In this document: piece after piece, positions 1-64,000 of the stretch
Position numbering within the stretch: position 1 is the stretch's first letter
Layout: every line of letters begins with the position of its first letter
Translations under genes and position numbers: made by a program
Assembly: GCA_964436045.1 (NCBI GenBank)
Contig: CAYTBN010000029.1
Span: forward strand, 22,714 to 86,713
DNA length: 64,000 nt
Direction: 5' to 3'
Origin: an uncultured Rickettsiales bacterium
Lineage (GTDB): Bacteria; Myxococcota_A; UBA796; UBA9615; CAYRNR01
Notes under the pieces: model-generated
Seen by the model: only the letters and a program-made list of their open reading frames with translations
What the model was told of the DNA's origin: nothing
The model's database searches: none

Positions 1-599
1 TCGGCGGCCGCTGCCACGTGGGCGCGCAGGCTGGACAGGCCCCCCTGCCGGTACAACAGGCGCAAGCCGTCGTGGTCGCCGATCTGCACCGCCAGGGTGG
101 TGCCGTCGCCATCGCTGCTGGCCACCAGCGCCAGCACCCGCTCATCGGGCTGGCACCGCCAGGCGGCGTGGGACAGGCTGCGGTAGTGATCCAGGGTCTT
201 CACGTCGCCGCGGAAACCGCCCGCCTGGAGGCGTTCGGTCTGGCGGCGGCGACGTACCGAGGCGGCCACCGTCCACAGGCCGGTCTCCTCCAGGGCCGTG
301 TCCCGCATCCAGCGGGCGCCGCGTCGCAGCAGTCGCTCCGTCCGGCTGGGGGGGACCAGGGAGGGATGGAGGCGCCCCAGGCCGTCCAGCCGCGGTGCAG
401 GTGCCAGGTGGGAGCCGAACACGACCCGGCCGACCTGCTCCAGCTGGCTGCCGGCCGTCGCCAACGCCCGGTTCGCCACCTGATCCGGGTAGCCGGGGCC
501 CGCGCCGGGATCAGCCGCCCGGTGGATGGCGACCAGCTGGCAGTCGCGCACCACCGCCGCCGCGGGTCGTTCTCCATCGGTGACACCGAGTAACAGCAT
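1..599 (-). CDS. hypothetical protein, partial (3' end beyond window start)
   Basis: Minus-strand frame reads open from ATG at 599..597 to position 1 with protein-like composition (MLLLGVTDGERPAAAVVRDCQLVAIHRAADPG...). High GC3. Not in the ORF track because no stop lies in the window. The plus-strand ORF 18..593 looks like antisense junk. Confidence 0.4.
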   Translation of the reverse strand, partial: MLLLGVTDGERPAAAVVRDCQLVAIHRAADPGAGPGYPDQVANRALATAGSQLEQVGRVVFGSHLAPAPRLDGLGRLHPSLVPPSRTERLLRRGARWMRDTALEETGLWTVAASVRRRRQTERLQAGGFRGDVKTLDHYRSLSHAAWRCQPDERVLALVASSDGDGTTLAVQIGDHDGLRLLYRQGGLSSLRAHVAAAA

Positions 600-733
600 G
601 GCTGCTCCGGCTGCTCCAGCAGCAACTGCTCCAACGGCTCACGCTGATCTGCTCGGGGGGGCTCGCTTCTGCTGCGGGCGTCCGCCCGCCAGCAGCAAGC
701 GAGCCGACTTGACCTGCAGCGTCCCGCTGCAGG

Positions 734-1621
734 TCAAGTCTCGTTGTATGGCTCGCCGCCAAGGGCCAGGTGCTGATGGATGGTTCCCACGTCGAGGGCG
801 GTCTGTCCCGGCCACTCGAAGGTCCCCATGAACATCACCTCGCCCTCCTCGAGGGTCGCGCCTGGGTAGGCGTGGATGACCTGGCCGTCGTACCAGATCG
901 AGACCTCCGGGGTGGTGGTCGCGCCGGTATCCCAGTCGTTGTGGTAGGCCACGGCCACCGCGTAGGTGCCGTCAGCCGGCTGGATCATCTGGATCGACTC
1001 GGGACCGTAGCCCGTATCCACGTCCGACAGGAAGACCGGATTGTCCAGCCCCTCCATGACCAGGCCCCAGTCCGGGGTCGGGTTGCCGAAATAGCAGTCG
1101 TTGACCGTCCAGTAGGTGCTGTTGAGGTCCTGGCCGTTGATCAGGTGCAGATCCAGATCGGTGGTGTCCGCGTCCCAGGTCAGCCGGAACTCCAGCCCCT
1201 GGATGTTGACCGCGAAGCCCGTGGCCACCGAGAGATTGGACGAGTCCCCGGCGCTCTCGCCCGCCACCTGCAGGCGCGCCATGTAGGCCCCTGGCGCCTC
1301 GGGCGTGACGGTGGTGGTCTCGCCGTGCGGATCTCCGAATCCGTCGCTGGAGCCGATCTCCCAGGAACTCTCGTCGGGCACGTCGTACCAGGTCCAGTCG
1401 AAGTCCGACGCCGGCGTGTCCACGTTGTCCACGGTGCTCTTGCTGCCGTCGAAGGTGAAGGCGATGGGGAAGGGGATCGCGGCGGTCGCCCGCAGCTCGC
1501 CGTCGGTGTCGACGATCCGCGCGACGGCGGTGGCCGACGGGACGGTCAGTTCGTACTGGACGCACCCGGATGCCGAGACCAGCAGCACAGCGAACATCAA
1601 GGGAAAGACGCGGTGTCGCAT
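734..1621 (-). CDS. secreted lipoprotein, hypothetical
   Basis: ATG start. N-terminal signal peptide with lipobox (LLVSASGC). Diverse protein-like composition. Stop TGA. Confidence 0.75.
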   Translation of the reverse strand: MRHRVFPLMFAVLLVSASGCVQYELTVPSATAVARIVDTDGELRATAAIPFPIAFTFDGSKSTVDNVDTPASDFDWTWYDVPDESSWEIGSSDGFGDPHGETTTVTPEAPGAYMARLQVAGESAGDSSNLSVATGFAVNIQGLEFRLTWDADTTDLDLHLINGQDLNSTYWTVNDCYFGNPTPDWGLVMEGLDNPVFLSDVDTGYGPESIQMIQPADGTYAVAVAYHNDWDTGATTTPEVSIWYDGQVIHAYPGATLEEGEVMFMGTFEWPGQTALDVGTIHQHLALGGEPYNET

Positions 1622-3016
1622 TCAGCCCTCCTGCCGCCCACGGCGGATGCCCAGTAGTACCAGCAGGAACAGTGCCAGCCCTGCGGACCGTCCCGGTCCC
1701 GCCCCCCGCAGGTCGCAGTTGCAGGACTTGCCGTCGCCGGGGCCGTCGACCGGCGCGTTGGCCGAGTAGGTGAAGGTCAGCGGCGGCATCGCCTCGGTGC
1801 CGGTCGAGTTGATGGCCTCGATCAGCACCACCGCTTCGTTCTCGTCACCGCTGTAGGCCGGCAGGTCGCAGCGGAAGCGGGTGCCGCTGTCCTCGAGGTT
1901 GCAGTCTGCCTCGACGCCGTCGAAGAAGACCGCCGTGGCCTCGCCGAAGTTGCCGCCGAACACGTCCACGTCGATGCCGCCCTCCAGCGGACCGATGGGC
2001 GGATCGACCTCCACCAGCTCCGGCGGCATCGTCGACATGTCCTCGTCCGAGAAGGTGTAGCCACCCATCAGGGTGTCGTCCGACGAGTCGGACCAGACCC
2101 GCACGTCCACCAGGCCCTCGGCGTGGGGCGGGGTGACCACCTGCAGCCGCTCGCTGGACAGCATCGTCGTATCGTTGACCTCGGCCCCGTCAAAACTCAC
2201 GTTGATGTCCGCGGTGAAGTCGTTGCCGTAGATCACCGTCGTCTGTCCGCCCTCCGTCGGGCCGACCTTGGGTGACAGGAAGCGCAGGCCGATGGGCTGG
2301 GCCGGGTGGGGCTCCTTCTCCTCTTCCTCACGCCACTCGAACGCGTCGAGGAAGACCGCCGAGTCGTAGATCCCGTCGTAGACGTCACCGATGACGAAGC
2401 GCAGCGTGAACTGCTCGCTTGGCACGGCCGGCGAGATGGTGGTCAGCCAGCCCGTGCCGCCCCCCCGGTATCCGCAGTCGAAACCGGTGCCGGCCAGCAG
2501 GGCCTGGTTGGTCACCGTGAACAACGCCGTGTTGACGTCGATCACGTTGCCGCCCTGGTCGAACACGATGTTGCCGTTGAAGATCGACGAGCTCTGCATG
2601 ACCGTGAAGGTGTCGTTGAACTCGCTGCCGACGTAGTCCGGGTACTCGCGCGAGAGGAAGTAGAAGTTGAACTTGAACGAGTGCATGTTCGCCGGGGCCT
2701 GGAGCGTGACCAGGATCGCCACGCTGTCACCAGCCTCGCCGGCCCCCGGCATGTCGTCGTCCTGGCAGGACGTCAGGTTGGCATGGCGTCCGGTGTAGAC
2801 CAGGCCCATCGGCGGGTAGGTGGCGGAGATCACCCCCTGGGCGCTCATGGTCCCCATCATTTCCTCGCTGCCCGGGTTCATCGTCACGTCGACGATGTCG
2901 CCCGCCGGGATACCCAGGGACTGGATCACGTCCCAGGCGGTGGCGTAGGCCAGCGCCTGGGTCGGCAGCCAGAGCGCCACGCAGGTGACGAGCAGGGCGA
3001 GGATGGATCGGCGCAT
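1622..3016 (-). CDS. secreted IPT/TIG-domain protein with MYXO-CTERM-like C-terminal sorting tail
   Basis: Signal peptide MRRSILALLVTCVALW. IPT/TIG-like segment (FLSPKVGPTEGGQTTVIYGNDF). C-terminus GKSCNCDLRGAGPG...LALFLLVLLGIRRGRQEG is a Cys/Gly region, then a hydrophobic helix, then an Arg cluster. Confidence 0.8.
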   Translation of the reverse strand: MRRSILALLVTCVALWLPTQALAYATAWDVIQSLGIPAGDIVDVTMNPGSEEMMGTMSAQGVISATYPPMGLVYTGRHANLTSCQDDDMPGAGEAGDSVAILVTLQAPANMHSFKFNFYFLSREYPDYVGSEFNDTFTVMQSSSIFNGNIVFDQGGNVIDVNTALFTVTNQALLAGTGFDCGYRGGGTGWLTTISPAVPSEQFTLRFVIGDVYDGIYDSAVFLDAFEWREEEEKEPHPAQPIGLRFLSPKVGPTEGGQTTVIYGNDFTADINVSFDGAEVNDTTMLSSERLQVVTPPHAEGLVDVRVWSDSSDDTLMGGYTFSDEDMSTMPPELVEVDPPIGPLEGGIDVDVFGGNFGEATAVFFDGVEADCNLEDSGTRFRCDLPAYSGDENEAVVLIEAINSTGTEAMPPLTFTYSANAPVDGPGDGKSCNCDLRGAGPGRSAGLALFLLVLLGIRRGRQEG

Positions 3017-3189
3017 CCCGATGTCCTTTCACGGGGCCTCCGGCCCCGGCGCGGTCCGGTCCGGACGGCATGCTAGCAGACGGTCCGGAGCCTGAACAGG
3101 AATCTGTGCCCCCGTCGTCCAGGGAGACGTGGTGCTCCCCGGATCCACGCTGAGCGTCAGTGTAGCCGGGCCTTGGCGGCCCACCAAAC

Positions 3190-3396
3190 CCGTGGACGGC
3201 GAGCTAGCCGCACTATTTTTGGAAAAAGATGTTGGCGATCCCCGAAACGGAGGGAACACTGAAGTTACAAGCGCAGGGTAATGAAAGCCAAGCGCAAATA
3301 ATCCGTGTCGGAACCGCTCGGTTTTTAACCCGCTCCCGCCCCGAGCGGTTCTTCTGGTCGGCTCGTCAACTGGGTGACGAGCCGACCATTTTTTTG
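3190..3396 (+). ncRNA. candidate small RNA or structured 3' UTR ending in an intrinsic terminator
   Basis: Locally low-GC intergenic stretch between two minus-strand genes. Two hairpins: 3311..3351 (gaaccgctcgg/ccgagcggttc) and 3356..3387 (ggtcggctcgtca/tgacgagccgacc). The second is followed by a T-run (atttttttg). Confidence 0.25.
3356..3396 (+). terminator. rho-independent terminator (perfect 13-bp stem plus T7 run)
   Basis: ggtcggctcgtca-actgg-gtgacgagccgacc followed by atttttttg. Oriented for a plus-strand transcript. Confidence 0.5.
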
Positions 3397-3398
3397 TT

Positions 3399-4706
3399 CT
3401 ATCCACCCCGTCCCCCGGGCGCGAACACGGACTCCATCCGGACCTGCCAGTCATCGATGGCGAACATGTCGTAGGCGTCGGGATGGTGGGCGTGGAGCGC
3501 GCGTAGCGCGTCCAGATCGGACCGCAGCTTGCGTAGCGCCGGGTGGTGGGATGGTGGCAGCTGTCCGCGGCGGGCGCGAATCCGGACGTTGCGGGGAACC
3601 AGCGGCCGTCCGTCGATGGCAGCCGCCCATGCGTCGGGTCCCAGCACACCGGACAGGACCATCGACTCACGGCCCGCGGGTGAGAGTGTCTGGAGCCAGC
3701 GACGCTCCAGTTGTCTTCCCGCGAGAATGCCGCCGACGCAGCGCTGGACGGTGCGGCTGGCATCGAAGAGTGAAGCCGTCGACGGCGGACGCTCGCCGGT
3801 CAACGCTGGAACGGACCTGATCAGGGCGTCGGTGGCCTTCTCGAGGGCGTCGATCTGACAGCCGAGCAGGGTGTCCAGCAGCCCGGCGGCGGCGCCGCAG
3901 GCGAGGAGCCCGTCGGCGGCGAGTCCATCCAGGGGGCGACGGCAGGGCAGCCAACGCAGCTCCGTGGCTGCTGCGGACGCGGCGGCGGAGCCGACCAGGG
4001 GCGCCAGCAGCTCCTCGGTCCGGGAACGAACCGCGCCAGGGCCTGCCGTCACCGCCACCAGAACGGGTCCGCCCGCCCGGGGTGTGCAGCGCCACGCCAG
4101 CCCGCCCTGGAGGCCCAGCACCAGCTGCGCCCGGCCGACCCAGCTGGCCTGGACGCGGTCGGGGGGTGGACTCAGCCGCGCGAACAACACGGGTTCACGG
4201 TCCGCTGATGGGACCCGGCCGCCTGGCAGCCATGGCCCCGGCAGGGCCCCCAGCAGGACCCCGGTTCCGGTGGCGTCGATGGTGAGCGACGCCCGATGTG
4301 TCGTCCCGTCTGTCAGTCGCACACCGCAGGTCCGCCCCATGGCCCGCACGGGGCCCGAGGCCGGAGCGCACTCGACGAAGCGAACCCCCGCGGCGCGGGC
4401 GCGGCTGCGCCAGGCCGCGCGCAGCCGCGTGTGGTCCACCAATCCGATTCGGGCCGTGGTCTCGACGCGGTGCTCCCCCGCCAGCAGGATGTCGACCGGC
4501 AGCGACTCCTCGACCAACACGCTGGGGGGCAGCGTGCGCGCGCGGACCCGTGGGGCGGGCAGCCAACGAATGGGCTCCGATGCGCGGGGCGTCGCGGTGT
4601 AGAGCAATCTGACCGAGGCACCGCTGCGGGCCAGGCCAGCAGCGATCGCCGTTCCGGCCAGGCCGCCGCCGACCACCTGGATCGTCCGGATCTCGTGCTG
4701 AGGCAT
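3399..4706 (-). CDS. FAD/NAD(P)-binding oxidoreductase (Rossmann GxGxxG)
   Basis: ATG at 4706..4704 (residue 261 of the track ORF). N-terminus MPQHEIRTIQVVGGGLAGTAIAAGLARSGASVRLLY is a dinucleotide-binding fold. The upstream 260 codons of the track ORF are R/S/P-rich junk. Confidence 0.7.
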   Translation of the reverse strand: MPQHEIRTIQVVGGGLAGTAIAAGLARSGASVRLLYTATPRASEPIRWLPAPRVRARTLPPSVLVEESLPVDILLAGEHRVETTARIGLVDHTRLRAAWRSRARAAGVRFVECAPASGPVRAMGRTCGVRLTDGTTHRASLTIDATGTGVLLGALPGPWLPGGRVPSADREPVLFARLSPPPDRVQASWVGRAQLVLGLQGGLAWRCTPRAGGPVLVAVTAGPGAVRSRTEELLAPLVGSAAASAAATELRWLPCRRPLDGLAADGLLACGAAAGLLDTLLGCQIDALEKATDALIRSVPALTGERPPSTASLFDASRTVQRCVGGILAGRQLERRWLQTLSPAGRESMVLSGVLGPDAWAAAIDGRPLVPRNVRIRARRGQLPPSHHPALRKLRSDLDALRALHAHHPDAYDMFAIDDWQVRMESVFAPGGRGG

Positions 4707-4812
4707 GGCGCCGCAGGGTAGCATAGGGCTCGCGGAAGGCGGTGTTCCTCGGCATGCGTAGCAGGGGGAGGGCGTTCGTGAAATAATCGACAGCGGTCGG
4801 CGTAGCCAGTAC

Positions 4813-6099
4813 ATGTCGCCCAGCAAGACCCTGGCGGGACTCGCGCCCGCGGTCGAACCCATGAGCCTGACGGAGAATCTCAAGCAGCAGATCCAGCGCC
4901 AGCCCCTGGGGGTCCAGGTAGCGCTGACCTCCGGCCTCGGCCTCCTGTTGCTCGGGACCCTCGCCATCTTCGATCCGATCCCGATCGTCGACGAGCTGGT
5001 CCTCGGCTGGCTCTTGTTCACGAGCATCTCGGCCACGTCGGGGACCCTGCAGAAACGGCGGGAGAAGTCGGAGCCGCCCCGGGTGAGCGCCTCGGTGGAC
5101 GTGCGCGCCCAGCAGGGGACCCCCGAGGCGGCCGAGGAGGATGGGGCGCTGAGTGCGGCGAAGGCCGAGGTCGGCGCGCTGGAGGGAAAACCCGGGGCCA
5201 AGACAGCGGCGGGCGTGGCCGCGGCCGGAACGGCGGCCGCGGGCGCGGGCCGGCCGGCGCCTCGACGGATCCCGGTCGGGGATGACACCTGGAAGACCTT
5301 CGAGTTGCTCCGCAAATGCCGCAAGTTGGCCCGCAGCCTGGAGGCGGATGGCTTCCCCGACGCGGGCAAGGAGCAATTGATAGCCATCGAGAAGCGAGTG
5401 GGAGAGCTCCGACGTCGGTTCAAGGAGCTGGAGCAGCTGCTACGAACCCGCGAGCTGGATCTGGGGCTGGCCGACCGCGAGATCAAGAAGCTGGACCGGC
5501 GGTTGGAGTCGGCCGGCGACGCGCTGGAGCGTGAGTCCCTGCAGCGCTCGATGGGGCACGCCGTCCATCATCGAGGGCACGTGCTCTCGGTCCTCGATGC
5601 ACGCAACCGCTACATCCTGCGATTGCAGGAACTCTACCACCACGTTCGCCAGCTGCATTCGTCGATGATGGTGATGGACAGCCCGGCCCAGATGGAGCCC
5701 GAGGAGCTGATCGAGGAGATCGACGCGCTGACGCTGTCGGTCGAGGCGGTGGAACTCGTGCGGCGGGAGGTGCAGTCGACGCTGTCGGTGGGGGCGAAGA
5801 AGGTCTCCGAGCCCGAGCCCGAGCCCGAGCCGGAGCCCGAGTCCGAGCCGGAGCCCGAGCCGGAGCCCGAGCCCGAGTCCGAGCCCGAGTCCGATCCCGA
5901 TCCCGATCCCGAGCCCGATCCCGATCCCGAGGCCGCGGCCGAGATGGACGATCACATCCGCCGCGCCGTCGAGGCCGAGCTCGCCGCGCTCGAGGTCAGG
6001 ATGGACGCAGATTCGCCGTCGGCTCCGGCCGAGGAGCCCGCGCGGGAGGAGTCTCGTCCGGATCCGCGCCGGGTGGCCCGCAAGGAACCGCAGGGTTAG
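4813..6099 (+). CDS. membrane-anchored coiled-coil protein with C-terminal EP (Glu-Pro) repeat
   Basis: Two predicted TM helices near the N-terminus. Heptad-like REL/KEL segments. (EP)n low-complexity tract encoded by a hexanucleotide repeat. Start could alternatively be the ATG at 4861. Confidence 0.65.
5809..5931 (+). repeat. hexanucleotide tandem repeat (GAGCCC/GAGTCC/GATCCC)n, about 20 units, encoding EPEPEP
   Basis: Direct reading of sequence 5809..5931. In frame inside CDS 4813..6099. Confidence 0.9.
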
Positions 6100-6227
6100 A
6101 CCTCCGGCAGGAACTCCTCGATGATCAGCGCGATGGCCGCCGAGGTCAGCGGCTTTCGCAGTGGCGTGGGACGGTTGCGGCAGAAGTCGACCAGCGCCGG
6201 CGGGCTGGGTGAGCGGGTGGTTCGAAC

Positions 6228-7358
6228 TCAGCTGGAGCAGTTGGGCAGATTGGGTTCGGCGACCTCATAGAGCCCGTCCGCGTCCCGCCAGTAACCCTCG
6301 GCGCCGTCGAGCACGAACGGGATGCAGGTCTGCTGCTCCGGATTACCCGGGCAGGGCTCGCAGGGAACGCCGAGCTTGTCGAGCAGGTCGCAGGTGCTTC
6401 CGGCGGCGTAGTTGTCCGGGTCATCGGTCAACAGGCCCAGCATCGCGTCCACCTGGAAGCCGTCGACCATGCCGCTGAGGCGGCCGTGGCTGATGGACTG
6501 TCCATCCGGCGAGAACTCCGCTTCCATGCCCAGCTGCATCACCGTCAGCCACTGCTCGCCATCTTCGTCCCACTGCTGCTGTCGCAGCGGGATGTCGACG
6601 TCGGTGACCGGCAAGGACAGGTGGGAGCCGTCCAGCGTCGCTGCGATCTCGCTGGTGATGTCCACCGTGACCTGGCACGAGTCCTGGTCGGCGGACATCT
6701 CGTCCATCGGGGCAGCGAGAAGGTCGACGTCGTCGCCGTCGCCGGCGGTCACCTCCAGCAGGAACGGCGGCATCTCCATCAGGTCCATCAGCGTCTCGAT
6801 ACCCGCCGGCTGGACGAGTTCACCGTGGCTCAGCTCCACGTAGTAGGTGGCGTCGGCCGGCAGATCGTCGGTCAGTGGGGTTCCCAGGACGCTGGTGGTG
6901 AACGACCAGCTGGCCGAGCAACCCGATCCATCGAGGGACGCGTGGTAGTCGGTCAACGGCTCCAGATGCAGGCTCGTGTCGTCACCGTAGGGATCGAACG
7001 TGAGCGTCAAGCCGTCGTCGGCCAGTGTCGTTTCGCCGACGATCGTCCCCTGGGGACCGCTCAGCGACAGGTCGCCCCACGCGACGGGTTCGGCGAAGAA
7101 GACCTGGACCGGATCCCGGTAGTAGGCCGTGGGGTCGCCGTCCACCGGAGCCGTGCCAGACACCAGGCAGTTGCCGTCCTCGTCGTCATCGTCGTCGTCG
7201 GCCGCGTCGTCGTCGTCGCCGGCCATGTCGTCGTCGTCCCAGCTGCCGGGCTCGTTTCCCCGGTCCTCGCTCGCGGCGAGGTCCGAGGCCGCGCAACCCG
7301 CCCCCACCAGGGGCAGCGCCAGAAGCGCCAGGCAGGTCTTCAACCACAGCGAGCGCAT
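6228..7358 (-). CDS. D-rich-linker lipoprotein, paralog A
   Basis: ATG start. Lipobox LVGAGC. Poly-Asp linker (DDDDMAGDDDDAADDDDDDEDG). The C-terminal Cys pattern CDLL..LG..CE.CP is shared with the neighbouring gene. Confidence 0.8.
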   Translation of the reverse strand: MRSLWLKTCLALLALPLVGAGCAASDLAASEDRGNEPGSWDDDDMAGDDDDAADDDDDDEDGNCLVSGTAPVDGDPTAYYRDPVQVFFAEPVAWGDLSLSGPQGTIVGETTLADDGLTLTFDPYGDDTSLHLEPLTDYHASLDGSGCSASWSFTTSVLGTPLTDDLPADATYYVELSHGELVQPAGIETLMDLMEMPPFLLEVTAGDGDDVDLLAAPMDEMSADQDSCQVTVDITSEIAATLDGSHLSLPVTDVDIPLRQQQWDEDGEQWLTVMQLGMEAEFSPDGQSISHGRLSGMVDGFQVDAMLGLLTDDPDNYAAGSTCDLLDKLGVPCEPCPGNPEQQTCIPFVLDGAEGYWRDADGLYEVAEPNLPNCSS

Positions 7359-7524
7359 GGTCGCACTCCTTCCGTTCCTCCGACCCGCCGATGCTGCAGG
7401 TTCCGCGCCAGCGCGGAGGTGAAGAAGGTGCCCTCGGGAAAAAAAGCCGCCCCGGACGATGCCCGGGGCGGCTCACTCTCACGTCACGTGGCGGTCGGTC
7501 TGGGACCGTTCCGCCGCGGCTCGA

Positions 7525-8619
7525 CTACTCGGCGCAGGAAGGCCAACCCGCGATGTCATCCGCCGACACCTCCTGCAGGGTGGTGAACTCCTCAGCCGTC
7601 TCCGGGTGGTAGGCCAGCACGGACACTACCTCGCTGACGATGCCGTATGCGCTGACGGTCAGGCAGTAGGGGCCGGAGCCGTCCGGGCAATCCTCGCACA
7701 CGATGCCGAGGCTACCCAGCAGGTCGCAAGCCGCGCCCTCTTCCGCGCCCGGATCGATCAGGTCGTCGAGCACGCGGGTGTCCATCTGACCGTCGAAGGT
7801 GCCGCCGACCATCGCCGCGCCGTCGGGGGTGAAGGCTCCGCCGATCATCAGGTCGATGATGGTGGCCTCGTAGGTCTCGATGGCGATGTTGAAGTCGGTC
7901 GGGCCGATCTGCATGTAGGGATCGTCGAAGGTGCCACCGGGGAACTCGAGGGTCTCGGTGCACATGTCCTGGACGTAGTCGTTGCCGTCCTTGTCGACGA
8001 TGCCGCCGTAGACCTCGATGCTGCCGGCGCCGGCGTCGATGTCGGCCACGTGGAAGATCACGTAGACATCGGCGATGTACTGGCTCAGCAGGCTGCCCAC
8101 GCCCGGAGGCTCGGTGAAGGTCGCCGAACCCAGGTCGAGGAAGTAGTCGCCGCCCTCGATGGCGCCGGTGTCCGTGCCCGTCCCGACCTCGGAGGTCGCG
8201 AAGTTGAGCATGACGTCGTCGTGGCCGTCCCAGCTGATGGTCGCCGTGAAGTCGGTCGACGGCGCCAGGTCGCTGTCCGGATCGAAGGTCAGGATGGTGG
8301 CATTGTCGTTCATCGAGTTGGCACCCGAGACCGCACCGCCACTGCCGTCGGCCAGGGCCACACCCGCACCGGCCACCTCATCGGTGAACTCGATGATGAT
8401 GTTGCCCTTGTAGTAGAAGTCCGAGTCACCTTCCTGGGGGTCGGTGCTCTTGATCTCCGCCATGTCGTCGTCGTCGTCGTCGTCGTCGGTGGCGTCGTCA
8501 TCGTCGCCAGTCGCGTCGTCGTCGTCGTCGTCTCCCGAAGGACAGCCTGTGAACATGGCCAATGACAGGCCCATCAGACCGACCAACAGAAGGAGCCAAA
8601 GGTTTTTCGTTGTATGCAT
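7525..8619 (-). CDS. D-rich-linker lipoprotein, paralog B
   Basis: ATG with RBS GGAGAGAGG upstream. Lipobox FTGC. Poly-Asp linker. Same C-terminal Cys motif as 6228..7358 (tandem duplication). Confidence 0.8.
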   Translation of the reverse strand: MHTTKNLWLLLLVGLMGLSLAMFTGCPSGDDDDDDATGDDDDATDDDDDDDDMAEIKSTDPQEGDSDFYYKGNIIIEFTDEVAGAGVALADGSGGAVSGANSMNDNATILTFDPDSDLAPSTDFTATISWDGHDDVMLNFATSEVGTGTDTGAIEGGDYFLDLGSATFTEPPGVGSLLSQYIADVYVIFHVADIDAGAGSIEVYGGIVDKDGNDYVQDMCTETLEFPGGTFDDPYMQIGPTDFNIAIETYEATIIDLMIGGAFTPDGAAMVGGTFDGQMDTRVLDDLIDPGAEEGAACDLLGSLGIVCEDCPDGSGPYCLTVSAYGIVSEVVSVLAYHPETAEEFTTLQEVSADDIAGWPSCAE

Positions 8620-8850
8620 ACCTAACCTCTCTCCGCTGTGGAGGCCCGTCCGAGCCCCTGCGTTCTTGCCCCGTTTCTTGAGTTATCTAGCCCAGTTGCG
8701 CGGGATTGCCCCTGCCCGCGCCGGGTCGGACGATATCCAATCGACCCTTCCCTGTCAATTTGGGTTTTCATTATGCTGATCGCCATTTTCCCGGTTGCGG
8801 GCGAAGTTCTGCCCGAATTGGTAGGCTCGACGAACTGGAGGTGGTCCCCG

Positions 8851-9621
8851 ATGGCGCCCGGCATCCCGCTGCTCCGCCCGACGACCTTCGAGGATCCTCG
8901 TGTGCGCGCGGTCTTCTCCACCCGTGTGGGCGGCGTGAGCGAGGCGCCCTTCGACGCGCTGAACCTGTCGTCGCGGGAGGACGACAGGGGGGCGGTGGCC
9001 GAGAACCTGCTGCGCTTCTGCCGGGCGGCGGAGTTCAGGCGCTGTCCCCCGGCCGTGCAGCGGCAGGTCCACGGCTCCGCGGTCGCGTGGGTCGGCGGCG
9101 ATGACGGCCCCGAAGCCGGAGAGCTGCGTGAGCGGGACGGCGACGGCCTGATCACCCGCCAGCCGGGCCAGGCGCTGGCTGTGCAGGTCGCAGACTGCGT
9201 GCCCGTTCTGCTCTGGGACCCCGGCCACGGCGTGGTGGCGGCGGTGCACGCCGGCTGGCGGGGCACGGCGGCGGCCATCGTCCGCGTCGCGCTGGAGTCG
9301 ATGATTCGTCGGGCCCGCACGAACCCGCGTGACCTCCGCGTCGCCCTGGGGCCGTCCATCGGTGGGTGCTGCTACCGGGTCGGCCCCGAGGTGGTCGAGG
9401 CGCTGAAGCGGATCGCACCGGCAGAGGTCGTCCTGGCAGACGAAGGCGAGCGACGGGTGGACCTCCGGGCGGTCAACCGCTGGCTGCTGCGGTCGGAGGG
9501 AGTGCTGGAGGAGTCCATCGAAGACGTCGGCGGCTGTACCTGCTGTGATGCGACCCTGTTCTCGTACCGCCGGGACGGCCCGCGGACCGGGCGACTGATG
9601 GGTGCCATCGAGCTGCGATGA
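8851..9621 (+). CDS. pgeF: peptidoglycan editing factor PgeF (YfiH/DUF152, purine nucleoside phosphorylase-like)
   Basis: Family hallmarks are present: ADCVPVLL, HAGWRG, GPSIGGCCY, CTCC..FSYRRDG. ATG at 8851 preceded by GGAGGTG. The track ORF begins earlier at 8638. Confidence 0.85.
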   Translation: MAPGIPLLRPTTFEDPRVRAVFSTRVGGVSEAPFDALNLSSREDDRGAVAENLLRFCRAAEFRRCPPAVQRQVHGSAVAWVGGDDGPEAGELRERDGDGLITRQPGQALAVQVADCVPVLLWDPGHGVVAAVHAGWRGTAAAIVRVALESMIRRARTNPRDLRVALGPSIGGCCYRVGPEVVEALKRIAPAEVVLADEGERRVDLRAVNRWLLRSEGVLEESIEDVGGCTCCDATLFSYRRDGPRTGRLMGAIELR

Positions 9622-10901
9622 CCACATCTCGTCCCCTCGCCCTGTGCTGCCTGCTGGGGCTGCTCGCATGCTCTTCGCCCGAGACCACGGAGGTTCTGTC
9701 GCCCGCAGACGCCTACGCAGCGGCCCTCGAGGCCCTCGAGGCGGACGATGCTGCAACGGCAGAGGCGCTGTTCGCGCGGATGGTGGACGCCGATCCGGTC
9801 GATCCGGTCGCCCGCGCCGGTCTGGCCAGAGCGCTGGCCCACCAGGGGCGTTTCGGCGAGGCGATCATCCAGGACAAGCTGGCCTTCGCCCTCGAACCAC
9901 GGCTGGCCGAGGTGGCGTACAACACCGCCTGCTCCTACGCCCGCCTGGGTGAGCAGGAGGAGGCGCTGCGCTGGCTGTCACGGGCCTGGAACGGCGGTAT
10001 TCGCGACCTGAACCTGATCGAGCAGGACCCGGACCTGGACGCCCTGCGCCAGGATCACCGCTTCGCCTTCTTCCTGGCCACTGGCGCGCTGTCGCTGGCC
10101 GAACGGGAGGCGCTGGTGGAGGTCTCGCCGGCCTTGGTGTCTCCCGATCAGCGGGTCCGCGTCGAGCTGACAGTGGTCAGCCTCAACCGGCCGCTGATGG
10201 CCACTCCGGAGCAGCTGGGCCTGCGCTACACCGGCGACCTGAGCGCCGGCTCGCTGGCTCCAGTGGCCCGGGTCGAACGGTTCGAGGCGGGGGAGAGCGG
10301 CGGCCGCGAGTTCTTCCGCCGGGAGCTGGCCTTCACATTCGAGGCCCGGGAACCGATGGAGACCATGATCGGTCCTTTCGAGCTGTTCCTCGACGAGGAG
10401 GAGCTGCCGGTCCGGCCGGCCTGGCTATCGGTGCGAGAGGTGCTGCCGGATCTGTTCGCCCGCCGTGGGACCACGGGCAGCGACGCGGCCGTCCCGGACG
10501 CGGCAACGTGGTTTGCCCCGCCCAGCGAGCTGACCACCGCGGTTCGCCATCCGTTCGCCCGCTGGGAGGAGAGTGAGCCGGAGGGGGACGAGCTGGACGA
10601 CGCTCGCGGCGGGCGCGACCTGGTGGTCGGCGTCGAACTGGGCACCAACGGCGCATCCGTTCCCGCCGACCTGGTCCTCGAGTTACCCGCGGGCTGCGAC
10701 GTGTTCTCGCATCCGCGCACCACCGCGTTCCTGCGCACCCGCGCCGAGGGCGTGTCGCGGGTCTGGTTCCATCGTCGGCTGGTGGGAGAGGCGCCCCCTG
10801 GCGAGATCTTCCCTGGCTGCGCGGATCCGCTCCCCATCGAGGTGCGCCAGGGTGACGAGGTCTTGTTTCAGACCGAACTGCCGTGGCTCCAGGCCCGCTG
10901 A
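9618..10901 (+). CDS. TPR-repeat lipoprotein
   Basis: ATGA overlap with the pgeF stop. Lipobox LLAC. TPR-like helices near the N-terminus (AYNTACSYARLGEQEEALRWL). Confidence 0.75.
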   Translation: MTTSRPLALCCLLGLLACSSPETTEVLSPADAYAAALEALEADDAATAEALFARMVDADPVDPVARAGLARALAHQGRFGEAIIQDKLAFALEPRLAEVAYNTACSYARLGEQEEALRWLSRAWNGGIRDLNLIEQDPDLDALRQDHRFAFFLATGALSLAEREALVEVSPALVSPDQRVRVELTVVSLNRPLMATPEQLGLRYTGDLSAGSLAPVARVERFEAGESGGREFFRRELAFTFEAREPMETMIGPFELFLDEEELPVRPAWLSVREVLPDLFARRGTTGSDAAVPDAATWFAPPSELTTAVRHPFARWEESEPEGDELDDARGGRDLVVGVELGTNGASVPADLVLELPAGCDVFSHPRTTAFLRTRAEGVSRVWFHRRLVGEAPPGEIFPGCADPLPIEVRQGDEVLFQTELPWLQAR

Positions 10902-10910
10902 GTCCGCCCG

Positions 10911-12950
10911 CTACGGAGTATTCGCGCGATCGCGCCGTGCTTGACGGCGGCGTTCGGCCTCCCGTTCGAGGAGCTCCACCAGCTCCGGTGGGGCGCCGTA
11001 GAAGCTGGCCCAGCGAGCCTGCGAACGCCAGAATACCGGTCCGCTGCGGGGTTCGGCGTCCGCCATCGCCTGGACCACCGCCACGGGCGGGGGGGCACCG
11101 CTGGGCGAGGCGACCGACCGCCGGATGGTGGCGCGGTCGACCGCCGCGCCCGCCGCGAGCAGCGCCTCGGCGGCCTCCCACTGGTCCCGCTCCAACGTCC
11201 GCCGCAGCGGCGTCCGTCCGTCCTCCAGGGGAGCGTTCGGATCGGCCCCACCTTCGAGCAGGGCCTTGATGTTGGCCAGGTTGTGTTGGCGAAGGGCCGT
11301 CTCCAGCGGACGGAGCCCGTCCGCGGACAGGATCTCCAGGTCAGCGCCCGCGGCGGCGAGGGCGGCGACGACGGTTCCCTGATCCTCCCAGGTGTCCTGG
11401 AGGGCCAGGTGGATCGCGGCGCTACCACCGGGATCGCGGGCGTCCGGATCCGCACCGTGGGCGGCGAGGAGCGGGATCATGTCGGCGTAACCGTTGGCCG
11501 CCGCGCCGTGGAGCGCGCGCTGGGCGGAGCGCTGGGGGCGGACGCTGTGGATCAGCAAGGTCTCGATGGACGTGGCCTGGCCCCGGCAGGCGGCGTCGAA
11601 TGCCAGCTCGTCGATCTTCTCGGGCCGGTTCGCCGCAACCCGCGGTAGGGCGGCGGCCATCACGTCGGGGTTGCCGGAATCGACCCCGATGGTGAGCACC
11701 GCCTCCCAGCGGGGTGCCGCCCGTCCCGGTGGGAGGGCGGTCATCAACATCTCCACCAGGTCGAGACGGCCCTGGTAGGCAGCCTCGTCCACCGGGTGGT
11801 AGTCGCCGTGTTGTCGGGGCACGGCTCCCCGTTCCAGCAGGAAGGCGACCATCTCCGCGTCCCCATCGGACACCGCCCTGGAGAGCAGGGTCCCGCCATG
11901 GCGCCGCTCCGTGGGCTGGCCGGGATCCATGCCCGCCTCGATCAGCTCGTCCAGCCCCTCCAGGTCCCGTACAGCCAGCAGGTCGAAGCCCAGGTCGACG
12001 AGATCAAATCCACCCTCGGCGAGCTGGGCGGCCAGGACCGGGTTCGTCGCCAGCCCGCCGCGGACCTCGTCCACCGACAGACGGGCGGGGGAGAGGTCGG
12101 GATTCAGGGTGAGCAGGCGTTGCATCCTGCGTTCGTCGGCCAGGGTCGCCGCCGGAACATCGCCGACCTGGCGCCCGGCACCCCGCTCGGCCAGCCCCTC
12201 CGCCCACTCCAGCTGATCGTGGGTGACCGCCACGTCGAAGGCGCCCTCGAGCGCCGACACCGGCATGCCCGCGGCCAGCAGCTCGTCCAGCACGCTGTGG
12301 TCCGCACCAAAACGCTCGCCAGCCGCCTCGGTCCATGTGATGTCGAGGCCGGTCAGATCCGGCTCCAGCGCCAGCAGCTGGGCGATGGTTCCGCCCTCGA
12401 AGGCGGCGGGCGGCAGGTGGGTCAGGCGCCGCTCGGCGCCCAGCTCGGCCAGGTGGCTCGCCCACGTCAGGTCGCCCCCTTCGGCAGCATCCTGGAACGC
12501 TCCGTCGAGGGTGCCGATCCCGGCGCCCCATTCGATCAGCAGGCCCATCAGCGCGGGGTCGCGGAGATCGGCCGCCAGTCGCAGCGGCGCCACCTGCCGG
12601 TACTCGACCTTGGCCTCGGTCAGCAGGTCCTCGTCCAGGATCGGGGTCAACAGCCACAGGCCGCCGGTGACCAGCGACATGATGGCCCCGGCGGCGTGGA
12701 GCTTGCGCCGGGTGTAGGCCACCGAGCAGGTGGCGTTGGGATTGGCGCCCCGCTCGAGCGTGCGACGGACGGCGGACAGGTCCGTACCCTTGGACAGCAG
12801 CGCATCACAGAGGTTGGCATGGGCGTTGGCGGATACCGCCGCCGGGATCTCGTCGTCCGCCACCGCGGCGTGCGGAGCGCAGAGGACCGCGGACGCCAGC
12901 AGACCCAGGATCAGGATTCGCACGGTGCGGCCGCCAGTTACGGGAGACAC
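10911..12950 (-). CDS. secreted ankyrin-repeat protein
   Basis: Multiple ANK-like units (GADPDARDPGGSAAIHLAL, GADPNAPLEDGRTPLRRTL). N-terminal signal peptide. The start is GTG at 12950 or GTG near 12923 (uncertain). Confidence 0.7.
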   Translation of the reverse strand: MSPVTGGRTVRILILGLLASAVLCAPHAAVADDEIPAAVSANAHANLCDALLSKGTDLSAVRRTLERGANPNATCSVAYTRRKLHAAGAIMSLVTGGLWLLTPILDEDLLTEAKVEYRQVAPLRLAADLRDPALMGLLIEWGAGIGTLDGAFQDAAEGGDLTWASHLAELGAERRLTHLPPAAFEGGTIAQLLALEPDLTGLDITWTEAAGERFGADHSVLDELLAAGMPVSALEGAFDVAVTHDQLEWAEGLAERGAGRQVGDVPAATLADERRMQRLLTLNPDLSPARLSVDEVRGGLATNPVLAAQLAEGGFDLVDLGFDLLAVRDLEGLDELIEAGMDPGQPTERRHGGTLLSRAVSDGDAEMVAFLLERGAVPRQHGDYHPVDEAAYQGRLDLVEMLMTALPPGRAAPRWEAVLTIGVDSGNPDVMAAALPRVAANRPEKIDELAFDAACRGQATSIETLLIHSVRPQRSAQRALHGAAANGYADMIPLLAAHGADPDARDPGGSAAIHLALQDTWEDQGTVVAALAAAGADLEILSADGLRPLETALRQHNLANIKALLEGGADPNAPLEDGRTPLRRTLERDQWEAAEALLAAGAAVDRATIRRSVASPSGAPPPVAVVQAMADAEPRSGPVFWRSQARWASFYGAPPELVELLEREAERRRQARRDRANTP

Positions 12951-15571
12951 GCGGCCAGGGAGCAGCCGTTCTCCTCGAGCACCTCACCCAGGGCGTTGTC
13001 GGTGAAGGTGTTGCCCGAGCAGTCGGCGATGCTCACGCCAGCTGCCGCGCAGGCGAGCCCGTAACCGCCGTTACCCTCGAAGGTGTTGCCGCTGATATCG
13101 CCGGTCACGGTGCCCGCGAGCCAGATTCCGTGGCCCGTGTTGGAGGAGATCGCCACGTTGTCAGCGACGTTGAGGAGTATCGCCCCGGAGGTACCATCGA
13201 TCTCCAGGCCGTTCTCGCCGGCGCCGCTGAGGTCGCAGCCGACGATCTCCGCGGTGTTGTCGGCCCCGCTCCCCAGGACCCGGATCCCGCTGCCCGCGGC
13301 CCCGGCGACGTCGACGCCCTCGACAGAGGACGCCAGCACGCCGCTCAGCTGGATCGCCGGGCCGGCCTGACAGCTGTCGATGGTGGTAGTGCCGCCGATG
13401 GAGACGTCGCCCCATGACGAGATGGCGATCGGGGTGCTCGTCGCGCCCAGGAAGGAGTTGTCGTCGGCCACCAGCGTCTCGTCGCCCGGCGTGCTTCCGC
13501 TCAGACTCATCGGGGTGGCTACGCCGTCGAAGGTGTTGTCCGAGATCACCAGATCACCCGCGTATGCGGACACCGAAAATCCGGTGGCGTTGCCGTTGAA
13601 CTCGTTGTCCTCGTAGGTCGCGGTGGCAGTCATCAGCGACACATCCGTCGCGTAGAGCTGGATTGCGGTACCCGCGTTGTTGAAGGTGTTTCCCGACACG
13701 GTCCCGTAGTAGGTGCTGCCATAGAGGGCGGAGCCGCTGAGGCCGTCGAAGGTGTTGCCGCTGAACACCGCATCGCTGGTGTAACCGTAGACGGCTGTCC
13801 AGCTGTGGTCGCCGAAGTGGTTGTCCTCCACGTAGATCGGGAAACCGGTGGCGCTGTCGCCGCGGGCGAACACACCGGCGTAGTTGTCCGACAGGTCCGA
13901 GCCAGCGACGGTGACTGCGGACTCCGTGATGTAGACGCCGTAGTAGTCGCTGCCGGTCAGCGTGCTATCGGTGACCGACCCCTGCGAGTCGGTGTACTGG
14001 ATCGCCATGCCGCCGGTCTCCCACTGGTCCACCTCCTCCCAGTCTTCGGGGAGGACGCCGGCCTGGGCGTTCTCGAAGGTGCAGCCCACGTAGTCGATGG
14101 CCGAGGTGCGGGCGTCGATGCCGTAGATGAAGGTGTCGTGGGCGTACAGATTGGTGAAGGTGCCCGCGGAGCCACCGATGTAGCCGGCCCACAGGCGGGT
14201 GTCGTAGACCTCGTCGTCCACCGAGGTGAACTCCGAGTCCTGGATGAAGAACCCGAGCACGTCGATGTCGTGGATCACGTTGCCGCTCATCTGCAGGTCG
14301 ACGATGTCGAACAGGCCGACGGCCATGCCGCTGTCGTAGGTGTTGGCCTGGGGCTGCTCGCCACTCCACTGCAGGCCGTTCACCTCGTTGTCGGTGAAGG
14401 TGACCTGGTCGAGCCCCTGGACATACAGGCCGTACAGCATCCCGTCGCGAATCGTGTTGCGCGCGACGGTGGCGGTGCCGCCGAACGGGCCATCGGCGTC
14501 GAGGTAGGGGTACTGCACGTACATGCTGAACTGTTGGTACCCCTCGACCACGTTGTCCTCGACGGTCAGCGTGGCGTCGTCGTTGGCGACCATGATCCCG
14601 TAGGAGTTGCCGTAGGCCGCGTTGGTGGTGGTGACCGTGTTGCGCGAGACCTCGGAGTCCTGACCGATCACGTAGATCCCGTAGCCGCTGACCTGGGACA
14701 GGTAGTTGTCGGTGATCGTCGAGAACATCTCCTCGCCACCGATGATGCCGACGACACCGTTGGACGACTCCTCGATCGAGCTGTTGGTGATCGCCAGATC
14801 GCTGTCGAAGGTGTAGGCGGCAACCCGCTGGCAGAAGCTCATCTGCACCGTATCCATGGAGATGACGCCGGTGGAGTCCTCGGCGTACACGCAGGTGCCG
14901 TCGTAGTCGTCGCTCTCGGTGGGTACCAGGACTCCGGAGATGGCGGTGGTGGAGATGTCGGCCGACGAGTCCGCCAGCTTGAGGCCGTAGCCGGTGTTGT
15001 CTAGCAGCTGGGAGCCGGACAGGGTCAGCTGGCTGCCCTCGGCCTGGATCGCTCCGGCCGGGTTCTGGGCCAGCAGCAGGTTCTGCAAGGTGACCTGACT
15101 GCCGTCGAGGGCGATCGCGAACTGGCCGGCCTCCTCGATGATCAGGTCGTCGAGGACCACGTTGGTCGCGTCGTAGACCGCCACCCCGTTGCGGGTGCTC
15201 TGGACCGACAGGTGGGCGATGGTGACGTCGCTGGAGGTGACCGAGATTCCCATCTCGTTGACGTCACCGATGATCACCGTCTGAGACCTGCCCGCGCCCA
15301 GCAGGGTGACCGGCTTCTCGATGGTGACCGAGCCCTCGAATTCGCCCTCGCACAGGGTGATGTTGTCCCCTTCGACGGACACCCACAGCGCGTCGGCCAG
15401 GTTCGCGTAGCCGGGTTCCACCCCGTTGACCAGGATGCAGCCTTCCGCGTACTCGGTGACATCGTCGTCGTCGCCCACGGCCGAGTCGTCGTCGTCGTCG
15501 GTGGGGCAACCCAGCGGGGCCAGCCCCAGGGCGGCAGCCAGGATCCACTGGTAGTGCGTGCGTGCGCGCAT
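12938..15571 (-). CDS. right-handed parallel beta-helix lipoprotein, paralog 1
   Basis: ATG at 15571 with GGAGGAG RBS. Lipobox PLGC. D-rich linker. Long run of beta-helix repeats (NxxGxxV...). C-terminal EENGCSLAACLP. Confidence 0.8.
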   Translation of the reverse strand: MRARTHYQWILAAALGLAPLGCPTDDDDDSAVGDDDDVTEYAEGCILVNGVEPGYANLADALWVSVEGDNITLCEGEFEGSVTIEKPVTLLGAGRSQTVIIGDVNEMGISVTSSDVTIAHLSVQSTRNGVAVYDATNVVLDDLIIEEAGQFAIALDGSQVTLQNLLLAQNPAGAIQAEGSQLTLSGSQLLDNTGYGLKLADSSADISTTAISGVLVPTESDDYDGTCVYAEDSTGVISMDTVQMSFCQRVAAYTFDSDLAITNSSIEESSNGVVGIIGGEEMFSTITDNYLSQVSGYGIYVIGQDSEVSRNTVTTTNAAYGNSYGIMVANDDATLTVEDNVVEGYQQFSMYVQYPYLDADGPFGGTATVARNTIRDGMLYGLYVQGLDQVTFTDNEVNGLQWSGEQPQANTYDSGMAVGLFDIVDLQMSGNVIHDIDVLGFFIQDSEFTSVDDEVYDTRLWAGYIGGSAGTFTNLYAHDTFIYGIDARTSAIDYVGCTFENAQAGVLPEDWEEVDQWETGGMAIQYTDSQGSVTDSTLTGSDYYGVYITESAVTVAGSDLSDNYAGVFARGDSATGFPIYVEDNHFGDHSWTAVYGYTSDAVFSGNTFDGLSGSALYGSTYYGTVSGNTFNNAGTAIQLYATDVSLMTATATYEDNEFNGNATGFSVSAYAGDLVISDNTFDGVATPMSLSGSTPGDETLVADDNSFLGATSTPIAISSWGDVSIGGTTTIDSCQAGPAIQLSGVLASSVEGVDVAGAAGSGIRVLGSGADNTAEIVGCDLSGAGENGLEIDGTSGAILLNVADNVAISSNTGHGIWLAGTVTGDISGNTFEGNGGYGLACAAAGVSIADCSGNTFTDNALGEVLEENGCSLAACLP

Positions 15572-15637
15572 GGTCTCCTCCGAGATCCGCAGCATAGCCG
15601 GATTTGCTGAGACGGGTAGAGGGTCAGGGCCGGGCGG

Positions 15638-18115
15638 TCACTCCGCGAGGCAACCCAGGACGCAGCCGTTCTCCTCCTTGAGATCGCTCACCCCGTTGCC
15701 CGCCATGGTGTTGGCGCAGGAGTCGAGGACGACGTCGGGGCCGTCGCAGGAGATGCCGTACTCGGCGTTGCCGGCGATGGTGTTGCCGGTGAGCGATCCG
15801 GTGACGGCCCCCTCCAGCCGGACTCCGTTGGTGGCGCCCTGGGAGAAGGCCAGGTTGTCGTTGATCGTGACCGAGGAGCTGGAGATCCGCAGGTTGTCGG
15901 CCAGCGATCCGGTCAGGGAGCAGCCGGTGACGGAGAGGGTCGAGCCGTCCAGGACCATTCCCGGGCCGCTGCTGCCAGTGACGGTCAGGCCCTCGACGGT
16001 GCCTTCGACCTGCTGCAGCTGAACCGCGGGGTATCCGCCGTCGATCCCGTCGACGGTGTTACCGCCGCTGATCTCGAGGTCGACGCCGAAGCCGTACACG
16101 GCGCTGTTGGCCAGGTCGTAAAAGGTGTTGTCGCGCAGCTCCACCAGCGCCCCGTCCACGTCGTAATCGGCGGCGTAGATCCCGTACCCATCCGAGCCGT
16201 AGCCGCTGTAGTCGATGGTCGACGAGAACGTGTTGTTCTCGATGTGGACCGTGCGGGCCAGGTAGGTGGACCGCACCCCATTGCCCACCTCGCTGAACGT
16301 GTTGTCCTCGATGGTGAGGTCGCCGATCTGTTCGTCGGCGTCGCTGGACCATAGGTAGATCGCGTCCTCGACGTCGCGGAACTCGTTCCCGACGATGGTC
16401 CCGAACGGATAAAAAGCGTAGAGACCGTAGGCCGTGTCCCCCGTGAGAAGGCTGTCCTGCAGCTGGATGTCGGTGGACTGCAGCGTGATGTGGAACGAGT
16501 CGTTGTCGGTCAGGGTGCAGCCGACGAGGCTGGCCTGGGATTCGGTGAACGACAGCCCGGTTCCCGAGTACTCGTAAGGCTCGGGATCCTCCCACAGCTC
16601 CGGCGGCACTGCGGAGACCGTGTCGATCACGGTCGCGAACTCGAAGGTCACGTCGGCGGTGCGGACGTCGGCGCCTGTGATTGCGTTTCGTTCCAGGGAG
16701 AGCCCGGTGAAGGTGCCCGCCGATTCGCCGATGTACAGGCCCCACAGGTGGTTGTCGGTGACCGCGTCGTCGATGGACGTGAAGTTGGACTCCTGCAGGA
16801 ACACCCCGACCACATCCACATCGAACACCAGATTGTCCGCCATCGTCAGCTCGTCGATGGTCCAGAGGCTCACGCCAAACCCGTCACCGTAGGCGCCGTT
16901 GGAGAGTGACCCGCTCCACCGGATGCCGTGAACGTCGTTGCCCTGGAGGTCGGCGCTGTCCAGGTCGGTGACCAGCATGCCGTACAGGTTCACGTCGGCC
17001 ACCGTGTTGCCGTGGATGGTGGCGTTGCCTCCGGTGGGTGCAGGATCTGTGAAGGGGTACTGGACCCAGATGCCCCCGCGCCCGTAGCCGCTGACCTCGT
17101 TGTCGTTGACGATGAAGGTCCCGTCTGTCTGACCAACCGCGATGCCGTAGGTGTTGTCGCCGGGGTCGGTCACGGTCACCGTGTTGCCCTCGACCGTCGC
17201 CGCCTGGTCCGCCATCAGGACTCCGAACAGGGGACACTCGTCGATGGTGTTGCCCGAGACCATGCTGGCGCCGGCCTCGCCCGGCCCCAGGGCGGCGATC
17301 CCGTTGGCGCAGCTGGAGATCGCGGAGTTGGTCACCTCGAGATCGGCGTTGATGCCGTAGACCCCGACCCGGTTGCAGCCATCGAGGGTGACGCCGTCGA
17401 CCGAGATCGGACCGTGTGCGTCCCGGGCCAGGATGCAGGTGCCGTCGTCCTCGCCCGGCTCGTCCTGGAGCGTGATGCCGGCGATCTCCGTGTCGACGAT
17501 CACCGCGTCCGAGTCGACCATGCGGATGCCGTAACCCGCGATGTCATCGATGGTGCAGCCGTCGACCTCGAGGCTCGAGTCGCTCGCATCGATGGCGGCG
17601 AAGGGGTGAACGGCCAGGGTGGAGTCGGCGATGCGAACCTGGCTGCCGTCGACCTGGATGCCGACCTGGCCGCTGTCGCTGACGATCAGGTCTTCGAGGA
17701 GTACGTCGGTCGCGTCCTCCACCGCGATGCCGTTGCGCGTGCTGGACACGGTGAATCCGGACAGCGTCACCCCCGCGGTCAGGCGGATGGTCACGCCCAT
17801 CTCGTTGACGTCGCCCTCGATGATGGTGGTCTCCGGTGCGGCGCCGAGGATCGTCAGGTCGTTCTCGATGACCACCGAGCCGCTGTAGGTGCCCTCGCAG
17901 ACCGAGATCACGTCGCCTTCGCCAGCGGCGTTGATCGCGTCCTGCAGGTGGGCAAAACCGGGAACCGCTCCGTTGACGGTGATGCAACCCGCCTCGGCGG
18001 TGTCATCGTCGTCGCCCGTGGTGTCGTCGTCGTCGCCCGCCTCGGAATCGCAGCCAGCGGGGATCAGCAGCAGCGCGACGCAGAGCGCCAGCGCAAGGAT
18101 CTCGGGGCGATGCAT
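15638..18115 (-). CDS. right-handed parallel beta-helix lipoprotein, paralog 2
   Basis: ATG start. Lipobox PAGC. D-rich linker. Same architecture and C-terminal motif (EENGCVLGCLAE) as 12938..15571. Confidence 0.8.
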   Translation of the reverse strand: MHRPEILALALCVALLLIPAGCDSEAGDDDDTTGDDDDTAEAGCITVNGAVPGFAHLQDAINAAGEGDVISVCEGTYSGSVVIENDLTILGAAPETTIIEGDVNEMGVTIRLTAGVTLSGFTVSSTRNGIAVEDATDVLLEDLIVSDSGQVGIQVDGSQVRIADSTLAVHPFAAIDASDSSLEVDGCTIDDIAGYGIRMVDSDAVIVDTEIAGITLQDEPGEDDGTCILARDAHGPISVDGVTLDGCNRVGVYGINADLEVTNSAISSCANGIAALGPGEAGASMVSGNTIDECPLFGVLMADQAATVEGNTVTVTDPGDNTYGIAVGQTDGTFIVNDNEVSGYGRGGIWVQYPFTDPAPTGGNATIHGNTVADVNLYGMLVTDLDSADLQGNDVHGIRWSGSLSNGAYGDGFGVSLWTIDELTMADNLVFDVDVVGVFLQESNFTSIDDAVTDNHLWGLYIGESAGTFTGLSLERNAITGADVRTADVTFEFATVIDTVSAVPPELWEDPEPYEYSGTGLSFTESQASLVGCTLTDNDSFHITLQSTDIQLQDSLLTGDTAYGLYAFYPFGTIVGNEFRDVEDAIYLWSSDADEQIGDLTIEDNTFSEVGNGVRSTYLARTVHIENNTFSSTIDYSGYGSDGYGIYAADYDVDGALVELRDNTFYDLANSAVYGFGVDLEISGGNTVDGIDGGYPAVQLQQVEGTVEGLTVTGSSGPGMVLDGSTLSVTGCSLTGSLADNLRISSSSVTINDNLAFSQGATNGVRLEGAVTGSLTGNTIAGNAEYGISCDGPDVVLDSCANTMAGNGVSDLKEENGCVLGCLAE

Positions 18116-18201
18116 GGGTCCTCCCGATGGCCAGCATACCCGAGCCCCGCCTCGGCGGTGCAGCGCAGCCGCAGCTCAGGGGAGCCGGTTCATGCGAGCT
18201 C

Positions 18202-18753
18202 TCAGACCACGGTGACGATCTCGGCCGGAGCCTTTCGGGTCCGGGGGCGGAGGTGCCCGCCACGGTGGTGCTCGGGGAGCTGGCTGTCGTCCGTCGATGG
18301 CCGTCCCACCGCGATCATCACCATCGGCTCGACGTCCGGCTCCAGGCCAAAACGGTCCCGGATCACGCCGGGGTCGAAGCCTGCCATCGGGCGGGCGGCC
18401 AGCCCGTTGGCGGTCGCCGCCAGCATCAGGTTCATCACGGCCATGCCCACGTCGAAGCGGTGGTAGTCGGCGCCGTCCGCCGAGTGGCAGTCATCCTCGC
18501 GTCGGGCGGTGGCGACCACCAGCAACGGCGCATTGCAGGCCCAGGCGTTACCCTCTGCCAGCGCCGCCTGCCCATGGCCCAGCCCCTCGTCGCTCCGCAG
18601 GAAGAGAAAACGCCAGGGCTGGAAGTTGCGACACGACGGGGTCAGCCTGGCCGCCTCGATCAGCTCGACGACCACCGCGTCGTCCAGGGCGTCCGGCGCG
18701 ATCGAGCGGCCGGGGAAGCGGGCGTGAAGCAGGTCGAGCACTGGGTTTGCCAT
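18202..18753 (-). CDS. nitroreductase-family protein
   Basis: ATG at 18753 (residue 603 of the track ORF). MANPVLDLL...ARLTPSCRNFQPWRFLFL is typical of the NAD(P)H nitroreductase fold. The upstream part of the track ORF is junk. Confidence 0.8.
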   Translation of the reverse strand: MANPVLDLLHARFPGRSIAPDALDDAVVVELIEAARLTPSCRNFQPWRFLFLRSDEGLGHGQAALAEGNAWACNAPLLVVATARREDDCHSADGADYHRFDVGMAVMNLMLAATANGLAARPMAGFDPGVIRDRFGLEPDVEPMVMIAVGRPSTDDSQLPEHHRGGHLRPRTRKAPAEIVTVV

Positions 18754-18882
18754 GGGCGGCTCCGTCGGTTTGTGGTGGTCCCGCAGGGAGCATACCGGAT
18801 GGGGAACCTTCGCCGCGCCGGGATTTCGTGACGATGGCAAGCGTCCGTGTGACAATCCCGACCTACACCCGGAGGTGCTCCT

Positions 18883-21573
18883 GTGCGTGCCCTTGTCGCC
18901 CTGATCCCGGCGCTGCTGTTGTTCGGCTGTCCAACCGAGGAAGATCCCCCGATCGTCGAACCGGATCCCGATTCCGATCCGGACCTGACCGAGCGCCTGG
19001 GACCCGAGGAGGCCCGTGCGGGGATCCTGGCCGAGGATGACGCTGGGGCCTTCATCGGGGGCGCCGCTGGCGAGTCCCGGGCCGGTGACTTCCTCCTGTA
19101 CAACGACCGCGCCCGCTTCGTGATCCGCGGACTGCGCGACGGCCACTTCTACATCGGCCAGCCGGGCTCGCTCATCGACGCCGACATCGTCCGCCCCGAT
19201 GGGGAGGCGGACCGGGACGGGCTCGACGACCTGTTCACCCTGGGCAACCTGGCACGGTTGTTCCGCGCCGAGGCGATCGAGGTCGTCGCCGACGGCAGCG
19301 ACGGCGGTGCAGCGGTGGTTCGGGCGACCGGGGCCGACGCCCCCTTCGCCTACCTCGAGGGGGTGATGGAGCTCCCTGGTTTTTTCCCGTCCCTCGGCGT
19401 GCAGATCACCCAGACGTTCACCCTGGCGCCCTCCTCGCCATCGCTCGAGCTCGCGACCGAGATCCACAACCCAGGTGACGAGCTGGTGGAACTCACCTTG
19501 CTCGACGCGGGGATGACCGACCTGGCCACCTTCGCCGGCTTCGCCGTGGGCGCTGGCTTCGACGGCTCCGCTCCGACCGGCCCCCGCACGATGATGGCGA
19601 TGGTCTCCCACCGCAACGACCTGGCGATGGCCATCTACCGGACCGAGGGGAGCCTGGAGGAGAGCGGGCTGTCGGTGCTGGGCGAGGAGTTCGACCTGCT
19701 GGTGGTCGAGTCCGAGAGCCTCGAGCTGGCCCCTGGGGAGACGGCGACGGTGAAGCGGCTGGTGGGCGTGGCCCCGGACCTGGCCGCCCTGGAGGCCGAC
19801 CGCCGCGACCGCCAGGGGCTGACCACCGCCGTGGTCGAGGGCACGCTGCTCGAGGTGGGTAGCGAGGCACCCATCGCGGGCGCGCGCGTGTTCCTCACCG
19901 ATCAGGACGGGAATCCCCAGATGGTGGCGGTCTCGGACAGCGAGGGCCGCTTCCGCCTCTCGTGGGAGCCGGGGGACTACCGGCTGGTGGCCGTGGGCGA
20001 CGGGAACAACGAGCGGATGGACTTCCCGGACGCCTGGGGACCCTACGGCGTCTACGCCCACCCGTCGTCCAACGAGCTGGCGACCCGGGCGTTCACCGAT
20101 CCGGAGGCGGCGGTGGGCGCCGACCAGGCGGATGGTCGCGGCCGGACGGAGCCGGTGGACGTGACCCTCGTGGACGGTGAGGTCGCCTCCGCGTCGCTGA
20201 CCCTCGATCCGCCCGCGGTCCTGTCGCTGACGGTGGAGGACGGCGACGGAAATCCCCTTCCGGCGGTGGCTCACGCCTTCTTCGCCGACGGGATGGACGA
20301 CCCACAGCCCCGGGATCGCCGGCTCGGGGAGAACCGCCCGCGCGGCGGAGCGCGGAAGGCCGCGTGGGTGCTGGACGGCGCGATGGATGTCCCGATCCCC
20401 GCGGGACAGTACGACGTCGTCGCCCAGCACGGGCCGCGCTACGAGCTCGGAGAGGCCACGGATCTCGAGCTGGTGGCAGGCCAGACCACCGCGGTGACCC
20501 TGGTGCTGGAGGAGGCCTACTCGCTCTCCGGGTACACCGCCGGGGATCTCCACACCCACGCCTCACCCTCCCTCGACGGTGAGCTGACTGTCGAGGAGCG
20601 GCTCGCCACCGTGGTGACCAACGACGTGCAGGTCCAGGTGTCCACCGACCACGATCACGTGACCGACTACCGACCGCTGGCGGCGGCGATGGGGATCGGG
20701 TCGTGGGCCGTCACCGTGCCCGGGGACGAGATCTCCCCGGAGCTCCGCGGCCATCACAACGCCTACCCCCTCGAGCCGGATCCCGACCTGCCCAACGGGG
20801 GCTCGCCACGCTGGTGGGAACGGCAGCAGACCACCGCGGAACTCCACGCCTATATCCGCGAACAGCTGGGAGACGACATCCTGATCCAGATCAACCATGG
20901 ACTGGACAGCGGGATGTTCGCGGCGTCCGACTACGATGCGTTCAGCGGAGAGCCCAACAAGCCAGACTTCTATGACGCCGACTTCGACACCATGGAGATC
21001 CTCAACAGCGGGGACTTCAGCGAGGCGGAGGAGTTGCGAGACATCCTCTGCGCACACCTGGATCAGGGCCTGCGGCCGGTGGGTACCGGAGTCAGCGACT
21101 CCCACGGCCGTCTGTCCGGCGCGGGCAACGCGCGAACCTACGTGCAGACCGGCGCCGACTCGGTCGCCGACCTCGACGTGGACGACTTCTTCACCAACCT
21201 CGCCGCCGGCCGCGCCGTGGTCAGCAGCGGCCCATTCGTCACCCTTGAGGCCGGGTACGAGGGCGACACGGCCGAGATCGGCGACACGCTGGTGGCACCC
21301 CAGGCGACCCTGTCGATGCGGGTGCTGGCCCCCAGCTGGATGGCGGTCCAGGAGGTCCGCCTGTACGGTCGCGGGTGTGAGCTGCTCGATACCTTCCTGA
21401 TCGACACCGATCTCGCCGATCCGCCCCTGTGGTTCGAGGGCGAGACCGAGGTCTATCCCCTGGAGGATGGCTACTACATGCTCGAGGTCCACGGCTGGGG
21501 CGACATGGCACCCATGTGGAGCGGCGGTCGGCCCTACGCGCTGACCAACCCCGTGTTCGTCGATCTTCCCTGA
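18883..21573 (+). CDS. lipoprotein with carboxypeptidase-regulatory-like and PHP/CehA-type metal-dependent phosphoesterase domains
   Basis: GTG start with GGAGGTG RBS. Lipobox LLFGC. His-rich motifs GDLHTHASPSLDG and STDHDH. Confidence 0.75.
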   Translation: MRALVALIPALLLFGCPTEEDPPIVEPDPDSDPDLTERLGPEEARAGILAEDDAGAFIGGAAGESRAGDFLLYNDRARFVIRGLRDGHFYIGQPGSLIDADIVRPDGEADRDGLDDLFTLGNLARLFRAEAIEVVADGSDGGAAVVRATGADAPFAYLEGVMELPGFFPSLGVQITQTFTLAPSSPSLELATEIHNPGDELVELTLLDAGMTDLATFAGFAVGAGFDGSAPTGPRTMMAMVSHRNDLAMAIYRTEGSLEESGLSVLGEEFDLLVVESESLELAPGETATVKRLVGVAPDLAALEADRRDRQGLTTAVVEGTLLEVGSEAPIAGARVFLTDQDGNPQMVAVSDSEGRFRLSWEPGDYRLVAVGDGNNERMDFPDAWGPYGVYAHPSSNELATRAFTDPEAAVGADQADGRGRTEPVDVTLVDGEVASASLTLDPPAVLSLTVEDGDGNPLPAVAHAFFADGMDDPQPRDRRLGENRPRGGARKAAWVLDGAMDVPIPAGQYDVVAQHGPRYELGEATDLELVAGQTTAVTLVLEEAYSLSGYTAGDLHTHASPSLDGELTVEERLATVVTNDVQVQVSTDHDHVTDYRPLAAAMGIGSWAVTVPGDEISPELRGHHNAYPLEPDPDLPNGGSPRWWERQQTTAELHAYIREQLGDDILIQINHGLDSGMFAASDYDAFSGEPNKPDFYDADFDTMEILNSGDFSEAEELRDILCAHLDQGLRPVGTGVSDSHGRLSGAGNARTYVQTGADSVADLDVDDFFTNLAAGRAVVSSGPFVTLEAGYEGDTAEIGDTLVAPQATLSMRVLAPSWMAVQEVRLYGRGCELLDTFLIDTDLADPPLWFEGETEVYPLEDGYYMLEVHGWGDMAPMWSGGRPYALTNPVFVDLP

Positions 21574-21633
21574 TCGGCAGCGCGCTGGGATCCTGGGCTG
21601 ACAACGCCCGCGGCTTCGTGCGATGGTCCGCAT

Positions 21634-22770
21634 GTGACCTCCCCCTCCCCAGGCACCGAACTCGAGGACTTCCTGGCCCAGATCGCGGCCGTCGATCCGC
21701 CGCGAGCTTCCGGGCGTTGCACCCTGGATCTGCCGGGAATCTTGCCGCGGAAGGGACTGCTGGCCATCGGCAGGCAGCGGGCACGGTTCCTCCAGCAAGA
21801 TCCCTTCGGCGTGACCGTGGCCCGGGACTGGGACGTCTCGACCCTCCGCGGCGCCGAGCTCGGCGATGACCCGCGGAGACGGTGGGTCCGCTTCCGGACG
21901 CCCGAGGGTGATGTCGAGGCCACCGGCTTCGAGGACGCCGCCGCCGCCGAGGCCCTGTGGTCGGCGCTGGTCGCGGCGCGCCACCCGGGCGAGTCCGCGG
22001 CGGACAGCACATCCGCCGGGGCCGACATGTTCCAGCCCGGGGGTCCCGCGCCGACGACCTCCAGGACGCCACCGCCCACCGCGCGACTCGCGGCGGTGGC
22101 GGGTGTCCTCTGCCTGACGGCGGCGGGCGGCGTGGTCGGATACCTGATGATGGACGCTCCCCCGACTCCGGAGCCCGTGGTCCTGGCTGCCGTGGCGGAA
22201 CCCGCGAAGCCCGCCGCCCCCGACGGTCTCAAGGGGCTCGGCTTTGGCCAGACCATGGATCAGGTCCGCGGCGGAATGCCCGAGATGCAGTCCGCGGTCC
22301 GGGGGCCGGCGGAGGCGGTCTCACCTGCGTTCTCGCTGGATGACGCCCTGGCCATCGGGATGCCCGGGACCTTCGTGTCGGTGACCGTGCCGGGGGAGGT
22401 GTGGGTCGTCGACACCTCCATCGGGACCGTTCCGGCGAGCTGCGAGCTGCACTTCGCGGTGGACGACGGGCTGTCTCGAATGCGGTGTCAGCTCGATCCG
22501 CTGCCCTCCCGTGAGCGGCACGTGTCGGCCGAGACGGGGTTGGTGGCGACGCTGACCTTCCGCTACGGTCCGCCCTCCACCGCGACCGAGGAGATGGACA
22601 AGTTCCTCGAGGACAGTGCATTCCGGGTCGTGGATCTGGATAGCGCCAACGGGACCTTTGTCGACGAGGCTCGCGTCGACGGCTCGATCCGGCTTCCAAG
22701 CAGCTGCCGGCTGCGCTTCGGTCCCCGCACGGTGGTGCAGTTCAGCGCCGTCGACGAGATGGGCTCCTAG
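21634..22770 (+). CDS. membrane-anchored protein with C-terminal FHA domain (ends at in-frame TAG)
   Basis: GTG start 60 nt after the previous stop. One TM helix (LAAVAGVLCLTAAGGVVGYLMM). C-terminal FHA-like segment (FRVVDLDSANGTFVDEARVDG..LRFG). TAG stop at 22768. Confidence 0.65.
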   Translation: MTSPSPGTELEDFLAQIAAVDPPRASGRCTLDLPGILPRKGLLAIGRQRARFLQQDPFGVTVARDWDVSTLRGAELGDDPRRRWVRFRTPEGDVEATGFEDAAAAEALWSALVAARHPGESAADSTSAGADMFQPGGPAPTTSRTPPPTARLAAVAGVLCLTAAGGVVGYLMMDAPPTPEPVVLAAVAEPAKPAAPDGLKGLGFGQTMDQVRGGMPEMQSAVRGPAEAVSPAFSLDDALAIGMPGTFVSVTVPGEVWVVDTSIGTVPASCELHFAVDDGLSRMRCQLDPLPSRERHVSAETGLVATLTFRYGPPSTATEEMDKFLEDSAFRVVDLDSANGTFVDEARVDGSIRLPSSCRLRFGPRTVVQFSAVDEMGS

Positions 22771-22800
22771 GCGTTCGAGCGGCTGCGGCGCGCCCTGTTC

Positions 22801-23349
22801 ATGGATCCGCTGACCGGATCGGGCAACCGGACCTTCCTGGACCTGCGGATGCGGGAGGAGATCTCCTTCGGCCGCCGCCACGGTCAGACCATCGCGGTGA
22901 TGCTGGCTGACCTGGACCACTTCAAGCTGATCAACGATCGCTTCGGCCACGTGGTCGGTGACCGGTTCCTCAAGCGCATCGGCCAGATCCTGGCGGACGT
23001 CGTCCGGGTCGAGGACTCGGTCTACCGATACGGCGGTGAGGAATTTTGCGTCCTGGTCCGGGGAATCGGGCACGACGGCCTGGTCCGGATGGCCGAGCGG
23101 ATCCGGGTGGCCATCGAGGCCTTCGAGATGCCCGTGTCCGACGAGGTGGCGAAGCTGACGGTCAGCCTGGGCATCGCGAGCCTGGTCCCCGGCGAGGACG
23201 AACCGGAGGGCAGCACCCTGGTGGTGGAAATGGAAGAGGAGCCTGTGGACGTGGCCAGCCAGCTCATCCGCCGGGCCGACGCAGCCCTCTACCTGGCCAA
23301 AGGGCGGGGACGCAACTGCGTCGAAGTCTACTCCGAGGATGGCCGCTGA
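22801..23349 (+). CDS. GGDEF-domain diguanylate cyclase (stand-alone domain)
   Basis: DPLTGSGNRTF start of the domain. Active-site motif RYGGEEF. Same reading frame as 21634..22770. Confidence 0.8.
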   Translation: MDPLTGSGNRTFLDLRMREEISFGRRHGQTIAVMLADLDHFKLINDRFGHVVGDRFLKRIGQILADVVRVEDSVYRYGGEEFCVLVRGIGHDGLVRMAERIRVAIEAFEMPVSDEVAKLTVSLGIASLVPGEDEPEGSTLVVEMEEEPVDVASQLIRRADAALYLAKGRGRNCVEVYSEDGR

Positions 23350-23469
23350 TCTCGTCTCCCTGATGGTGCCCGCGGGCCTGATCGGGCTGGCGGTGGTGTT
23401 CCCGATCGTGTTCTCGATCAATGCTTCGGTGATCGGCGCGAACCAGGATGGATGAAGGAGGACGGCAGC

Positions 23470-24390
23470 ATGACACGGCGCATCTGGATCGGTCTCGCGG
23501 CGATGGCGCTGCTGGCGGGGACGGGCTGTCCGAAGAGCGACGACGACGACAGTACGGGCGACGACGACACCACCAGCTCGGATGACGACGACGCGACGGG
23601 TGATGACGACACGACCGGGGACGACGACGCCACCGGGGATGACGACGACGCCACCGGGGACGACGACACCAGCGGCGACGACGGGGACGGCTACACGGTC
23701 TGCGAGGACTGCGACGACGGCGACCCGCTGGTCAGCCCTGGGGAGGCCGAGGCCCTCTGCAACGGGGTGGACGACGACTGCGATCCGGCCACCGACGATG
23801 CCCCCGACGACGACGGCGACGGCGCGACGGTCTGCGACGACTGCGACGACGACGACGGGTCACTGAACCTGGACGACGCGGACGGCGACGGCTGGACCAC
23901 CTGCGACGGCGATTGCGATGACGGCGATCCGGACCTGGAGCCCGCCGACCTGGACGGGGACGGCTACAGCCCCTGCGACGACGACTGCGATGACGACGAC
24001 GTCGACCTGGACCCCGCCGACGCGGACGGGGACGGCTGGTCCAGCTGCGACGGGGACTGTGACGACGCGAACGAGGGCTTCTCGATCAACTGCGAGGACC
24101 TGAACTGCGACGGCGACGGCTTGATCCACACCGTCCCCGACGGCTGCATGCACGACGGCGGCGTCAACGCGGGCGGGGACAGCCTGGAGGTCTACTGTTA
24201 CTGGGGGGTGGCCCGGTTCTGCCTGTCCGGAGAGTCTTGCCAGTGGCGCAGCGGCCAGCCGGGGAGCGACGACGGCACCACCTGCGAGCGCGCTGGCCTG
24301 ACCAGCGACTACATGGCCAACGCCTGGTGCGACTACTACGACGGCCACGCCGATTACAACTGCACCACCGCCGAGGACATCTACTTCTAG
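23470..24390 (+). CDS. Cys/Asp-rich lipoprotein with MopE-like putative metal-binding repeats
   Basis: ATG at 23470 with GGAGGA RBS. Lipobox LAGTGC. Long D-rich linker. Repeated DCDDGDP..GxxExxCxGxDDDCD units. Confidence 0.75.
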   Translation: MTRRIWIGLAAMALLAGTGCPKSDDDDSTGDDDTTSSDDDDATGDDDTTGDDDATGDDDDATGDDDTSGDDGDGYTVCEDCDDGDPLVSPGEAEALCNGVDDDCDPATDDAPDDDGDGATVCDDCDDDDGSLNLDDADGDGWTTCDGDCDDGDPDLEPADLDGDGYSPCDDDCDDDDVDLDPADADGDGWSSCDGDCDDANEGFSINCEDLNCDGDGLIHTVPDGCMHDGGVNAGGDSLEVYCYWGVARFCLSGESCQWRSGQPGSDDGTTCERAGLTSDYMANAWCDYYDGHADYNCTTAEDIYF

Positions 24391-24405
24391 CCCCTCCCCC
24401 AGACC

Positions 24406-25395
24406 TCACAGCTTGCAGCAGCGGGCGCAGCCCGGCATCAGGCCGTCCTTCATCGTCTGGCGGAAGCGGCGGTAGCGGTCACCGTTCCAGACCGCCTCCA
24501 GGGATCCGCCGCGGACGTTGCCCATCGGCGCCATGAAACCCTGACAGGGGTACACGTCCCCCTGGGCGTTGAGGTAGGTGGAGCGCCAGATGAACAGGCA
24601 GCGCCTGCCGAGGTCGGGTTCGTGGCTGTACCAGCGCTCGACCTCCCCGGGGTTGAGCACTGGCCGCGTGGATACGCCGCCCGCCCGATCCGAGTCGAGG
24701 AACTCCAGCAGCGGGGCGAACGCGCTGTCCCGGGGTTCGTAGCTGTGGCTCAGCAGCAGCAGCGGCTCCCCGGGAAAGTGTTCCTCCCAGAACGCCCGCT
24801 GGCGCCGGGTCTCCTCGCCGGTGAGGAAGTTCAGGTGACTCAGGCGCAGCGACAGGGGCCGGATGGAGGCCACGTCTTCGGCAAAACCCGGCAGCTCGGC
24901 CACGCTGTCCTCGGTGAGTACGTAGTTGACCATCGGCCTGGTGCGGGGCCCGGCCGCGTTCCACTCTCGCAGGGTCCGCAGCGCCTGTTGGAAGGCGCCG
25001 GCCTTCCCCACCGCCCGGTCGTGGGTCGCCTCGCGGCCGTGGAAGCTCACCAGGAACGCGTCCAGTCCCAGGTCGGCCAGCCGCCGCAGCTCGTCGTCCC
25101 GGTTCAGCGTGCCGTTGGTGACCACCCCGACCGGCATGCCCCGCCGCTTGAAGGCGGTCACCACGTCGACGAGGTCGTCGCGGGCGAAGGGTTCGCCGCC
25201 GGACAGGAACACCCCGGGCCGGTGGGGCGCCCAGCGGGCGGCGAGGGACCGGTAGTCGTCCAGCCCCAGCTCGTCGGCCCGTCCGACCCTGTTGTCTGCG
25301 TTGAAGCAGTAGGGACAGTCCAGGTTGCAGCGGGTGGTCAGCGTGATGTTGACCACGAAGGGGAACTCACCCGCCTTGCCACCCTTGCGCGCCAT
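24406..25395 (-). CDS. radical SAM enzyme with C-terminal SPASM domain
   Basis: CNLDCPYC (CxxxCxxC) 23 residues after the ATG at 25395. C-terminal Cys cluster (CLFIW...YPCQGF...PGCARCCKL). The N-terminal extension in the track ORF overlaps a palindromic repeat and the divergent gene, so it was rejected. Confidence 0.75.
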   Translation of the reverse strand: MARKGGKAGEFPFVVNITLTTRCNLDCPYCFNADNRVGRADELGLDDYRSLAARWAPHRPGVFLSGGEPFARDDLVDVVTAFKRRGMPVGVVTNGTLNRDDELRRLADLGLDAFLVSFHGREATHDRAVGKAGAFQQALRTLREWNAAGPRTRPMVNYVLTEDSVAELPGFAEDVASIRPLSLRLSHLNFLTGEETRRQRAFWEEHFPGEPLLLLSHSYEPRDSAFAPLLEFLDSDRAGGVSTRPVLNPGEVERWYSHEPDLGRRCLFIWRSTYLNAQGDVYPCQGFMAPMGNVRGGSLEAVWNGDRYRRFRQTMKDGLMPGCARCCKL

Positions 25396-25546
25396 CTGCG
25401 CCGGCAGGACCAGGGTGTCGCCCACCGTACGTAGCGCCGGGAAGAAGGGCCGGAAGGTGCGAATGCTCGCCAGCTGCGAGTCGACACGGGACCAGATACC
25501 CACACCGAGATGCTGAGCACCACGGAGCCACCCGTCAAGCGGAGTT

Positions 25547-25585
25547 CCGGGTGCCACGGCCGGACAAGCCGACCGTGGCACCCGG
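25547..25585. repeat. palindromic repeat element, copy 1 (ccgggtgccacgg-N13-ccgtggcacccgg)
   Basis: Perfect 13-bp inverted arms in the divergent intergenic region between the radical SAM gene and gene 25613. Confidence 0.7.
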
Positions 25586-25612
25586 CCGCTGGGTTCTCTA
25601 GAATCGCCCTGC

Positions 25613-27211
25613 ATGACCACGGAACCCACCGACAACCCTGGCGAGGCCGCCGCGGTCGTCCCAGCCCCGAAGGCGGCAGAGACGGCCGCCAGCCGGCGCG
25701 TGCTGCGCTACGCCGTGCTGGCCGGGCTCTGCCCCTTGATCCCGATCCCCTTCCTCGACGACGTGCTGGCCGGCATGTTCCGCGCCCGGATGATCCGGGG
25801 GCTGGTGGCCGATGCCGGCCTGAGGCCCGAACCGCTACAGGCGGATCTGTTGGCCTTCGAGCCCCTCCCGATCCGCCTGCTCGGCTGTTTGTTCGGCCTG
25901 ATCTGGGCAGTCGTCAGGAAGCTGTTCCGCAAGATCGTCTACATCTTCGCGGTCAAGGACTGCGTCGACACCGCCTCGCGGGTGATGCACCACGGCTGGC
26001 TGTTCCAGTACGCACTGACCGAGGGGATCCTGAACCAGCAGACCTTCGACGACGGCAACGAGGCCATCCGGCACGTCCGCGACGCGATCCGCACCGCCAC
26101 CGATCGGGTCGACCCTCGCCCGGTCAACAAGGCACTACGCCAGGTGTTCCTCGGCAGCCGCTCTCTGGTCAAGGGCGCCGCGCGCGCCGTGGGCCAGATC
26201 CTCCGCGGCGGTGGCGCGAACCGCCGAGACAGCGAGGCCACCGACCGCGCCGTCTCCGATCTGGAGACCCGTCAGGTCGGAGAGGTCGAGCGGATTCTCG
26301 ACGAACTGGTCACGACCCTCAAAGGGAGCGCTTCGTACCGCGAGAACCTGGAACGGGAGTTCCGCGAGGTCCTCGCCGAAGGCGACCCAGGGCCGAGCGC
26401 CGCGGCGCTGCTGGTGCTCTTCTTGGCCCTCGTCGCGGGCTGCGGCGGGGGAGGGCCGGTGGCAACGGACGGGACGGTTGGCTGCAACCAGGACGATCCG
26501 CAGCTGCGGGACGTCTGTCAGCTCGCCGGCGTCTGGGACCTGGACGATCCGGAGCTCGGCACCGTCCAGCCGATCTGCGAGGGCATGTCGACCACCTGGT
26601 ACCGGGACATGTGCTGGCTGGCGTCGGCCCAGTCGCCGTCCTCGACCATGGCGCTGCGGGAGCAGTCCACGGCCGCCGGCACCTGGGCCACCATGCCCGT
26701 CTCTCCCGGTGGCTGGGACGTGTGGGGCTTCTGCGAGCAGATCCACGACCCGTTCTGGGTCCAGGAGTGCAAGCTGTTCCTGCTGGACATGTACGTGGGC
26801 GACATCGATCCGACGAGCCGGCTGACGATCTGCCTGAGCGAGATGCCGTTGCTGCAGGAGATCTGCGTCAAGCACGGGGTCAATCGCTGGGCGGAGGGCA
26901 TGACCCAGGTCTGCGTGCCCGGCGGCGCTCCGCAGTGCACCTCGTGGTTCAGTCCCGACGAGCTGGCAGCCCAGCTGGACGCGCTGCGGGTGGGAGGCGC
27001 TGCTAGCCCCCAGCCCGCGGTGGCGGCGCTCGCGCGGGCGCTGCTCGAGCACGCCCATCCCGACGACTGGGAAACACGCTGTCTCGCGCTGCCGGGCGCC
27101 GACGCGGCCCGCTGCCGGCCAGCCGCCGATCCGCACCAGGCGGGCGTGATGAAGCTCCAACGGGTGGACTCCCTGGTCTGGCGCGAAGTGGAGGAGCCCC
27201 GATGGTGGTGA
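25613..27211 (+). CDS. two-part membrane protein with C-terminal Cys/Trp-rich periplasmic domain, hypothetical
   Basis: ATG start. N-terminal half is hydrophobic/amphipathic. Central segment LVLFLALVAGCGGGG resembles a TM/lipobox. C-terminal 250 aa contain about 14 Cys. Confidence 0.6.
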   Translation: MTTEPTDNPGEAAAVVPAPKAAETAASRRVLRYAVLAGLCPLIPIPFLDDVLAGMFRARMIRGLVADAGLRPEPLQADLLAFEPLPIRLLGCLFGLIWAVVRKLFRKIVYIFAVKDCVDTASRVMHHGWLFQYALTEGILNQQTFDDGNEAIRHVRDAIRTATDRVDPRPVNKALRQVFLGSRSLVKGAARAVGQILRGGGANRRDSEATDRAVSDLETRQVGEVERILDELVTTLKGSASYRENLEREFREVLAEGDPGPSAAALLVLFLALVAGCGGGGPVATDGTVGCNQDDPQLRDVCQLAGVWDLDDPELGTVQPICEGMSTTWYRDMCWLASAQSPSSTMALREQSTAAGTWATMPVSPGGWDVWGFCEQIHDPFWVQECKLFLLDMYVGDIDPTSRLTICLSEMPLLQEICVKHGVNRWAEGMTQVCVPGGAPQCTSWFSPDELAAQLDALRVGGAASPQPAVAALARALLEHAHPDDWETRCLALPGADAARCRPAADPHQAGVMKLQRVDSLVWREVEEPRWW

Positions 27212-27567
27212 TCCGGACCCTGTCCCGGCGGGGACTGGCGCTGGCGCTCGCGGGCTGGCTGGGCCTGCTGGGCGGCGCCTGCAAGGGCGGGGTCTGTGAC
27301 GACTCCTGCCTCCGCGAACGGGCCCTCGAGGGCTTCCGTACCGACTACGCCGCCGGAATCGAGGCCCTGCGCGCGATCCAGGATCCGGTGGTCGCCCAGG
27401 CCACGGTGATGGACGTGGTGCGGGCCCCGGACATCGACCTGCAGATGCCCGACCAGGTGCAGGAGGTCTGCGGCGTGGCCGGCACCGACGTGCTGTTCAG
27501 CCTGTGCATGGAGCGCTACTCGCACCACCACATCAAGCAGATGCTCGACGGCCCCGCCCCTCCGTGA
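27202..27567 (+). CDS. small Cys-containing lipoprotein
   Basis: ATGGTGGTGA overlap with the upstream stop. Lipobox LLGGAC. 6 Cys. Confidence 0.55.
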   Translation: MVVIRTLSRRGLALALAGWLGLLGGACKGGVCDDSCLRERALEGFRTDYAAGIEALRAIQDPVVAQATVMDVVRAPDIDLQMPDQVQEVCGVAGTDVLFSLCMERYSHHHIKQMLDGPAPP

Positions 27568-27581
27568 CCCCAGGCCGGCCT

Positions 27582-27821
27582 TCAGTTGGTGCTGCGGCTG
27601 ACCTCGATCCAGTCCGTCCCGTCGCAGATCAGCGTCAGGGCGTCGTGGGCGCCGACCTGGACGGCGAAGTCGCTGTTGAGCTTGAGGTTGCCGCCCTTTT
27701 TCACCGAGAACGCCCCGGACGGGTCGAAGCGCAGCGTGGTCTTGCGGCCGGGCCACGAGGCGGTGATCGAGGTGATATCGTTGCTTCCCTTGACCACGAA
27801 GAAGCTCGAGGTGCGGGACAT
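27582..27821 (-). CDS. small hypothetical protein (79 aa), atypical K/N/S/T-rich composition
   Basis: ATG at 27821. High GC3 but an amino-acid composition unlike its neighbours. Confidence 0.45.
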   Translation of the reverse strand: MSRTSSFFVVKGSNDITSITASWPGRKTTLRFDPSGAFSVKKGGNLKLNSDFAVQVGAHDALTLICDGTDWIEVSRSTN

Positions 27822-27967
27822 CCCGTAGACGTTCTCGGAACGTCGGTTCGATCTCGGCACGGGGTTTGCGTCGGCCCGCCCAGCGGTTCTCGACGCTTGG
27901 GATCGGGGCCGATCCGCAGCCAGCGTGCGTGCCATCGCAGGCGATTCCGGCCGTGCTTCCGCGGGGA

Positions 27968-27996
27968 CACGGCCGGACAAGCCGACCGTGGCACCC
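27968..27996. repeat. palindromic repeat element, copy 2
   Basis: cacggccggacaagccgaccgtggcaccc. Located 28 nt downstream of the stop of CDS 28024..29874. Confidence 0.65.
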
Positions 27997-28023
27997 GATT
28001 CTGGGGCATTTTCCCGAACGCTG

Positions 28024-29874
28024 CTACCGTTCGAAGTTCATCCCGCCCGGCAGCAGATAGCTGGTGTACGACGCGTAGCCATAGATCGTGATGCCGAAGC
28101 GGGAGCTGTCGCTGCTCGCGGCGCGGTGGGAGCCGGGCTGGACCTGGATCCGGGCGACGTCGTAGCCGGTGGAGCCGATGGCTTGCCAGCCGCTGATCGG
28201 GGTGGTGTCCAGGGTGATCGACGAGCCGCTGAGGGCGACCACGTTGACCCAGTTGGAGGTGTAGGTCTCCGGCGTCAGGAAGTCGTAGTCGTTGCGGACC
28301 TGGCTCCAGGGGATGCCGGAGCCCATCGCCGGGTCGCCCGCCGACGTCCCGATCTCGTCCTGCCCCAGCAACGTCTGGGTGGCGTAGAAGCGCCCGGTGC
28401 CTTCGATGACGAAGTCCAGCACCGAGGTGAACTCGACGAACTCGCCCGCGTCCAGGGTGACCGGCCCGTGGGCCTCGGGGGTGAAGGTGATCTGGTTGCC
28501 CGCGTCCCCCGACATCACCCGGTAGTTGACCCAGGCCACCCCGCTACCCTCGGGGTGCATCGGCGCGGTCATCACCGCCAGGTCCCCCCAGGTCTCCACC
28601 GGGAACATGCTCTCTTCCAGGTGGTCGCAGGCCCAGCTGTAGTACGGCATGAAGGTGCACTGGTGACCGGCCATCACCGCCACCGGCTGCGAGGCGGACA
28701 CCGTGGAGCCGGTCAGGTCGCCGCCGGTCACCGAGCAGGCGACCTCGCACTCCTGGCCAAAACTCTGGGGCGGACAGGCTCCGGTCTGGTGGGCGTCCCA
28801 CCCCATGCCTGCGCAGTAGTTCGGGTCCTCGGAGTCGGGCGGGACGTGGGACAGCACCTGCAGCACGTCGCCCCGGTTCAAGGTCACCACCGCCTGCCCG
28901 CCGGGGCTCAGCGCCGGGATGTCACCGGCCAGGGTGTTGGTCGTCGACGTGACCGTCACCTCGGTGCCGTCCACGGTGCCCACCACCGCCATGAAGCCCG
29001 GGTACCAGTAGTCCCACTCCCCGTCCGCGCCGAAGATCGGCACCCAGTCCCAGTCGCCGTGACCCCAGGTGGGCCAGGTGTTGACCCGGTACTCGCCGGT
29101 CAGGCTGTGCTCGGGCAGCAGCAGCGAGGCGTCGTTGGTGTACGAGTTGGCGCCGTCGATCTGGAAGTGCAGCGGGTTGTACTGGTAGGCCACCACCGGC
29201 ACCGTGGTGACCACCTCGTAGGCTCCGTCCGCCACCAGCGCGGTCTGCCCCGGCGACTTGAGCGCGGCCACCATCGGCAGGGAGACCGCCCGGGTCTGGC
29301 CGAAGGGCACCGTCGCCGTGGCCGCGACCTGCCCCCCGAGGGAGACCGTGACGTCGGCGTCGACCCCGTTGGCCTCCGGGTTGCCGATCACCACCGCGAA
29401 GTCCCCGTCGAAGGCCGCCGGCAGCACCGCGTTGTCCGTGGTCACGGCCATGAAGTGGCAGCCGTAGTACGAGTATTGCTGGGCGGCGAGGTCGCAGGCG
29501 TCCAGGCACTCGCCGTTGACGCAGGTCTCAGGCGGCACACACTCGTCCACCATGGCCGCGCTCATCCCGTCGTTGGCGCAGAGCATCACCCGATCGCCGT
29601 CGCAGTAGGTGCTGCCGGGTTCGCAGACCACGCACCCCAACGACGGGTCACACAGGGGAGTCGGCTGAATGCAGGTCTCCTCGACCGTCCAGACCCCCCC
29701 GTCGCAGAGCATCCAGTCGCTGCCCCAGCAGGTGTGATCCCCCTCGGGTGAGCAGCCCACCGTGTCGTCGTCGCCGACGTCGTCGTCTCCGGACGAGGCG
29801 TCGTCGTCTGCCTGGAATCCGGCTCCTGGGCAGCCCGCCGATGGCAGGCCCAGCAGGGCCGCCAGCAGCACCAA
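28024..29874 (-). CDS. Cys-rich lipoprotein, hypothetical (downstream partner of alpha-2-macroglobulin)
   Basis: Probable TTG/GTG start near 29874 giving LVLLAALLGLPSAGC, 33 nt after the A2M stop. N-terminal Cys-rich module (about 20 Cys). The upstream part of the track ORF is R-rich junk. Confidence 0.6.
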   Translation of the reverse strand: MVLLAALLGLPSAGCPGAGFQADDDASSGDDDVGDDDTVGCSPEGDHTCWGSDWMLCDGGVWTVEETCIQPTPLCDPSLGCVVCEPGSTYCDGDRVMLCANDGMSAAMVDECVPPETCVNGECLDACDLAAQQYSYYGCHFMAVTTDNAVLPAAFDGDFAVVIGNPEANGVDADVTVSLGGQVAATATVPFGQTRAVSLPMVAALKSPGQTALVADGAYEVVTTVPVVAYQYNPLHFQIDGANSYTNDASLLLPEHSLTGEYRVNTWPTWGHGDWDWVPIFGADGEWDYWYPGFMAVVGTVDGTEVTVTSTTNTLAGDIPALSPGGQAVVTLNRGDVLQVLSHVPPDSEDPNYCAGMGWDAHQTGACPPQSFGQECEVACSVTGGDLTGSTVSASQPVAVMAGHQCTFMPYYSWACDHLEESMFPVETWGDLAVMTAPMHPEGSGVAWVNYRVMSGDAGNQITFTPEAHGPVTLDAGEFVEFTSVLDFVIEGTGRFYATQTLLGQDEIGTSAGDPAMGSGIPWSQVRNDYDFLTPETYTSNWVNVVALSGSSITLDTTPISGWQAIGSTGYDVARIQVQPGSHRAASSDSSRFGITIYGYASYTSYLLPGGMNFER

Positions 29875-29906
29875 TCGCGCGGGGTGTTCGGGTTGCCTCA
29901 GGGTGC

Positions 29907-32900
29907 CTACTCCACGATCACCTTGTCCGTCGACGTCCGGCCGAAGGTCTCGGGATGGTACATCTCCTCGGCCTTGGTGGGGGGCACGACGAACTCGCCG
30001 GGGGTGGTGGCGCGGGCGACGTAGGTGTACTCGTGGACGCCGTCCCACAGCAGGGAGGCGAAGGCTTCCACGCGCTCGTCGCGCATGTTCTCGTGCTCGT
30101 ACCAGGTGCGCCACCACCACCAGTAGCGGTCGCCCTGGTTGGCGGAGGGATCGGCCGGCAGGGTGCCGGTGACGGCCAGGTCCGGGTTGACCGGTTCGAG
30201 TCCGGCGGGCAGCGGGTCGACCAGGGCCACGTGGTAGCGCCGCATGGGGGCGACCATGGTCAGCCGGATCCGCACGCGGGCGCCGGCCTTGATGCGCCAG
30301 GTTCCGTCCTCGTCCCGCGAGACGTCCGCGTCATCGTCGATGGGCTCGTAGGCTCGCTCGACCGCGAAGCCGTAGTCGGCGGCCTCCAGGTCCAGATCCC
30401 GCGGCGCGTAGTTCATGCCGATGCGGTAGTACATCCGCCCGTCGCCGTCCTTCTGCAGCAGCAGGTTCTGGTCGCCGGGGGTCTCGGTCAGGTAGGCCAT
30501 CGGCACGTCGATGTGGGCCCGCTCGGTGGTCCGACCGCGGAACTCGTGCTCGCCGGCGAAGGTGTCGCCCAACCAGGCCCGTGCCACGAAGTCCGGCGTG
30601 GTGCCTTCGTAGACGTGGAAGTAGCGGTCCAGGGCCAGCAGGATGAAGCAGTTCTCCTGGGTGTTGGACCACTTGCCCCGCTTGCGATGGTCCAGCAGGC
30701 CGGCCACCAGCTTGGGGATCACGTCGTTGTCGGTCTCCACTCCGATCAGCGCCTCGAGCAGGATGCCGTCGGCGCGGCGGTCCGAGTGCAGCAGCACGTG
30801 GGCGCCGTCGCTGTAGGACGTGACGAAGTGGGCGCCGGCCGCGGTCTCGGTGACCCGGTTGCTCAGGTGGCGCAGGATGGCGTCCACCTGGGAGTCGTTC
30901 TTGCTCTGCAGGGTCGGCAGCAGCCAGCCCAGCGACTCCAGCGGCATCTCCTCGATGCCCCCGGCCTCCTTGATCAGCTTGCGCGCCTCGGCCTCGTCGG
31001 TGTCGTCCATCCGGTTGCGGACGTAGACGGCGTAGCTGCGGATGAAGCGCTTCGACTCCTCGGAGTACCAGTGGGGGATGTGGCGTTCGATGCGAGCCAG
31101 ATAGGTCTGCGCGTTCTGCAGCATCTGCTCGTCGACCTCGTAGCCCTTCGACCGGGCGCGGGTCAGCGCGTGGGCCACGTGGACCGTCAGGTAGGGCCAG
31201 CTCTCGTCACCCTTGCGCCAGAAGGACCAGCCGCCGTCGTGGTTCTGGCGGACCTTCAGCCGCTCCAGGTCCGCCGCGACCACCGCCTCCAGCTCCTCGG
31301 GGGACGGCATGCCGTCGGCCTCGAACGCCGTCAACACGTCTCGCAGGGCGGCGATGGCCAGCACCCGCGAGCTGATCTGCTCCTGACACTCGAAGGGGTA
31401 CTGCACCAGGTACAGCACCGCGTCGGTCAGGGCCTGCAGCTGGGTCGACGAGGTGGTGATCTCCAGGCCACCGAACTGGGGCCAGACCTCGCCCGGGGCC
31501 CGCACGGGCTGGACGATCACGCCGTCGTCGATCACGCCGTAGGTGGCGAAGGCCTCGGACGTGGCCGGTGTCCAGACCGGCAGCTCGAAGCTTGCCGCGT
31601 CGGCGAACGACCCGGTGGACGCCACCACCTGGAAGCGGGCCGTGCCCGCCATCTGGGCCGCGGCCGGGAAGCGGACCTCGACCCGGTCGTTGGCCGGGAT
31701 CTGGACCCGCCGGCCGCTCGCCACCGGCAGCCCGGTGCCCTCGCCGGGGATCGCCTGTTCCAGGGTGTCGGCCAGCGAGACGTTGGTCGCCCGCAGCACC
31801 AGCTCGACGGTCATCGGTCCATCGGTCTGGTTCTGCAGCACCACCGGCAGCTCGAAGCGGTCGCCGAAGTTGAGGAAACGCGGCGCCGACGGCCGGGTCA
31901 TCAGCGGCAGCCGGGCGGTGATCGACGACTCTCCCGAGCCGAACTGCTGGCCCCCGGCGACGGCCACGGCCATCACCCGGTAGCGGGTCAGCGAGTCCGG
32001 CAGCTTCAGGTCGACGCTGGCCTTGCCCTGGCCGTCGGTGGTCACCTCCGGCGCGAACAACGCCAGGGCGCGGAAGTCGGTGCGCATGGCGATGGGCGCC
32101 TCCTTGTCGCCGCCGCCCTTGCGCGCGGACTTCTTGGAGGCCGAAAGCGTCCGTCTTTCCTCCATGCCGGAGGCGTCGTCGTCGAACTCGTCCTCGGCCA
32201 GGCGGGCCGCACCCTCCATCGGGGCTGGCGGCATCGCGCCGAAGTCGGCGTTGAATAGGGGCATCGCACTCTGGGCCATCGCCCCGCCGGCAGACATGTT
32301 GGCCGCGGCCATCGCCGCCACCGCCTGGGGATCGGAGAGCAGCACCTGGTGGCGGGAGTGGTAGTCGGACACTCCGGCGCCGCGGGCCGTGTAGAACACG
32401 TCGATGGGGTTGGGTAGCTTGAAGCCGGTCAGCGCCAGCACCGATTCGTCCGCCACCACCAGCGCCACCTCGGCACCGGCCACCGGGTTGCCGGCGGCGT
32501 CGGTGACCAGCAGGTCGATGGCGGTCTCGGCGCCGGGCTCGGTCTTCGCCGCTCGCGGCGTCACCGCCACGTCGAGGGTGCGCTCCAGCGCCGGTACCTG
32601 GAACGTCAGGCTGCCGGTGGCGAAGGCCACCCGTTTCGGCACCCCCGCCATCGGTTCGCCCTGGTCGTCGGTACGCGTCGCCGCGCCCACGAGATCCACC
32701 TGGACCGTCACGTCCGGGACGTGCTCGTCGAGGATCGGGATCTCCAGGGTGGTGGTCGCCTCCTCCATCCGGAAGCGCTCCGTGCGCACCAGCCCCGAGC
32801 GGCGGATGGTCATCACACCCTCGGCCGGGAAGAAGGGGGCCTGGACGAGGATCTGGGCGGTGGTGCCAGGCTCGACGGTGTCGTTGGCCGGGATCAAGGT

Positions 32901-35900
32901 GATCTGCTCCTGCTCGACCTGGCGCGCCGGAGGCTGCTCGCCGCCTGCGACCCACACCCTCAGCTCGGTCTCGTTGGGCCGGCCGCAGTCGTCCTCGACC
33001 CGGGCCAGCACCCGGTAGCTGCCGCCCTCGCCGGGCTGGAAATTGCAGGTGCCCGCCTCGCCGCTCGAGGTCAGCTCGCAGGTCTGGGGATCGGTCTCGA
33101 CCTCGGTCCAGCTGCCGCCCTTGTAGGTCCAGTCCAGCCGGGCCAGGGTCACGTCGATCTTCGTGCCCGTCGCCGCCACACCGTCGATGTCGACGGCGAT
33201 GGCGTCCACATTCAGCGGATCGCCCTTGCCCACGAAGGTCTTGTCGCTGCGCAGGCCGACGTAGAGGCTGGAGGGATGGACCAGCAGGCTGGTGCTGGCG
33301 GTCCAGGCCTGGCGGTTGACGTCGGTGATGGTCGCCTCGGCGGTGACCGTGGTCGGCCGCGGCGGGTTCATCGACTCGAAGTGCGCGCCCAGGTAGTGAC
33401 GGCCCAGGGAGTCGGTCTTTCCCTCCAGCGACTCCCACTGGCTCTGGGCGTTGCCCCACATCGATCCGTACCACCACCAGGGTGACCAGACGCCGAAGTT
33501 GTAGTCGCCGCGATCGGGCGGGCTGTAGGAGCCCGGCGATGCGTTGACCGACCAGTAGACCGGCGCGCTCGGCAGCCCGCCGCCAGCATAGTAGGCGGCC
33601 TCGGTGGTGAACACGGCCTCCTCGCCCAGCACGTAGGGGCCGGGATCGACGCTGGCACTGACCTCGAACTCGGGGCGGCGGAACTCCTGGATCTGGATCG
33701 GGTGGCTGTGGCTGGTGTTGGACAGGGACCCCACCGCGATGGCGTCCAGGTACAACCAGGCCGTGCCCAGGTTGACGTTGTCCGGCAGGGTCATCGACAG
33801 GTCGAAGCCGCCCAGCCCGCTGAGGTTCGCCTCGCCGTCGACCAGATCGTTGCCGCGGGGGCCGCGCAGGACCCAGCGGACGCTGCCCGCGTCGGTCTCC
33901 AGGTCCTGGATGTCACCGCCTACGCCCCCCTCGAAGCGGCGCAGCCAGCCCTTGACCCGCACGTCCTCGCCGGGCTTGTACAGGCCCCGGTCGTCGAAGC
34001 TGTACCAGCGCGCCTGGTCGCCCTGCTCGACCTTGGTCCAGCCGGCATATTCGTTCCACCAGCTGATCTGCTGGGGCAGCAGGGCCACGTCGGCGCCCTT
34101 GCGGGCCACGAGCACCTGGGGGCCGTCAGGGTTGGCCAGCAGCTCCAGCCGCGCCATGCCGGCGTCGTCGGTGGTGGCCGCCGGCTGGCCGCCGGGCAGC
34201 ACCTCGAGCTGTACGCCGTCCAGGGGCGCGCCGTCGGCCAGGGCCGTGGTCCAGCCCACCAGCTCCTTGTAGTCGGCGAAGGCGGTCAGGCCGATGTGGG
34301 TCACCTGGACCCAGACCAGCACCTCCTGGCGGTACCAGCGCTCCTTGGGCTGCTTGGTGGGTTCGATGCGCATCAGGAACTGGCCGAAGCCGTTCTGCAG
34401 GTGGGGGGTCAGGTCGATCAGGGTCTCGTTGAGGGTGTCGCCCTCACCCTCGACCTTGATCGTGCTGGCGGCCAGCTCGGTGCCGGGCAGCGGTCCCGGG
34501 TTCTTGTCGTCGTACTGGTAGGTCTGCATCCACGACAGCCAGTCGTCCCACTGCTCGGCTCCGACCCGGTGGATGCGGACCTTCAGCTTGTCGTGGTTGG
34601 TCGAGTAGATCGGCACCTTGGCCGGGCCGACGGGGTCGAGGACGACCATGTTCTGGCCCGGTCCGAACAGGGTCTGCTCGGCCGGTCCGACCCTGAACTT
34701 GAGATCCTTGTCCTTGCCCAGGGTCTGGCCGAACGAGTCCTGCAGCGACGCGGGCACGGTCACGGTGTAGACCGTGCGTCCCTGCTTGACGCCGTCGATG
34801 GTCACGTCGTTGCCCCACACCTGGACCCGCATGCCCTGGACTTCGGGCTCGACCCGGAAGGCGCTGGGATCGAAGGCCTGCTCGTCCAGGGGATTGTTGA
34901 ACTCGATGCGCCAGCCGGAGGTGGGCGGGCACTCGTCGTACCAGTTGCAGTGGTGGTCGACGACCTGCAGGGGGTCGAAGGTGCGGAAGGAGAACGCCTG
35001 GTCGCCCGGGGTGACCCGCGGCCCCTCGGCGGAAGGGGCACCCTTGCCCACCGACACGGTGAACGAGGTCGCCCTGGGCAGGGTCTGCTTGGGCCGCAGG
35101 GCGAGCCAGCGACCCTCCTCGGCGCGCTCGACTAGCATCTTGACCGTGGCGTCCGCGAGGATCTCCTGCTCGGTGGCGGGACGCACGGCCCAGGACTGGC
35201 CGCCGCCCTTCAGCTCGATGAAGGGCAGCAGGGCGTCGGCGTCGATGGCCTGGTCGAAGCCCAGGAACATCACGGGGGTCAGACCATAGGGGCCGTACTC
35301 GGGGTGGCGCTGGGTCAGCCCGAGCGCGGGGGTGGTGAAGGTGAACGTCAGCGCCTCGGCGAGCTTGTCGCCGGTGGCGGACTCGGTGCCCGCGGGCACG
35401 GTGACCGTGTACTCGGTAGCCATCGGGAAGCGGGGATCGGGATCGAACAGGGCGGTGCGTGTGCCCAGCCAGCGCCAGCTACCCGCCGGGGTCGGCGACA
35501 GCTGGACCGGCACGGTCTCCGCGGCCTCCTGCTGGGAGGTCACCGCCACCATCGGCCGCGAGAATGTCAGGCTCAGGTGGGGGGCCATCGGCACATCGCC
35601 CACCGGGGCGTGGCGCAGCACCTCCAGGGTGCCGGGCTCGCCCTCGTCGGGGATCGGCGGCGCCTCGGGCGGCGGGAAGGGGATGTCGACGGTATCGCCG
35701 GTCAGCGGGGCCGGCAGCGAGCCCTCGCGTTTGGCGAACGAGGCGCGGTCGCCGCCCTCGGTCTGCAGCGCGTCCACCCGGGCCAGCCGCTTCTCGGTCT
35801 GCGACGCCGACAGGATCTCTGCCTCGGCCGGGGGGATCGCCTCGCCCGTGGCCGACGGGGCGCCGGCCTCGAACAGCCGCAGCCGCAACCCGCTGAGGGC

Positions 35901-36026
35901 GTCGTCCTCGACGAAGTGCACCGGCTTGGGGTCTGCCGACTGTTCCTCCGTGTTGGTGGAGGGCGTGGGCTTCTTGCAACCGGTCAGCGCCAGCAGCACG
36001 GTCAGCAACAATAGAGCTCTTCGCAT
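29907..36026 (-). CDS. bacterial alpha-2-macroglobulin family lipoprotein (2039 aa)
   Basis: ATG with GAGGGG RBS. Lipobox LALTGC. Very large multi-domain protein. CxEQ-type putative thioester motif (FECQEQ). Overall YfhM/A2M-like organisation. Confidence 0.85.
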   Translation of the reverse strand: MRRALLLLTVLLALTGCKKPTPSTNTEEQSADPKPVHFVEDDALSGLRLRLFEAGAPSATGEAIPPAEAEILSASQTEKRLARVDALQTEGGDRASFAKREGSLPAPLTGDTVDIPFPPPEAPPIPDEGEPGTLEVLRHAPVGDVPMAPHLSLTFSRPMVAVTSQQEAAETVPVQLSPTPAGSWRWLGTRTALFDPDPRFPMATEYTVTVPAGTESATGDKLAEALTFTFTTPALGLTQRHPEYGPYGLTPVMFLGFDQAIDADALLPFIELKGGGQSWAVRPATEQEILADATVKMLVERAEEGRWLALRPKQTLPRATSFTVSVGKGAPSAEGPRVTPGDQAFSFRTFDPLQVVDHHCNWYDECPPTSGWRIEFNNPLDEQAFDPSAFRVEPEVQGMRVQVWGNDVTIDGVKQGRTVYTVTVPASLQDSFGQTLGKDKDLKFRVGPAEQTLFGPGQNMVVLDPVGPAKVPIYSTNHDKLKVRIHRVGAEQWDDWLSWMQTYQYDDKNPGPLPGTELAASTIKVEGEGDTLNETLIDLTPHLQNGFGQFLMRIEPTKQPKERWYRQEVLVWVQVTHIGLTAFADYKELVGWTTALADGAPLDGVQLEVLPGGQPAATTDDAGMARLELLANPDGPQVLVARKGADVALLPQQISWWNEYAGWTKVEQGDQARWYSFDDRGLYKPGEDVRVKGWLRRFEGGVGGDIQDLETDAGSVRWVLRGPRGNDLVDGEANLSGLGGFDLSMTLPDNVNLGTAWLYLDAIAVGSLSNTSHSHPIQIQEFRRPEFEVSASVDPGPYVLGEEAVFTTEAAYYAGGGLPSAPVYWSVNASPGSYSPPDRGDYNFGVWSPWWWYGSMWGNAQSQWESLEGKTDSLGRHYLGAHFESMNPPRPTTVTAEATITDVNRQAWTASTSLLVHPSSLYVGLRSDKTFVGKGDPLNVDAIAVDIDGVAATGTKIDVTLARLDWTYKGGSWTEVETDPQTCELTSSGEAGTCNFQPGEGGSYRVLARVEDDCGRPNETELRVWVAGGEQPPARQVEQEQITLIPANDTVEPGTTAQILVQAPFFPAEGVMTIRRSGLVRTERFRMEEATTTLEIPILDEHVPDVTVQVDLVGAATRTDDQGEPMAGVPKRVAFATGSLTFQVPALERTLDVAVTPRAAKTEPGAETAIDLLVTDAAGNPVAGAEVALVVADESVLALTGFKLPNPIDVFYTARGAGVSDYHSRHQVLLSDPQAVAAMAAANMSAGGAMAQSAMPLFNADFGAMPPAPMEGAARLAEDEFDDDASGMEERRTLSASKKSARKGGGDKEAPIAMRTDFRALALFAPEVTTDGQGKASVDLKLPDSLTRYRVMAVAVAGGQQFGSGESSITARLPLMTRPSAPRFLNFGDRFELPVVLQNQTDGPMTVELVLRATNVSLADTLEQAIPGEGTGLPVASGRRVQIPANDRVEVRFPAAAQMAGTARFQVVASTGSFADAASFELPVWTPATSEAFATYGVIDDGVIVQPVRAPGEVWPQFGGLEITTSSTQLQALTDAVLYLVQYPFECQEQISSRVLAIAALRDVLTAFEADGMPSPEELEAVVAADLERLKVRQNHDGGWSFWRKGDESWPYLTVHVAHALTRARSKGYEVDEQMLQNAQTYLARIERHIPHWYSEESKRFIRSYAVYVRNRMDDTDEAEARKLIKEAGGIEEMPLESLGWLLPTLQSKNDSQVDAILRHLSNRVTETAAGAHFVTSYSDGAHVLLHSDRRADGILLEALIGVETDNDVIPKLVAGLLDHRKRGKWSNTQENCFILLALDRYFHVYEGTTPDFVARAWLGDTFAGEHEFRGRTTERAHIDVPMAYLTETPGDQNLLLQKDGDGRMYYRIGMNYAPRDLDLEAADYGFAVERAYEPIDDDADVSRDEDGTWRIKAGARVRIRLTMVAPMRRYHVALVDPLPAGLEPVNPDLAVTGTLPADPSANQGDRYWWWWRTWYEHENMRDERVEAFASLLWDGVHEYTYVARATTPGEFVVPPTKAEEMYHPETFGRTSTDKVIVE

Positions 36027-36179
36027 CGTGACCCCTCGCGTGTGGACGGCGGAGCGGGCTCCATCGGCGCACCACTCCCCCGGACCATGCCGGATAGGAC
36101 ACGCGAGCGCCCGATCGGTTCCCCGCCGCGCGGCGGTCCGGCCACGATATCCCGACCGGCGTCCGCTGACCAGTCGAGG

Positions 36180-36611
36180 TCAGGGAGCGTGGAGCAGCAG
36201 GGCGAGGCGGGCGCGGAGCTCGTCGCGGGCGGCGCGGAAGGCGTCGAGGCGGGCGCCACCCTCGACGGCGGCCGGATCGGGCAATCCCCAACGGGCGCGC
36301 CGCGCCTGGGCCAGGTAGACCGGGCAGACCTCGTCGGCGCACAGGGTGATCACGGTGTCGACGGCGGCCCGGTCGACGGTGTCGATCGCCTTGCTGTGGT
36401 GCGAGCCGATGTCGATGTCGATCTCGGCCAGCACCTCGACGGCCTCGGGGCGGACGGACGAGGGCTCCGAGCCCGCGGAGAAAACGGCGATCCCGGGGGG
36501 CGCCAGCGAGCGGGCGATCCCCTCGGCCAGCTGGCTGCGCGCCGAGTTGGCCACGCAGAGGAACAGTACGCCCCGGGGGCGCAGGGCACGCAGGACCGCG
36601 GCCTCGATCAT
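36180..36611 (-). CDS. arsC: arsenate reductase, LMW-PTP family (thioredoxin-coupled ArsC)
   Basis: CVANSARSQLAEG matches the CX5R P-loop of the low-molecular-weight phosphatase/ArsC family. About 143 aa. Confidence 0.75.
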   Translation of the reverse strand: MIEAAVLRALRPRGVLFLCVANSARSQLAEGIARSLAPPGIAVFSAGSEPSSVRPEAVEVLAEIDIDIGSHHSKAIDTVDRAAVDTVITLCADEVCPVYLAQARRARWGLPDPAAVEGGARLDAFRAARDELRARLALLLHAP

Positions 36612-36647
36612 CCAGGTCGGGGGCGCACCGCCCCCGGGGTAACGCCG

Positions 36648-36872
36648 TCACCCGGCCCCGAAGGCGACCGGGGTGTCGGGCTCCAGATCCACCCCGTCCA
36701 CCCGCACCGTCGGTGAGCCGGCGTAGCGCTCCAGGGCCGATGCGTCCGCGCTGGCGTCGGTGACCGTGAGCGCGCTGTCCGGAGCGAGCCGTGCGATCAC
36801 GTCGCGGCTCCGGGCGATGGTGTCGTCCAGGGCCAGGCAGCCCTCGGTGTGCAGGATCTCGATCGCCGGCAT
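36648..36872 (-). CDS. small thioredoxin-fold protein (Thioredoxin_3-like, single Cys)
   Basis: MPAIEILHTEGC..VDGVDL pattern of the small redox proteins often found next to arsC. 74 aa. Confidence 0.5.
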   Translation of the reverse strand: MPAIEILHTEGCLALDDTIARSRDVIARLAPDSALTVTDASADASALERYAGSPTVRVDGVDLEPDTPVAFGAG

Positions 36873-36938
36873 CTCGCGCCTCCGCAGATCCTGGATCTTC
36901 GGCGCCGACTACACTGACCGCAAGTGGAGAGGGTGAGG

Positions 36939-37463
36939 ATGTCCAGCCAGGCCATGAACGCGGCGCTCGCGGCGCTGATCGATCTGCACCGGGAGGTGGA
37001 CCGGGTGGCGGCACCGATCGCGGCGCGCCTGGGCAGACGGCTGCGCTGTGGCCCCGGCTGTACCGACTGTTGCGTGGACGACCTGACCGTGTTCGAGGTG
37101 GAGGCCGAGCGGATCCGGTGGGGGGGCGGACAGGTGTTGCGCAAGGGGAGTCCGGGGCCCGAGGGCGCCTGCGCGATGCTCGACGGCGATGGCAACTGCC
37201 GGGTTTACGACCACCGCCCCTACGTCTGCCGCACCCAGGGCTTGCCCCTGCGCTGGTTCGAGGAGCTGGAACCGGGCGACTGGGCCGAGTACCGGGACAT
37301 CTGCCAGCTCAACGTCCCGGGAGAACCGGCGGTGGAAGCCCTGGACCCCAAGGATTGCTGGGAGATCGGTCCGTTCGAGGGCCCCCTGGCCCAGCTCCAG
37401 GCCAACCTGGACGGTGGCGAACTTCGGCGGGTGGCGCTGCGGGAGCTGTTCCGGCGGCGATAG
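36939..37463 (+). CDS. YkgJ-family zinc/iron-chelating CxxCxxCC protein
   Basis: ATG at 36939 directly after GGAGAGGGTGAGG. Motif CGPGCTDCC. Confidence 0.7.
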   Translation: MSSQAMNAALAALIDLHREVDRVAAPIAARLGRRLRCGPGCTDCCVDDLTVFEVEAERIRWGGGQVLRKGSPGPEGACAMLDGDGNCRVYDHRPYVCRTQGLPLRWFEELEPGDWAEYRDICQLNVPGEPAVEALDPKDCWEIGPFEGPLAQLQANLDGGELRRVALRELFRRR

Positions 37464-37469
37464 CCCCGA

Positions 37470-38117
37470 TCACTCGTCCGGATCGAGGACGAAGGTGTGC
37501 TCCTCGGTGATCACGTGGCACTCGTCGGCGTCGACCTCGATGGCCTCGTACTCGGACTCGAAACCCGGCGCCTCGGCCCACAGGTCGATGAAGCCGTCGT
37601 ACTCGTACCCACAGACGAAGCCGCCGTCCTGGCCGAAGGGCTCGCAGGGCTCCGGGGCGGTCCAGAGCTCGTCCTGGGGCACGTACTCGACCGCGGCGTC
37701 GGCGATGTTGTCGCCCGCCGCATCGACCACGTAGGCGATCACCGACGGCACCTCCTCGTCGGTGCAGTCCACCGGCTGGAGTGTCACCTCGATGTTCTGG
37801 CCTTGCACGTGGCACTCGTCTTCGGTGACCGTCACGGTCTCCTCGTGGTCCTGGTAGCCTTCCGCCTCCACGCGGATCAGGATCTCGCCGGCGACCTCGT
37901 AGCCGCACAGGTAGACGCCGGCGATGTGCTCGCAAGCCACAGGCGCCTCCCCGCCGGTCTCGTAGCTCACCAGCGCGTCCACCGCCAGGCCGGCGTCATC
38001 GAGCACGGTCACCGACACCGAGACCGCGGCGATGGCGGTGCAGTCCAGGCCGTCGTCCGGGCAGCCCTGTACCAGCAGGGCGAGGCCGCACAGCACCCAT
38101 CCGGTTGCACGCATCAT
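37470..38117 (-). CDS. lipoprotein with duplicated Cys-containing domain
   Basis: ATGATG at 38117 overlapping the EamA stop (TGATG). Lipobox LLVQGC. Two homologous halves (each with CEHIAGVYLCGYE / CEPFGQDGGFVCGYE and ECHV). Confidence 0.7.
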   Translation of the reverse strand: MMRATGWVLCGLALLVQGCPDDGLDCTAIAAVSVSVTVLDDAGLAVDALVSYETGGEAPVACEHIAGVYLCGYEVAGEILIRVEAEGYQDHEETVTVTEDECHVQGQNIEVTLQPVDCTDEEVPSVIAYVVDAAGDNIADAAVEYVPQDELWTAPEPCEPFGQDGGFVCGYEYDGFIDLWAEAPGFESEYEAIEVDADECHVITEEHTFVLDPDE

Positions 38118-39007
38118 CAGGCCCTCCGTTCGTCGTTCCCCCCCCGCACCGTCTTCCGTGGCAAGTAGCGTACCAGCAGACCGAGCACGATCAGGCCGCC
38201 GCCGATGATGGTGGCCCCGTGCACCGGTTCGCGCCAGAACAGGAACACCCACAGGGGGTTGATCACCGGCTCCAGCAGGGTGATGACCCCGGCCTCCTGG
38301 GGACTCACCCGGGCGATGCCGCGGCTGAAGATCACGTAGGGCGCGGCCATCTGGATCAGTCCGAAGGCCGCGAGCACAGCGAGCTGGCCCGACGACGGCA
38401 GAGGCGCCCCGCTGGCCAGGATCCAGGGCACCAGCACCGCGGCGCTGACCGCGTGGTTGAGGAACACCAGCACGAAGGGGTCGTGCTCGCGCAGCACCCG
38501 CAGGCTGAGCACCACGCCGGCGTAGGACAGCCCGGCGCCCAGGCCCATCAACACCCCGGCCGCCTCGGTCCCGCCCCAGAAGGTCACCAGGATCACGGCC
38601 ATCCCGACCATGCCCAGGGCGAGCGCCGCCAGGCTGCGCTTCTCCAGCTTCTCGCCCAGCAGCAGCACCGCGCCGATGACCATCCACAGGGGCGCCGTGT
38701 ACTGTAGCAGGATCGCGTTGGCCGCCGTGGTGCGGGTCATCGACCACATCAGCAGCAGGTTCATCGACGCGAACGACAGCACCATCGGCACCAGCGCCGG
38801 GTGCCAGCGCAGCCTCCGCCAGCGCACGAAGGGCAGCAGGAAGATCGCGGCGAACGCGCAGCGCCACAGGCCGATGGTCGGCCCGGCGGTGGCGTCGGGG
38901 AGCGCTTGCAGGGGCGGGCTCTTGACGAAGAACCCGCTGAGCGACCACAGCACGGCCGCCGCCAGGATCAACAGGCGTCCGCGGCGGGTGGCGTCGGCGT
39001 CGGTCAT
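38117..39007 (-). CDS. EamA/DMT-family transporter
   Basis: Ten hydrophobic helices. Composition typical of drug/metabolite exporters. Confidence 0.8.
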   Translation of the reverse strand: MTDADATRRGRLLILAAAVLWSLSGFFVKSPPLQALPDATAGPTIGLWRCAFAAIFLLPFVRWRRLRWHPALVPMVLSFASMNLLLMWSMTRTTAANAILLQYTAPLWMVIGAVLLLGEKLEKRSLAALALGMVGMAVILVTFWGGTEAAGVLMGLGAGLSYAGVVLSLRVLREHDPFVLVFLNHAVSAAVLVPWILASGAPLPSSGQLAVLAAFGLIQMAAPYVIFSRGIARVSPQEAGVITLLEPVINPLWVFLFWREPVHGATIIGGGLIVLGLLVRYLPRKTVRGGNDERRA

Positions 39008-39041
39008 CGGGGGCCCATGCTCGCACGGGCCGCCGTGGGGA

Positions 39042-40619
39042 TCACCCGGTGTAGTGGCGGTCGACCACGGCGAGGGCGCGGTCGAGGCGGGCGATGCCGT
39101 CGTCGATGTCGTCGCGGGTGGCGATCAGGGGCGGTGCCAAGGCGATGGAGTTGGTGGGGTTGGCCGCCATCGCGATCATGTCCTCGGCGGCGATGGCCTT
39201 GGCCAGCTCCTGCTTGGGCGTGGGCCCCTTGCTCAGCCGCGCGTCCATCGGCTGGATCGGTTCTCTGGTCGTCCGGTCTTTGACCAGATCGAGGCCCACG
39301 AACAGACCCAGGCCGCGGACCTCGCCGATGCAAGGGTGGCGATCCTGGAGCGCGCGGGCCTGGTCCAGCAGGTAGGCGCCCAGGGTGGCGGAGTTCTCGA
39401 TCAGGCCGTCCTCCTCGTAGATCTGGATCACGCGGAGCGCCGTGGCGCAGGCCAGGGCGTGACCGGCGTAGGTGGCGCCGTGGTTGAAGAAGCGGTCGCG
39501 GAACAGGTCGGCCACGGGTTTGCGGGCGATGGTCGCCCCCAGCGGGACGTACCCGGCGGTGATGCCCTTGGCCACGGCCATCACGTCAGGCACCACGTCC
39601 CAGTGGTCCACCGCAAACCAGCGGCCCGTGCGGCCGAACCCGCTCATCACCTCGTCGGCGATCAGCAACAGGCCGTGGCGATCGCAGATCTCGCGGATGC
39701 GGGGCATGTAGTCCGGCGGAGGCACGATGACGCCGTTGGCCCCGGTGATCGGCTCGACGATCATCCCGGCGATCTGGTCGGCGCCGCCCTCCAGCTCGAT
39801 CACCTCGTCGACGAAGGAGGCGCAGCGCAGCTCACACGACGGGTACTCCAGGCCGAACATGCAGCGGTAGCAGTAGGGCTGCGGTACGGGCACCCAGTCG
39901 GTGCCGCCCCGGATCTGGGCCCACGACCGCACGTCCCCCACCGACAGGGTCAGCGCTGCCGCCGTGGCGCCGTGGTAGGCCCGGTAGCGACACAGGATCT
40001 TGGCCTTGCCCGTGGCCTGGTGGGCGATCTTGATCGCCGCCTCCACCGCCTCGGTGCCCCCCAGCGTCAGGAACGAGCGGGACAGGTCACCGGGCGTGAT
40101 CTCCGCCAGCGTGCGGGCCAGCAGCGCCCGCGGCTGGGTCGAAAACGTCGGCGCGAACGAGCACAGCGACCCGCTCTGCTCCCGGATCGCCTCGACCACC
40201 CGCCGGTCGCCGTGGCCGATGTTGTGGCTGGCAAAACACGACGAGAAGTCCAGCCGCTCCCGCCCGTCCTCGGTCACGAACCGGCACCCCTCCGCGGACA
40301 CCACCCGCGGCGGCGCCACGTCGGGCTGATGACTCCACGAGTGGAAGACGTGCTCGACCTCGTAGCGGTCCAGGTCGGCGGGGGTGGCGGGGATGTTGGG
40401 CAGATCGCGCATGACGGCCACCTCGTTGCTGGCGTCGTACACCAGCACCGGGCCGCGGTTCAACTGCGGAAACGCATTGTGGCGGGCGGCGTTGACGTAG
40501 ACGTTCCCCTGCAGGCCCTCGCCGGTGAAGATGCCGCTGAAGTCGGCGAGTTGCTCGTCGAACATGTCGGTCATGCCCAGGGACTGCAGGGCCTCCTTCA
40601 GGGGCAGCTCGTAGTCCAT
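39042..40619 (-). CDS. class-III (omega) PLP aminotransferase; the catalytic core probably begins at the ATG at 40412
   Basis: IADEVMSGFGRTGRWFAVDHWDVVPDVMAVAKG (PLP Lys). HVFHSWS N-terminal region. The first 69 codons (40413..40619) are coding-like but atypical. Confidence 0.8.
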   Translation of the reverse strand: MDYELPLKEALQSLGMTDMFDEQLADFSGIFTGEGLQGNVYVNAARHNAFPQLNRGPVLVYDASNEVAVMRDLPNIPATPADLDRYEVEHVFHSWSHQPDVAPPRVVSAEGCRFVTEDGRERLDFSSCFASHNIGHGDRRVVEAIREQSGSLCSFAPTFSTQPRALLARTLAEITPGDLSRSFLTLGGTEAVEAAIKIAHQATGKAKILCRYRAYHGATAAALTLSVGDVRSWAQIRGGTDWVPVPQPYCYRCMFGLEYPSCELRCASFVDEVIELEGGADQIAGMIVEPITGANGVIVPPPDYMPRIREICDRHGLLLIADEVMSGFGRTGRWFAVDHWDVVPDVMAVAKGITAGYVPLGATIARKPVADLFRDRFFNHGATYAGHALACATALRVIQIYEEDGLIENSATLGAYLLDQARALQDRHPCIGEVRGLGLFVGLDLVKDRTTREPIQPMDARLSKGPTPKQELAKAIAAEDMIAMAANPTNSIALAPPLIATRDDIDDGIARLDRALAVVDRHYTG

Positions 40620-40776
40620 CTCGAAGGACGGCAGGTGGACGGTGGCCGGGCATCGGCGTGCCCGGTACCGCGGCTACCGGCGTCGCGCCCAGCGGCCCAC
40701 GACCGCCCACAACCCTCGCGGGGCCGACTCGAGGTCCTCGTCGTCGTCCAGGACCATGTCGAGGACGGGACCCTGT

Positions 40777-40888
<112 letters not shown>

Positions 40889-41514
40889 ATTCCGCCTCCG
40901 CCCGAACATCCTCCAACGTCAGCGTCAGATCCGGCTCGAACGACCCCAGGACGATCTCCTCGTCCTCGACCCCGAGCTCGCTCCGGACCGGTGCGACCGG
41001 GAGGGGGGGCTCCATGCTCGGAATCCCCTCGCTGCCGTCCAGCGACAGCGACAGCACGTCCTCCGACACGAGCAGGTGGGCGTCGCTCACCTCTCCTGAC
41101 GGCCAGCCAGCGACGAGCAGCGTGCAGCCCCGGCAGAACAGCACACCCGAGGGAAGCACGAAGGCCGCCTTGAGCCCGCAACCCGGGCAGACGGCGCCGT
41201 CCTCGAACCCCTCGGCGCCATCGGTCGCGGCGTGCAGCGCGATCCCGTGGCTCCCCGCCAGCATCCGCCGCTGGGGCGGCGTCAGCCAGGGAGCACCCTC
41301 GGCCACCGTCGGCGCCCGCTCCGCCGCGATGTGCAAGGCCGACCCGAGGTACGCGTCAAACGCGACGCTGGCCGTCTGGCCACAACCGTCGCACTCGACC
41401 GCGAACGACAGTTCGTGGCTGACGTTCTCCCGACCGCATCGCGGGCACTCGTACATCGTTCCGCCTCGATCGTCTCTCATCGGACCCTCCAATCTGCTAG
41501 GCACGGTTCCCATC

Positions 41515-41955
41515 TTAGTGGACCCGCTTGTCGTGATCCCGCCAGTACTCGTCCAGCTGGGCGTCGCTGGACCAGATGACCCGCGGCAGCGCGGGAAGGT
41601 CGCCAGCCAGGGCCTCCTCCACCAGGGAGCGGTGGTCCTCGTGGGCCAGGACCAGCCGCGCGCCGCTGTCCCGCAGGATGAGGGCCACCTCCCGCCCCGT
41701 CAGTCGCGTGTTGATCGGCACCAACACCAGCCCGGCGTAGGCCGCGGCGAAGTAGGCCTCGAGGAAGACGTGGCCGTTGGGGCGGACGATCGTCACCCGG
41801 TTGCCCAGCTCCAGACCCGCCCCGCGCAGGGCCGCTGCCAGCGCCCTTGCCCGCTCGGCAAATCGGGCGTAGTTCAGCCGGATGTCGCCGCTGACCACCG
41901 CCTCGCGGTCGGGCCACAGCTGGGCGGCCCGGTCGAGGATCGACGCGATGTGCAT
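41515..41955 (-). pseudogene. truncated AMP-dependent synthetase/ligase (acyl-CoA synthetase N-terminal 146 aa only)
   Basis: DREAVVSGDIRLNYARFAERARALAAALRGAGLELGNRVTIV...AAAYAGLVLVPINTRLTGREVALILRDSGARL is the canonical N-terminus of the roughly 500-aa AMP-binding family. It stops after about 146 aa, immediately upstream of the zinc-ribbon gene. Confidence 0.55.
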
Positions 41956-42031
41956 GGGACCTCCCGCCAAAGGATTGTGGAAGGGGGCCCGGGGTTTGGC
42001 AATACTGTGCGGCGACGGCGAGGAGGTTGTC

Positions 42032-43435
42032 ATGGGTCGATGGACAGGACTGGCGGTGGCGGTGGCGGTGCTCGGGCTGCACGGGCCCGCGTCGGCCGAC
42101 GACGTGCAGGTCAACGGCACCCTGCGGGACGGGGGCGACCACAAGGTGCTCCACGTCTGGGGCACCCACATCGAGATGGGGTACGCCCACGGCTATCTGC
42201 TCGCCGACGAGGTGATGGCCCTCGCCGAGGGTTACATCTTGCCCATGTATGGGGTTTCACCCGATCAGTACGAGACGCTCCTGAGCGTGGTGCTGCCGAC
42301 CTTCGACATCCCGCCCTCCCTGCGAGCCGAGGCCGAGGCGCTGGTCGAGGGGGTTCGCGCCGCTGGTGTGTCCCTCCATCTCGACACGCTGGAGCGCGAC
42401 CTGGAGGTGGACGACCTGCTGCTGGCCAACGCCGCGTCGGACCTGTTCGGCGTGTCGTGGTACTGCTCGTCGATCTCGGCCTGGGGTGAGGCCACGGCCG
42501 CGGACCCGGACCTGGCCGGAGAGCTGGCCATGGCCCGCGACCTGGACTGGGACTTCGGGGGCGACGCGGCCGATCTGCGCGACTTCGGGCTGGTGATCGC
42601 GTACGAATCCACGGACGACGACGAGCAGCGCTGGGTCTCGGTGGCCTTCCCCGGCTACATCGGCTGCCTGTCGTGCGTGAACGAGTCGGGCATCGGCGCC
42701 TTCCAGAACCAGGGCAACCACGCCACCACCCTGTCGAACCTGGACACGGACCCCGCCCCCGCCCCGATCAACATGACCCTGCGGACGGCCATCGAGGCCC
42801 GCGATGCCGACGGCGATGGCACCAACACCATCGGCGACGTGGAGCACGCGGTCACGGAGGTGGGGCGGATGGGGACCTACGAGATCCACCTGATCTCGCC
42901 GGCCGACCGCTCCGATCCCCCCGCCGCGATCCTGGAAGCCAACAACGGCGGCACCGCACTGCGGACGCCCGCCGACGAGCCCCTGCCGGGCCCGGACTGC
43001 GTGGCCACCACCAACCACCACCGGGAGCTGTACACGCCGACCATGTGCAGCCGTTACGCGACCATCGTCGAGATGGTGGGCGACTACGATGGCGTCCTGG
43101 ACGTCGAGCGGCTCTGGGAGATCGAGAAGGAGGTCTCGTGGGACTCCGGCGACAGCGGCACCGTCCAGACCATGCGGGTCGTGCCGGCGCGCCAGATCCT
43201 GGACGTCGCTTTCTCCGACGCCAACGAGGTCGCCCCCTATCACGCCCCCACCTCGTACTCCTTCGATGTCTTGTTCGGCGATGGGGGGCCCGACCCGACG
43301 GCCGACGACGACGATGACGACGACGACGCGCCCGGAAGTTGCCAGTGCTCCCAGCACACCCCCGCCGTACCCTGGGCGATCTCCGCCGCCCTGCTCGGCT
43401 CCCTGGCCCTCGGGTTCGCCGTCCGCCGCCCCTGA
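42032..43435 (+). CDS. secreted protein with MYXO-CTERM-like tail, possible Ntn-hydrolase (C45-like)
   Basis: ATG with GGAGG RBS. Signal peptide. C-terminal GSCQCSQH..WAISAALLGSLALGFAVRRP. Poly-Asp before the tail. Confidence 0.7.
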   Translation: MGRWTGLAVAVAVLGLHGPASADDVQVNGTLRDGGDHKVLHVWGTHIEMGYAHGYLLADEVMALAEGYILPMYGVSPDQYETLLSVVLPTFDIPPSLRAEAEALVEGVRAAGVSLHLDTLERDLEVDDLLLANAASDLFGVSWYCSSISAWGEATAADPDLAGELAMARDLDWDFGGDAADLRDFGLVIAYESTDDDEQRWVSVAFPGYIGCLSCVNESGIGAFQNQGNHATTLSNLDTDPAPAPINMTLRTAIEARDADGDGTNTIGDVEHAVTEVGRMGTYEIHLISPADRSDPPAAILEANNGGTALRTPADEPLPGPDCVATTNHHRELYTPTMCSRYATIVEMVGDYDGVLDVERLWEIEKEVSWDSGDSGTVQTMRVVPARQILDVAFSDANEVAPYHAPTSYSFDVLFGDGGPDPTADDDDDDDDAPGSCQCSQHTPAVPWAISAALLGSLALGFAVRRP

Positions 43436-43487
43436 TTCGATACAAAAAAATCCTCAAGTTCCAGATGCCCTGTCCGATAGCTCAACC

Positions 43488-43835
43488 ATGGCAGTCTCCA
43501 GGGCCAGTGGGATCGCGAGCACAGGCATGGCAGCGGCGTCGCGCCGGCTGGACAACGTGGCGCGTAACGTGGCCAACCTGCAGACTGCCGGCTACCGTCC
43601 CCAGCGCATCGTGACCAAGGAACTGCCCCACGGCGGCGTCACCACCGAGTCGGTTCCGGCGGAGATCCCCGAGGAGTCCTGGCTGGACAACCCGGCGCTC
43701 GACGGTGGCTCCCACGTGGATCTCGCCTTCGAGACGGTGGAGCGGATCAGCGCTGCGGCGACCTTCCGCGCCAACGCCGCGGTCATCGAAGCGGCGGACG
43801 AGGCGGAGCAGTCGCTGCTCGACATCCTGGCCTGA
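43488..43835 (+). CDS. flagellar basal-body rod protein FlgC-like protein (orphan, 115 aa)
   Basis: N-terminus ASTGMAAASRRLDNVARNVANLQTAGYRPQ matches the FlgB/FlgC rod N-terminal motif. C-terminus VDLAFETVERISAAATFRANAAVIEA matches the rod C-terminal motif. Low-GC leader upstream. Confidence 0.55.
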   Translation: MAVSRASGIASTGMAAASRRLDNVARNVANLQTAGYRPQRIVTKELPHGGVTTESVPAEIPEESWLDNPALDGGSHVDLAFETVERISAAATFRANAAVIEAADEAEQSLLDILA

Positions 43836-43919
43836 CCCTCCCGAGTTTGAACGACACGCGGACCAGACTGGCCAACGGAGCCCCCGAAGCGGCATGATCC
43901 CTCGCCGGAGGGACGACCG

Positions 43920-45899
43920 ATGAAGCGCCACCTGCCCCTGACCGGGCTGTTCGCCGTGCTCGCCTGCCTCGCCCTGCTTGCCTGCGATCCCGAGGATCCG
44001 ACCGGGGACGACGACACCACCGGGTCGGTGGATCCGATCCACGTCGACATCGACGAGGAGTGCGACAACGTCAATCCGGACTACTGCATGCTGCCGTGGC
44101 CCTCGAGTCGTTACCTGGCGGCCGACGACGGCACCGCCACCGGCTGGCGGGTCGACTACCGCGAGGACGCGTTCACCAAGAACCACATGGACCAGCCCTT
44201 CGACGTCGAGCCCTACAATCGGCTCGACGGGTTCAGCCCCGCGTCGCAGCTGCTGACGGTCTTCGACGCGCCGGTCGACGCCTCGGCGTTGCCCTTCCAC
44301 GACAGCTACGACCTGTCCCTCGAGGCCGACTGCCCGACGGTGGTCCTGGACATGGAGACCGGCGAGCGGCTGGCCCATTTCGCCGAGTTCGACACCCGCT
44401 TCGACTACCCCGGCGAGATCATGATGTACATCCGGCCAGCGGAGCGGCTGGAGGAGAACCGGCGGTATGCGGTGGCGATCCGCGGCCTGCAGTACGAGGA
44501 CGGCGGCGAGGTACCGCCGTCCGAGGTGTTCGCCGCCCTGCGCGACGGCGTGATCACCGACGCGGCCCAGGTCGAGGCCCGTCGCCCGGGCTTCGAGGAG
44601 GTCTTCTCCGCGCTGACCGGTGCCGGAGTCGAGCGCGATGGCCTGATCCAGGCCTGGGACTTCCACACCGCGTCGGGCGAGATGATCTGGGGCGACCTGC
44701 TCCACATGCGGGACGACGCCTTCGAGCGGCTGGGCGCCGACGGGCTGGGCTGCACCATCACATCGGTGGAGGAGTTCACCCCCGAGGAGAACGACCAGGT
44801 CTTTCGCAAGATCAAGGGCACCTACACCGTGCCGTCGTACATGGACAGCCCCTACCCGCCCGCGCGGGTGGTGCGCGGTGACGATGGGCGGCCCGAGTTC
44901 CAGGAGAACCAGGAGATCGAGTTCTTCATGAACATCCCCCAGAGTGTGGCCGAATCCGGCGGTCATCCCGCCCGGCTGATCACCCATGGTCACGGGCTGA
45001 TGGACTCGGGCGAGGCGGTGTTCTGGAGCGGCGAGCGGGGCATCGCCCAGGACGTGGGCGTGGTGATGGTCGGCACCCACTGGGCCGGCATGTCCGAGGA
45101 CGACCTGGTGACCGTGGCCACGGCCCTCTCCAATGTCTCGAGCTTCCCCAACGTGGCCGAGCGGACCATGCAGGGGATCGTCAACATGCTGGCGCTGACC
45201 CGCACCATGGCCGGGGTCTGTGCCGTCGAGCCCGATCTCCAGATCGACGGCACGCCGGCCTATGATCCCGACGAGCGCTACTACATGGGTGTCAGCCAGG
45301 GGGCGATCTACGGCCAGTCCTACATGGCCCTCTCCCAGGACCTGGAGCGGGGCATCCTCAACGTCGGCGGCACCATCTACCCGGTGATGATCGGCCGCTC
45401 GGTGGACTTCCGCGACTACGAGCTGGTCTACGAGGCCTGGTACAGCGACCGCATCGACCGCGAGTTCTTCATGAACCTGATCCAGCAGCTGTGGGACATG
45501 TGCGAGGGCGCCGGCTTCCTGCCCCACCTGCTGGACGACCCCCTCCCGGGTAGCGAGGCCAAGAAGATCCTCTACCAGGTGGCCCTGCACGACGCCCAGG
45601 TCCCCAACGTGGCCTCGGACATGGCGGCTCGCATCGCCGACATGCCCCAGCTCGTGCCCACCATGCACGAGGTCTGGGGGGTCGAGGACGCCCCGACCGA
45701 GCCCTACGACGGCTCGGCGATCCAGTACTGGGATTGCGGCGACGAACCCCTCGATCCGGGCAACAATCCGCCGGAAGAGGACAATACCGCCCACGACTGC
45801 GTCCGCCGCCTGGTCGCGGCCAAGAACCAGATGGACGCCTTCTGGCAGCCGGACGGCCAGGTGGTGAACTTCTGTGACGGGGAGTGCGATCCGGAGTGA
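43920..45899 (+). CDS. lipoprotein, hypothetical (possible hydrolase fold)
   Basis: ATG start. Lipobox LLAC. D-rich linker. 659 aa with good composition. Confidence 0.75.
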   Translation: MKRHLPLTGLFAVLACLALLACDPEDPTGDDDTTGSVDPIHVDIDEECDNVNPDYCMLPWPSSRYLAADDGTATGWRVDYREDAFTKNHMDQPFDVEPYNRLDGFSPASQLLTVFDAPVDASALPFHDSYDLSLEADCPTVVLDMETGERLAHFAEFDTRFDYPGEIMMYIRPAERLEENRRYAVAIRGLQYEDGGEVPPSEVFAALRDGVITDAAQVEARRPGFEEVFSALTGAGVERDGLIQAWDFHTASGEMIWGDLLHMRDDAFERLGADGLGCTITSVEEFTPEENDQVFRKIKGTYTVPSYMDSPYPPARVVRGDDGRPEFQENQEIEFFMNIPQSVAESGGHPARLITHGHGLMDSGEAVFWSGERGIAQDVGVVMVGTHWAGMSEDDLVTVATALSNVSSFPNVAERTMQGIVNMLALTRTMAGVCAVEPDLQIDGTPAYDPDERYYMGVSQGAIYGQSYMALSQDLERGILNVGGTIYPVMIGRSVDFRDYELVYEAWYSDRIDREFFMNLIQQLWDMCEGAGFLPHLLDDPLPGSEAKKILYQVALHDAQVPNVASDMAARIADMPQLVPTMHEVWGVEDAPTEPYDGSAIQYWDCGDEPLDPGNNPPEEDNTAHDCVRRLVAAKNQMDAFWQPDGQVVNFCDGECDPE

Positions 45900-45905
45900 T
45901 CGCGG

Positions 45906-47546
45906 TCAGCGGGTGTCCGAGGGCACCAGCAGCCAGCCCCCCTCGAACTCCCCCCAGACCAGCCGCCCGTCCGCGAGGGCGGCGGGCAGGTTCGCAACCA
46001 TCTGCTCCCAGAACGGCAGCGGATCGCCATCGCTGGCCAGGATCCGCTCGTACAGCGTCAGGTTGGCCGGACGCTGCTGGGGGTGGATGACGGCCACGAG
46101 GCGCGCCAGGTCGCTCTCGGCCAGCGCCTTGTCGAGCAGGGCCCGGGACAGCTCCGGCGACGCCCGCAGCGCGGAATAGCCGTCGGGCATCGGAGTGGCG
46201 CTGCCGCCGTCGATCGCCACCTCACCCAGCGAGCTGGCCTCGCACAGCGCTACCACCCCCTGGGCGTGCACCGCCACGGTCGCGTCGCCGCCGGTCTGTT
46301 CCCACGCCTCGCGGGCGATGCGCATCCCGGGGTAGACCAGCCGCTGTTGCATGGCCAGCAGCACGTCGAACGGGTCGCGGGGCTGACCGGCGAACGACTG
46401 GGTAGCCACGCTCCAGTCGCCCGCCGCGGCGCAGATGTCCCTCGCCTGCTGTGCGGCCGGGGACCAGCGCAGACTCGGGTCTCCCTCGACGCCGACCAGC
46501 TGGTCGGAGCAGCGGAGTTGGAGCCACTCGACCGAGGCGGTCGGCGGGACGATCTGGGTCAAGCGCAGGGCCTGGCCGGCGATCAGCGACGGCAAAGTGT
46601 CGGGCTCCGCGGAGTCCAGCCCGAGGGCCACGGTGGCGAATGCGTCCCGGGACACGGCGGTCACCAGGGGTCCCATGGCCGTCTCCCTCGCCCACTCGAT
46701 GTCTTGCCCCCAGCCCAGGGCGGTGGAGCCCGGGCCAGGCGTGGAGAACTCGGAAGCCACGCATTCGAAGCCGTCGTAGAGGACCTCCGGGCGTTCCGGG
46801 ACGATCGGCGGCGCGGACGAGCCTCCCGCCGGCCGGATCCACGGGAACCCGGGCTCGGAGGACAGGGCGGCGTCGTGCAGTTCGGTGGTGCTCATGCACG
46901 CCACGAACCCGTCGCGGGAGCCGTTCCAGGTCTCGCTGAACAGGGTCTGGCGTTGTCCCGGCTCGACGGTAGCCAGCGCCCGCCACATGCCCGCCATCTC
47001 CCGCTGGTAGGGCAGCAGGCAGGCCCGACGGCGGGCCGCCTCGAGGGCAGTCGCGGCTTCCGAACGGCGGACGGGCTCGTCCGCATCCTGGGTCCACGCC
47101 ACCTCCCAGCCCGTCGCGTCGGCGACGAAGGGCAAGGTCTCGGCGACGCAGGTCGGCACCCCAGCCTCGTAGCTCGGCAGCGGAAAGACGCCGCCCTCCG
47201 ACACGTCGGCGGGCACCCGCTGGAGCCGGGCGGCGAACGACGTCGCGGCCTCGGTACCGGGGTGGAGCAACGCGGACCACGAATCGGGATGGGCGTGAAC
47301 CTCGGCCACCAGCCGGGCCACCCGCCGGACCTGGCCGCGGGCCGCGGCCTCGTCGGGTCCCCAGGCCACCACCGGCTTCTCGCTCCCGTCCGGGAGCTGG
47401 AGCGGCAGCGAGCAGCGGAAGGCCGCGGCGGGCGGCGGCTCGGGCTGCTTCTTCTTGCGCTTCCCATGGGCGGCGGGAGCCAGCGACAGCGACAGGGCGA
47501 GGGCTGCGGCCAGCATCAGGCTCGGCGTGTAGCGGTGGGAGTGCAC
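45906..47546 (-). CDS. secreted hypothetical protein
   Basis: GTG at 47546 preceded by GAGGAGG. Signal peptide HSHRYTPSLMLAAALALSLSLAPAAHG. The tail of the 761-aa track ORF. Confidence 0.6.
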   Translation of the reverse strand: MHSHRYTPSLMLAAALALSLSLAPAAHGKRKKKQPEPPPAAAFRCSLPLQLPDGSEKPVVAWGPDEAAARGQVRRVARLVAEVHAHPDSWSALLHPGTEAATSFAARLQRVPADVSEGGVFPLPSYEAGVPTCVAETLPFVADATGWEVAWTQDADEPVRRSEAATALEAARRRACLLPYQREMAGMWRALATVEPGQRQTLFSETWNGSRDGFVACMSTTELHDAALSSEPGFPWIRPAGGSSAPPIVPERPEVLYDGFECVASEFSTPGPGSTALGWGQDIEWARETAMGPLVTAVSRDAFATVALGLDSAEPDTLPSLIAGQALRLTQIVPPTASVEWLQLRCSDQLVGVEGDPSLRWSPAAQQARDICAAAGDWSVATQSFAGQPRDPFDVLLAMQQRLVYPGMRIAREAWEQTGGDATVAVHAQGVVALCEASSLGEVAIDGGSATPMPDGYSALRASPELSRALLDKALAESDLARLVAVIHPQQRPANLTLYERILASDGDPLPFWEQMVANLPAALADGRLVWGEFEGGWLLVPSDTR

Positions 47547-47569
47547 GGGGATCCTCCTCGTCGCGGGAT

Positions 47570-48667
47570 CTATAACAACGACCAGCAGGCCTGGTGGGTC
47601 GGGTGGTGGTGGAGGTGGCCGGGGGCGCCACAGGCAGCCTGACCGGCATGGTCCACCGGAACGGTACAGGCCTCGGTGGCGGCCGGATCCCGCTGGAACA
47701 CGATGCTGTGGGACCAGTGGCCCCAGACGTTGATGGCGTACTGGCCGCAGTAGTTGCAGCCCTGGTCGTCGGTCTCCCACCAGCCGGTCGTCAGTTCGGT
47801 GGCGACGTCCGACGGCTCGTCCATCACCCACAGCTGGAACACCAGGAACCCGTGGTCGCTGATGGGCCAGTAGTTGTAGCCCACGAACGAGCCGTTGCCA
47901 TCGGTGGTGACGAACTCGGGGATGTCGTCGCCGCCGTTGTAGATGGTGCCGGGGTCGGTGCTGTCGGCGTAGTGGATCGCGATGTCGGTGTTGGGCACGC
48001 CGTTGCCCTGGGCGTCGAGAACCTGGACGTGGACCTCGTTGCCGTAGGTCGGCTGCTCGCCGCAGGTCCACTGGTGGTTGCTGGTGACCCGGTACACTCC
48101 CTGGGTCAGCGGCGGTCCCTGGGGCCGCTCGGTGACCAGCACCTCGCCGGAGATCTCGGGTATCACCCCGTCGATCAACCCCAGCAGACACATTTCACCC
48201 AGCTGCACGTCCGGGATCGCGTAGTAGTAGAAGGTGTCCCCGCCGCCGGCCACGATCGTCGTCGGCTCCAGGACCTCCCCCCACGATCCGTCGGCCTTCA
48301 TCGCCATCGACGGATAGGTGTCCGGGGACTGGCCGGGCGCCTTGACGATCACCGTGAGCGTGTCGCCGGGGTGGGGATCGGCGGGATCGAAGTACATCTC
48401 GCCGTTGAGGACGGGCGAGGTCACGGCCGCCGGCTCGCAGGTGTATGGCGCCACCGTGTCGTCATCGCCTGTGTCGTCGTCGCCCGAGGTCGTATCGTCG
48501 TCGCCCGGGCTCGTGTCGTCGTCATCGTCGGCGGTGTCGTCGTCGTCCGGCCCGGGGTGGGGGGTGTCGACGATCTCCAGGCCGGGGCAGCCGAGGAGTA
48601 GTCCGAAGAGCACGGCCGGGCAAGCCGACCGTGGCACCCAGCTTCCGAGGATCGCCACTGCCATCAT
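47570..48667 (-). CDS. D-rich-linker lipoprotein
   Basis: ATGATG overlapping the glgB stop (TGATG). Lipobox LLLGC. Poly-Asp linker. Palindromic repeat copy 3 lies inside the signal-peptide coding region. Confidence 0.6.
   Translation of the reverse strand: MMAVAILGSWVPRSACPAVLFGLLLGCPGLEIVDTPHPGPDDDDTADDDDDTSPGDDDTTSGDDDTGDDDTVAPYTCEPAAVTSPVLNGEMYFDPADPHPGDTLTVIVKAPGQSPDTYPSMAMKADGSWGEVLEPTTIVAGGGDTFYYYAIPDVQLGEMCLLGLIDGVIPEISGEVLVTERPQGPPLTQGVYRVTSNHQWTCGEQPTYGNEVHVQVLDAQGNGVPNTDIAIHYADSTDPGTIYNGGDDIPEFVTTDGNGSFVGYNYWPISDHGFLVFQLWVMDEPSDVATELTTGWWETDDQGCNYCGQYAINVWGHWSHSIVFQRDPAATEACTVPVDHAGQAACGAPGHLHHHPTHQACWSLL
48611..48639. repeat. palindromic repeat element, copy 3
   Basis: cacggccgggcaagccgaccgtggcaccc. 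Located 27 nt downstream of the glgB stop. Confidence 0.65.
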
Positions 48668-50871
48668 CACACCGGCTTGAGGATCAGTGCCCCGAGGGGG
48701 GGCAGGGTGAGGGTGAGGGAGGCGGGCTGGTCGTCCAGGGGTTCGTCGACCGCCTCCAGGGTTCCGGTCGAGCCGGCGCCGCTGCCGTGGAAGGCAGGCC
48801 CGTCGCTGTTGGCCAGCACCCGGTAGCTTCCGGCGCGTGGGACGCCGAGCTGGTATCCGTCGCGGGGCATGGGGGTGAAGTTGCAGGCCACGACCACGTG
48901 GTCGTCGGGATCGGCGGCCCGGCGGACCCACGCCAGGGTGGAGTTGTCGCTGTCCTCGACCCGCAGCCAGGCGAAGCCGTCCCAGGCGGCGTCCTTCTCG
49001 TACAGTGCGGGTTCGCCGGCGTAGAGCTTGTTCAGCTCGGCCACGAAGTGCCGTAGCTGCCGGTGGGCGGGGTAGTCCAGCAGGTTCCAGTCCACACTCT
49101 GGTGGTCGTTCCACTCGTTCCACTGGCCCAGCTCGCAGCCCATGAACAACAGCTTCTTGCCGGGCATCGTCCACATGAAGGCCAGGTAGAGCCGCAGGTT
49201 GGCGAACCGCTGCCAGTAGTCGCCGGGCATCTTGGTCAGCAGCGACCCCTTCATGTGCACCACCTCGTCGTGGGAGATGGGCAGCACGAAGTGCTCGGTG
49301 AACGCGTACATCAGCCCGAAGGTGATCTCGTCGTGGTGGTAGCGGCGGTGGATCGGGGCGCGACCGATGTAGCTCAGCGTGTCGTGCATCCACCCCATGT
49401 TCCACTTGAAGGTGAAGCCGAGCCCGCCATCGCTGGTGGGGTGGGAGACCTTGGGGAAGGTGGTCGACTCCTCGGCGAACATCATCACGCCGGGGTGCTC
49501 GCCGTGGCACAGTTCGTTGAGCCGCTTCAGGAACGAGATGGCCTCCAGGTTCTCTCGCCCCCCCTGCTCGTTGGGCGCCCACTCCCCCTCCTCGCGGGAG
49601 TAGTCCAGGTAGAGCATCGAGGCGACCGCGTCCACGCGTAGGCCGTCCAGGTGGTAGTGGTCGAGCCAGAACAGGGCCGAGGACAGCAGGAAGTTGCGGA
49701 CCTCGTTGCGAGCGTAGTTGAAGATCAGGGTGCCCCAGTCCTTGTGCTCGCCCTTCTGGGGGTCCGCGTACTCGTACAGCGCTGTTCCGTCGAAGCGGGC
49801 CAGCCCGTGGGCGTCCTTGGGGAAGTGGGCCGGGACCCAGTCCAGGATCACGCCGATGCCGCGCTTGTGCAGGGAGTCGACCAGGGCCTTGAACTCGTCC
49901 GGCGAGCCGAAGCGGCTGGTGGGGGCGAAGTAGCCCATGCACTGGTAGCCCCACGAGCCGTCGTGGGGGTGCTCGGTGATGGGCAGCAGCTCCACGTGGG
50001 TGTAGCCCAGCTCCTCCAGGTAGTCCCCGAGCCGTTCCGCCAGCTCCGGGTAGCTCAGCCAGCGGTTCTCTTCCTCGGGCACGCGCGCCCACGAACCCAG
50101 GTGGACCTCGTAGATCGACACGGGCCGGGTCAGCGGGTCCTGGGCCGCGCGGGAGGCCATCCAGTCGGCGTCCTCCCACTCGTAGGCTTCCAGATCCCAC
50201 ACGATCGACGCCGTGTCCGGCCGCTTCTCCGAGAAGTAGGCGTGGGGATCCGACTTGAGCTGGCTGTCTCCGGCGCGGCTGCGCACCTCGAACTTGTACA
50301 GCTCGCCGTGCCCGACGCCGGGCAGGAACAACTCCCAGATCCCGGTCGCGCCCAGGCTGCGCATCGGGTGGACGCGGCCGTCCCAGCCGTTGAAGTTGCC
50401 CACCACGCTGACCCGGCGGGCGTTGGGGGCCCAGACCGCGAAGTGGGTACCGCGGACCTCGCCGACGGTCCGCACGTGGGCTCCGAGCTTCTCGTGGCTG
50501 CGGAAGTGGTTGCCCTCCCCGAGCAGCTGCAGGTCCAGATCGCCCATCAATGGCTGGAAGGCGTAGGGATCGGGAGTGATCCGGGCGGTGCCGTCGTCGT
50601 GGCGGAGCTCCAGCTCGTAGGGGAACGGCTCCTGGCGGCGCAGGAACACCAGTTCGAAGAACCCGTCCTGGTGGACGCGCTTCATCCGTCGCCGGCTGCC
50701 CGTGTCCCGGCGCAGCACGAAGACCTCGCGGGCCGTCGGCTGGAAGGCCCGCACGACCACCGCTGGCCGGCCGTCGTCGCGATGGGGATGGATCCCCAGC
50801 ACGCCGAAGGGGTCGTGGTGATCGGAGGCGAGGATCCGGCGCAGGTCGCCGCCGCCGACCGTCGGGGTCAT
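48667..50871 (-). CDS. glgB: 1,4-alpha-glucan branching enzyme
   Basis: 734 aa. GH13 catalytic-core motifs are present and the architecture is typical of the full-length GlgB family. Confidence 0.9.
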
Positions 50872-51074
50872 ACAGTGGGCCAGGGGTAGACGGTGAACAG
50901 CTCGGCGTCCTCGCCCGAGTCGGTGGCCACCAGCACCAGGCTGCGGGACAGGCCGTGCCCGCGTTCACGGAAGCAGTGCTGGGTCATGCTCTTGCACTCC
51001 CACCGCTCGTCCTCCGAGTCCAGGGTCAAAGCCTCGCCACAGACCGGGCAGGCTGGGGGCCGCTCGTCGCTCAT
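50868..51074 (-). CDS. small zinc-ribbon protein (68 aa)
   Basis: ATG at 51074 with GGAAGGAG RBS. CPVCGE..C..HC. Stop overlaps the glgB start (ATGA). Confidence 0.5.
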
Positions 51075-51128
51075 CGCGCGCTCCTTCCGACGCGCCGATG
51101 GTACAGCAGCGGCGGGGCAGGCAGCCAA

Positions 51129-51635
51129 TCAGAAGGAGCAGGAAGAGCCGGTGTCGTCGGCGCAGCTGCCCGAGTAGGACGAGTAGAAGGAGCAGCGGAC
51201 CCAGTGGCCGTTGGTGAAGGTGACGGTGTAGGAGCTGAGGCCGTTGGGGCCGGAGCCGCCGTAGCTGTAGTTGACCGTGTAGCTGCTGGTGGCGCAGGAG
51301 TAGGAGAAACCCTCGTCGGAGCAGTCGTAGATGTCGCAGGCCTGCGCGTCGTCGTCGTCGTCGTCGTCATCGTCGTCGTCGTCATCGTCGTCCGAGGGCC
51401 AGCCGTCGTCGTCATCGTCGTCGTCGCTGGCATCGTCGTCGTCGTCCTGCTCCTCGTCGCCGCAGAGTTCGGAGCCGTCGCAATCCGTGTCGTAGCAGTC
51501 CAGCCAGCCGTCGACGTCGTTGTCGACGCCGTCTCCGCAGTCGGACTCGAAGGTGCCGCAGCCGGATACGACCAGGGCCAGCAGTGCGATCGCGGTGAGC
51601 GCCAGGGTCAAGATGGGAACGAAAAAGCGATTCAT
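51129..51635 (-). CDS. lipoprotein with MopE-like Cys/Asp module and about 34-residue poly-Asp tract
   Basis: ATG at 51635 with GGAGG RBS. Lipobox LVVSGC. CGDGVDNDVDGWLDCYDTDCDG. Then DDDDDASDDDDDDDGWPSDDDDDDDDDDDDDDD. Confidence 0.7.
   Translation of the reverse strand: MNRFFVPILTLALTAIALLALVVSGCGTFESDCGDGVDNDVDGWLDCYDTDCDGSELCGDEEQDDDDDASDDDDDDDGWPSDDDDDDDDDDDDDDDAQACDIYDCSDEGFSYSCATSSYTVNYSYGGSGPNGLSSYTVTFTNGHWVRCSFYSSYSGSCADDTGSSCSF
51350..51449. repeat. (GAC/GAT)n trinucleotide tract encoding poly-Asp
   Basis: Direct reading of gtc/atc runs on the plus strand inside CDS 51129..51635. Confidence 0.9.
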
Positions 51636-51740
51636 GATGCCTCCAGGGGTGCGGGTTCCGGGAGGGCCGCCGTTCCAGCGGTGACCATCCACGTGAACAC
51701 GCTATCGCCGGGGCCGGCGATCGCTGGTTTCAGCGCGGTT

Positions 51741-53621
51741 TCAGGGGAGGTCGGTCGGGGTCTCGAGCAGGTAAAGGGTGCCCCCGGCCCCGGCCAGCAG
51801 TCGGTCGCCCATCGGCAGCACGAACCAGGTGTCGCCGGGCAGGGCGCAGCGCGCCAGCTCACGCGGATCCTCGCCGGTCGGGTCGACGATCGCGACGCCG
51901 TCGGGGCCCAGGGCGACTGCGAGCCGGTCGCCCCACGGATGGACGTCCCAGCCGCCGGGGTCGAGGTGGAGCACGGTGTGTTTGCGGGTCGCCGGGTCCA
52001 CACTCTCGATGCCCAGGTGGGGGATGGCGACCCAGATCCGCTCGCCGTCCGAGGCCAGCCCGCCGGGGCGCAGGGGCGCCCCCTCGTTGAACGCGACCTC
52101 GCCCTGCAGCAGGTGCTGCCGGTCCGGCTCGGCGCCGGGCTCGGGAAACACCTTGAGGCGCCCCTGGCCTGCGTAGCTGACGGCCGGCGCGCCGCGGTGG
52201 CTACCCAGGGCAATCGGCATCCACTCCTGGTCCGCCTTCGAGGCTCCTTCGACGGTCCACTGGCCGGTCCCGTCGCGGGCCAGCCACAGGACGTCAGCCG
52301 ATCCGGCCAGAGCCGCCACCCGCCCGCCGGGTAGCGGCGTCAAGGCGCCGATCTTGTCGCTGGTGATCCCCAGGTCGGTGACACGCCGTTCCCCCGGTGG
52401 CGCGTCGAGATCGACAGCGAGCAAGCCGTCGCCACCCAGCAGGAGCTGTCCATCCACCACGACCGCGCCGTTGATCCCCGGCGGCGCCGCGATGCGATCG
52501 GCGACGGTCAACGTGCCGTCGTCGCCGAGCTCCAGCAGCGCAACCGCGCTGGCGGTCTGGTCGTCCGAGACCACCGCGATGGCCCCTTCCCCGTGGGGTT
52601 CCAGGGCGCGCAGGAGACCCCCCGGTCCGTACCAGCCGCTGACGGACCACGGCGTCGTGGCCGTGTCGGCCCACACCACGCCGGCCTTGCCCGCGGCCAG
52701 GACGATCGTGTCGTCCCCCAGGTGCGCCAGGCTCCGCGGCTCGGCCGTCACCCCGGTCCCTGGCAGCTCGAGCTGGTGCTGCACCAGCTCCTCGCTCGAA
52801 CCGTCCCAGAACAGGACGCCTTCGCCGCGGGCCGACAGCAGCACGCCGCCGTCGGTCGGCACCGCGTTCCAGCAGGCGTGGGGGTGGTCGATGTGGCGGG
52901 TGGCCTGGTCCGTGTGACGGATGACCTGGAAATAGGTGCTGATCCAGAGGCCCCCATCGTCCCGGGCGATGGTGGAGACGTAGAGCGGATCCAGGGGCGG
53001 CGGGACCCGCTCCAGGGTTCCGTCGGCCCGGGCGGCGAGGGCTTCCAGGCCGCCGTACTCGACCGGGACCAGGACCCGGTCCGCGGCGATCAGCACCTGC
53101 TGGGGCCAGCCCTCGACGATCTGTTCGGCGGGGGGAGCGTCGGCCGCGTCCGCGAAGTCGAGCGAGAGCACGCGGCCGATCTCATCCGCCATCCAGAGCC
53201 GATCGCCGTCCGGGCTCACGCCGTGGATCAGTCCTCCGACCGGCCAGACCTGGACCTCCCGGGTTGCCGGGTCGTGGGGATTGCGGATCCGAGCGGCGCC
53301 TCCGCGGTTCAGTGCGACCCACAGCCCCTCTTCCGTCAGCTCCATGCGGGCCGGATATCCCGGTAGCAGGATGCGCTCGACCGGGGGGCCGCCGACGGTG
53401 ACATGGCGGTCGATGCCCCCCGGGGTGGCCACGAAGACGCCGTCGGCGTCGGCCACGACGACGCGGGCGGATCCGCCCACGTCCAGCCGCTGCACCACCC
53501 GGAATCCCGGATCGGTCCGCAGGGCGGGGGCGGGCTCGACCCCGGCGGGATCCCGGTAGGGCTGGCGGGCCTCGAGGCATCCGCAGCCCAGCAGGATCAG
53601 GGCCAGCAGGAACCAGATCAC
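51741..53621 (-). CDS. beta-propeller-repeat lipoprotein
   Basis: Lipobox LLGCGC. Repeated G..W/D..G..V..D units. The start overlaps the kinase stop by 4 nt. Confidence 0.7.
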   Translation of the reverse strand: MIWFLLALILLGCGCLEARQPYRDPAGVEPAPALRTDPGFRVVQRLDVGGSARVVVADADGVFVATPGGIDRHVTVGGPPVERILLPGYPARMELTEEGLWVALNRGGAARIRNPHDPATREVQVWPVGGLIHGVSPDGDRLWMADEIGRVLSLDFADAADAPPAEQIVEGWPQQVLIAADRVLVPVEYGGLEALAARADGTLERVPPPLDPLYVSTIARDDGGLWISTYFQVIRHTDQATRHIDHPHACWNAVPTDGGVLLSARGEGVLFWDGSSEELVQHQLELPGTGVTAEPRSLAHLGDDTIVLAAGKAGVVWADTATTPWSVSGWYGPGGLLRALEPHGEGAIAVVSDDQTASAVALLELGDDGTLTVADRIAAPPGINGAVVVDGQLLLGGDGLLAVDLDAPPGERRVTDLGITSDKIGALTPLPGGRVAALAGSADVLWLARDGTGQWTVEGASKADQEWMPIALGSHRGAPAVSYAGQGRLKVFPEPGAEPDRQHLLQGEVAFNEGAPLRPGGLASDGERIWVAIPHLGIESVDPATRKHTVLHLDPGGWDVHPWGDRLAVALGPDGVAIVDPTGEDPRELARCALPGDTWFVLPMGDRLLAGAGGTLYLLETPTDLP

Positions 53622-56600
53622 GGCTGCTCCCCGTCGTCCGATGGCCGGAAGCCCTCGGCGTCAGCGGCCTGCGTTGGCTGCTGCTGCGAGGGCCGTCGGA
53701 GCTCCGCGCCGAGCTGTTGCAGGCCGCGCGAGACGGTCTCCGAGTTGCCCTCTCGCCGCGCGGCGTCCTCCACCAGCGAGACCGCGAAGTCCCCCAGGTC
53801 CTTGGGGCCGTCGGTCCGCGCCCAGCGGAACCACAGCGACAGCACCCGCAGCAGGACCGAGGGCGTCGACGGATCCAGCGCGGCCCCCCAGCTCGGCGCG
53901 ACACCCTTCGAACCGGCGATGCGGATCTCGTCGTCGGAGAGTTCCAGCGTCCCCGCCCACGGCTCCAGCGCCGCGGCCAGGGCCGCCGCTGACGGCTGTC
54001 GGTCGTCCGGGGCCTTGGCCAGCGCCCGCGAGATCACCTCCCACAGCTCGTCGGGCACGTCGTTCCGCGTCTCGGACAGGGGGGGCGGCTCGCGGTACAG
54101 GACCATCGACAGCAGCTGCACCAGGTCCTCGCTGTCGAAGGGGCGGTGGCCCGCCAGCAGCTCGTAGAGCACCACACCGACGGCGTAGACGTCCGAGCGG
54201 GGATCCGGGGACTGGCCGCGCCCCTGTTCGGGGGCCAGGTAGCCCATGGTGCCCAGCACCTGCCGGGTGCTGCGGGTCATGTGCCCCACCTGGCGGGCCG
54301 CGCCGAAGTCCATCACCTTGACCCGGCCCCCGCCCACCAGCATCACGTTCTCGGGCTTGATGTCCCGGTGGACGATGTCGAGGTCGTGGATGGTGTCCAG
54401 AGCCAGAGCTACCTCCCGGGCGATGGCGCAGGCATCGGCCAGGTCCAGCCGGCCGCGCTGTTCCAGGAAGGCCCGCAAGGTCGACCCGGTCAGCAGCTCC
54501 ATGACCAGATAGGCGGTCGGCCGCCGGATACCCTCGTCGACCAGCGTCCACTCGCCGAATCCCAGGACCCGGACGATCCGGGGATCCTCGATGCTGGCGC
54601 TCAGGTCGGCTTCCCGCTGGAAGAGGGCCCGGTCCGCCTCGGTCGCCAGCAGCTCCGGGTTGACCAGCTTCAGTGCGACCGAAGCGCCGCTGGACACGTC
54701 CCGGGCCAGGTAGACCGTGCCCATCCCACCCGCGCCGATCCGGCGCACGATGCGGTAGCCGGCGACCCGCCGCGCCTTTCGATACCGATCCAGCGCGATC
54801 TCGCTCCAGGCGGTGCCCACGGCCAGCGCCGCCCCACAGAGGGCCAGCGTGATGCGCGCCCAGCTCGGTGATTCCAGCAACGCCAGGTACGCCAGCCCGG
54901 TGCCGGACAGCAGCAGCGGCGGGGCGGCCAGGGTGCCCAGCATTCGACGCGAGCCCGCCAGCCGGGCGGCGAACCCGGCGCCCAGCCAGGCGAGGGCGAA
55001 CAGGGCGAACAGCCCGCCATCGAAGACGGGCCGGGCCCAGACCAGCCGCCTGGCGACGGTCCGCCGCCACGAGGGTCCCGTGTCTGCCGCGGGCCCGGCG
55101 AACCGTCCAGGCCGATCGGACAGGTTCTCCAGCAGGACGTCCGGGCCCTTGTGGACCGAGAGCAGGTCCAGATCGCCGTCTCCTCCCAGGTCCAGGGTCA
55201 ACAGCGCCTGGCGATCTCCCTCGCGCCGTGGGATCGCCGCCGATCGTTCGACGAAGCCCCCACCCGGCTGCCCCAGGGCGAGCCTCAGTCCCTGCAACTG
55301 GGCGCCCGCGACCAGGTCGAGGGTGCCGTTGCCGTCCAGGTCCGCGAACACGGACCGGGCACGGCCGGTTCCCGTCCAGTCGGCGAACTGTTCCAGCCCC
55401 CACTCGACGGTGACGTCCTCGAAGCGCAGGTCGGCATCCCCCCGCCAGACCCTGGGGATGCTGTGGTAGTCGATCACGAGCAGATCGGCCAGGTCATCGC
55501 CGTCGATCCGGGTGAGCCAGCCTCGATCCGGGGTCGTGTAGGTGGAGTTCAGACCGCTGCCCCGGGTGAGGTCCTGCAGCCGGAACCCGGGCTGCCCCCG
55601 GAAGACCTGGTGGCCCTCGTCCCACTGGCCCAGCAGGACGAAGTCCGTCAGCGAGTCCCCGTCGACGTCATCGACCAGCGCCTGCTGGATCCAGCCCCGG
55701 CCGTACCCCAGACCGCGCGAAGGCAGGGGAACCGGCGCCAGCCGACCGAAGCCGAGATTCTCGTACAGCGCGACCCGGGGGCCGTCCGGGAGGTTGGCCA
55801 TCCCGCCGCAGACGAGCAGATCCAGATCGCCGTCGCCGTCCACGTCGGCGCAGGTGAACCGGCCCTGGCCCTCGGCGACCGCCGGCGGCACCGGGCCAGG
55901 GAGGGTCCCGGTTGCGTCCTCGAACCAGCCGTCCATGGTCCGCAGGTAGCGGAGGATCACCTTCTGCTCGCCCTGGGCATCGTCGTTCTCGGCGATCTCC
56001 CGCGTCAGCAGGTCGGTGCGGCCGTTGCCGTCCAGGTCGCACAGGGCCATGTGCTCCTGATGGGGGCGCAGCGAGAGGTTCCAGAGATCGGTCTCGTCCA
56101 CGAAGGTGTTGGCGTGCTGGATCAGGAGCCGAACATCGCCGCCGTCGGCGCGGACCAGCAGGTCGTCGCTGCCATCGGCGTCCAGGTCTCCGGCCCAGGC
56201 GCCCGGCCGATCCCCGACCGCGGCCAGACCCCAGTCGGTGGCCACGTCGCGCAACGGCGGCGCGTCGCCCGGGCGGCTCAAGTAGAAGCGCAGCTTCTCG
56301 TCCCGCACGGCCAGGCCGTCGTTGGCCAGACGGGCCACTGAAACCAGGGGGGACGGAGCCGGCACCGCCACCTCGGTGGTCTCGCCGCCGGACATCCAGA
56401 GCAGGTGGCCGTCGGAGATGAACCACCAACCCTCGGCGGTCTCGATCGCGCCGGCCACGGGAAAGTCCACCAGGACCGGCCATCCCTCCTCGTCCAGGCG
56501 TCGTAGCTGAGAGCCGAGCAGCAACGGGCGGCGATCCCGGTCCAGCCGGACGCCGATGTTGCGTTCGTCGTCGCTCGCGAACCAGCGGGCATCGTCCCCT

Positions 56601-57133
56601 TCCAGCCGCAGGATCCAGCCCTGGTTGCTCCACAGCCAGGCGACGTTGTCCCGATCGAAGACGATCCCATCGACGGTGGCGTCCGAGTACTCGGGCAGGG
56701 GCAATCCCTCGACCAGGCTGAAGTGGTCGTCATCCCAGCGGGCGACATAGCCGTGCAGCCCCACGGCCCAGGGATCCCCCGCCCCGTCGAAGGTGAACGC
56801 GGTGACGTACCCCTGGGGCATCGGGATCCGTTCCGACCAGCGGCCGTCGCTGAAGGTCCGCGCGGAGGCCAGCGCGCCCGCATCACCCCACAGGGCCCCG
56901 TCGGGATCGAAGGTCAGGTGGCCGGGGCTGCCTCCGGTGGGCAGCGGTGGCGCCAGCAGCTGCCAGTGGTCCGCCGTCAGCTCGTGGATCGCGCCGTCGC
57001 CGTCCTCGCCCAGCAGGCGGTCGCCGACCACACGTATGGTGGCGGGGTTGATGGGACCCGCGGCCGGTTCCCCCCAGTGGATCTCCGGGGGTGAGGCCTG
57101 GATCGTCAGCAGGATCGCCAGCAGTTGCGGCAC
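53618..57133 (-). CDS. Hanks-type Ser/Thr protein kinase with N-terminal extracytoplasmic FG-GAP/VCBS-like repeat region
   Basis: C-terminal kinase motifs GAGGMGTVY..ALK, HRDIKPENVML, DFG and GTMGYLAPE. A central cluster of TM helices. The N-terminal 700 aa carry repeated DxDGDGxxDLL units and a signal-like N-terminus. Confidence 0.85.
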   Translation of the reverse strand: MPQLLAILLTIQASPPEIHWGEPAAGPINPATIRVVGDRLLGEDGDGAIHELTADHWQLLAPPLPTGGSPGHLTFDPDGALWGDAGALASARTFSDGRWSERIPMPQGYVTAFTFDGAGDPWAVGLHGYVARWDDDHFSLVEGLPLPEYSDATVDGIVFDRDNVAWLWSNQGWILRLEGDDARWFASDDERNIGVRLDRDRRPLLLGSQLRRLDEEGWPVLVDFPVAGAIETAEGWWFISDGHLLWMSGGETTEVAVPAPSPLVSVARLANDGLAVRDEKLRFYLSRPGDAPPLRDVATDWGLAAVGDRPGAWAGDLDADGSDDLLVRADGGDVRLLIQHANTFVDETDLWNLSLRPHQEHMALCDLDGNGRTDLLTREIAENDDAQGEQKVILRYLRTMDGWFEDATGTLPGPVPPAVAEGQGRFTCADVDGDGDLDLLVCGGMANLPDGPRVALYENLGFGRLAPVPLPSRGLGYGRGWIQQALVDDVDGDSLTDFVLLGQWDEGHQVFRGQPGFRLQDLTRGSGLNSTYTTPDRGWLTRIDGDDLADLLVIDYHSIPRVWRGDADLRFEDVTVEWGLEQFADWTGTGRARSVFADLDGNGTLDLVAGAQLQGLRLALGQPGGGFVERSAAIPRREGDRQALLTLDLGGDGDLDLLSVHKGPDVLLENLSDRPGRFAGPAADTGPSWRRTVARRLVWARPVFDGGLFALFALAWLGAGFAARLAGSRRMLGTLAAPPLLLSGTGLAYLALLESPSWARITLALCGAALAVGTAWSEIALDRYRKARRVAGYRIVRRIGAGGMGTVYLARDVSSGASVALKLVNPELLATEADRALFQREADLSASIEDPRIVRVLGFGEWTLVDEGIRRPTAYLVMELLTGSTLRAFLEQRGRLDLADACAIAREVALALDTIHDLDIVHRDIKPENVMLVGGGRVKVMDFGAARQVGHMTRSTRQVLGTMGYLAPEQGRGQSPDPRSDVYAVGVVLYELLAGHRPFDSEDLVQLLSMVLYREPPPLSETRNDVPDELWEVISRALAKAPDDRQPSAAALAAALEPWAGTLELSDDEIRIAGSKGVAPSWGAALDPSTPSVLLRVLSLWFRWARTDGPKDLGDFAVSLVEDAARREGNSETVSRGLQQLGAELRRPSQQQPTQAADAEGFRPSDDGEQP

Positions 57134-57170
57134 GGTGCCCCTCGTCCGCCGCGGATCTTAGCGTGAACCG

Positions 57171-58163
57171 TCAGGAGACGAAGGTGACGGCCGCGCCCGG
57201 TCGCCGTCGGAAGCGGGTCGCTCCTCCCTTGGGCACCCGTTCCAGCAGGCGCTTTCCGTTGAGGCCGCCGTCGACCAGCGCCTTTCGTACCCGGTGGACC
57301 AGCAGGTTCAGGTCCCGCTTGTCCTTCTCGGGTTGCCCCGGCCAGACCTGGGAGATGAGCCACTCGTCGTCCAGGTAGTCCGTCTCCGTGTGCCCCGCTC
57401 GCCGGGTGAGCAGGGCAGCCACCAGGTCCGCCCGCAGCTCCGAGAGCCAGACCGTCACCTGGCCGGTCGGCATGCCCAGGTGCAGGCGCCCACCGCGGGG
57501 GAAGAACTGGAATTCCAGCCGGGACGGCAACGCGTCGGCGTCCTGCGCCACCGTGGTGGCTTGCGATCCGCCACCGATGGAGATCGCCGTCAGCTGCTCG
57601 CCGGCCAGCGAGAGCACGTCGCCGTGGATCAAGGGCTCGTACTCGCCCACCTCGATGGGTTCGCCGTTGCGCTCGACGGGGCACGCGGCCTCGACCAGCA
57701 GCTCGCCCTGGACCAGGCTCAGCTTGACCGCGGCCGGTGGCCAGGCCGGGATCGACAGGTCGTCCTCGGCGCTGCCGCCGATGGAGAACGGCGACTGGGC
57801 CACCCCGTACACCTGGCCGGCGCCGTCGTCCAGCAGCCACGCCGGAGGCAGCTCGCGGGCGGTTCCTCGCTCGATCACGACCGTCAGTTTTCGGCCCGGG
57901 ATCGAGACCCGATCCCCATCCGCCAGGCGGATCACGCCGTCGACCGGGGTGTCGTTGTGGCAGGTCGGGTTGAGTCCGGTGTGCATCAACTCGAGGCCGC
58001 CGCTGGTGGGTGCCACCAGCGCATGACGGCGGCTCGCCCCGGGATCGCGCGAGATGATCTCGCAGCGTTCCTCGCGGCCGAGGACCACGCCGCCGAAGCC
58101 GACGCGCACCCGGCGGCCGGCCTCGTCCGTGAGCCAGTATCGAATGGTCGTCCCCGTACTCAT
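57171..58163 (-). CDS. FHA-domain protein
   Basis: ATG at 58163 (alternative ATG at 58175). RVGFGGVVLGREERCEIISRDPGASRRHALV is an FHA core. Immediately upstream of the kinase gene. Confidence 0.7.
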   Translation of the reverse strand: MSTGTTIRYWLTDEAGRRVRVGFGGVVLGREERCEIISRDPGASRRHALVAPTSGGLELMHTGLNPTCHNDTPVDGVIRLADGDRVSIPGRKLTVVIERGTARELPPAWLLDDGAGQVYGVAQSPFSIGGSAEDDLSIPAWPPAAVKLSLVQGELLVEAACPVERNGEPIEVGEYEPLIHGDVLSLAGEQLTAISIGGGSQATTVAQDADALPSRLEFQFFPRGGRLHLGMPTGQVTVWLSELRADLVAALLTRRAGHTETDYLDDEWLISQVWPGQPEKDKRDLNLLVHRVRKALVDGGLNGKRLLERVPKGGATRFRRRPGAAVTFVS

Positions 58164-58909
58164 GGGGGGCAGCATACCCCGTCCCTGCGGCGGTCTGGAG
58201 AAGGGGCCAGGTAGATCACGTCCCCGGGCTCCCCCAGTTTGCGGCCGATGGCGGTGGTATCTACCGCCTCCAGTTCGTCGAAGACGCGCGCGAGGGTCGC
58301 GCGGAAGCGCTCGTTGGGGCCGGGACTCCAGACCGCCATCACGCCGCCGGGCCGCAGGGCAGCGAGGCAGTCGCGGACACCGTCCTCCTCGTACAGCGCC
58401 GCGTTGCCCTCGGCCGCCAGCCAGCCCGGACCGTTGTCCACGTCCAGCAGCAGCAGGTCGAACGCCCGGGGAGAGGAGCGCAGCAGGTCGTGCAGGTCCG
58501 CGACGCGGACGTCGACCCGCGGATCGTCCACGCCGCCGCCGTTGACGTCGGCGAAGTAGCGGCGATTCCACTCGACCATCCGGGCGCCGATCTCGGCCAC
58601 CACCACCCCGGCCACGCCGGGTAGATCGAGGGCGGCGCGCAGTGTGTGGCCGGCGCCGAGGCCGCCCACCAGCACCTGCAGCTCCGTCGCCGGTCCGCGA
58701 AGGCGCTCCAGGGCCATCTCGGCCATCGCCCGTTCGCTGTGGGCGCCGTGGGTCGCCATCAGGAAGTTGCCCCCCAGGCGGATCTCGTAGCCCACCTCGC
58801 CGGTCTCGGCGGTGTAGCGACGCAGGGTCAGCTCGCCCAGCGCGGTGTCGTCGCGGTCGACGTCCGCGTAGGTCAGCTTCACGGTCCCGATTCCGGATGG
58901 GAAGCCCAT
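58160..58909 (-). CDS. spermidine-synthase-like (polyamine aminopropyltransferase fold) protein
   Basis: LVVGGGLGAGHTLRAAL, LLLLDVDNGPGW and Rossmann-like MTase motifs. Start uncertain (ATG at 58909 or 58963). Confidence 0.6.
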   Translation of the reverse strand: MGFPSGIGTVKLTYADVDRDDTALGELTLRRYTAETGEVGYEIRLGGNFLMATHGAHSERAMAEMALERLRGPATELQVLVGGLGAGHTLRAALDLPGVAGVVVAEIGARMVEWNRRYFADVNGGGVDDPRVDVRVADLHDLLRSSPRAFDLLLLDVDNGPGWLAAEGNAALYEEDGVRDCLAALRPGGVMAVWSPGPNERFRATLARVFDELEAVDTTAIGRKLGEPGDVIYLAPSPDRRRDGVCCPP

Positions 58910-59038
58910 CCCGCCCTCCCACAACGTCCGCACGGTTGCGGCTCGCGCCGGGTAGGATAACAAGCGCTGCGTCAGGTATCAGGCGTCAGGCTTCGGGCGT
59001 CGGGCGAGAGGCCGGAGTCACACCGCCGGAGGTGCGGA

Positions 59039-59653
59039 ATGGAAATCGGAATCGGCATGCCCGTGTCCACGGGGATCGAGCTGGAGGGGCGGCTGGCGAT
59101 CGGGGAACGTCCGGAGGTGGCGATCATCGCCCATCCCCACCCGGAGTACGGCGGCTCGATGGACAACAACGTGGTGTTGGCCGCCCGGGAGGTGGCCGGC
59201 GCCCTCGGCATGTCGACCCTGCGCTTCAACTTCCGCGGGGTGGGTGCCAGCAGCGGTCGGTACGACGACGGCATCGGCGAGGTGGACGACATGCTCGTCG
59301 CGGTGGAGACCGCCCGGCGGCGCGCCGCCAACGACTCCCGCGTCCATCTGGTGGCGTACTCCTTCGGCGCCTGGATCGCCGCGAAGACGGTGACCCGGGG
59401 ACTGCGGGTGGACACCGCGACGCTGATCTCCCCGCCGGTGGACTTCCTGGCCTTCGGGGAGCTGGGGCTCCCCGACTGCCCCTGCCAGGTGATCACGGGC
59501 GCTAAGGATGAGTACGGCTCACCCGCCTCGGTGAACGCCTGGCTGGATCGCCTGCCGGGGGCGCCGAAGCTCCAGATCGTGCCGGGCGCCGATCACTTCT
59601 ATTTCGGCATGGAGGCGTCGCTGGTCGCGCTGCTCGGCGGCTTCCTGTCCTGA
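59039..59653 (+). CDS. alpha/beta-hydrolase-fold protein (COG2945-like)
   Basis: ATG with GGAGGTG RBS. HPHPEYGGSMDNNVV..LRFNFRGVG..AYSFGAW nucleophile-elbow-like motif. Confidence 0.75.
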   Translation: MEIGIGMPVSTGIELEGRLAIGERPEVAIIAHPHPEYGGSMDNNVVLAAREVAGALGMSTLRFNFRGVGASSGRYDDGIGEVDDMLVAVETARRRAANDSRVHLVAYSFGAWIAAKTVTRGLRVDTATLISPPVDFLAFGELGLPDCPCQVITGAKDEYGSPASVNAWLDRLPGAPKLQIVPGADHFYFGMEASLVALLGGFLS

Positions 59654-59680
59654 GATGCTGTGATTCTATCCCGCTCCCGT

Positions 59681-59788
59681 CGCAGAAGCACCGCTCTCGG
59701 GCCAGCTGCTGCGTTGCAACTCCTCGACAATACACGAGTATTGACTCGTCGTTGCGCCTTGCCTCTGGCCCGATATCGGCACTTCTGC
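59681..59788. other. structured intergenic element: long imperfect inverted repeat (two roughly 24-nt arms) enclosing smaller palindromes
   Basis: Arm 59681..59705 cgcagaagcaccgctctcgggccag versus arm 59765..59788 ctggcccgatatcggcacttctgc. Inner palindromes gttgcaac and caatac..gtattg. Lower local GC. Lies between convergent genes. Confidence 0.5.
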
Positions 59789-59805
59789 TCGGTCCGGGGA
59801 TAAAA

Positions 59806-61038
59806 TCACAACCTCTGAGACGCATCGGCGAGGGGCTGGAAGGCCATCTCATCGCCGGGGTCGAACGCCGTCTCCATCCACTGGCCCGGATCGACCGCCG
59901 TGCCCGCGACGACCATCCCCCAGTGCAGGTGAGAGCCTGTGCTCTGGCCGGTGGATCCCATCTTGCCGACCACCTGCCCCGCCTCCACCCGTTGCCCGAC
60001 CTCCACGTCGATGGCGCTGAGGTGGTTGTAGCTGGTGCTGACTCCCTGGCCGTGGCTGACGATCACCGCGTTGCCGTAGATGTGCAGCTCCTCGGCCAGG
60101 GTGACCTCGCCGGGGGCCGCCGCGTGGATCGGCGTTCCGACGGGGTTGGCGATGTCGAGGCCCAGATGGTGGCTGCGGACTCCGGAGCTGTACTCCCGGT
60201 AGCGTCCGAAAGGCGAGGTCACCCTGCCGGTCGCCGGTCGCAGGAACAGCGCAGCCCACCGCTGATCCCCCTCCGCTCTGCCGTACGCCTCCCGTCGCTT
60301 GCGGTTCGCCTCGTCGGCCTTGCTGCGGTCCTTCTGTGCCTTCTGCTGGGCCGGATTCAGGTTCACGTAGCCGCCCAGGGGGAACTCCACGTCCACGACC
60401 ACCAGCGGGAATTCCCGTTCGGTCTTGTTGCCGGCCCGGTCGACGGCGGAGAGGGTGACCAGGTGTGCGCCCGCCTCGCGCTTCACACTGACTCCGACCA
60501 GCGCCCGGTACAGGGAGCCGTCGCCCACCGGGTGGAGCACCACATCCCGCTCCAGCAGCGAGGCCGTCACCCCGGTCAGCTCCTCGTCGGCGCGGACGAA
60601 CAGGGCCAGCGTGTTGCCCTGGCGGGCGGTGCGCGAGCGCTGCGCCAGCGCCAGCTCCGGGGCCGTGTTGTCGCTGACGAAGGTCAGGGTCTGCTCGGTC
60701 AGGTTGCGGCGCCACGAGCGGTCGCGGGCCACCACTTGCAGCTCGTGGGGTCCGTCCGGCAGGCGGCCGGTGTCGAGGGAATCTCCCGCCACGGCCGACC
60801 CATCCACGCGGACCTGGACGGCGCCCACGCCGGGGCGTTCGTCGTGGACCTCGAGGGCCAGCGCCAGTTCGCCGGCCACCGTCGCCGACAGGTCGACTCC
60901 CTGCCAGCGCAGGACAGGTGGAGTGCCGTCGAAGCGGCCGGCGAACGCGGCGGTCGCCAGGGCGGTGGCGGCGAGCAGCAGGAGCAGGACGAGTGCACCA
61001 AGGCGCGTGGGCGAGCGACGGTTCGGCGTGGCGGACAT
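59806..61038 (-). CDS. M23-family metallopeptidase (LytM domain), secreted
   Basis: HLGLDIA..G.PI.A..G....GN.V...H..G..T.Y.HL and GSTG.STG.HLHW motifs. N-terminal signal/TM. Confidence 0.85.
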   Translation of the reverse strand: MSATPNRRSPTRLGALVLLLLLAATALATAAFAGRFDGTPPVLRWQGVDLSATVAGELALALEVHDERPGVGAVQVRVDGSAVAGDSLDTGRLPDGPHELQVVARDRSWRRNLTEQTLTFVSDNTAPELALAQRSRTARQGNTLALFVRADEELTGVTASLLERDVVLHPVGDGSLYRALVGVSVKREAGAHLVTLSAVDRAGNKTEREFPLVVVDVEFPLGGYVNLNPAQQKAQKDRSKADEANRKRREAYGRAEGDQRWAALFLRPATGRVTSPFGRYREYSSGVRSHHLGLDIANPVGTPIHAAAPGEVTLAEELHIYGNAVIVSHGQGVSTSYNHLSAIDVEVGQRVEAGQVVGKMGSTGQSTGSHLHWGMVVAGTAVDPGQWMETAFDPGDEMAFQPLADASQRL

Positions 61039-61071
61039 GGCGCGAGTCTACCGGATCGCGCCGCTCCCGAG

Positions 61072-62103
61072 TCACCTGCGGCGGCGCACGACCAGGACCG
61101 CGGGTGCCAGCAAGAGCATCAGCGCCGCGGTCGCCGCTCCGTCGGGTCCGGCGCCGATGGCACAGGCGGCGGGCTCGCAATCCGCGGGGGTGAGCTCGAC
61201 GGTGGTGCTGAGCCCCGCCACCGTCGCGGTCACCGGCACGGTCCCCGAGGGCTGCAGCGCGATGAGCACCGTGTCCGCGTCCGGCATCGCGGTCGTCCCC
61301 TCTGGCACGCTCCAGCTGACCTGCTGGCCGAGCACCGGGAGGCCGTCGGCGGTGGTCGGCTCGGCGACCACCGTCGCCTCGTCGACCCCGCAGAGCTGGT
61401 GGACCGCCAGCTGGAGCTGGTTGATGGACGACGCGTAGACCGTGCTGACCCGGTAGTTGGCCGCGCCATCGCCCGCCGCGGTCGTGATCGTCACCGTCGC
61501 CTCACCCGGGGCATGCGGCGTGAACTTGAGCACGTCGCCTCCGGCATCGACCTCCAGCGATGGGTCGTCGGCCTCGGCAGCCACCACGTCCCAGTGGTTG
61601 AGGACGTCGCCGTCGCCGCCGGAGAGCTCCGTCCGCGCCGCCATCACCGAACCCAGGGCCACCGCGAAGGCATCCGGCACCGTCCGCTCGCCCGCGAGCC
61701 GGAGGTCGACGGAATCCGCCTCGCGGACCTCCAGGTCGAGCCCGTCGAGCCAGACCTGTTGCTCCCGATCCACCAGGTTGACCGTGGCCAGCCCGGGCCG
61801 TCCGGCGACGAAGCTCGCCCAGGCGTGGCTGGCGTCGTCCCCCGCGGTCGGGACCAGCACCGCTTCGTCGCTGCTGTGGAGTTCTGCGGGCAGGGAGTTA
61901 CCGTCCTCACCCACCGCCGATGCGGTCACCGTGAAAGTGCTGCCGGACGCGATCGCCGCGTCCGGATCCCAGCCGTCCCCGGGCAACTGTCCCCCGCCGA
62001 GCTGGAAGGTGCTCTCCTCGAACTGGCCGCCGGAAGGGCAGCCCAGGACCAGGCAGCTGACCGCCATGGCCAGCAGCGTGCCCGTCGATCGTCGCCAGTG
62101 CAT
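61072..62103 (-). CDS. lipoprotein with MYXO-CTERM-like tail
   Basis: ATG at 62103. Lipobox LVLGC. C-terminal CEPAACAIGAGPDG..ALMLLLAPAVLVVRRRR. Confidence 0.7.
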   Translation of the reverse strand: MHWRRSTGTLLAMAVSCLVLGCPSGGQFEESTFQLGGGQLPGDGWDPDAAIASGSTFTVTASAVGEDGNSLPAELHSSDEAVLVPTAGDDASHAWASFVAGRPGLATVNLVDREQQVWLDGLDLEVREADSVDLRLAGERTVPDAFAVALGSVMAARTELSGGDGDVLNHWDVVAAEADDPSLEVDAGGDVLKFTPHAPGEATVTITTAAGDGAANYRVSTVYASSINQLQLAVHQLCGVDEATVVAEPTTADGLPVLGQQVSWSVPEGTTAMPDADTVLIALQPSGTVPVTATVAGLSTTVELTPADCEPAACAIGAGPDGAATAALMLLLAPAVLVVRRRR

Positions 62104-62206
62104 ATCGTCCTCCGGTGCTCCATTGCGCAATGGAAGGACGCAGCAAGGGATGTGCCAGGGACGGGGGTCCGCCACCGGTCGGGCTCCGGTTTACCCGCCT
62201 TTCAGG

Positions 62207-63454
62207 TCAGGTCAGGGCGGCGGCCAGGCGGCGGCACCCCTCGGCGATCTGGGCCTCGTCGGCGAAGGTGAAGCACAGGCGGGCGTGCTGGCCCCCCCCC
62301 TCGATCTCGCCGACCTGCTCCTCGCGGGCTGGATAGAACGCGTTGCCGGGGAGGAACGCGACCCCCCGATCGACGGCAGCCTGGAACAGCTCGTCGCTGT
62401 CCTGTCCAGGCAAGGTCAGCCAGAAGAAGAACCCGCCCTCGGGCTCGTGCCAGCGCACGCGACCGGCGGGCAGGGTCGCGACCAGCTCCCGCTGCATGGT
62501 GTCGCGCTTGTTCCGGTAGTGATCGACGATCCGGGTCAGGTGGCGCTCCAGGTGCCCGCGGCGGCAGTACTCCGCCACCACCGCCTGGGTGGCAGTCGGG
62601 GTGCACAGATCCTCGCCCTGGCGTAACAGCACCATGGCGCGGATCAGGTCCGGAGCGCCGACGGCCCAGGCGACGCGGATCCCCGGTGCCAGCACCTTGG
62701 AGAACGAGGACGCGTACAGCACGTGGGCCGCCCCGTCGGCCAGCCGGGCGATGGGGGGGATCGGCTCGCCGCGATAGCGAAGGCAGCCGTAGGGATCGTC
62801 CTCGAACAGGGGGATTCCCAGCTCGCCGGTCAGCTCGAGAAGCCGCCGTCGCCGTGGCTCCGAGAGACAGGCACCGGTCGGGTTGGCGAAATCCGGGATC
62901 GTGTACACCAGCTTGGGGCGGGCTCCCGTCTCGGCCTCCACCCGGGCCACCACCTCCGGCAGCCGCTCCACCTGCATCCCGTCGCCGTCGCACGGCACGC
63001 AGGCGAAGCGGGCGCCCACGTTTCGCAGGGCGTGCAGGGTGCCGGGGTAGGTTGGGGCCTCGACGACCACCACGTCGCCGGGGTCGATGAGCGCCCGACC
63101 CAGCAGATCCGCGGCCTGCTGGGAGCCGGTGGTCACCAGCAACTGGTCCGGTGGGATCTCACGGCCCAGGTGATCGGTCATCCAGGGGCGCAGCACGTCC
63201 AGCAGCGGTCCGTACCCCTCGCTTGCCCCGTACTGCAGCGCCGCGCGGCCCTCGGTCCCCAGCACCTCGGCGCTGGCGGCAAACTCGTCCACGGGGAAGA
63301 TCGCCGGGTCGGGCAGCCCGCCGGCGAACGAGATCATCCCCGGTCGCTGGATCAGCTTGAACAGCTCGCGGATCGGCGAGGGGCGCATGCGCCTCGCGAT
63401 GGCGGACAGGGGAAATTCGAAGGTCATCGGCGGCTCCCGCGGGTCGATTGTCAA
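62207..63454 (-). CDS. PLP-dependent aminotransferase, class I/II (MocR/LysN-like)
   Basis: SFSKVLAPGIRVAW (PLP Lys). N.TG motif (FANPTG). Overall fold-type I signature. Confidence 0.85.
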   Translation of the reverse strand: MTIDPREPPMTFEFPLSAIARRMRPSPIRELFKLIQRPGMISFAGGLPDPAIFPVDEFAASAEVLGTEGRAALQYGASEGYGPLLDVLRPWMTDHLGREIPPDQLLVTTGSQQAADLLGRALIDPGDVVVVEAPTYPGTLHALRNVGARFACVPCDGDGMQVERLPEVVARVEAETGARPKLVYTIPDFANPTGACLSEPRRRRLLELTGELGIPLFEDDPYGCLRYRGEPIPPIARLADGAAHVLYASSFSKVLAPGIRVAWAVGAPDLIRAMVLLRQGEDLCTPTATQAVVAEYCRRGHLERHLTRIVDHYRNKRDTMQRELVATLPAGRVRWHEPEGGFFFWLTLPGQDSDELFQAAVDRGVAFLPGNAFYPAREEQVGEIEGGGQHARLCFTFADEAQIAEGCRRLAAALT

Positions 63455-63584
63455 GGGATTGTAATCTCAACCGCGATTGGGGATAGAATTCGCAGTTGCG
63501 GACATGCCTTTTGCCCGGAGGGAGGTCCCGAGCCGGCCGCCGCGACGGCGCCACTGGCCACCGGCCACCGAGGGGAGCCGAACC

Positions 63585-64000
63585 ATGCATCGAATCGTCC
63601 GTACCGTCCTGTCCATCGCGCCGCGGACCGCGCTCGTACTGGCCCTGGTGGGGGCCACGACAGCCAGCGCCGACACGCTCCAGGTCTCACAGTGGGGCCT
63701 CGGCTACCCGACGATCAACGACGCCATCGACGACGCGTTGGACGGGGACACCATCGCGGTCGAGATCGGGATCTACAACGAGGACGTCGACTTCGACGGC
63801 AAGAACCTCACGGTGATCTCGGTGTCCGGTCCCGAGGTGACCACGATCCTCGGCAACTCGATGGCGGTGCGGATCGACAGCGGCGAGAACCCGGACGCGG
63901 TCCTCGACGGGTTCACCATCAGCAGCTACGGCAGCTACGGGCTGTACGTCAACGCCGCCTCGCCGACGGTGCAGTACTGCACCGTCGCGGACGTCTCGGG
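63585..64000 (+). CDS. secreted parallel beta-helix protein, partial (5' end only)
   Basis: ATG with GAGGGGAG RBS. Signal peptide. GDTI.V..G.Y and SSYGSYGLYVNAASPTVQY beta-helix repeat starts. Runs off the window end. Confidence 0.6.
   Translation, partial: MHRIVRTVLSIAPRTALVLALVGATTASADTLQVSQWGLGYPTINDAIDDALDGDTIAVEIGIYNEDVDFDGKNLTVISVSGPEVTTILGNSMAVRIDSGENPDAVLDGFTISSYGSYGLYVNAASPTVQYCTVADVS

Follow-up and report, generated by a model that had tools for sequence, protein, structure and literature searches.

Two reading frames for FHA and GGDEF domains as the probable remnant of a recently decayed cyclase gene

We have analysed two adjacent open reading frames, ORF1 and ORF2, within a 64,000-nucleotide stretch of DNA from an uncultured Rickettsiales bacterium (the window). 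Comparison with intact relatives indicates that the locus is very probably an ordinary, recently decayed remnant of an FHA-GGDEF gene, shaped by a deletion, a nonsense mutation and the loss of a neighbouring gene, rather than a case of recoding. The alignments show ORF1 to be chimeric: most of it comes from an unrelated orphan gene (gene A), and its final ~51 codons encode the end of the FHA domain of the FHA-GGDEF gene (gene B). The elements of the locus, all on the plus strand, are the following.

21634..22770 (+): ORF1, 378 aa, GTG start
21634..22614 (+): gene A remnant, the first ~327 of 419-425 codons, by similarity to P0002 and P0008
22606..22614 (+): deletion junction, the 9-mer CTCGAGGAC, placed by a three-way DNA alignment (window, L005, L002)
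22615..22767 (+): C-terminal half of the gene B FHA domain (~51 codons), by Pfam (profile positions 29-67 of 67) and ortholog alignment
22768..22770 (+): TAG nonsense codon, within the linker between the FHA and GGDEF domains, by ortholog alignment
22771..22800 (+): former linker, ten codons AFERLRRALF, identical in P0003, P0005 and P0006
22801..23349 (+): ORF2, the orphaned GGDEF domain, 182 aa, ATG start; the start Met is a conserved internal Met of the orthologs
23339..23455 (+): bestrophin-like relic, a 38-aa ORF, with homology confined to an island at 23369-23424

Conceptual translation of 21634-23349 gives a sole stop, the TAG at 22768-22770, followed by AFERLRRALF and then by MDPLTG, in agreement with the first-pass annotation, which had described two ORFs in the same frame, a single TAG and a stop-free stretch of 30 nt between them. 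A common frame is expected by chance for one in three co-directional neighbours, and the continuity of ORF1 and ORF2 rests not on it but on homology, since the half-FHA, the TAG, the linker and the GGDEF domain align colinearly and without gaps to single proteins of 333-335 aa. These orthologs conserve the linker as coding sequence, so that its earlier description as a natural linker was apt; in the window, its ten codons are now an untranslated spacer unless ribosomes read through the TAG.

When the conceptually fused 571-aa sequence was used as a query against 5.8 billion protein clusters, the fused protein itself was not found among them and the matches fell into two classes: gene A proteins, which correspond to ORF1 residues ~1-327, and FHA-GGDEF proteins, which align to the ~51 residues at the end of ORF1 and to all that follows, the linker and then ORF2. 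Identities to the fused query were 85% for P0003, 73% for P0004 and 61-70% for P0005-P0007, with many further FHA-GGDEF matches; over 246 aligned columns, the segment of the window from the half-FHA to the GGDEF domain is about 90% identical to P0003. No intact gene B allele nearer than P0003 was found among the 5.8 billion clusters. In a scan of genome contigs with P0003, the closest among the matches listed was 41% identical (a Polyangiaceae MAG). Metagenome contigs gave 0 matches to a degenerate pattern over DEMG..AFERLRRALFMDP and 18 to a QFSAVDEMG pattern, none of the latter being related to P0002 or P0003 by tblastn.

Gene A and gene B are separate, adjacent and intact genes on five contigs (L001-L005), the flanking genes of which match those of the window. 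The order in these relatives is a nitroreductase gene (-), a gene for an 893-896-aa CarboxypepD_reg protein, gene A, a spacer of ~85 nt, gene B, a gene for a bestrophin-like protein of 259-264 aa, a MopE-repeat lipoprotein gene and a radical-SAM/SPASM gene (-). Gene B consists in them of an N-terminal tail, an FHA domain, a linker and a GGDEF domain, and syntenic, intact single ORFs of gene B are present on L001-L005 and L111-L114 (the proteins of the set, P0003-P0010, include the gene A protein P0008). Both flanking genes, that for the 896-aa protein and that for the radical-SAM protein, are intact in the window; the former has a dN/dS of 0.095 in the comparison with L005, and the product of the latter is 89% identical to that of L001. 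Further upstream, at 12938-18175 (-), two large tandem paralogous genes of the beta-helix type (NosD/Pel9A-like, ~877 and ~825 aa) are kept in all relatives of the locus.

The front part of ORF1 is 88% identical to P0002 (aa 1-330) and about 56-57% identical to P0008. In the relatives, intact gene A encodes a hypothetical protein of 419-425 aa (L001 1747-3024, L005 3174-4433); no Pfam family matches it, and the homology search retrieved only 3 clusters among 5.8 billion proteins. The more distant P0005 and P0006 lineages share the synteny of the locus but have no gene A there. Because of this absence and of the small number of clusters, gene A looks like a lineage-specific newcomer, inserted recently after the 896-aa gene and ahead of the cyclase gene. 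The TM helix of ORF1 lies in the gene A part, at 22087-22152, and the charges around it (two K/R before, three D/E after) suggest an N-in/C-out topology, so that the part following the helix would probably be located outside the cytoplasm. Branch dN/dS for the gene A part is ~0.28 in the window versus ~0.26 in L005, with no acceleration.

The first-pass annotation had assigned to ORF1 a TM helix plus a C-terminal FHA domain. The helix is there, but of the FHA domain only the C-terminal half is present: the match is limited to Pfam profile positions 29-67 of 67 (aa 327-363, 28 bits), as compared with positions 2-67 and 61-66 bits in the intact orthologs. The remnant keeps the NGT loop, at 22648-22656, and has lost by deletion the GR and SRxH motifs involved in binding of phosphothreonine. 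The missing N-terminal half was also sought in the other two frames of the ORF1 region and was not found; a frameshift as the cause of the half-domain was rejected, as neither of these frames encodes it. The product of ORF1 would thus consist of a truncated gene A protein followed by a 51-residue FHA scrap unable to fold, probably on the extracytoplasmic side. Elsewhere in the window, at 57924-58172 (-), an ORF of ~272 aa (58160-58978 region) contains another FHA-like stretch, with 33% identity to residues 34-117 of P0003; the genome therefore has other FHA proteins.

The DNA alignment places the point at which the two genes were joined. The window is colinear with gene A through ...TTCCTCGAGGAC and then with gene B from ...AGTGCATTCCGGGTCGTGGATCTGGATAGCGCCAACGGG (corresponding to DNAFQVVDLxSANG), gene B beginning at about codon 92. 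The 9-mer at the junction, CTCGAGGAC, is also found in gene A of L005, and its counterpart in gene B is CTCCAGGAC in L002 and CTGAAGAAC in L005. In L005, the gene A and gene B sites are 627 bp apart, that is, 3 x 209. The alignment shows, in the lineage of the window, a 627-bp deletion between two near-identical 9-mers, which fused the two stumps in frame; given the near identity of the 9-mers and a spacing that is a multiple of three, a microhomology-mediated deletion explains the in-frame chimera. The segment removed comprises ~95 codons at the 3' end of gene A, the intergenic promoter and ribosome-binding region (L005 has GAGGAGG just before the gene B ATG), and ~91 codons of gene B, which specify its N-terminal tail and the leading half of its FHA domain, GR and SRxH motifs included. 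Even with the TAG read through, the product would still be devoid of the phospho-Thr-binding half.

The TAG has a simple origin when compared with the orthologs. In 7 of the 7 aligned orthologs, its column holds a sense residue: Q in P0003, E in P0004-P0007, and D in P0009 and P0010; at the DNA level, the codon at this position is GAG in L002. A single-base change would have sufficed to make the stop, most simply C>T from CAG, or else G>T from GAG. A recent nonsense mutation was one of the readings first put forward for this codon, and it is the one that the alignment favours, because every ortholog is one ORF with a sense codon there. The alignment with orthologs that had been proposed as a check thus gave a consistent answer, the gene B orthologs being single ORFs with a sense codon at 22768 and a conserved linker. 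In the sequence of events that we propose, a CAG-to-TAG mutation following the deletion would have severed the GGDEF half from what was left upstream.

Damage is also apparent downstream. The bestrophin-like gene lies directly after gene B in all syntenic relatives, and gene B and this gene are the conserved pair of the locus (the Pfam Bestrophin_2 match to the relatives' gene is borderline). Of this neighbour, the window retains a 56-bp island, which is identical to L001 4297-4352 at 19/21 aa and 52/56 nt (tblastn and blastn); around it, ~163 bp and ~594 bp are missing, one on each side. The alignment shows the bestrophin-like gene to have been erased by two further deletions, and the joint loss of the FHA-GGDEF and bestrophin-like genes hints that they work together in the intact relatives. 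The next gene, at 23452-24390, encodes an aspartate-rich lipoprotein with MopE repeats, which is 312 aa long in the window and 723-830 aa in the relatives (11 repeats in L001); its shortness is either a real contraction of the repeats or a collapse of tandem repeats in short-read assembly.

The same allele is found well beyond the window. The exact ORF2 protein is encoded on 17 contigs. Seven contigs (L006-L012) give gapless alignments with the window, 2.8-6.8 kb long and 99.8-100% identical; their sources are three NCBI metagenome assemblies, two Logan runs, one ENA assembly and an NCBI MAG that bears the name Myxococcota bacterium. Each shows 0-6 SNPs relative to the window, and both the junction and the TAG are free of them. 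A JGI contig (P0124) likewise carries the chimeric ORF1. In several metagenomes assembled independently, the allele is thus found in essentially clonal form. Variable sites in this population number 9 over as much as 6.8 kb, and ORF2 contains none of them, the contigs with ORF2 having been picked by exact protein identity.

What remains of gene B downstream of the stop is well preserved. As the first-pass annotation had stated, ORF2 holds a complete GGDEF domain with a DPLTG start and a GGEEF active site: it matches Pfam PF00990 at profile positions 3-160 of 161 (E=1.4e-40) and TIGR00254 with E=2.5e-45, and its motifs are found at 22804-22818 (DPLTG), 23005-23016 (the I-site, RVED) and 23032-23046 (GGEEF). 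It has no frameshift, no internal stop and no loss of catalytic or I-site residues, and the substitutions specific to the window are mostly conservative in the alignment (L>M, C>V, T>V, A>V). Signals for its expression are harder to identify. A promoter or ribosome-binding site belonging to the GGDEF ORF, which had been named beforehand as evidence against a split gene, was looked for: the 40 nt before the ATG at 22801 contain no GGAG, GAGG or AGGA, that is, no Shine-Dalgarno-like tetramer, and no sigma-70-like promoter was found for ORF2. No terminator was found either. The only plausible route of expression would be reinitiation after the TAG, 30 nt upstream. Since ORF2 has neither a Shine-Dalgarno motif nor a promoter and the dimerising domain has been lost, it is most likely silent or yields a trace-level product, and its intact motifs would reflect the recency of the events, not a retained function. 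When amino acid changes in the gene B remnant were polarised with P0004-P0007 as outgroups, 10 were specific to the lineage of the window and 3 to that of P0003 (13 informative sites, one-sided binomial p=0.046), an excess that may hint at relaxed constraint.

The same observations could be read as gene fission with retained function, in which the TAG would have freed a stand-alone GGDEF cyclase, translated by termination-reinitiation at the ATG 30 nt further on. We consider this unlikely, and the associated proposal, an unregulated, I-site-limited production of c-di-GMP from the gene A promoter, is equally so. Continued function of ORF2 is conceivable because the frame has no lesions, its motifs are intact and its substitutions are mostly conservative. 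In this regard, the GGDEF domain is complete, with DxLT, RxxD and GGEEF all in place, and no more lesions have accumulated in 182 codons; the start Met did not have to be created, as it is conserved in the orthologs; the stop falls exactly at the domain boundary, with a short gap to the start on one transcript; and several samples carry the allele in fixed form. As a rule, however, GGDEF domains on their own are monomers with weak activity, and the activity of the WspR GGDEF domain reportedly needed a GCN4 zipper (PDB 3I5C). The lack of a Shine-Dalgarno motif or promoter, the deletion of the putatively linked bestrophin-like gene downstream and the excess of lineage-specific substitutions all speak against fission, and variation within the population is too low to show purifying selection. 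Furthermore, the FHA dimer and the tail that drive activation of DgcB, an FHA-GGDEF cyclase, have been deleted (PMC6733907). Were an early fission nonetheless taking place, which we hold to be slightly less probable still, c-di-GMP output would no longer be governed by phospho-Thr but by the promoter that drives an orphan gene.

The view that an amber codon is the sole defect of an otherwise intact TM-FHA-GGDEF protein, as in the first-pass annotation, is highly improbable. It was correct in that the codons flanking the TAG were once part of one gene, and the half-FHA, the linker and the GGDEF domain are indeed colinear with single-ORF orthologs. It does not hold for ORF1 as the FHA-bearing N-terminus of that protein, for half of the FHA domain is missing and the TM part derives from another gene, which is separate in the relatives and absent at the P0005 and P0006 loci.

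Programmed readthrough or recoding of the TAG, giving one 571-residue protein, is less credible again. It had been suggested by the shared frame and by a spacer without stops, and finds no support in the rest of the evidence, which treats the TAG as an ordinary stop. This codon ends 8 of the 38 likely genes (high-GC3 ORFs) in the window; it aligns to a variable linker residue (Q, E or D), and the relatives have no TAG there. ARAGORN found no tRNA with a CUA anticodon (suppressor or Pyl) in the 64 kb, and no Rfam element was found in the same 64 kb. The readthrough product would join truncated gene A, half an FHA domain and a GGDEF domain, leaving the latter behind a probably extracytoplasmic domain, and such a fused protein is absent from the databases searched. 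As a separate observation, ARAGORN calls an 86-nt tRNA-Pro(GGG) at 30129-30214 (+), inside long high-GC3 ORFs of the minus strand; it is probably a false positive, as Rfam gives no tRNA there at gathering score. A sequencing or assembly artefact hiding intact genes, which the first-pass annotation had also considered and which is in principle open to short-read metagenome assemblies, where single-base errors and collapses happen, is excluded for practical purposes, with a probability as slight as that of readthrough, because the junction and the TAG are identical in seven further contigs of separate assemblies, from different assemblers and projects, and the junction is not a long repeat prone to collapse.

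The reading that we favour, that of a recently decayed FHA-GGDEF remnant, has consequences for annotation. Public records (NCBI, JGI) label ORF1 as 'FHA domain-containing protein' and ORF2 as 'GGDEF domain-containing protein'. These labels are misleading, the two ORFs being a chimeric stump and an orphaned domain, and counting them as signalling genes would overstate the organism's repertoire of c-di-GMP and Ser/Thr-phospho signalling. The locus also provides a natural example of how a microhomology deletion can yield an in-frame chimera that mimics a novel domain architecture.

The intact system from which the remnant derives resembles a well-characterised enzyme. DgcB (Bd0742) of Bdellovibrio bacteriovorus is an FHA-GGDEF diguanylate cyclase of known structure (PDB 6HBZ; Meek et al. 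2019, PMC6733907). Its FHA domain is a constitutive dimer, and activation involves the binding by this domain of a phosphorylated Thr in the enzyme's own N-terminal tail, the FHA-mediated dimer being needed as well (PMC6733907). P0003 aligns with 6hbz_A over the FHA and GGDEF domains alike (query 50-286, E=2.2e-25), and P0003-P0007 share with DgcB a tail of ~45 aa, a full FHA domain, a linker of ~20 aa and a GGDEF domain with GGEEF and RxxD; the tail of the orthologs carries a conserved Thr, within (I/V)T(S/R)(V/I). The DgcB-type FHA-GGDEF family is common in Myxococcota and Bdellovibrionota, and the gene ancestral to the window copy belonged to it as an ordinary member. The copy in the window keeps the linker, DxLT, RxxD and GGEEF. 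It differs from DgcB in having no tail and no FHA positions 1-28, in its fusion to an unrelated gene and in the TAG within the linker. Thus, of the defining features of the type, a complete FHA domain, the ligand tail and a single polypeptide are all lacking, and only the GGDEF domain with GGEEF and RxxD is present; because those three fail, we classify the copy as a decayed remnant. Having lost its ligand tail and, with it, the half of the FHA domain that does the binding, the sensor would be dead as a phospho-Thr-regulated cyclase: the structural loss is plain in the alignment, and the loss of phospho-Thr control would be its functional consequence.

The comparison with bacterial pseudogenes in general points in the same direction. 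Orthologs are intact at the syntenic position, and the lesions are reproduced in L006-L012. Like generic pseudogenes, the locus has several independent lesions in adjacent genes, which are fixed, and microhomology at the junction; it differs from them in that the deletion is in frame and leaves a long chimeric ORF, and in that the orphaned domain is still gene-like. Isolated GGDEF constructs (the WspR GGDEF domain, PDB 3I5B, and its GCN4 fusion, 3I5C) resemble ORF2 as domain-only proteins of ~180 aa. These are laboratory truncations, the latter with an added dimeriser, whereas ORF2 has neither a dimeriser nor an evident translation signal. All together, deletion by microhomology, nonsense mutation and co-loss of a neighbour are well-known types of event, and the locus involves no new mechanism.

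Follow-up and report, generated by a model that had tools for sequence, protein, structure and literature searches.

The DNA analysed here is a stretch of 64 kb, referred to below as the window, in which a 29-nt sequence, CACGGCCGGRCAAGCCGACCGTGGCACCC, occurs exactly three times. All three copies lie in the plus orientation and agree with one another without a mismatch except at the R position (Table 1). Copy 1 is located in a 110-nt spacer between two divergent genes. The gene to its left, on the minus strand, encodes a protein with the Pfam domains Radical_SAM and SPASM and probably starts at GTG 25503, as judged from the GC3 pattern, and the gene to its right starts at ATG 25613 on the plus strand. 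Copy 2 lies beyond the end of a minus-strand gene for an IgGFc_binding protein, and copy 3 lies beyond the end of the minus-strand gene glgB, where it overlaps the 5' end of the next minus-strand gene, encoding a lipoprotein. With the gene calls around the copies based on GC3 and on Pfam matches, all three fall within non-coding DNA, which makes up roughly 10% of the window (P about 0.001). When the copies were aligned together with 100 nt on either side, the identity was seen to start and stop sharply at the 29-nt core, the flanks being unrelated.

An earlier note on this DNA had reported a perfect-palindrome element present three times and had held such a recurrence to be beyond chance expectation. 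The recurrence and the enrichment are both upheld: no match to the 29-mer was obtained in 100 dinucleotide-preserving shuffles with up to 3 mismatches allowed, and at the same tolerance the window contains no fourth match. The description of the element as a perfect palindrome holds for one copy, since it is the 29-nt core that is present thrice, but the 13-bp perfect arms (25547-25559 / 25573-25585) are confined to copy 1, whereas copies 2 and 3 retain the inner hairpin alone (CACGGcCGG-RCAAG-CCGaCCGTG). A long perfect palindrome is therefore not the defining trait of the repeat. The placement of copies 2 and 3 close to minus-strand stop codons was likewise confirmed, each copy ending exactly 27 nt away. 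Only 3 copies were seen in about 72 kb, as an extension of about 8 kb to the left of the window contributed 0 further copies.

Table 1. Coordinates of the repeat copies and of the features associated with them in the window.
Feature	Position	Strand	Details
Copy 1, collapsed doublet	25547..25585	.	GGGTGC tail + hairpin + GCACCC tail; core 25555-25583 (+)
Sigma-70-like match, GTGGCA-18 nt-TAGAAT	25575..25604	+	Consensus match only; 1 site versus 0.1 expected
Degenerate inverted partner of copy 2, with spacer	27927..27967	-	Partner 27927-27955, spacer 27956-27967
Copy 2, intact unit of a decayed inverted doublet	27968..27996	+	27 nt past the IgGFc_binding stop codon 28024-28026 (minus)
Long-form flank module	28007..28023	+	cattttcccgaacgctg; on the minus strand CAGCGTTCGGGAAAATG; directly abuts the stop codon
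Candidate lipoprotein start inside the element	48587..48637	-	GTG 48637
Copy 3, singlet, G loop variant	48611..48639	+	27 nt after the glgB stop codon 48667-48669 (minus)

The core folds into a 9-bp stem with one C x A mismatch and a 5-nt loop, followed on the plus strand by a 6-nt unpaired tail, GCACCC, and preceded in this orientation by a weakly conserved purine-rich stretch (~GGRRGA) immediately 5' of the core. On the strand that is usually the sense strand, the unit reads 5'-GGGTGC, then the hairpin CACGGUCGG-CUUGY-CCGGCCGUG with one G.U pair in its stem, then a pyrimidine-rich flank. The predicted RNA fold of the unit is stronger for the minus strand (-19.2 kcal/mol, z -2.8) than for the plus strand (-15.2), because the C x A mismatch of the plus strand becomes a G.U pair on the minus strand. 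In total, 37 units were collected, among which there are 7 distinct sequences. Of these units, 31 belong to one of two variants that differ in the loop (minus-strand T or C), and the rare variants comprise three single substitutions, a triple-substituted unit in contig L006, and one sequence with an altered tail. In the L006 unit, CACGGCGGG…CCCGCCGTG, a stem pair is changed from C-G to G-C in a compensatory manner and the mismatch is repaired, which supports the stem. The GGGTGC tail is present in 36 of the 37 units, and the three bases outside it vary (GTC in 5 of 36 units, CGTC in 2).

Read as protein, the repeat yields the 'peptides' VPRSACPAV and HGRTSRPWH in otherwise unrelated reading frames, and the earlier note had concluded from this that the conservation is at the DNA level. 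Both peptides are indeed genuine read-outs of the repeat. For the metagenome scan, all nine third codon positions of the minus-strand VPRSACPAV frame were set to N in the search pattern, and the positions so freed were nevertheless found essentially invariant; among the rare variants, third-position changes occur only at core position 7 (L016, L028, L022 and L006). The reading frames that run over the element also vary from locus to locus. Conservation is therefore at the level of the nucleotide sequence and not of a peptide, and a shared coding module was ruled out. The two peptides are repeat artefacts, which should serve as a warning to annotators. The element, as read from its sequence, is without a stop codon in all six frames, and its overlaps with gene 5' ends are therefore tolerated.

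Outside the window, the 29-mer was found in 28 further contigs from public metagenome-assembled genomes (MAGs) and metagenomes, beside unrelated genes. A scan of GTDB species representatives returned the core in four contigs of one MAG and in one contig of a second MAG, both with about 70% GC and both carrying the submitter label 'uncultured Rickettsiales'; in the related MAG, only 4 exact copies were found. The metagenome scan returned 24 contigs, of which 23 contain true copies. Element-bearing contigs range in GC from 0.63 to 0.71, and the 29 nt are near-invariant across them. Homologues of the window proteins are named Nannocystaceae, Myxococcota, Polyangiales or Deltaproteobacteria, and for this reason the host is assigned to an uncultured Myxococcota lineage; the label 'uncultured Rickettsiales bacterium' of the element-bearing MAGs looks wrong by this comparison of sequences. 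Genes for a type II secretion pseudopilin and for a GspK-like protein are present on one of the contigs of these MAGs. Contigs often end at or near the element, which would explain metagenome contig breaks of this lineage at these sites.

Several other matches were set aside. The search patterns also fit contigs L003 (Anaerolineae), L004 (an Acetobacteraceae MAG) and L023, in which the rest of the core differs; these were treated as chance or unrelated matches. In L004, at 5699-5727 and again about 60 nt downstream, there are two copies of the motif GG(T/C)CAAGC(C/T)GACCGTG(G/A)(C/A)ACCC, which has the 3' two-thirds of the core in common with the element and lacks the 5' stem; either chance or a distant alphaproteobacterial repeat family could account for this resemblance. 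The 29-mer had no match in viral contigs, and a phage origin was rejected on this ground. The 15-mer GCCGACCGTGGCACC does not occur in the searchable literature.

Five forms of the repeat were distinguished, comprising singlets (the commonest), inverted doublets, collapsed doublets, decayed doublets and one tandem array. In the six inverted doublets (L013, L014, L017, L019, L029 and L031), the tails point outward and the spacer is exactly 12 nt, giving a 70-nt hairpin with a predicted energy of -71 kcal/mol (z -10.4); none of the six has a direct target-site duplication at its borders. Looser inverted pairs are present in L002 and L006. The three collapsed doublets (copy 1 of the window, L009 and L026) have the form GGGTGC-hairpin-GCACCC, and the tandem array consists of three units in L008 (151-247), beside a tRNA-Ser gene. 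The doublet of L017 can be compared with its 88%-identical orthologue in L005, which keeps only the first 18 nt, GGGTGCCACGGTCGGCTT, and differs by an in-frame 57-nt deletion. Since L005 thus holds a truncated remnant of the L017 doublet, copies decay by deletion.

Copy 1, as a collapsed doublet, forms a 39-nt palindrome in which 13 perfect bp are followed by a single C x A mismatch, read as G.U on the minus strand, and then by 3 bp that close a 5-nt loop, and its minus-strand RNA is predicted to fold with -37.8 kcal/mol (z -7.4). The sigma-70-like site listed in Table 1 has its -35-like hexamer within the copy 1 tail, and 8 nt separate the end of its -10 hexamer, TAGAAT, from ATG 25613, a stretch that lacks a Shine-Dalgarno sequence. 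The transcript of the orphan 532-aa gene starting at this ATG may be leaderless, with a -35-like box donated by the repeat. The 532-aa protein itself (25613-27211), encoded between copies 1 and 2 and beside the radical-SAM/SPASM gene, is a near-orphan: Pfam gave no match, and the only homologues obtained align over 42% of its length at 33-37% identity. Because this neighbour is without a close homologue, a search for an empty site corresponding to copy 1 gave nothing. A sub-threshold Rfam match to Chloroflexi-1 RNA (25527-25586, minus strand; 22.6 bits versus a gathering threshold of 80, E = 0.15) overlaps copy 1 and is probably a mere GC-rich hairpin resemblance. This was the best sub-threshold Rfam match. 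At gathering thresholds the whole window gave nothing, nor did a search in E-value mode, and a known RNA family was accordingly rejected.

Copy 2 is accompanied by a degenerate inverted partner that matches the unit at 20 of 29 bases, its final 9 nt, CCGGCCGTG, being intact. The spacer between the two, cttccgcgggga, is 12 nt long, as in all six intact doublets elsewhere, and nhmmer returned a partial reverse match to the element at 27946-27961, inside the partner. Copy 2 also belongs to a long form of the unit, with five members in all, in which a AGCAGCGTTCGGGGAAAC module (minus strand) lies about 8 nt outside the tail. Similar modules at equal distance from the tail are found in L006, L013 and L019 (two copies), where the adjoining genes are non-homologous. 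In a relative, L043, the IgGFc gene is 88% nucleotide-identical and stands in a rearranged context, so that no orthologous copy-2 spacer could be aligned; the 22 kb of this contig contain 0 copies of the 29-mer.

Copy 3 allows a closer comparison with relatives. The gene order glgB-lipoprotein is kept in L037 (73% amino acid identity) and in L038/L039 (81%), and in the syntenic glgB-lipoprotein spacers of L037 and L038 the element is absent, the spacer being different, with no copy in 21 kb of each. The zero counts in the relatives' contigs are in themselves not statistically decisive. Direct evidence comes from the orthologous copy-3 site, where the element is missing. The L037 spacer without the 29-mer (9872-10000) contains two other palindromes with 8-bp stems, TTCTTCCG…CGGAAGAA and GAACTTCC…GGAAGTTC, which may represent a different small-repeat family of that lineage. 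In the window, translation from GTG 48637 gives M-P-R-S-A-C-P-A-V from the element, followed by L-F-G-L-L-L-G-C, whose terminal Cys (48589-48587) is that of the lipobox. No in-frame start codon lies closer to the lipobox than the GTG with which the element itself ends, and initiation there would leave just 8 residues in front of this Cys. Alternative ATG and GTG starts are present upstream of copy 3, automatic gene callers picked GTG 48667, and the orthologues have ordinary lipoprotein N-termini, e.g. MPRLAIWAALLPLLLGC. The start codon of the lipoprotein gene (47570-48637) may lie inside the repeat.

Taken together, the three copies probably represent a lineage-restricted REP/REPIN-like family of non-autonomous, hairpin-forming repeats in uncultured Myxococcota (Nannocystaceae-like). 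The grounds for this reading are the imperfect palindrome with its one-sided tail and G.U pair, the extragenic dispersal, the dimers and clusters, the lineage restriction, and the absorption of copies into ORF ends. The earlier note had left open a choice between a REP-like extragenic palindrome and an operator. The former is favoured by a short imperfect palindrome at many unrelated intergenic sites in several public assemblies, and also by the inverted doublets, the arrays and the placement of copies mostly just past stop codons.

Most descriptions of REP/REPIN families come from Proteobacteria, and other phyla have yielded scattered cases. REPs are known to lie near ORF 3' ends, to form head-head dimers, to contain G-T pairs and to overlap ORF N-termini (PMC3733652). 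Much of the general description of REPs (Di Nocera et al. 2013, PMC3733652) applies to the present element, which is a GC-rich imperfect palindrome in the 20-40-nt range, has an unpaired motif at one end only and G-T pairs in its stem, occurs as singlets, head-head dimers and clusters, and is mostly intergenic, near the 3' end of the upstream ORF and at times over ORF N-termini. The geometry of a 9-bp stem with a 5-nt loop is shared with the CGTC-3/4 families of the same survey. By contrast, the tail is GGGTGC and not GTAG/GTRG or CGTC, which places the family outside the GTAG and CGTC superfamilies. The first two stem pairs are both A-T in the CGTC families and C-G/A-T here, and the spacer of REP dimers is mostly 20-100 nt there and fixed at 12 nt here (PMC3733652). 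The string 'Myxococc' does not occur in the text of this survey.

A parallel in architecture is offered by the REPINs (Bertels & Rainey 2011, PMC3116915; PMC3337134), where two inverted REPs with a short spacer form one long hairpin, singlets resemble decayed doublets, and the distribution is lineage-restricted, all as found here; the properties of the element also match the REPIN definition of PMC3337134. The REPIN-RAYT system differs in that its defining partner is a single-copy RAYT (a Y1/HUH transposase, Pfam Y1_Tnp) flanked by the same repeats, and in the GTAG head that is missing here. No RAYT/Y1 transposase was found in the 187 kb of sequence scanned, either by tblastn with an E. coli YafM query or by a scan for the motif HxH…YxxNP, and Pfam identified no transposase among 38 of the predicted window proteins. 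A RAYT is normally single-copy in a multi-Mb genome, and since the sample is small by comparison, this result is weak negative evidence. In its behaviour the family resembles REPs and REPINs, but it is placed neither in a tagged superfamily nor among REPIN-RAYT systems.

Two other classes of small palindromic repeat resemble the element in part. Rickettsia palindromic elements (RPEs) exceed the present element in length, and many conserved genes carry them as in-frame insertions. The element resembles RPEs and intragenic REPs in being stop-free in six frames and apparently translated at several loci, and differs in that its coding overlap, as deduced from the sequence, is confined to 5' ends. 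The Correia elements of Neisseria and other MITEs are likewise short intergenic elements with inverted repeats, which are co-transcribed and can give promoter or RNA-processing signals. Correia elements are 100-155 bp long and have TA target-site duplications, whereas here no duplication is present and the unit is only 29-70 nt.

A scheme for the REP/REPIN-like family may be proposed as follows. The replicating or ancestral form would probably be the inverted doublet, arranged tail-hairpin-12 nt-hairpin-tail as a 70-nt perfect hairpin, and mobilisation would occur in trans by a single-strand, hairpin-recognising transposase of the HUH/Y1 (RAYT) type. The element would have landed in intergenic DNA near stop or start codons, leaving no target-site duplication, the outcome expected of such an enzyme. 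Loss of DNA between the near-identical hairpins could then give rise to the singlets, to the 39-nt palindrome of copy 1 and to the half-decayed copy 2; the collapsed doublet has exactly the form that would remain if a doublet were deleted from one of its CACGG starts to the other. Once inserted, the element would be co-transcribed with its neighbours and fold into a stable RNA hairpin, which could protect upstream 3' ends or modulate the translation of the next gene, and a few copies would have become part of the 5' coding ends of genes for exported proteins. Active transposition is presumed from the sequence patterns. Among the sequences compared, no clean pair of filled and empty sites at high identity was found.

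The positions and orientations of the copies bear on an alternative, in which the element is a cis-acting RNA hairpin selected by the host, serving for instance to stabilise or process mRNA between cistrons, to terminate transcription in a non-canonical way, or to control the translation of exported-protein genes; its identity would be kept by the binding of one host factor, and its mobility would be incidental or long past. At 14 other loci the element lies 11-127 nt past a GC3-supported stop codon, the usual positions being 14-45 nt after a stop codon, where many copies are found, or at or over a gene 5' end. The strand with GGGTGC followed by the hairpin is the sense strand in 16 of 20 singlets (two-sided p = 0.012), and it is on this usual sense strand only that the mismatch becomes a G.U pair. 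Such an orientation with respect to transcription would fit selection on RNA, as would the near-invariance of the 29 nt over contigs of such varied GC, though the bias could be due to replication-strand bias instead of an RNA-level function. The genes whose 5' ends are overlapped encode exported proteins, namely the lipoprotein beside copy 3, lipoproteins in L014 and L031, a pseudopilin in L005, and GspK-like proteins in L017 and L005. Past the element, these genes have no usable start codon (none at all, or one too near the lipobox), and the element appears to be translated as an N-terminal or leader part at the window lipoprotein, L014, L031, L005 and L017. Against selection as a hairpin stands the finding that copies in the opposite orientation, symmetric doublets and arrays also occur, that decayed or truncated copies are tolerated (copy 2; L005), and that relatives lack the element at the same site. 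The Rfam result is also unfavourable. An intrinsic terminator was rejected, since the flank after the hairpin is YUCYUCC, with no U run, and a terminator scan found 0 sites at the window copies. A host-selected hairpin is considered unlikely as the primary explanation, and does not conflict with the REP explanation, since exaptation of this kind is common among REPs.

A more elaborate proposal, and an improbable one, is that the element is no selfish repeat and is a host-maintained, portable gene-boundary cassette, in which the GGGTGC-hairpin would be recognised by a specific RNA- or ssDNA-binding factor or by a new non-RAYT mobilising enzyme. It would link the 3' end of one gene to the initiation of translation at the following one, and several genes for exported proteins would owe to it both their start codon and the positively charged n-region of their signal peptide. 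If true, this would define a new untagged REP class, dedicated to the expression of secreted-protein and lipoprotein genes.

The inverted doublets suggest a further possibility, that of a MITE of a DDE-type insertion sequence (IS), with the 29-mer as the terminal inverted repeat of that IS and the singlets as solo ends. Two perfect 29-nt inverted repeats around a 12-nt core are formally MITE-like, and the contig breaks at or near the element are usual for mobile repeats. This origin is nevertheless quite improbable, given that none of the six doublets has a direct target-site duplication, that singlets are more numerous than doublets, that each repeat is itself a hairpin with a one-sided tail, as is typical of REPs or of IS200/IS605-type ends and not of DDE-type ends, and that no IS or transposase lies beside any copy in the sequence examined.

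The remaining readings regard the copies as protein-binding sites on DNA. The operator for a dimeric transcription factor with a small regulon, which the earlier note had offered as the other choice, draws on the strong dyad of copy 1 in a divergent promoter region beside the radical-SAM/SPASM gene, and on the resemblance, by sequence inspection only, of TGGCAC in the tail to a sigma-54 -24 box; it is now highly unlikely, as the long dyad is limited to 3 of the 37 units, stop codons precede copies 2 and 3 and no fewer than 12 others, most copies sit at gene 3' ends or between co-directional genes, the neighbouring genes are functionally unrelated, and tandem arrays and 70-nt doublets are not operator architecture. 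A sigma-54 promoter was also rejected, the -12 element (TTGC, at fixed spacing) not being conserved in the right flank and most copies pointing the wrong way with respect to the genes. The link through an operator or regulon between the rSAM gene, the IgGFc-binding gene and glgB is not supported and was dropped. A site for a site-specific recombinase (Xer/dif-like, integron attC-like or invertase-type), with the DNA between direct copies as a cassette, is suggested by copies 1 and 2, which are direct repeats 2.4 kb apart, both imperfect dyads of about 28 nt, bracketing the orphan 532-aa gene, and has very little probability, since the 9-5-9 geometry with its odd-length central region is unlike the 11-6-11 or 13-8-13 of known recombinase core sites, Pfam found no integrase or recombinase among the 38 window proteins scanned, most copies elsewhere are single or in inverted pairs just 12 nt apart, and no cassette-like shuffling of bracketed genes was seen.

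As a REP/REPIN-like family, the repeat would extend the range of these elements to uncultured marine-type Myxococcota. An untagged family with a fixed 12-nt doublet spacer would also provide a test case for the question of whether untagged REPs have a transposase of their own.

Further features of the window were recorded in the course of the analysis. A tRNA fragment or att site was rejected as the source of the repeat, as the sole tRNA call of the window is unrelated and the tRNA-Ser of L008 has no sequence overlap with the array beside it. The window call, an 86-nt tRNA-Pro(GGG) predicted by ARAGORN at 30129-30214 (plus strand), lies inside the 3' coding end of a 2039-aa alpha-2-macroglobulin gene on the opposite strand, and because of this location it is probably a false positive. 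A long, imperfect hexanucleotide microsatellite, (TCGGTC)n, of about 20 units with in-frame TAG codons, occupies 40770-40895 in the spacer that separates an aminotransferase gene (39042-40619) from the minus-strand gene following it. In L001, L007 and L018, arrays of a similar kind, (GGTCTC)n, directly adjoin the 29-mer. Many predicted lipoproteins and secreted proteins of the window carry long Asp-rich linkers (DDDT/DDDG repeats) right after the lipobox Cys (43920-45899, 47570-48637, 23452-24390, 7100-7260, 8450-8530 and 51300-51480). These linkers give rise to the largest 'repeat families' of the window, seen as GTCGTC/GACGAC runs, and the same linkers are present in orthologues from related Myxococcota.

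Follow-up and report, generated by a model that had tools for sequence, protein, structure and literature searches.

The window analysed here, i.e., a stretch of 64,000 nucleotides with a GC content of 70%, carries on its plus strand an open reading frame (43488..43835, ATG start, TGA stop) for a protein of 115 aa, which is described below as a minimal FlgC-like axial (rod-family) protein. The frame is flanked by two genes of the same strand that serve as context only. Upstream lies the gene of a C45-like protein that is secreted and ends in a MYXO-CTERM-like tail, most likely at 42032..43435 within an ORF that spans 41882..43435. Its start was set at M51, given that the orthologs measure 462-468 aa and that a signal peptide follows M51. 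The C45_proenzyme match of this upstream protein (E=4.9e-19) is under the cutoff, and MYXO-CTERM is the sole match of its C-terminal tail, with 17.2 bits compared to a cutoff of 20. Downstream lies the gene of a 659-aa lipoprotein (43920..45899) with the lipobox LLAC|D and a subsequent Asp-rich linker, for which a Pfam search matched no family. The first-pass annotation had described a lone gene between a MYXO-CTERM protein and a lipoprotein, and this arrangement holds.

The orthologous loci share a common gene order, i.e., a gene for an AMP-binding enzyme on the minus strand, the gene of a secreted C45-like protein of ~466 aa, the 115-aa gene and the gene of a large lipoprotein. Here, the C45-like gene is syntenic in all loci, and the synteny around the 115-aa gene is kept among orthologs of 63-86% identity. 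In four relatives, an ion-channel gene is inserted between the 115-aa gene and the lipoprotein gene, such that these two form no obligate operon. The 115-aa gene is monocistronic with unrelated genes on either side, in the window as well as in each orthologous locus, and it does not belong to a flgB-flgC(-fliE) rod operon.

To judge the reading frame itself, we considered its base composition and its conservation. The GC content of codon positions 1/2/3 is 0.69/0.52/0.88, which is the pattern also seen in the window's long genes, and the two other frames of 43488..43835 lack it. Seven close relatives of the protein show identities of 63-97%, and all full-length ones comprise exactly 115 aa. 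The gene is also carried by the assemblies GCA_964493735.1 (CAZBPN01), CAZITQ01 and GCA_964644235.1 (CAZXXD01) as well as in GCA_024711725.1. No frameshift is found in the five orthologs, each again of exactly 115 aa, and the pairwise dN/dS values range from 0.18 to 0.52. That is, 43488..43835 is a real conserved gene under purifying selection. A look-up of the exact 115-aa sequence returned no record. That the frame arose by chance or represents a decaying pseudogene, as the marginal Pfam scores of the product might suggest, is refuted by these conservation data and, with the codon-position pattern, the conserved promoter and the confident fold prediction also standing against it, retains next to no probability.

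With regard to the genomic surroundings, no flagellar or chemotaxis genes were found across the 64-kb window, flagellar genes are absent from the ~1.5 kb past its right end, and none (including fliA and type III export genes) was seen in ~100 kb of related contigs. A tblastn search of plasmids gave no match. Lipoproteins with an Asp-rich linker are numerous in the window, and further products comprise FHA, GGDEF and ankyrin proteins, a giant alpha-2-macroglobulin and a Ser/Thr kinase that carries FG-GAP repeats. MYXO-CTERM (TIGR03901, cutoff 20) is the best or only match of three tails, i.e., those encoded by 61072..62103 (21.4 bits, above the cutoff) and 1622..3016 (18.4 bits, below it) as well as that of the C45-like protein. 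The first-pass annotation had spoken of Myxococcota hallmarks, and we agree that these features support a Myxococcota-like origin of the window without proving it.

Two side observations concern the taxonomic placement. The genomes of two orthologs (L010, L011) are labelled 'uncultured Rickettsiales bacterium', a label ill-suited to the GC content and the features. The nearest named relatives of the window's GlgB are only ~60% identical (Anaerolineae MAGs).

The AT-rich stretch upstream of the gene

The stretch that separates the upstream stop codon from the ATG (43436..43487, 52 nt) has a GC content of 44% compared to 70% for the whole window. This locally AT-rich leader had already been pointed out in the first-pass annotation, and we regard it as a conserved sigma-28 (FliA)-type promoter. 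The respective motif was first noticed by eye and then tested by scans. On the plus strand, a -35-like element TCAAGTTC (43454..43461), which matches TAAAGTTT of the FliA consensus, is followed by a spacer of 11 nt (43462..43472) and a -10-like element TCCGATAG (43473..43480), in which 6/8 positions of GCCGATAA are found and the CCGATA core is intact. When compared to the full FliA (sigma-28) consensus TAAAGTTT-N11-GCCGATAA (PMC7286023), the combination TCAAGTTC-N11-TCCGATAG at 43454..43480 agrees at 12/16 positions with exact spacing. Just upstream of the -35-like element, an A7 tract (43444..43450, plus strand) can be read from the sequence and might function as an UP-like element; an A- or T-rich run is found at this place in all five orthologous loci.

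The motif is conserved both in sequence and in position. That is, CCTCAAG and TCCGAT are invariant in the five orthologous loci (the window, L010, L011, L005 and L007) and CCGAT is separated from the ATG by 9 nt in 5/5 of them, while the spacer keeps its length with its sequence free to diverge. A scan for TCAAG-N15-CCGATA with at most one mismatch reports a single site in the window, located upstream of the 115-aa gene, with 0.30 sites expected by chance. The same core occurs exactly once per orthologous locus, always directly upstream of the 115-aa gene.

Other readings of the stretch were assessed as well. Scanning 43000..44300 for generic sigma-70 promoters and for terminators returned nothing. 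An Rfam search of 43300..44000 found no match, so that the AT-rich stretch represents no known RNA element. A sigma-32-type promoter was rejected, since the -35 region matches CTTGAA at 3/6 positions only, while the sigma-28 core and spacing fit exactly.

Given the conserved sigma-28-type promoter, a FliA/WhiG-type sigma factor is implied in the lineage, and transcription of the 115-aa gene probably depends on FliA. A Shine-Dalgarno sequence is found before the 115-aa gene in none of the five orthologous loci. Combined with the fixed 9 nt to the ATG and the fact that FliA starts transcription a few bases past the -10 element, this suggests a leaderless mRNA, for which the predicted transcription start is at or beside the A of the ATG, around 43486-43489.

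The same promoter type is found for the late FliA-dependent genes (flgK, flgL, fliC, fliD, flgM, motAB, MCP genes), which are, like the 115-aa gene, often scattered and monocistronic. A FlgB/FlgC-like rod-type protein, as encoded by the 115-aa gene, is not found among the products of the known late genes. Rod genes normally belong to the early or middle class.

We also scanned metagenomes for CCTCAAG-N15-TCCGATA, which resulted in at least 120 matches, and most among the matches listed look like chance. Also among the matches listed are a plausible fliD with a flagellin gene nearby (L140), a FliS-like ORF (L039) and a FliM-like ORF (L126), all judged by eye from translated ORFs and none tied to the window's lineage.

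Likeness to FlgC

The first-pass annotation had found both termini of the 115-aa product to be FlgB/FlgC-like and had proposed an HMM search with Flg_bb_rod and Flg_bbr_C as a check. The former (PF00460) matches residues 10-37 with 22.0 bits and passes its gathering cutoff of 20.7, while the latter (PF06429) matches residues 74-112 with 22.8 bits, which is just under its cutoff of 23.0. PF06429 is also a precomputed match on many members of the family of lone short relatives to which the protein belongs (see below), referred to as mini-FlgC in the following. Among the NCBIfam models, the protein matches only those of the flagellar rod, hook and junction, none of them with a score near its cutoff, and FlgC (E=3.2e-7) scores better than FlgB (E=1.5e-3). 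The FlgC equivalog model TIGR01395 assigns 30.7 bits compared to a cutoff of 102.1, i.e., the protein does not reach the level of a canonical FlgC.

Within the PDB, the best relative of the family profile is FlgC from Salmonella (7bin_V, E=1.3e-12), aligned end to end over positions 1-107 of 115, and the profile also matches the C-termini of FlgC, FlgE and FlgG. Directly compared to E. coli FlgC, the 115-aa protein shows 29% identity from end to end. The Salmonella alignment agrees, and the end-to-end identity to FlgC (Salmonella; PDB 7CG0, 7BIN) amounts to 26-29%. Both proteins have in common an N-terminal ANxxN, a GGV beta-hairpin and a C-terminal (S/P)NVDL...AN helix. The near-invariant residues of the family (G13, A25, N27, A29, N30, G49, G50, E82, A95 and N96) are located at positions of the axial-protein motifs.

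An AlphaFold2 model of the 115-aa protein built on 150 relatives reaches a mean pLDDT of 89.7. It is composed of an N-terminal helix (2-29), a beta-hairpin with the GG(V) motif (39-57) and a C-terminal helix (79-114), with lower confidence for the loop 58-78. The top Foldseek matches of the model are FlgC chains of the Salmonella proximal rod (7cg0, TM 0.76-0.79) with FlgB chains next, and the probability to rod proteins is 1.00. AlphaFold2 and Foldseek agree in the prediction, as opposed to a solved structure, that the terminal helices form a D0 coiled-coil hairpin, i.e., the 115-aa protein would share a D0 coiled coil and a short Dc domain with FlgC. The product is thus FlgC-like in sequence as well as in predicted fold. 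FlgB likewise shows the minimal architecture of D0 and Dc and is similar in modelled size, but its sequence and fold scores are lower than those of FlgC (TM 0.60-0.71).

There are also clear differences to FlgC. Compared to a FlgC of 134 aa, three loops of the 115-aa protein are shortened, which leaves ~19 residues less in the Dc loops, and the protein ends in LLD(I/V)LA, a C-terminus typical of the mini-FlgC family. Furthermore, the 115-aa gene is located outside any flg operon and is preceded by a sigma-28-type promoter, unlike the early or middle-class flgC. With regard to the late proteins, the terminal motifs of FlgK occur in the mini-FlgC family, i.e., the flgK_ends model matches 119/150 members, but the size and the hairpin of the 115-aa protein are FlgC-like and not FlgK-like.

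The mini-FlgC family

We searched 1.84 billion cluster representatives with the family profile. A total of 5231 proteins passed E<=1e-3, and 952 clusters passed E<=1e-10. Among the top 150 of these 952, almost all proteins measure 95-145 aa. None of these 150 reaches the TIGR01395 cutoff; the top one (E=2.5e-26) is estimated at ~94 bits compared to the required 102.1. Source annotations of the members vary between FlgC, FlgE, a generic name or none at all. A group of 117-aa proteins annotated from Nitrospira MAGs is part of the family.

Every member for which the context was examined is monocistronic, and the neighbouring genes are unrelated between members. Variable neighbours are found among the members from Burkholderiales MAGs, a 'Proteobacteria bacterium' MAG (L020) and Pseudorhodoferax aquiterrae KCTC 23314 (together L012-L021), while the gene of Rhodopseudomonas sp. 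HC1 (L028) is flanked by PepSY_TM and Opp transporter genes. On two short metagenomic contigs (L008/L009), the gene is located downstream of hrcA-grpE. A 10-kb contig (L027) has purine-synthesis genes upstream and a SEC-C domain gene downstream of it, and on a 1.88-Mb contig (L026) it is found amid transposase genes. Other members are close to genes of motility: the gene adjoins an MCP gene on a 4.78-Mb contig (L025), is 1.2 kb away from fliO(weak)-motA-motB on a 79-kb contig (L022) and has a che cluster with fliI and fliJ nearby on a 111-kb contig (L024).

A sigma-28 motif is located 20-27 nt before the ATG in L025, L026 and L027, which represent unrelated lineages. It reads TCAAGTTT..TTCCGATG in L025 (51% GC), TCAAGTTT-N11-GCCGATAA in L026 (58% GC) and TAAAGTTC-N11-ACCGATAT in L027 (58% GC). 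A GGAGG ribosome-binding site is present in L025 and L027; none is obvious in L026. We scanned the window and the fetched loci (~805 kb with both strands counted) for the core with a fixed spacing of 15 nt and found 7 perfect matches, 5/7 of which immediately precede a family gene and 1/7 precedes the MCP gene of L025. No clear sigma-28 motif was found for the Burkholderiales (betaproteobacterial) and alphaproteobacterial members, such that the motif is common but not universal in the family.

The mini-FlgC family thus exists, and its members stand alone where examined. Judged by sequence, the 115-aa protein is a member of this large uncharacterised stand-alone subfamily, which is separate from the canonical gene of the flgBC operon. 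It remains to consider whether the 115-aa gene is instead the organism's canonical flgC displaced from that operon, given that FlgC is the nearest known protein in both sequence and fold and that some source annotations use its name for family members. Against this speak the low TIGR01395 score, which falls short of the cutoff for the 115-aa protein as well as for each of the 150 family members, and the ~19 residues missing in the Dc loops. A lone family gene is furthermore present in Rhodopseudomonas and Pseudorhodoferax, i.e., in flagellated genera that presumably have a standard flgBC. In addition, FlgC is regarded as a universal single-copy gene (PMC10746217). We therefore consider a displaced canonical flgC very unlikely. 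To speak of an 'ordinary displaced flgC paralog', as the first-pass annotation had envisaged for the case of a complete flagellar regulon elsewhere, is too dismissive given the failed FlgC equivalog model and the separate uncharacterised subfamily.

A literature search for FlgC-like proteins and for orphan flgC, flgC2 or paralogs turned up nothing beyond second flagellar systems and unrelated work, and it yielded no experiment on any member of the mini-FlgC family. That is, while the superfamily is well known, no account was found of a subfamily of trimmed FlgC-like proteins with lone genes and frequently a sigma-28 promoter.

Possible roles of the 115-aa protein

Our overall reading, which we consider fairly probable, is that the 115-aa gene encodes a FlgC-like accessory axial protein under a sigma-28-type promoter, with the flagellar regulon located elsewhere in the genome. 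Here, the two terminal helices would form the D0 coiled coil, i.e., the element by which rod, hook and junction proteins polymerise, while the short beta-hairpin of FlgC is kept and the connecting loops are trimmed by the ~19 residues. Elsewhere in its genome, the organism would encode a flagellar system and a FliA-type sigma factor, and the gene would be transcribed from its conserved promoter as a leaderless mRNA. The 115-aa protein is without a Sec-type signal, so that export via the flagellar type III apparatus, as for other axial proteins, is to be expected. Since D0 helices, GGV hairpin and the invariant axial-protein residues are all kept, we infer that it is exported and acts at the proximal rod or export gate, i.e., it would add to or cap this region as a late-class accessory subunit. 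Its role could be that of a structural accessory, of a cap or plug, or of a regulator.

Some observations run counter to this overall reading. There is no fliA, flagellar export or other flagellar gene in the 64-kb window or the ~100 kb of related contigs, and the lineage shows Myxococcota-type features, with most cultured Myxococcota being aflagellate. A late promoter has no established rationale on a rod-like subunit. Non-flagellated bacteria can likewise have sigma-28-type sigma factors, e.g., WhiG in Streptomyces and sigma-28 in Chlamydia, and the Burkholderiales and alphaproteobacterial family members are those without a clear sigma-28 motif.

These points lead to the interpretation of the first-pass annotation, in which the gene was framed as the oddity of a non-flagellated genome, i.e., as a remnant or as recruited to another envelope machine. 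A non-flagellated Myxococcota-like host, its flagellum lost, would then have kept a FliA/WhiG-type sigma factor and this axial protein for such a machine, one candidate being a needle-less non-flagellar type III system as in Myxococcus. Beside the lack of flagellar genes in the window and related contigs and the MYXO-CTERM-type tails, this is favoured by the purifying selection on the gene, which implies that it does something. The kind of machine needed is known from the non-flagellated Myxococcota, i.e., M. xanthus has two non-flagellar type III systems (PMC12248157), which include FliO homologs and represent envelope machines derived from the export apparatus of the flagellum, with a link to prey killing for one of the two. 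No rod-family protein is reported for them in the part of the study available to us, and no component of such a system is located near the 115-aa gene.

Nevertheless, a relic or recruited gene is unlikely. The ~160 kb without a flagellar gene say little of a genome of several Mb. The family occurs in genera that we take to be flagellated as well as near mot, fli and che genes, and the sigma-28 promoter type recurs in three family members of unrelated lineages, for which an ordinary flagellar regulon is the simplest reading. Given this promoter type, the large family of lone genes and the members beside mot, fli and che, the framing as an oddity is not sustained. Its premise that Myxococcota are generally non-flagellated is valid for most cultured ones, but not throughout. 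Anaeromyxobacter dehalogenans has a 55.7-kb flagellar cluster, with swimming seen in one strain (PMC2330069), and uncultured Myxococcota MAGs from Zodletone encode flagellar assembly (bioRxiv 10.1101/2021.07.06.451402). Full flagellar regulons are thus possible in Myxococcota-type genomes, although the genes of these two systems form one large cluster and have no link to the window's lineage or to the mini-FlgC family. Overall, it is more likely that the 115-aa gene is part of a flagellar programme than that it is a stray relic.

Another alternative, which we regard as rather doubtful, leaves the family and the regulon unchanged and differs in the role only. Here, the 115-aa protein would be a late-secreted regulator or plug and not a load-bearing rod subunit, possibly one that seals or blocks the export gate or the rod channel, or that reports the assembly state in the manner of FlgM. 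A late-class (sigma-28) promoter is ill-suited to an early structural subunit of the rod, the 115-aa protein has shortened versions of the loops with which FlgC is braced against its neighbours, and still smaller relatives of 73 aa are reduced to the two helices, all of which fits a regulator or plug. On the other hand, the 115-aa protein retains the full architecture of a polymerising subunit, i.e., D0 and hairpin, along with the invariant axial-protein residues.

Beside the overall reading of an accessory axial protein within a flagellar regulon, we put forward as a tentative possibility that mini-FlgC is a widespread unrecognised sixth axial protein of the proximal flagellum that is made late under sigma-28. 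It could possibly remodel or seal the rod and export channel after completion of the hook-basal body, or act in relic motors. In a more radical variant restricted to the window's lineage, the flagellum would have been lost and the protein kept, such that in an aflagellate Myxococcota-like host it would now serve a non-flagellar type III machine, along with a FliA/WhiG-type sigma factor that was likewise retained.

FlgC is used as a universal single-copy marker, and annotation pipelines call members of the mini-FlgC family FlgC or FlgE, give them a generic name or assign nothing. For the window itself, the result cautions against taking a lone flagellar-family gene as evidence of a relic or of repurposed machinery. 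A promoter of the late flagellar type on a rod-like gene in several unrelated lineages is unexpected for a rod subunit. It is this undescribed family with its late-class promoter, and not the supposed anomaly of the source genome, that forms the interesting part of the locus: if the family represents a real accessory axial protein, it would be a new component of a heavily studied machine.

Orthologous loci and the upstream gene order

The scan of the genome collection yielded two genomes that carry an ortholog of the FlgC-like gene, i.e., loci L010 (CAZBPN010000083.1) and L011 (CAZITQ010000099.1), both titled 'uncultured Rickettsiales bacterium'. Both genomes have a GC content of 71%, and the window, which is syntenic with the two loci, contains MYXO-CTERM-type neighbours. 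The 'Rickettsiales' label of L010 and L011 looks unreliable. In the 86%-identical relatives L001-L004, an Ion_trans gene encoding a voltage-gated-type ion channel of 300 aa (6584..7486 in L001) is inserted between the FlgC-like and the lipoprotein gene; the window lacks this ion channel gene.

Upstream of the FlgC-like gene, the gene order of the relatives (aminotransferase, DUF2079, serpin, AMP-binding enzyme) is disrupted at window positions 39042..42192. The aminotransferase ORF (39042..40619) has a 50-residue serpin fragment joined to its start, and all that is left of the AMP-binding gene is an N-terminal piece of 218 aa (41515..42171). Between the two lie a hexanucleotide array of 18.7 copies of TCGGTC (40777..40888) and an unrelated zinc-ribbon-like ORF (40854..41513). 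The disrupted order is due either to a genuine rearrangement or to a join made in the assembly.

Secreted proteins and lipoproteins of the window

Three secreted proteins of the window end in Cys-containing C-terminal tails that continue with a hydrophobic stretch and RRR. For all three tails, MYXO-CTERM is the best or sole NCBIfam match, with scores (cutoff 20 bits) of 18.4 bits for 1622..3016 (minus strand), 17.2 bits for the FlgC-like gene's upstream neighbour at 41882..43435 (plus strand) and 21.4 bits for 61072..62103 (minus strand).

Many lipoproteins of the window show an Asp run (e.g., DDDDDD or DDDTTGDDDD) a few residues past the lipobox cysteine, i.e., those encoded at 7525..8619, 12938..15595, 15638..18115, 23452..24390 and, directly downstream of the FlgC-like gene, 43920..45899. 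This run looks like a linker typical of the lineage. Two of the Asp-run lipoproteins are large beta-helix (NosD-like) paralogs encoded by adjacent genes. A further lipoprotein, a bacterial alpha-2-macroglobulin of 2039 aa (29907..36026, minus strand), is adjoined by the gene of an IgGFc-binding-domain protein (28024..29712, minus strand); the two form a large anti-protease or defence-type pair that is unrelated to the FlgC-like gene.

Smaller and aberrant relatives

Among the protein relatives, P0009 and P0010 (73 aa) are smaller still: of the rod fold, they retain just the terminal helices, two in number, and lack the hairpin. They share the LLDILA ending and may represent a further-reduced branch of the family. 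The relative P0004 (149 aa) is the same as P0002 through residue 86, beyond which it continues with unrelated sequence that has a different Pfam match. P0004 is probably the product of a frameshift or a chimeric contig and not a domain fusion.

The sigma-28 motif at other genes

Contig L140 (5452 nt, 69% GC), which appears to come from a lineage other than that of the window, is among the matches listed in the metagenome promoter scan. Read by eye from translated ORFs rather than by HMM, its apparent consecutive genes are flagellin, fliD, a fliS-like ORF and one further small ORF. The scan motif is located just upstream of fliD, demonstrating that genuine sigma-28 promoters are indeed among the sites picked up with this motif.

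In the 4.78-Mb genome L025, which harbours a family member from an unrelated lineage, this member is followed by an MCP chemoreceptor gene. Since a perfect sigma-28 core (TAAAG-N15-CCGATA, 11067..11092) is found about 165 nt upstream of it, the MCP gene may be FliA-dependent as well.
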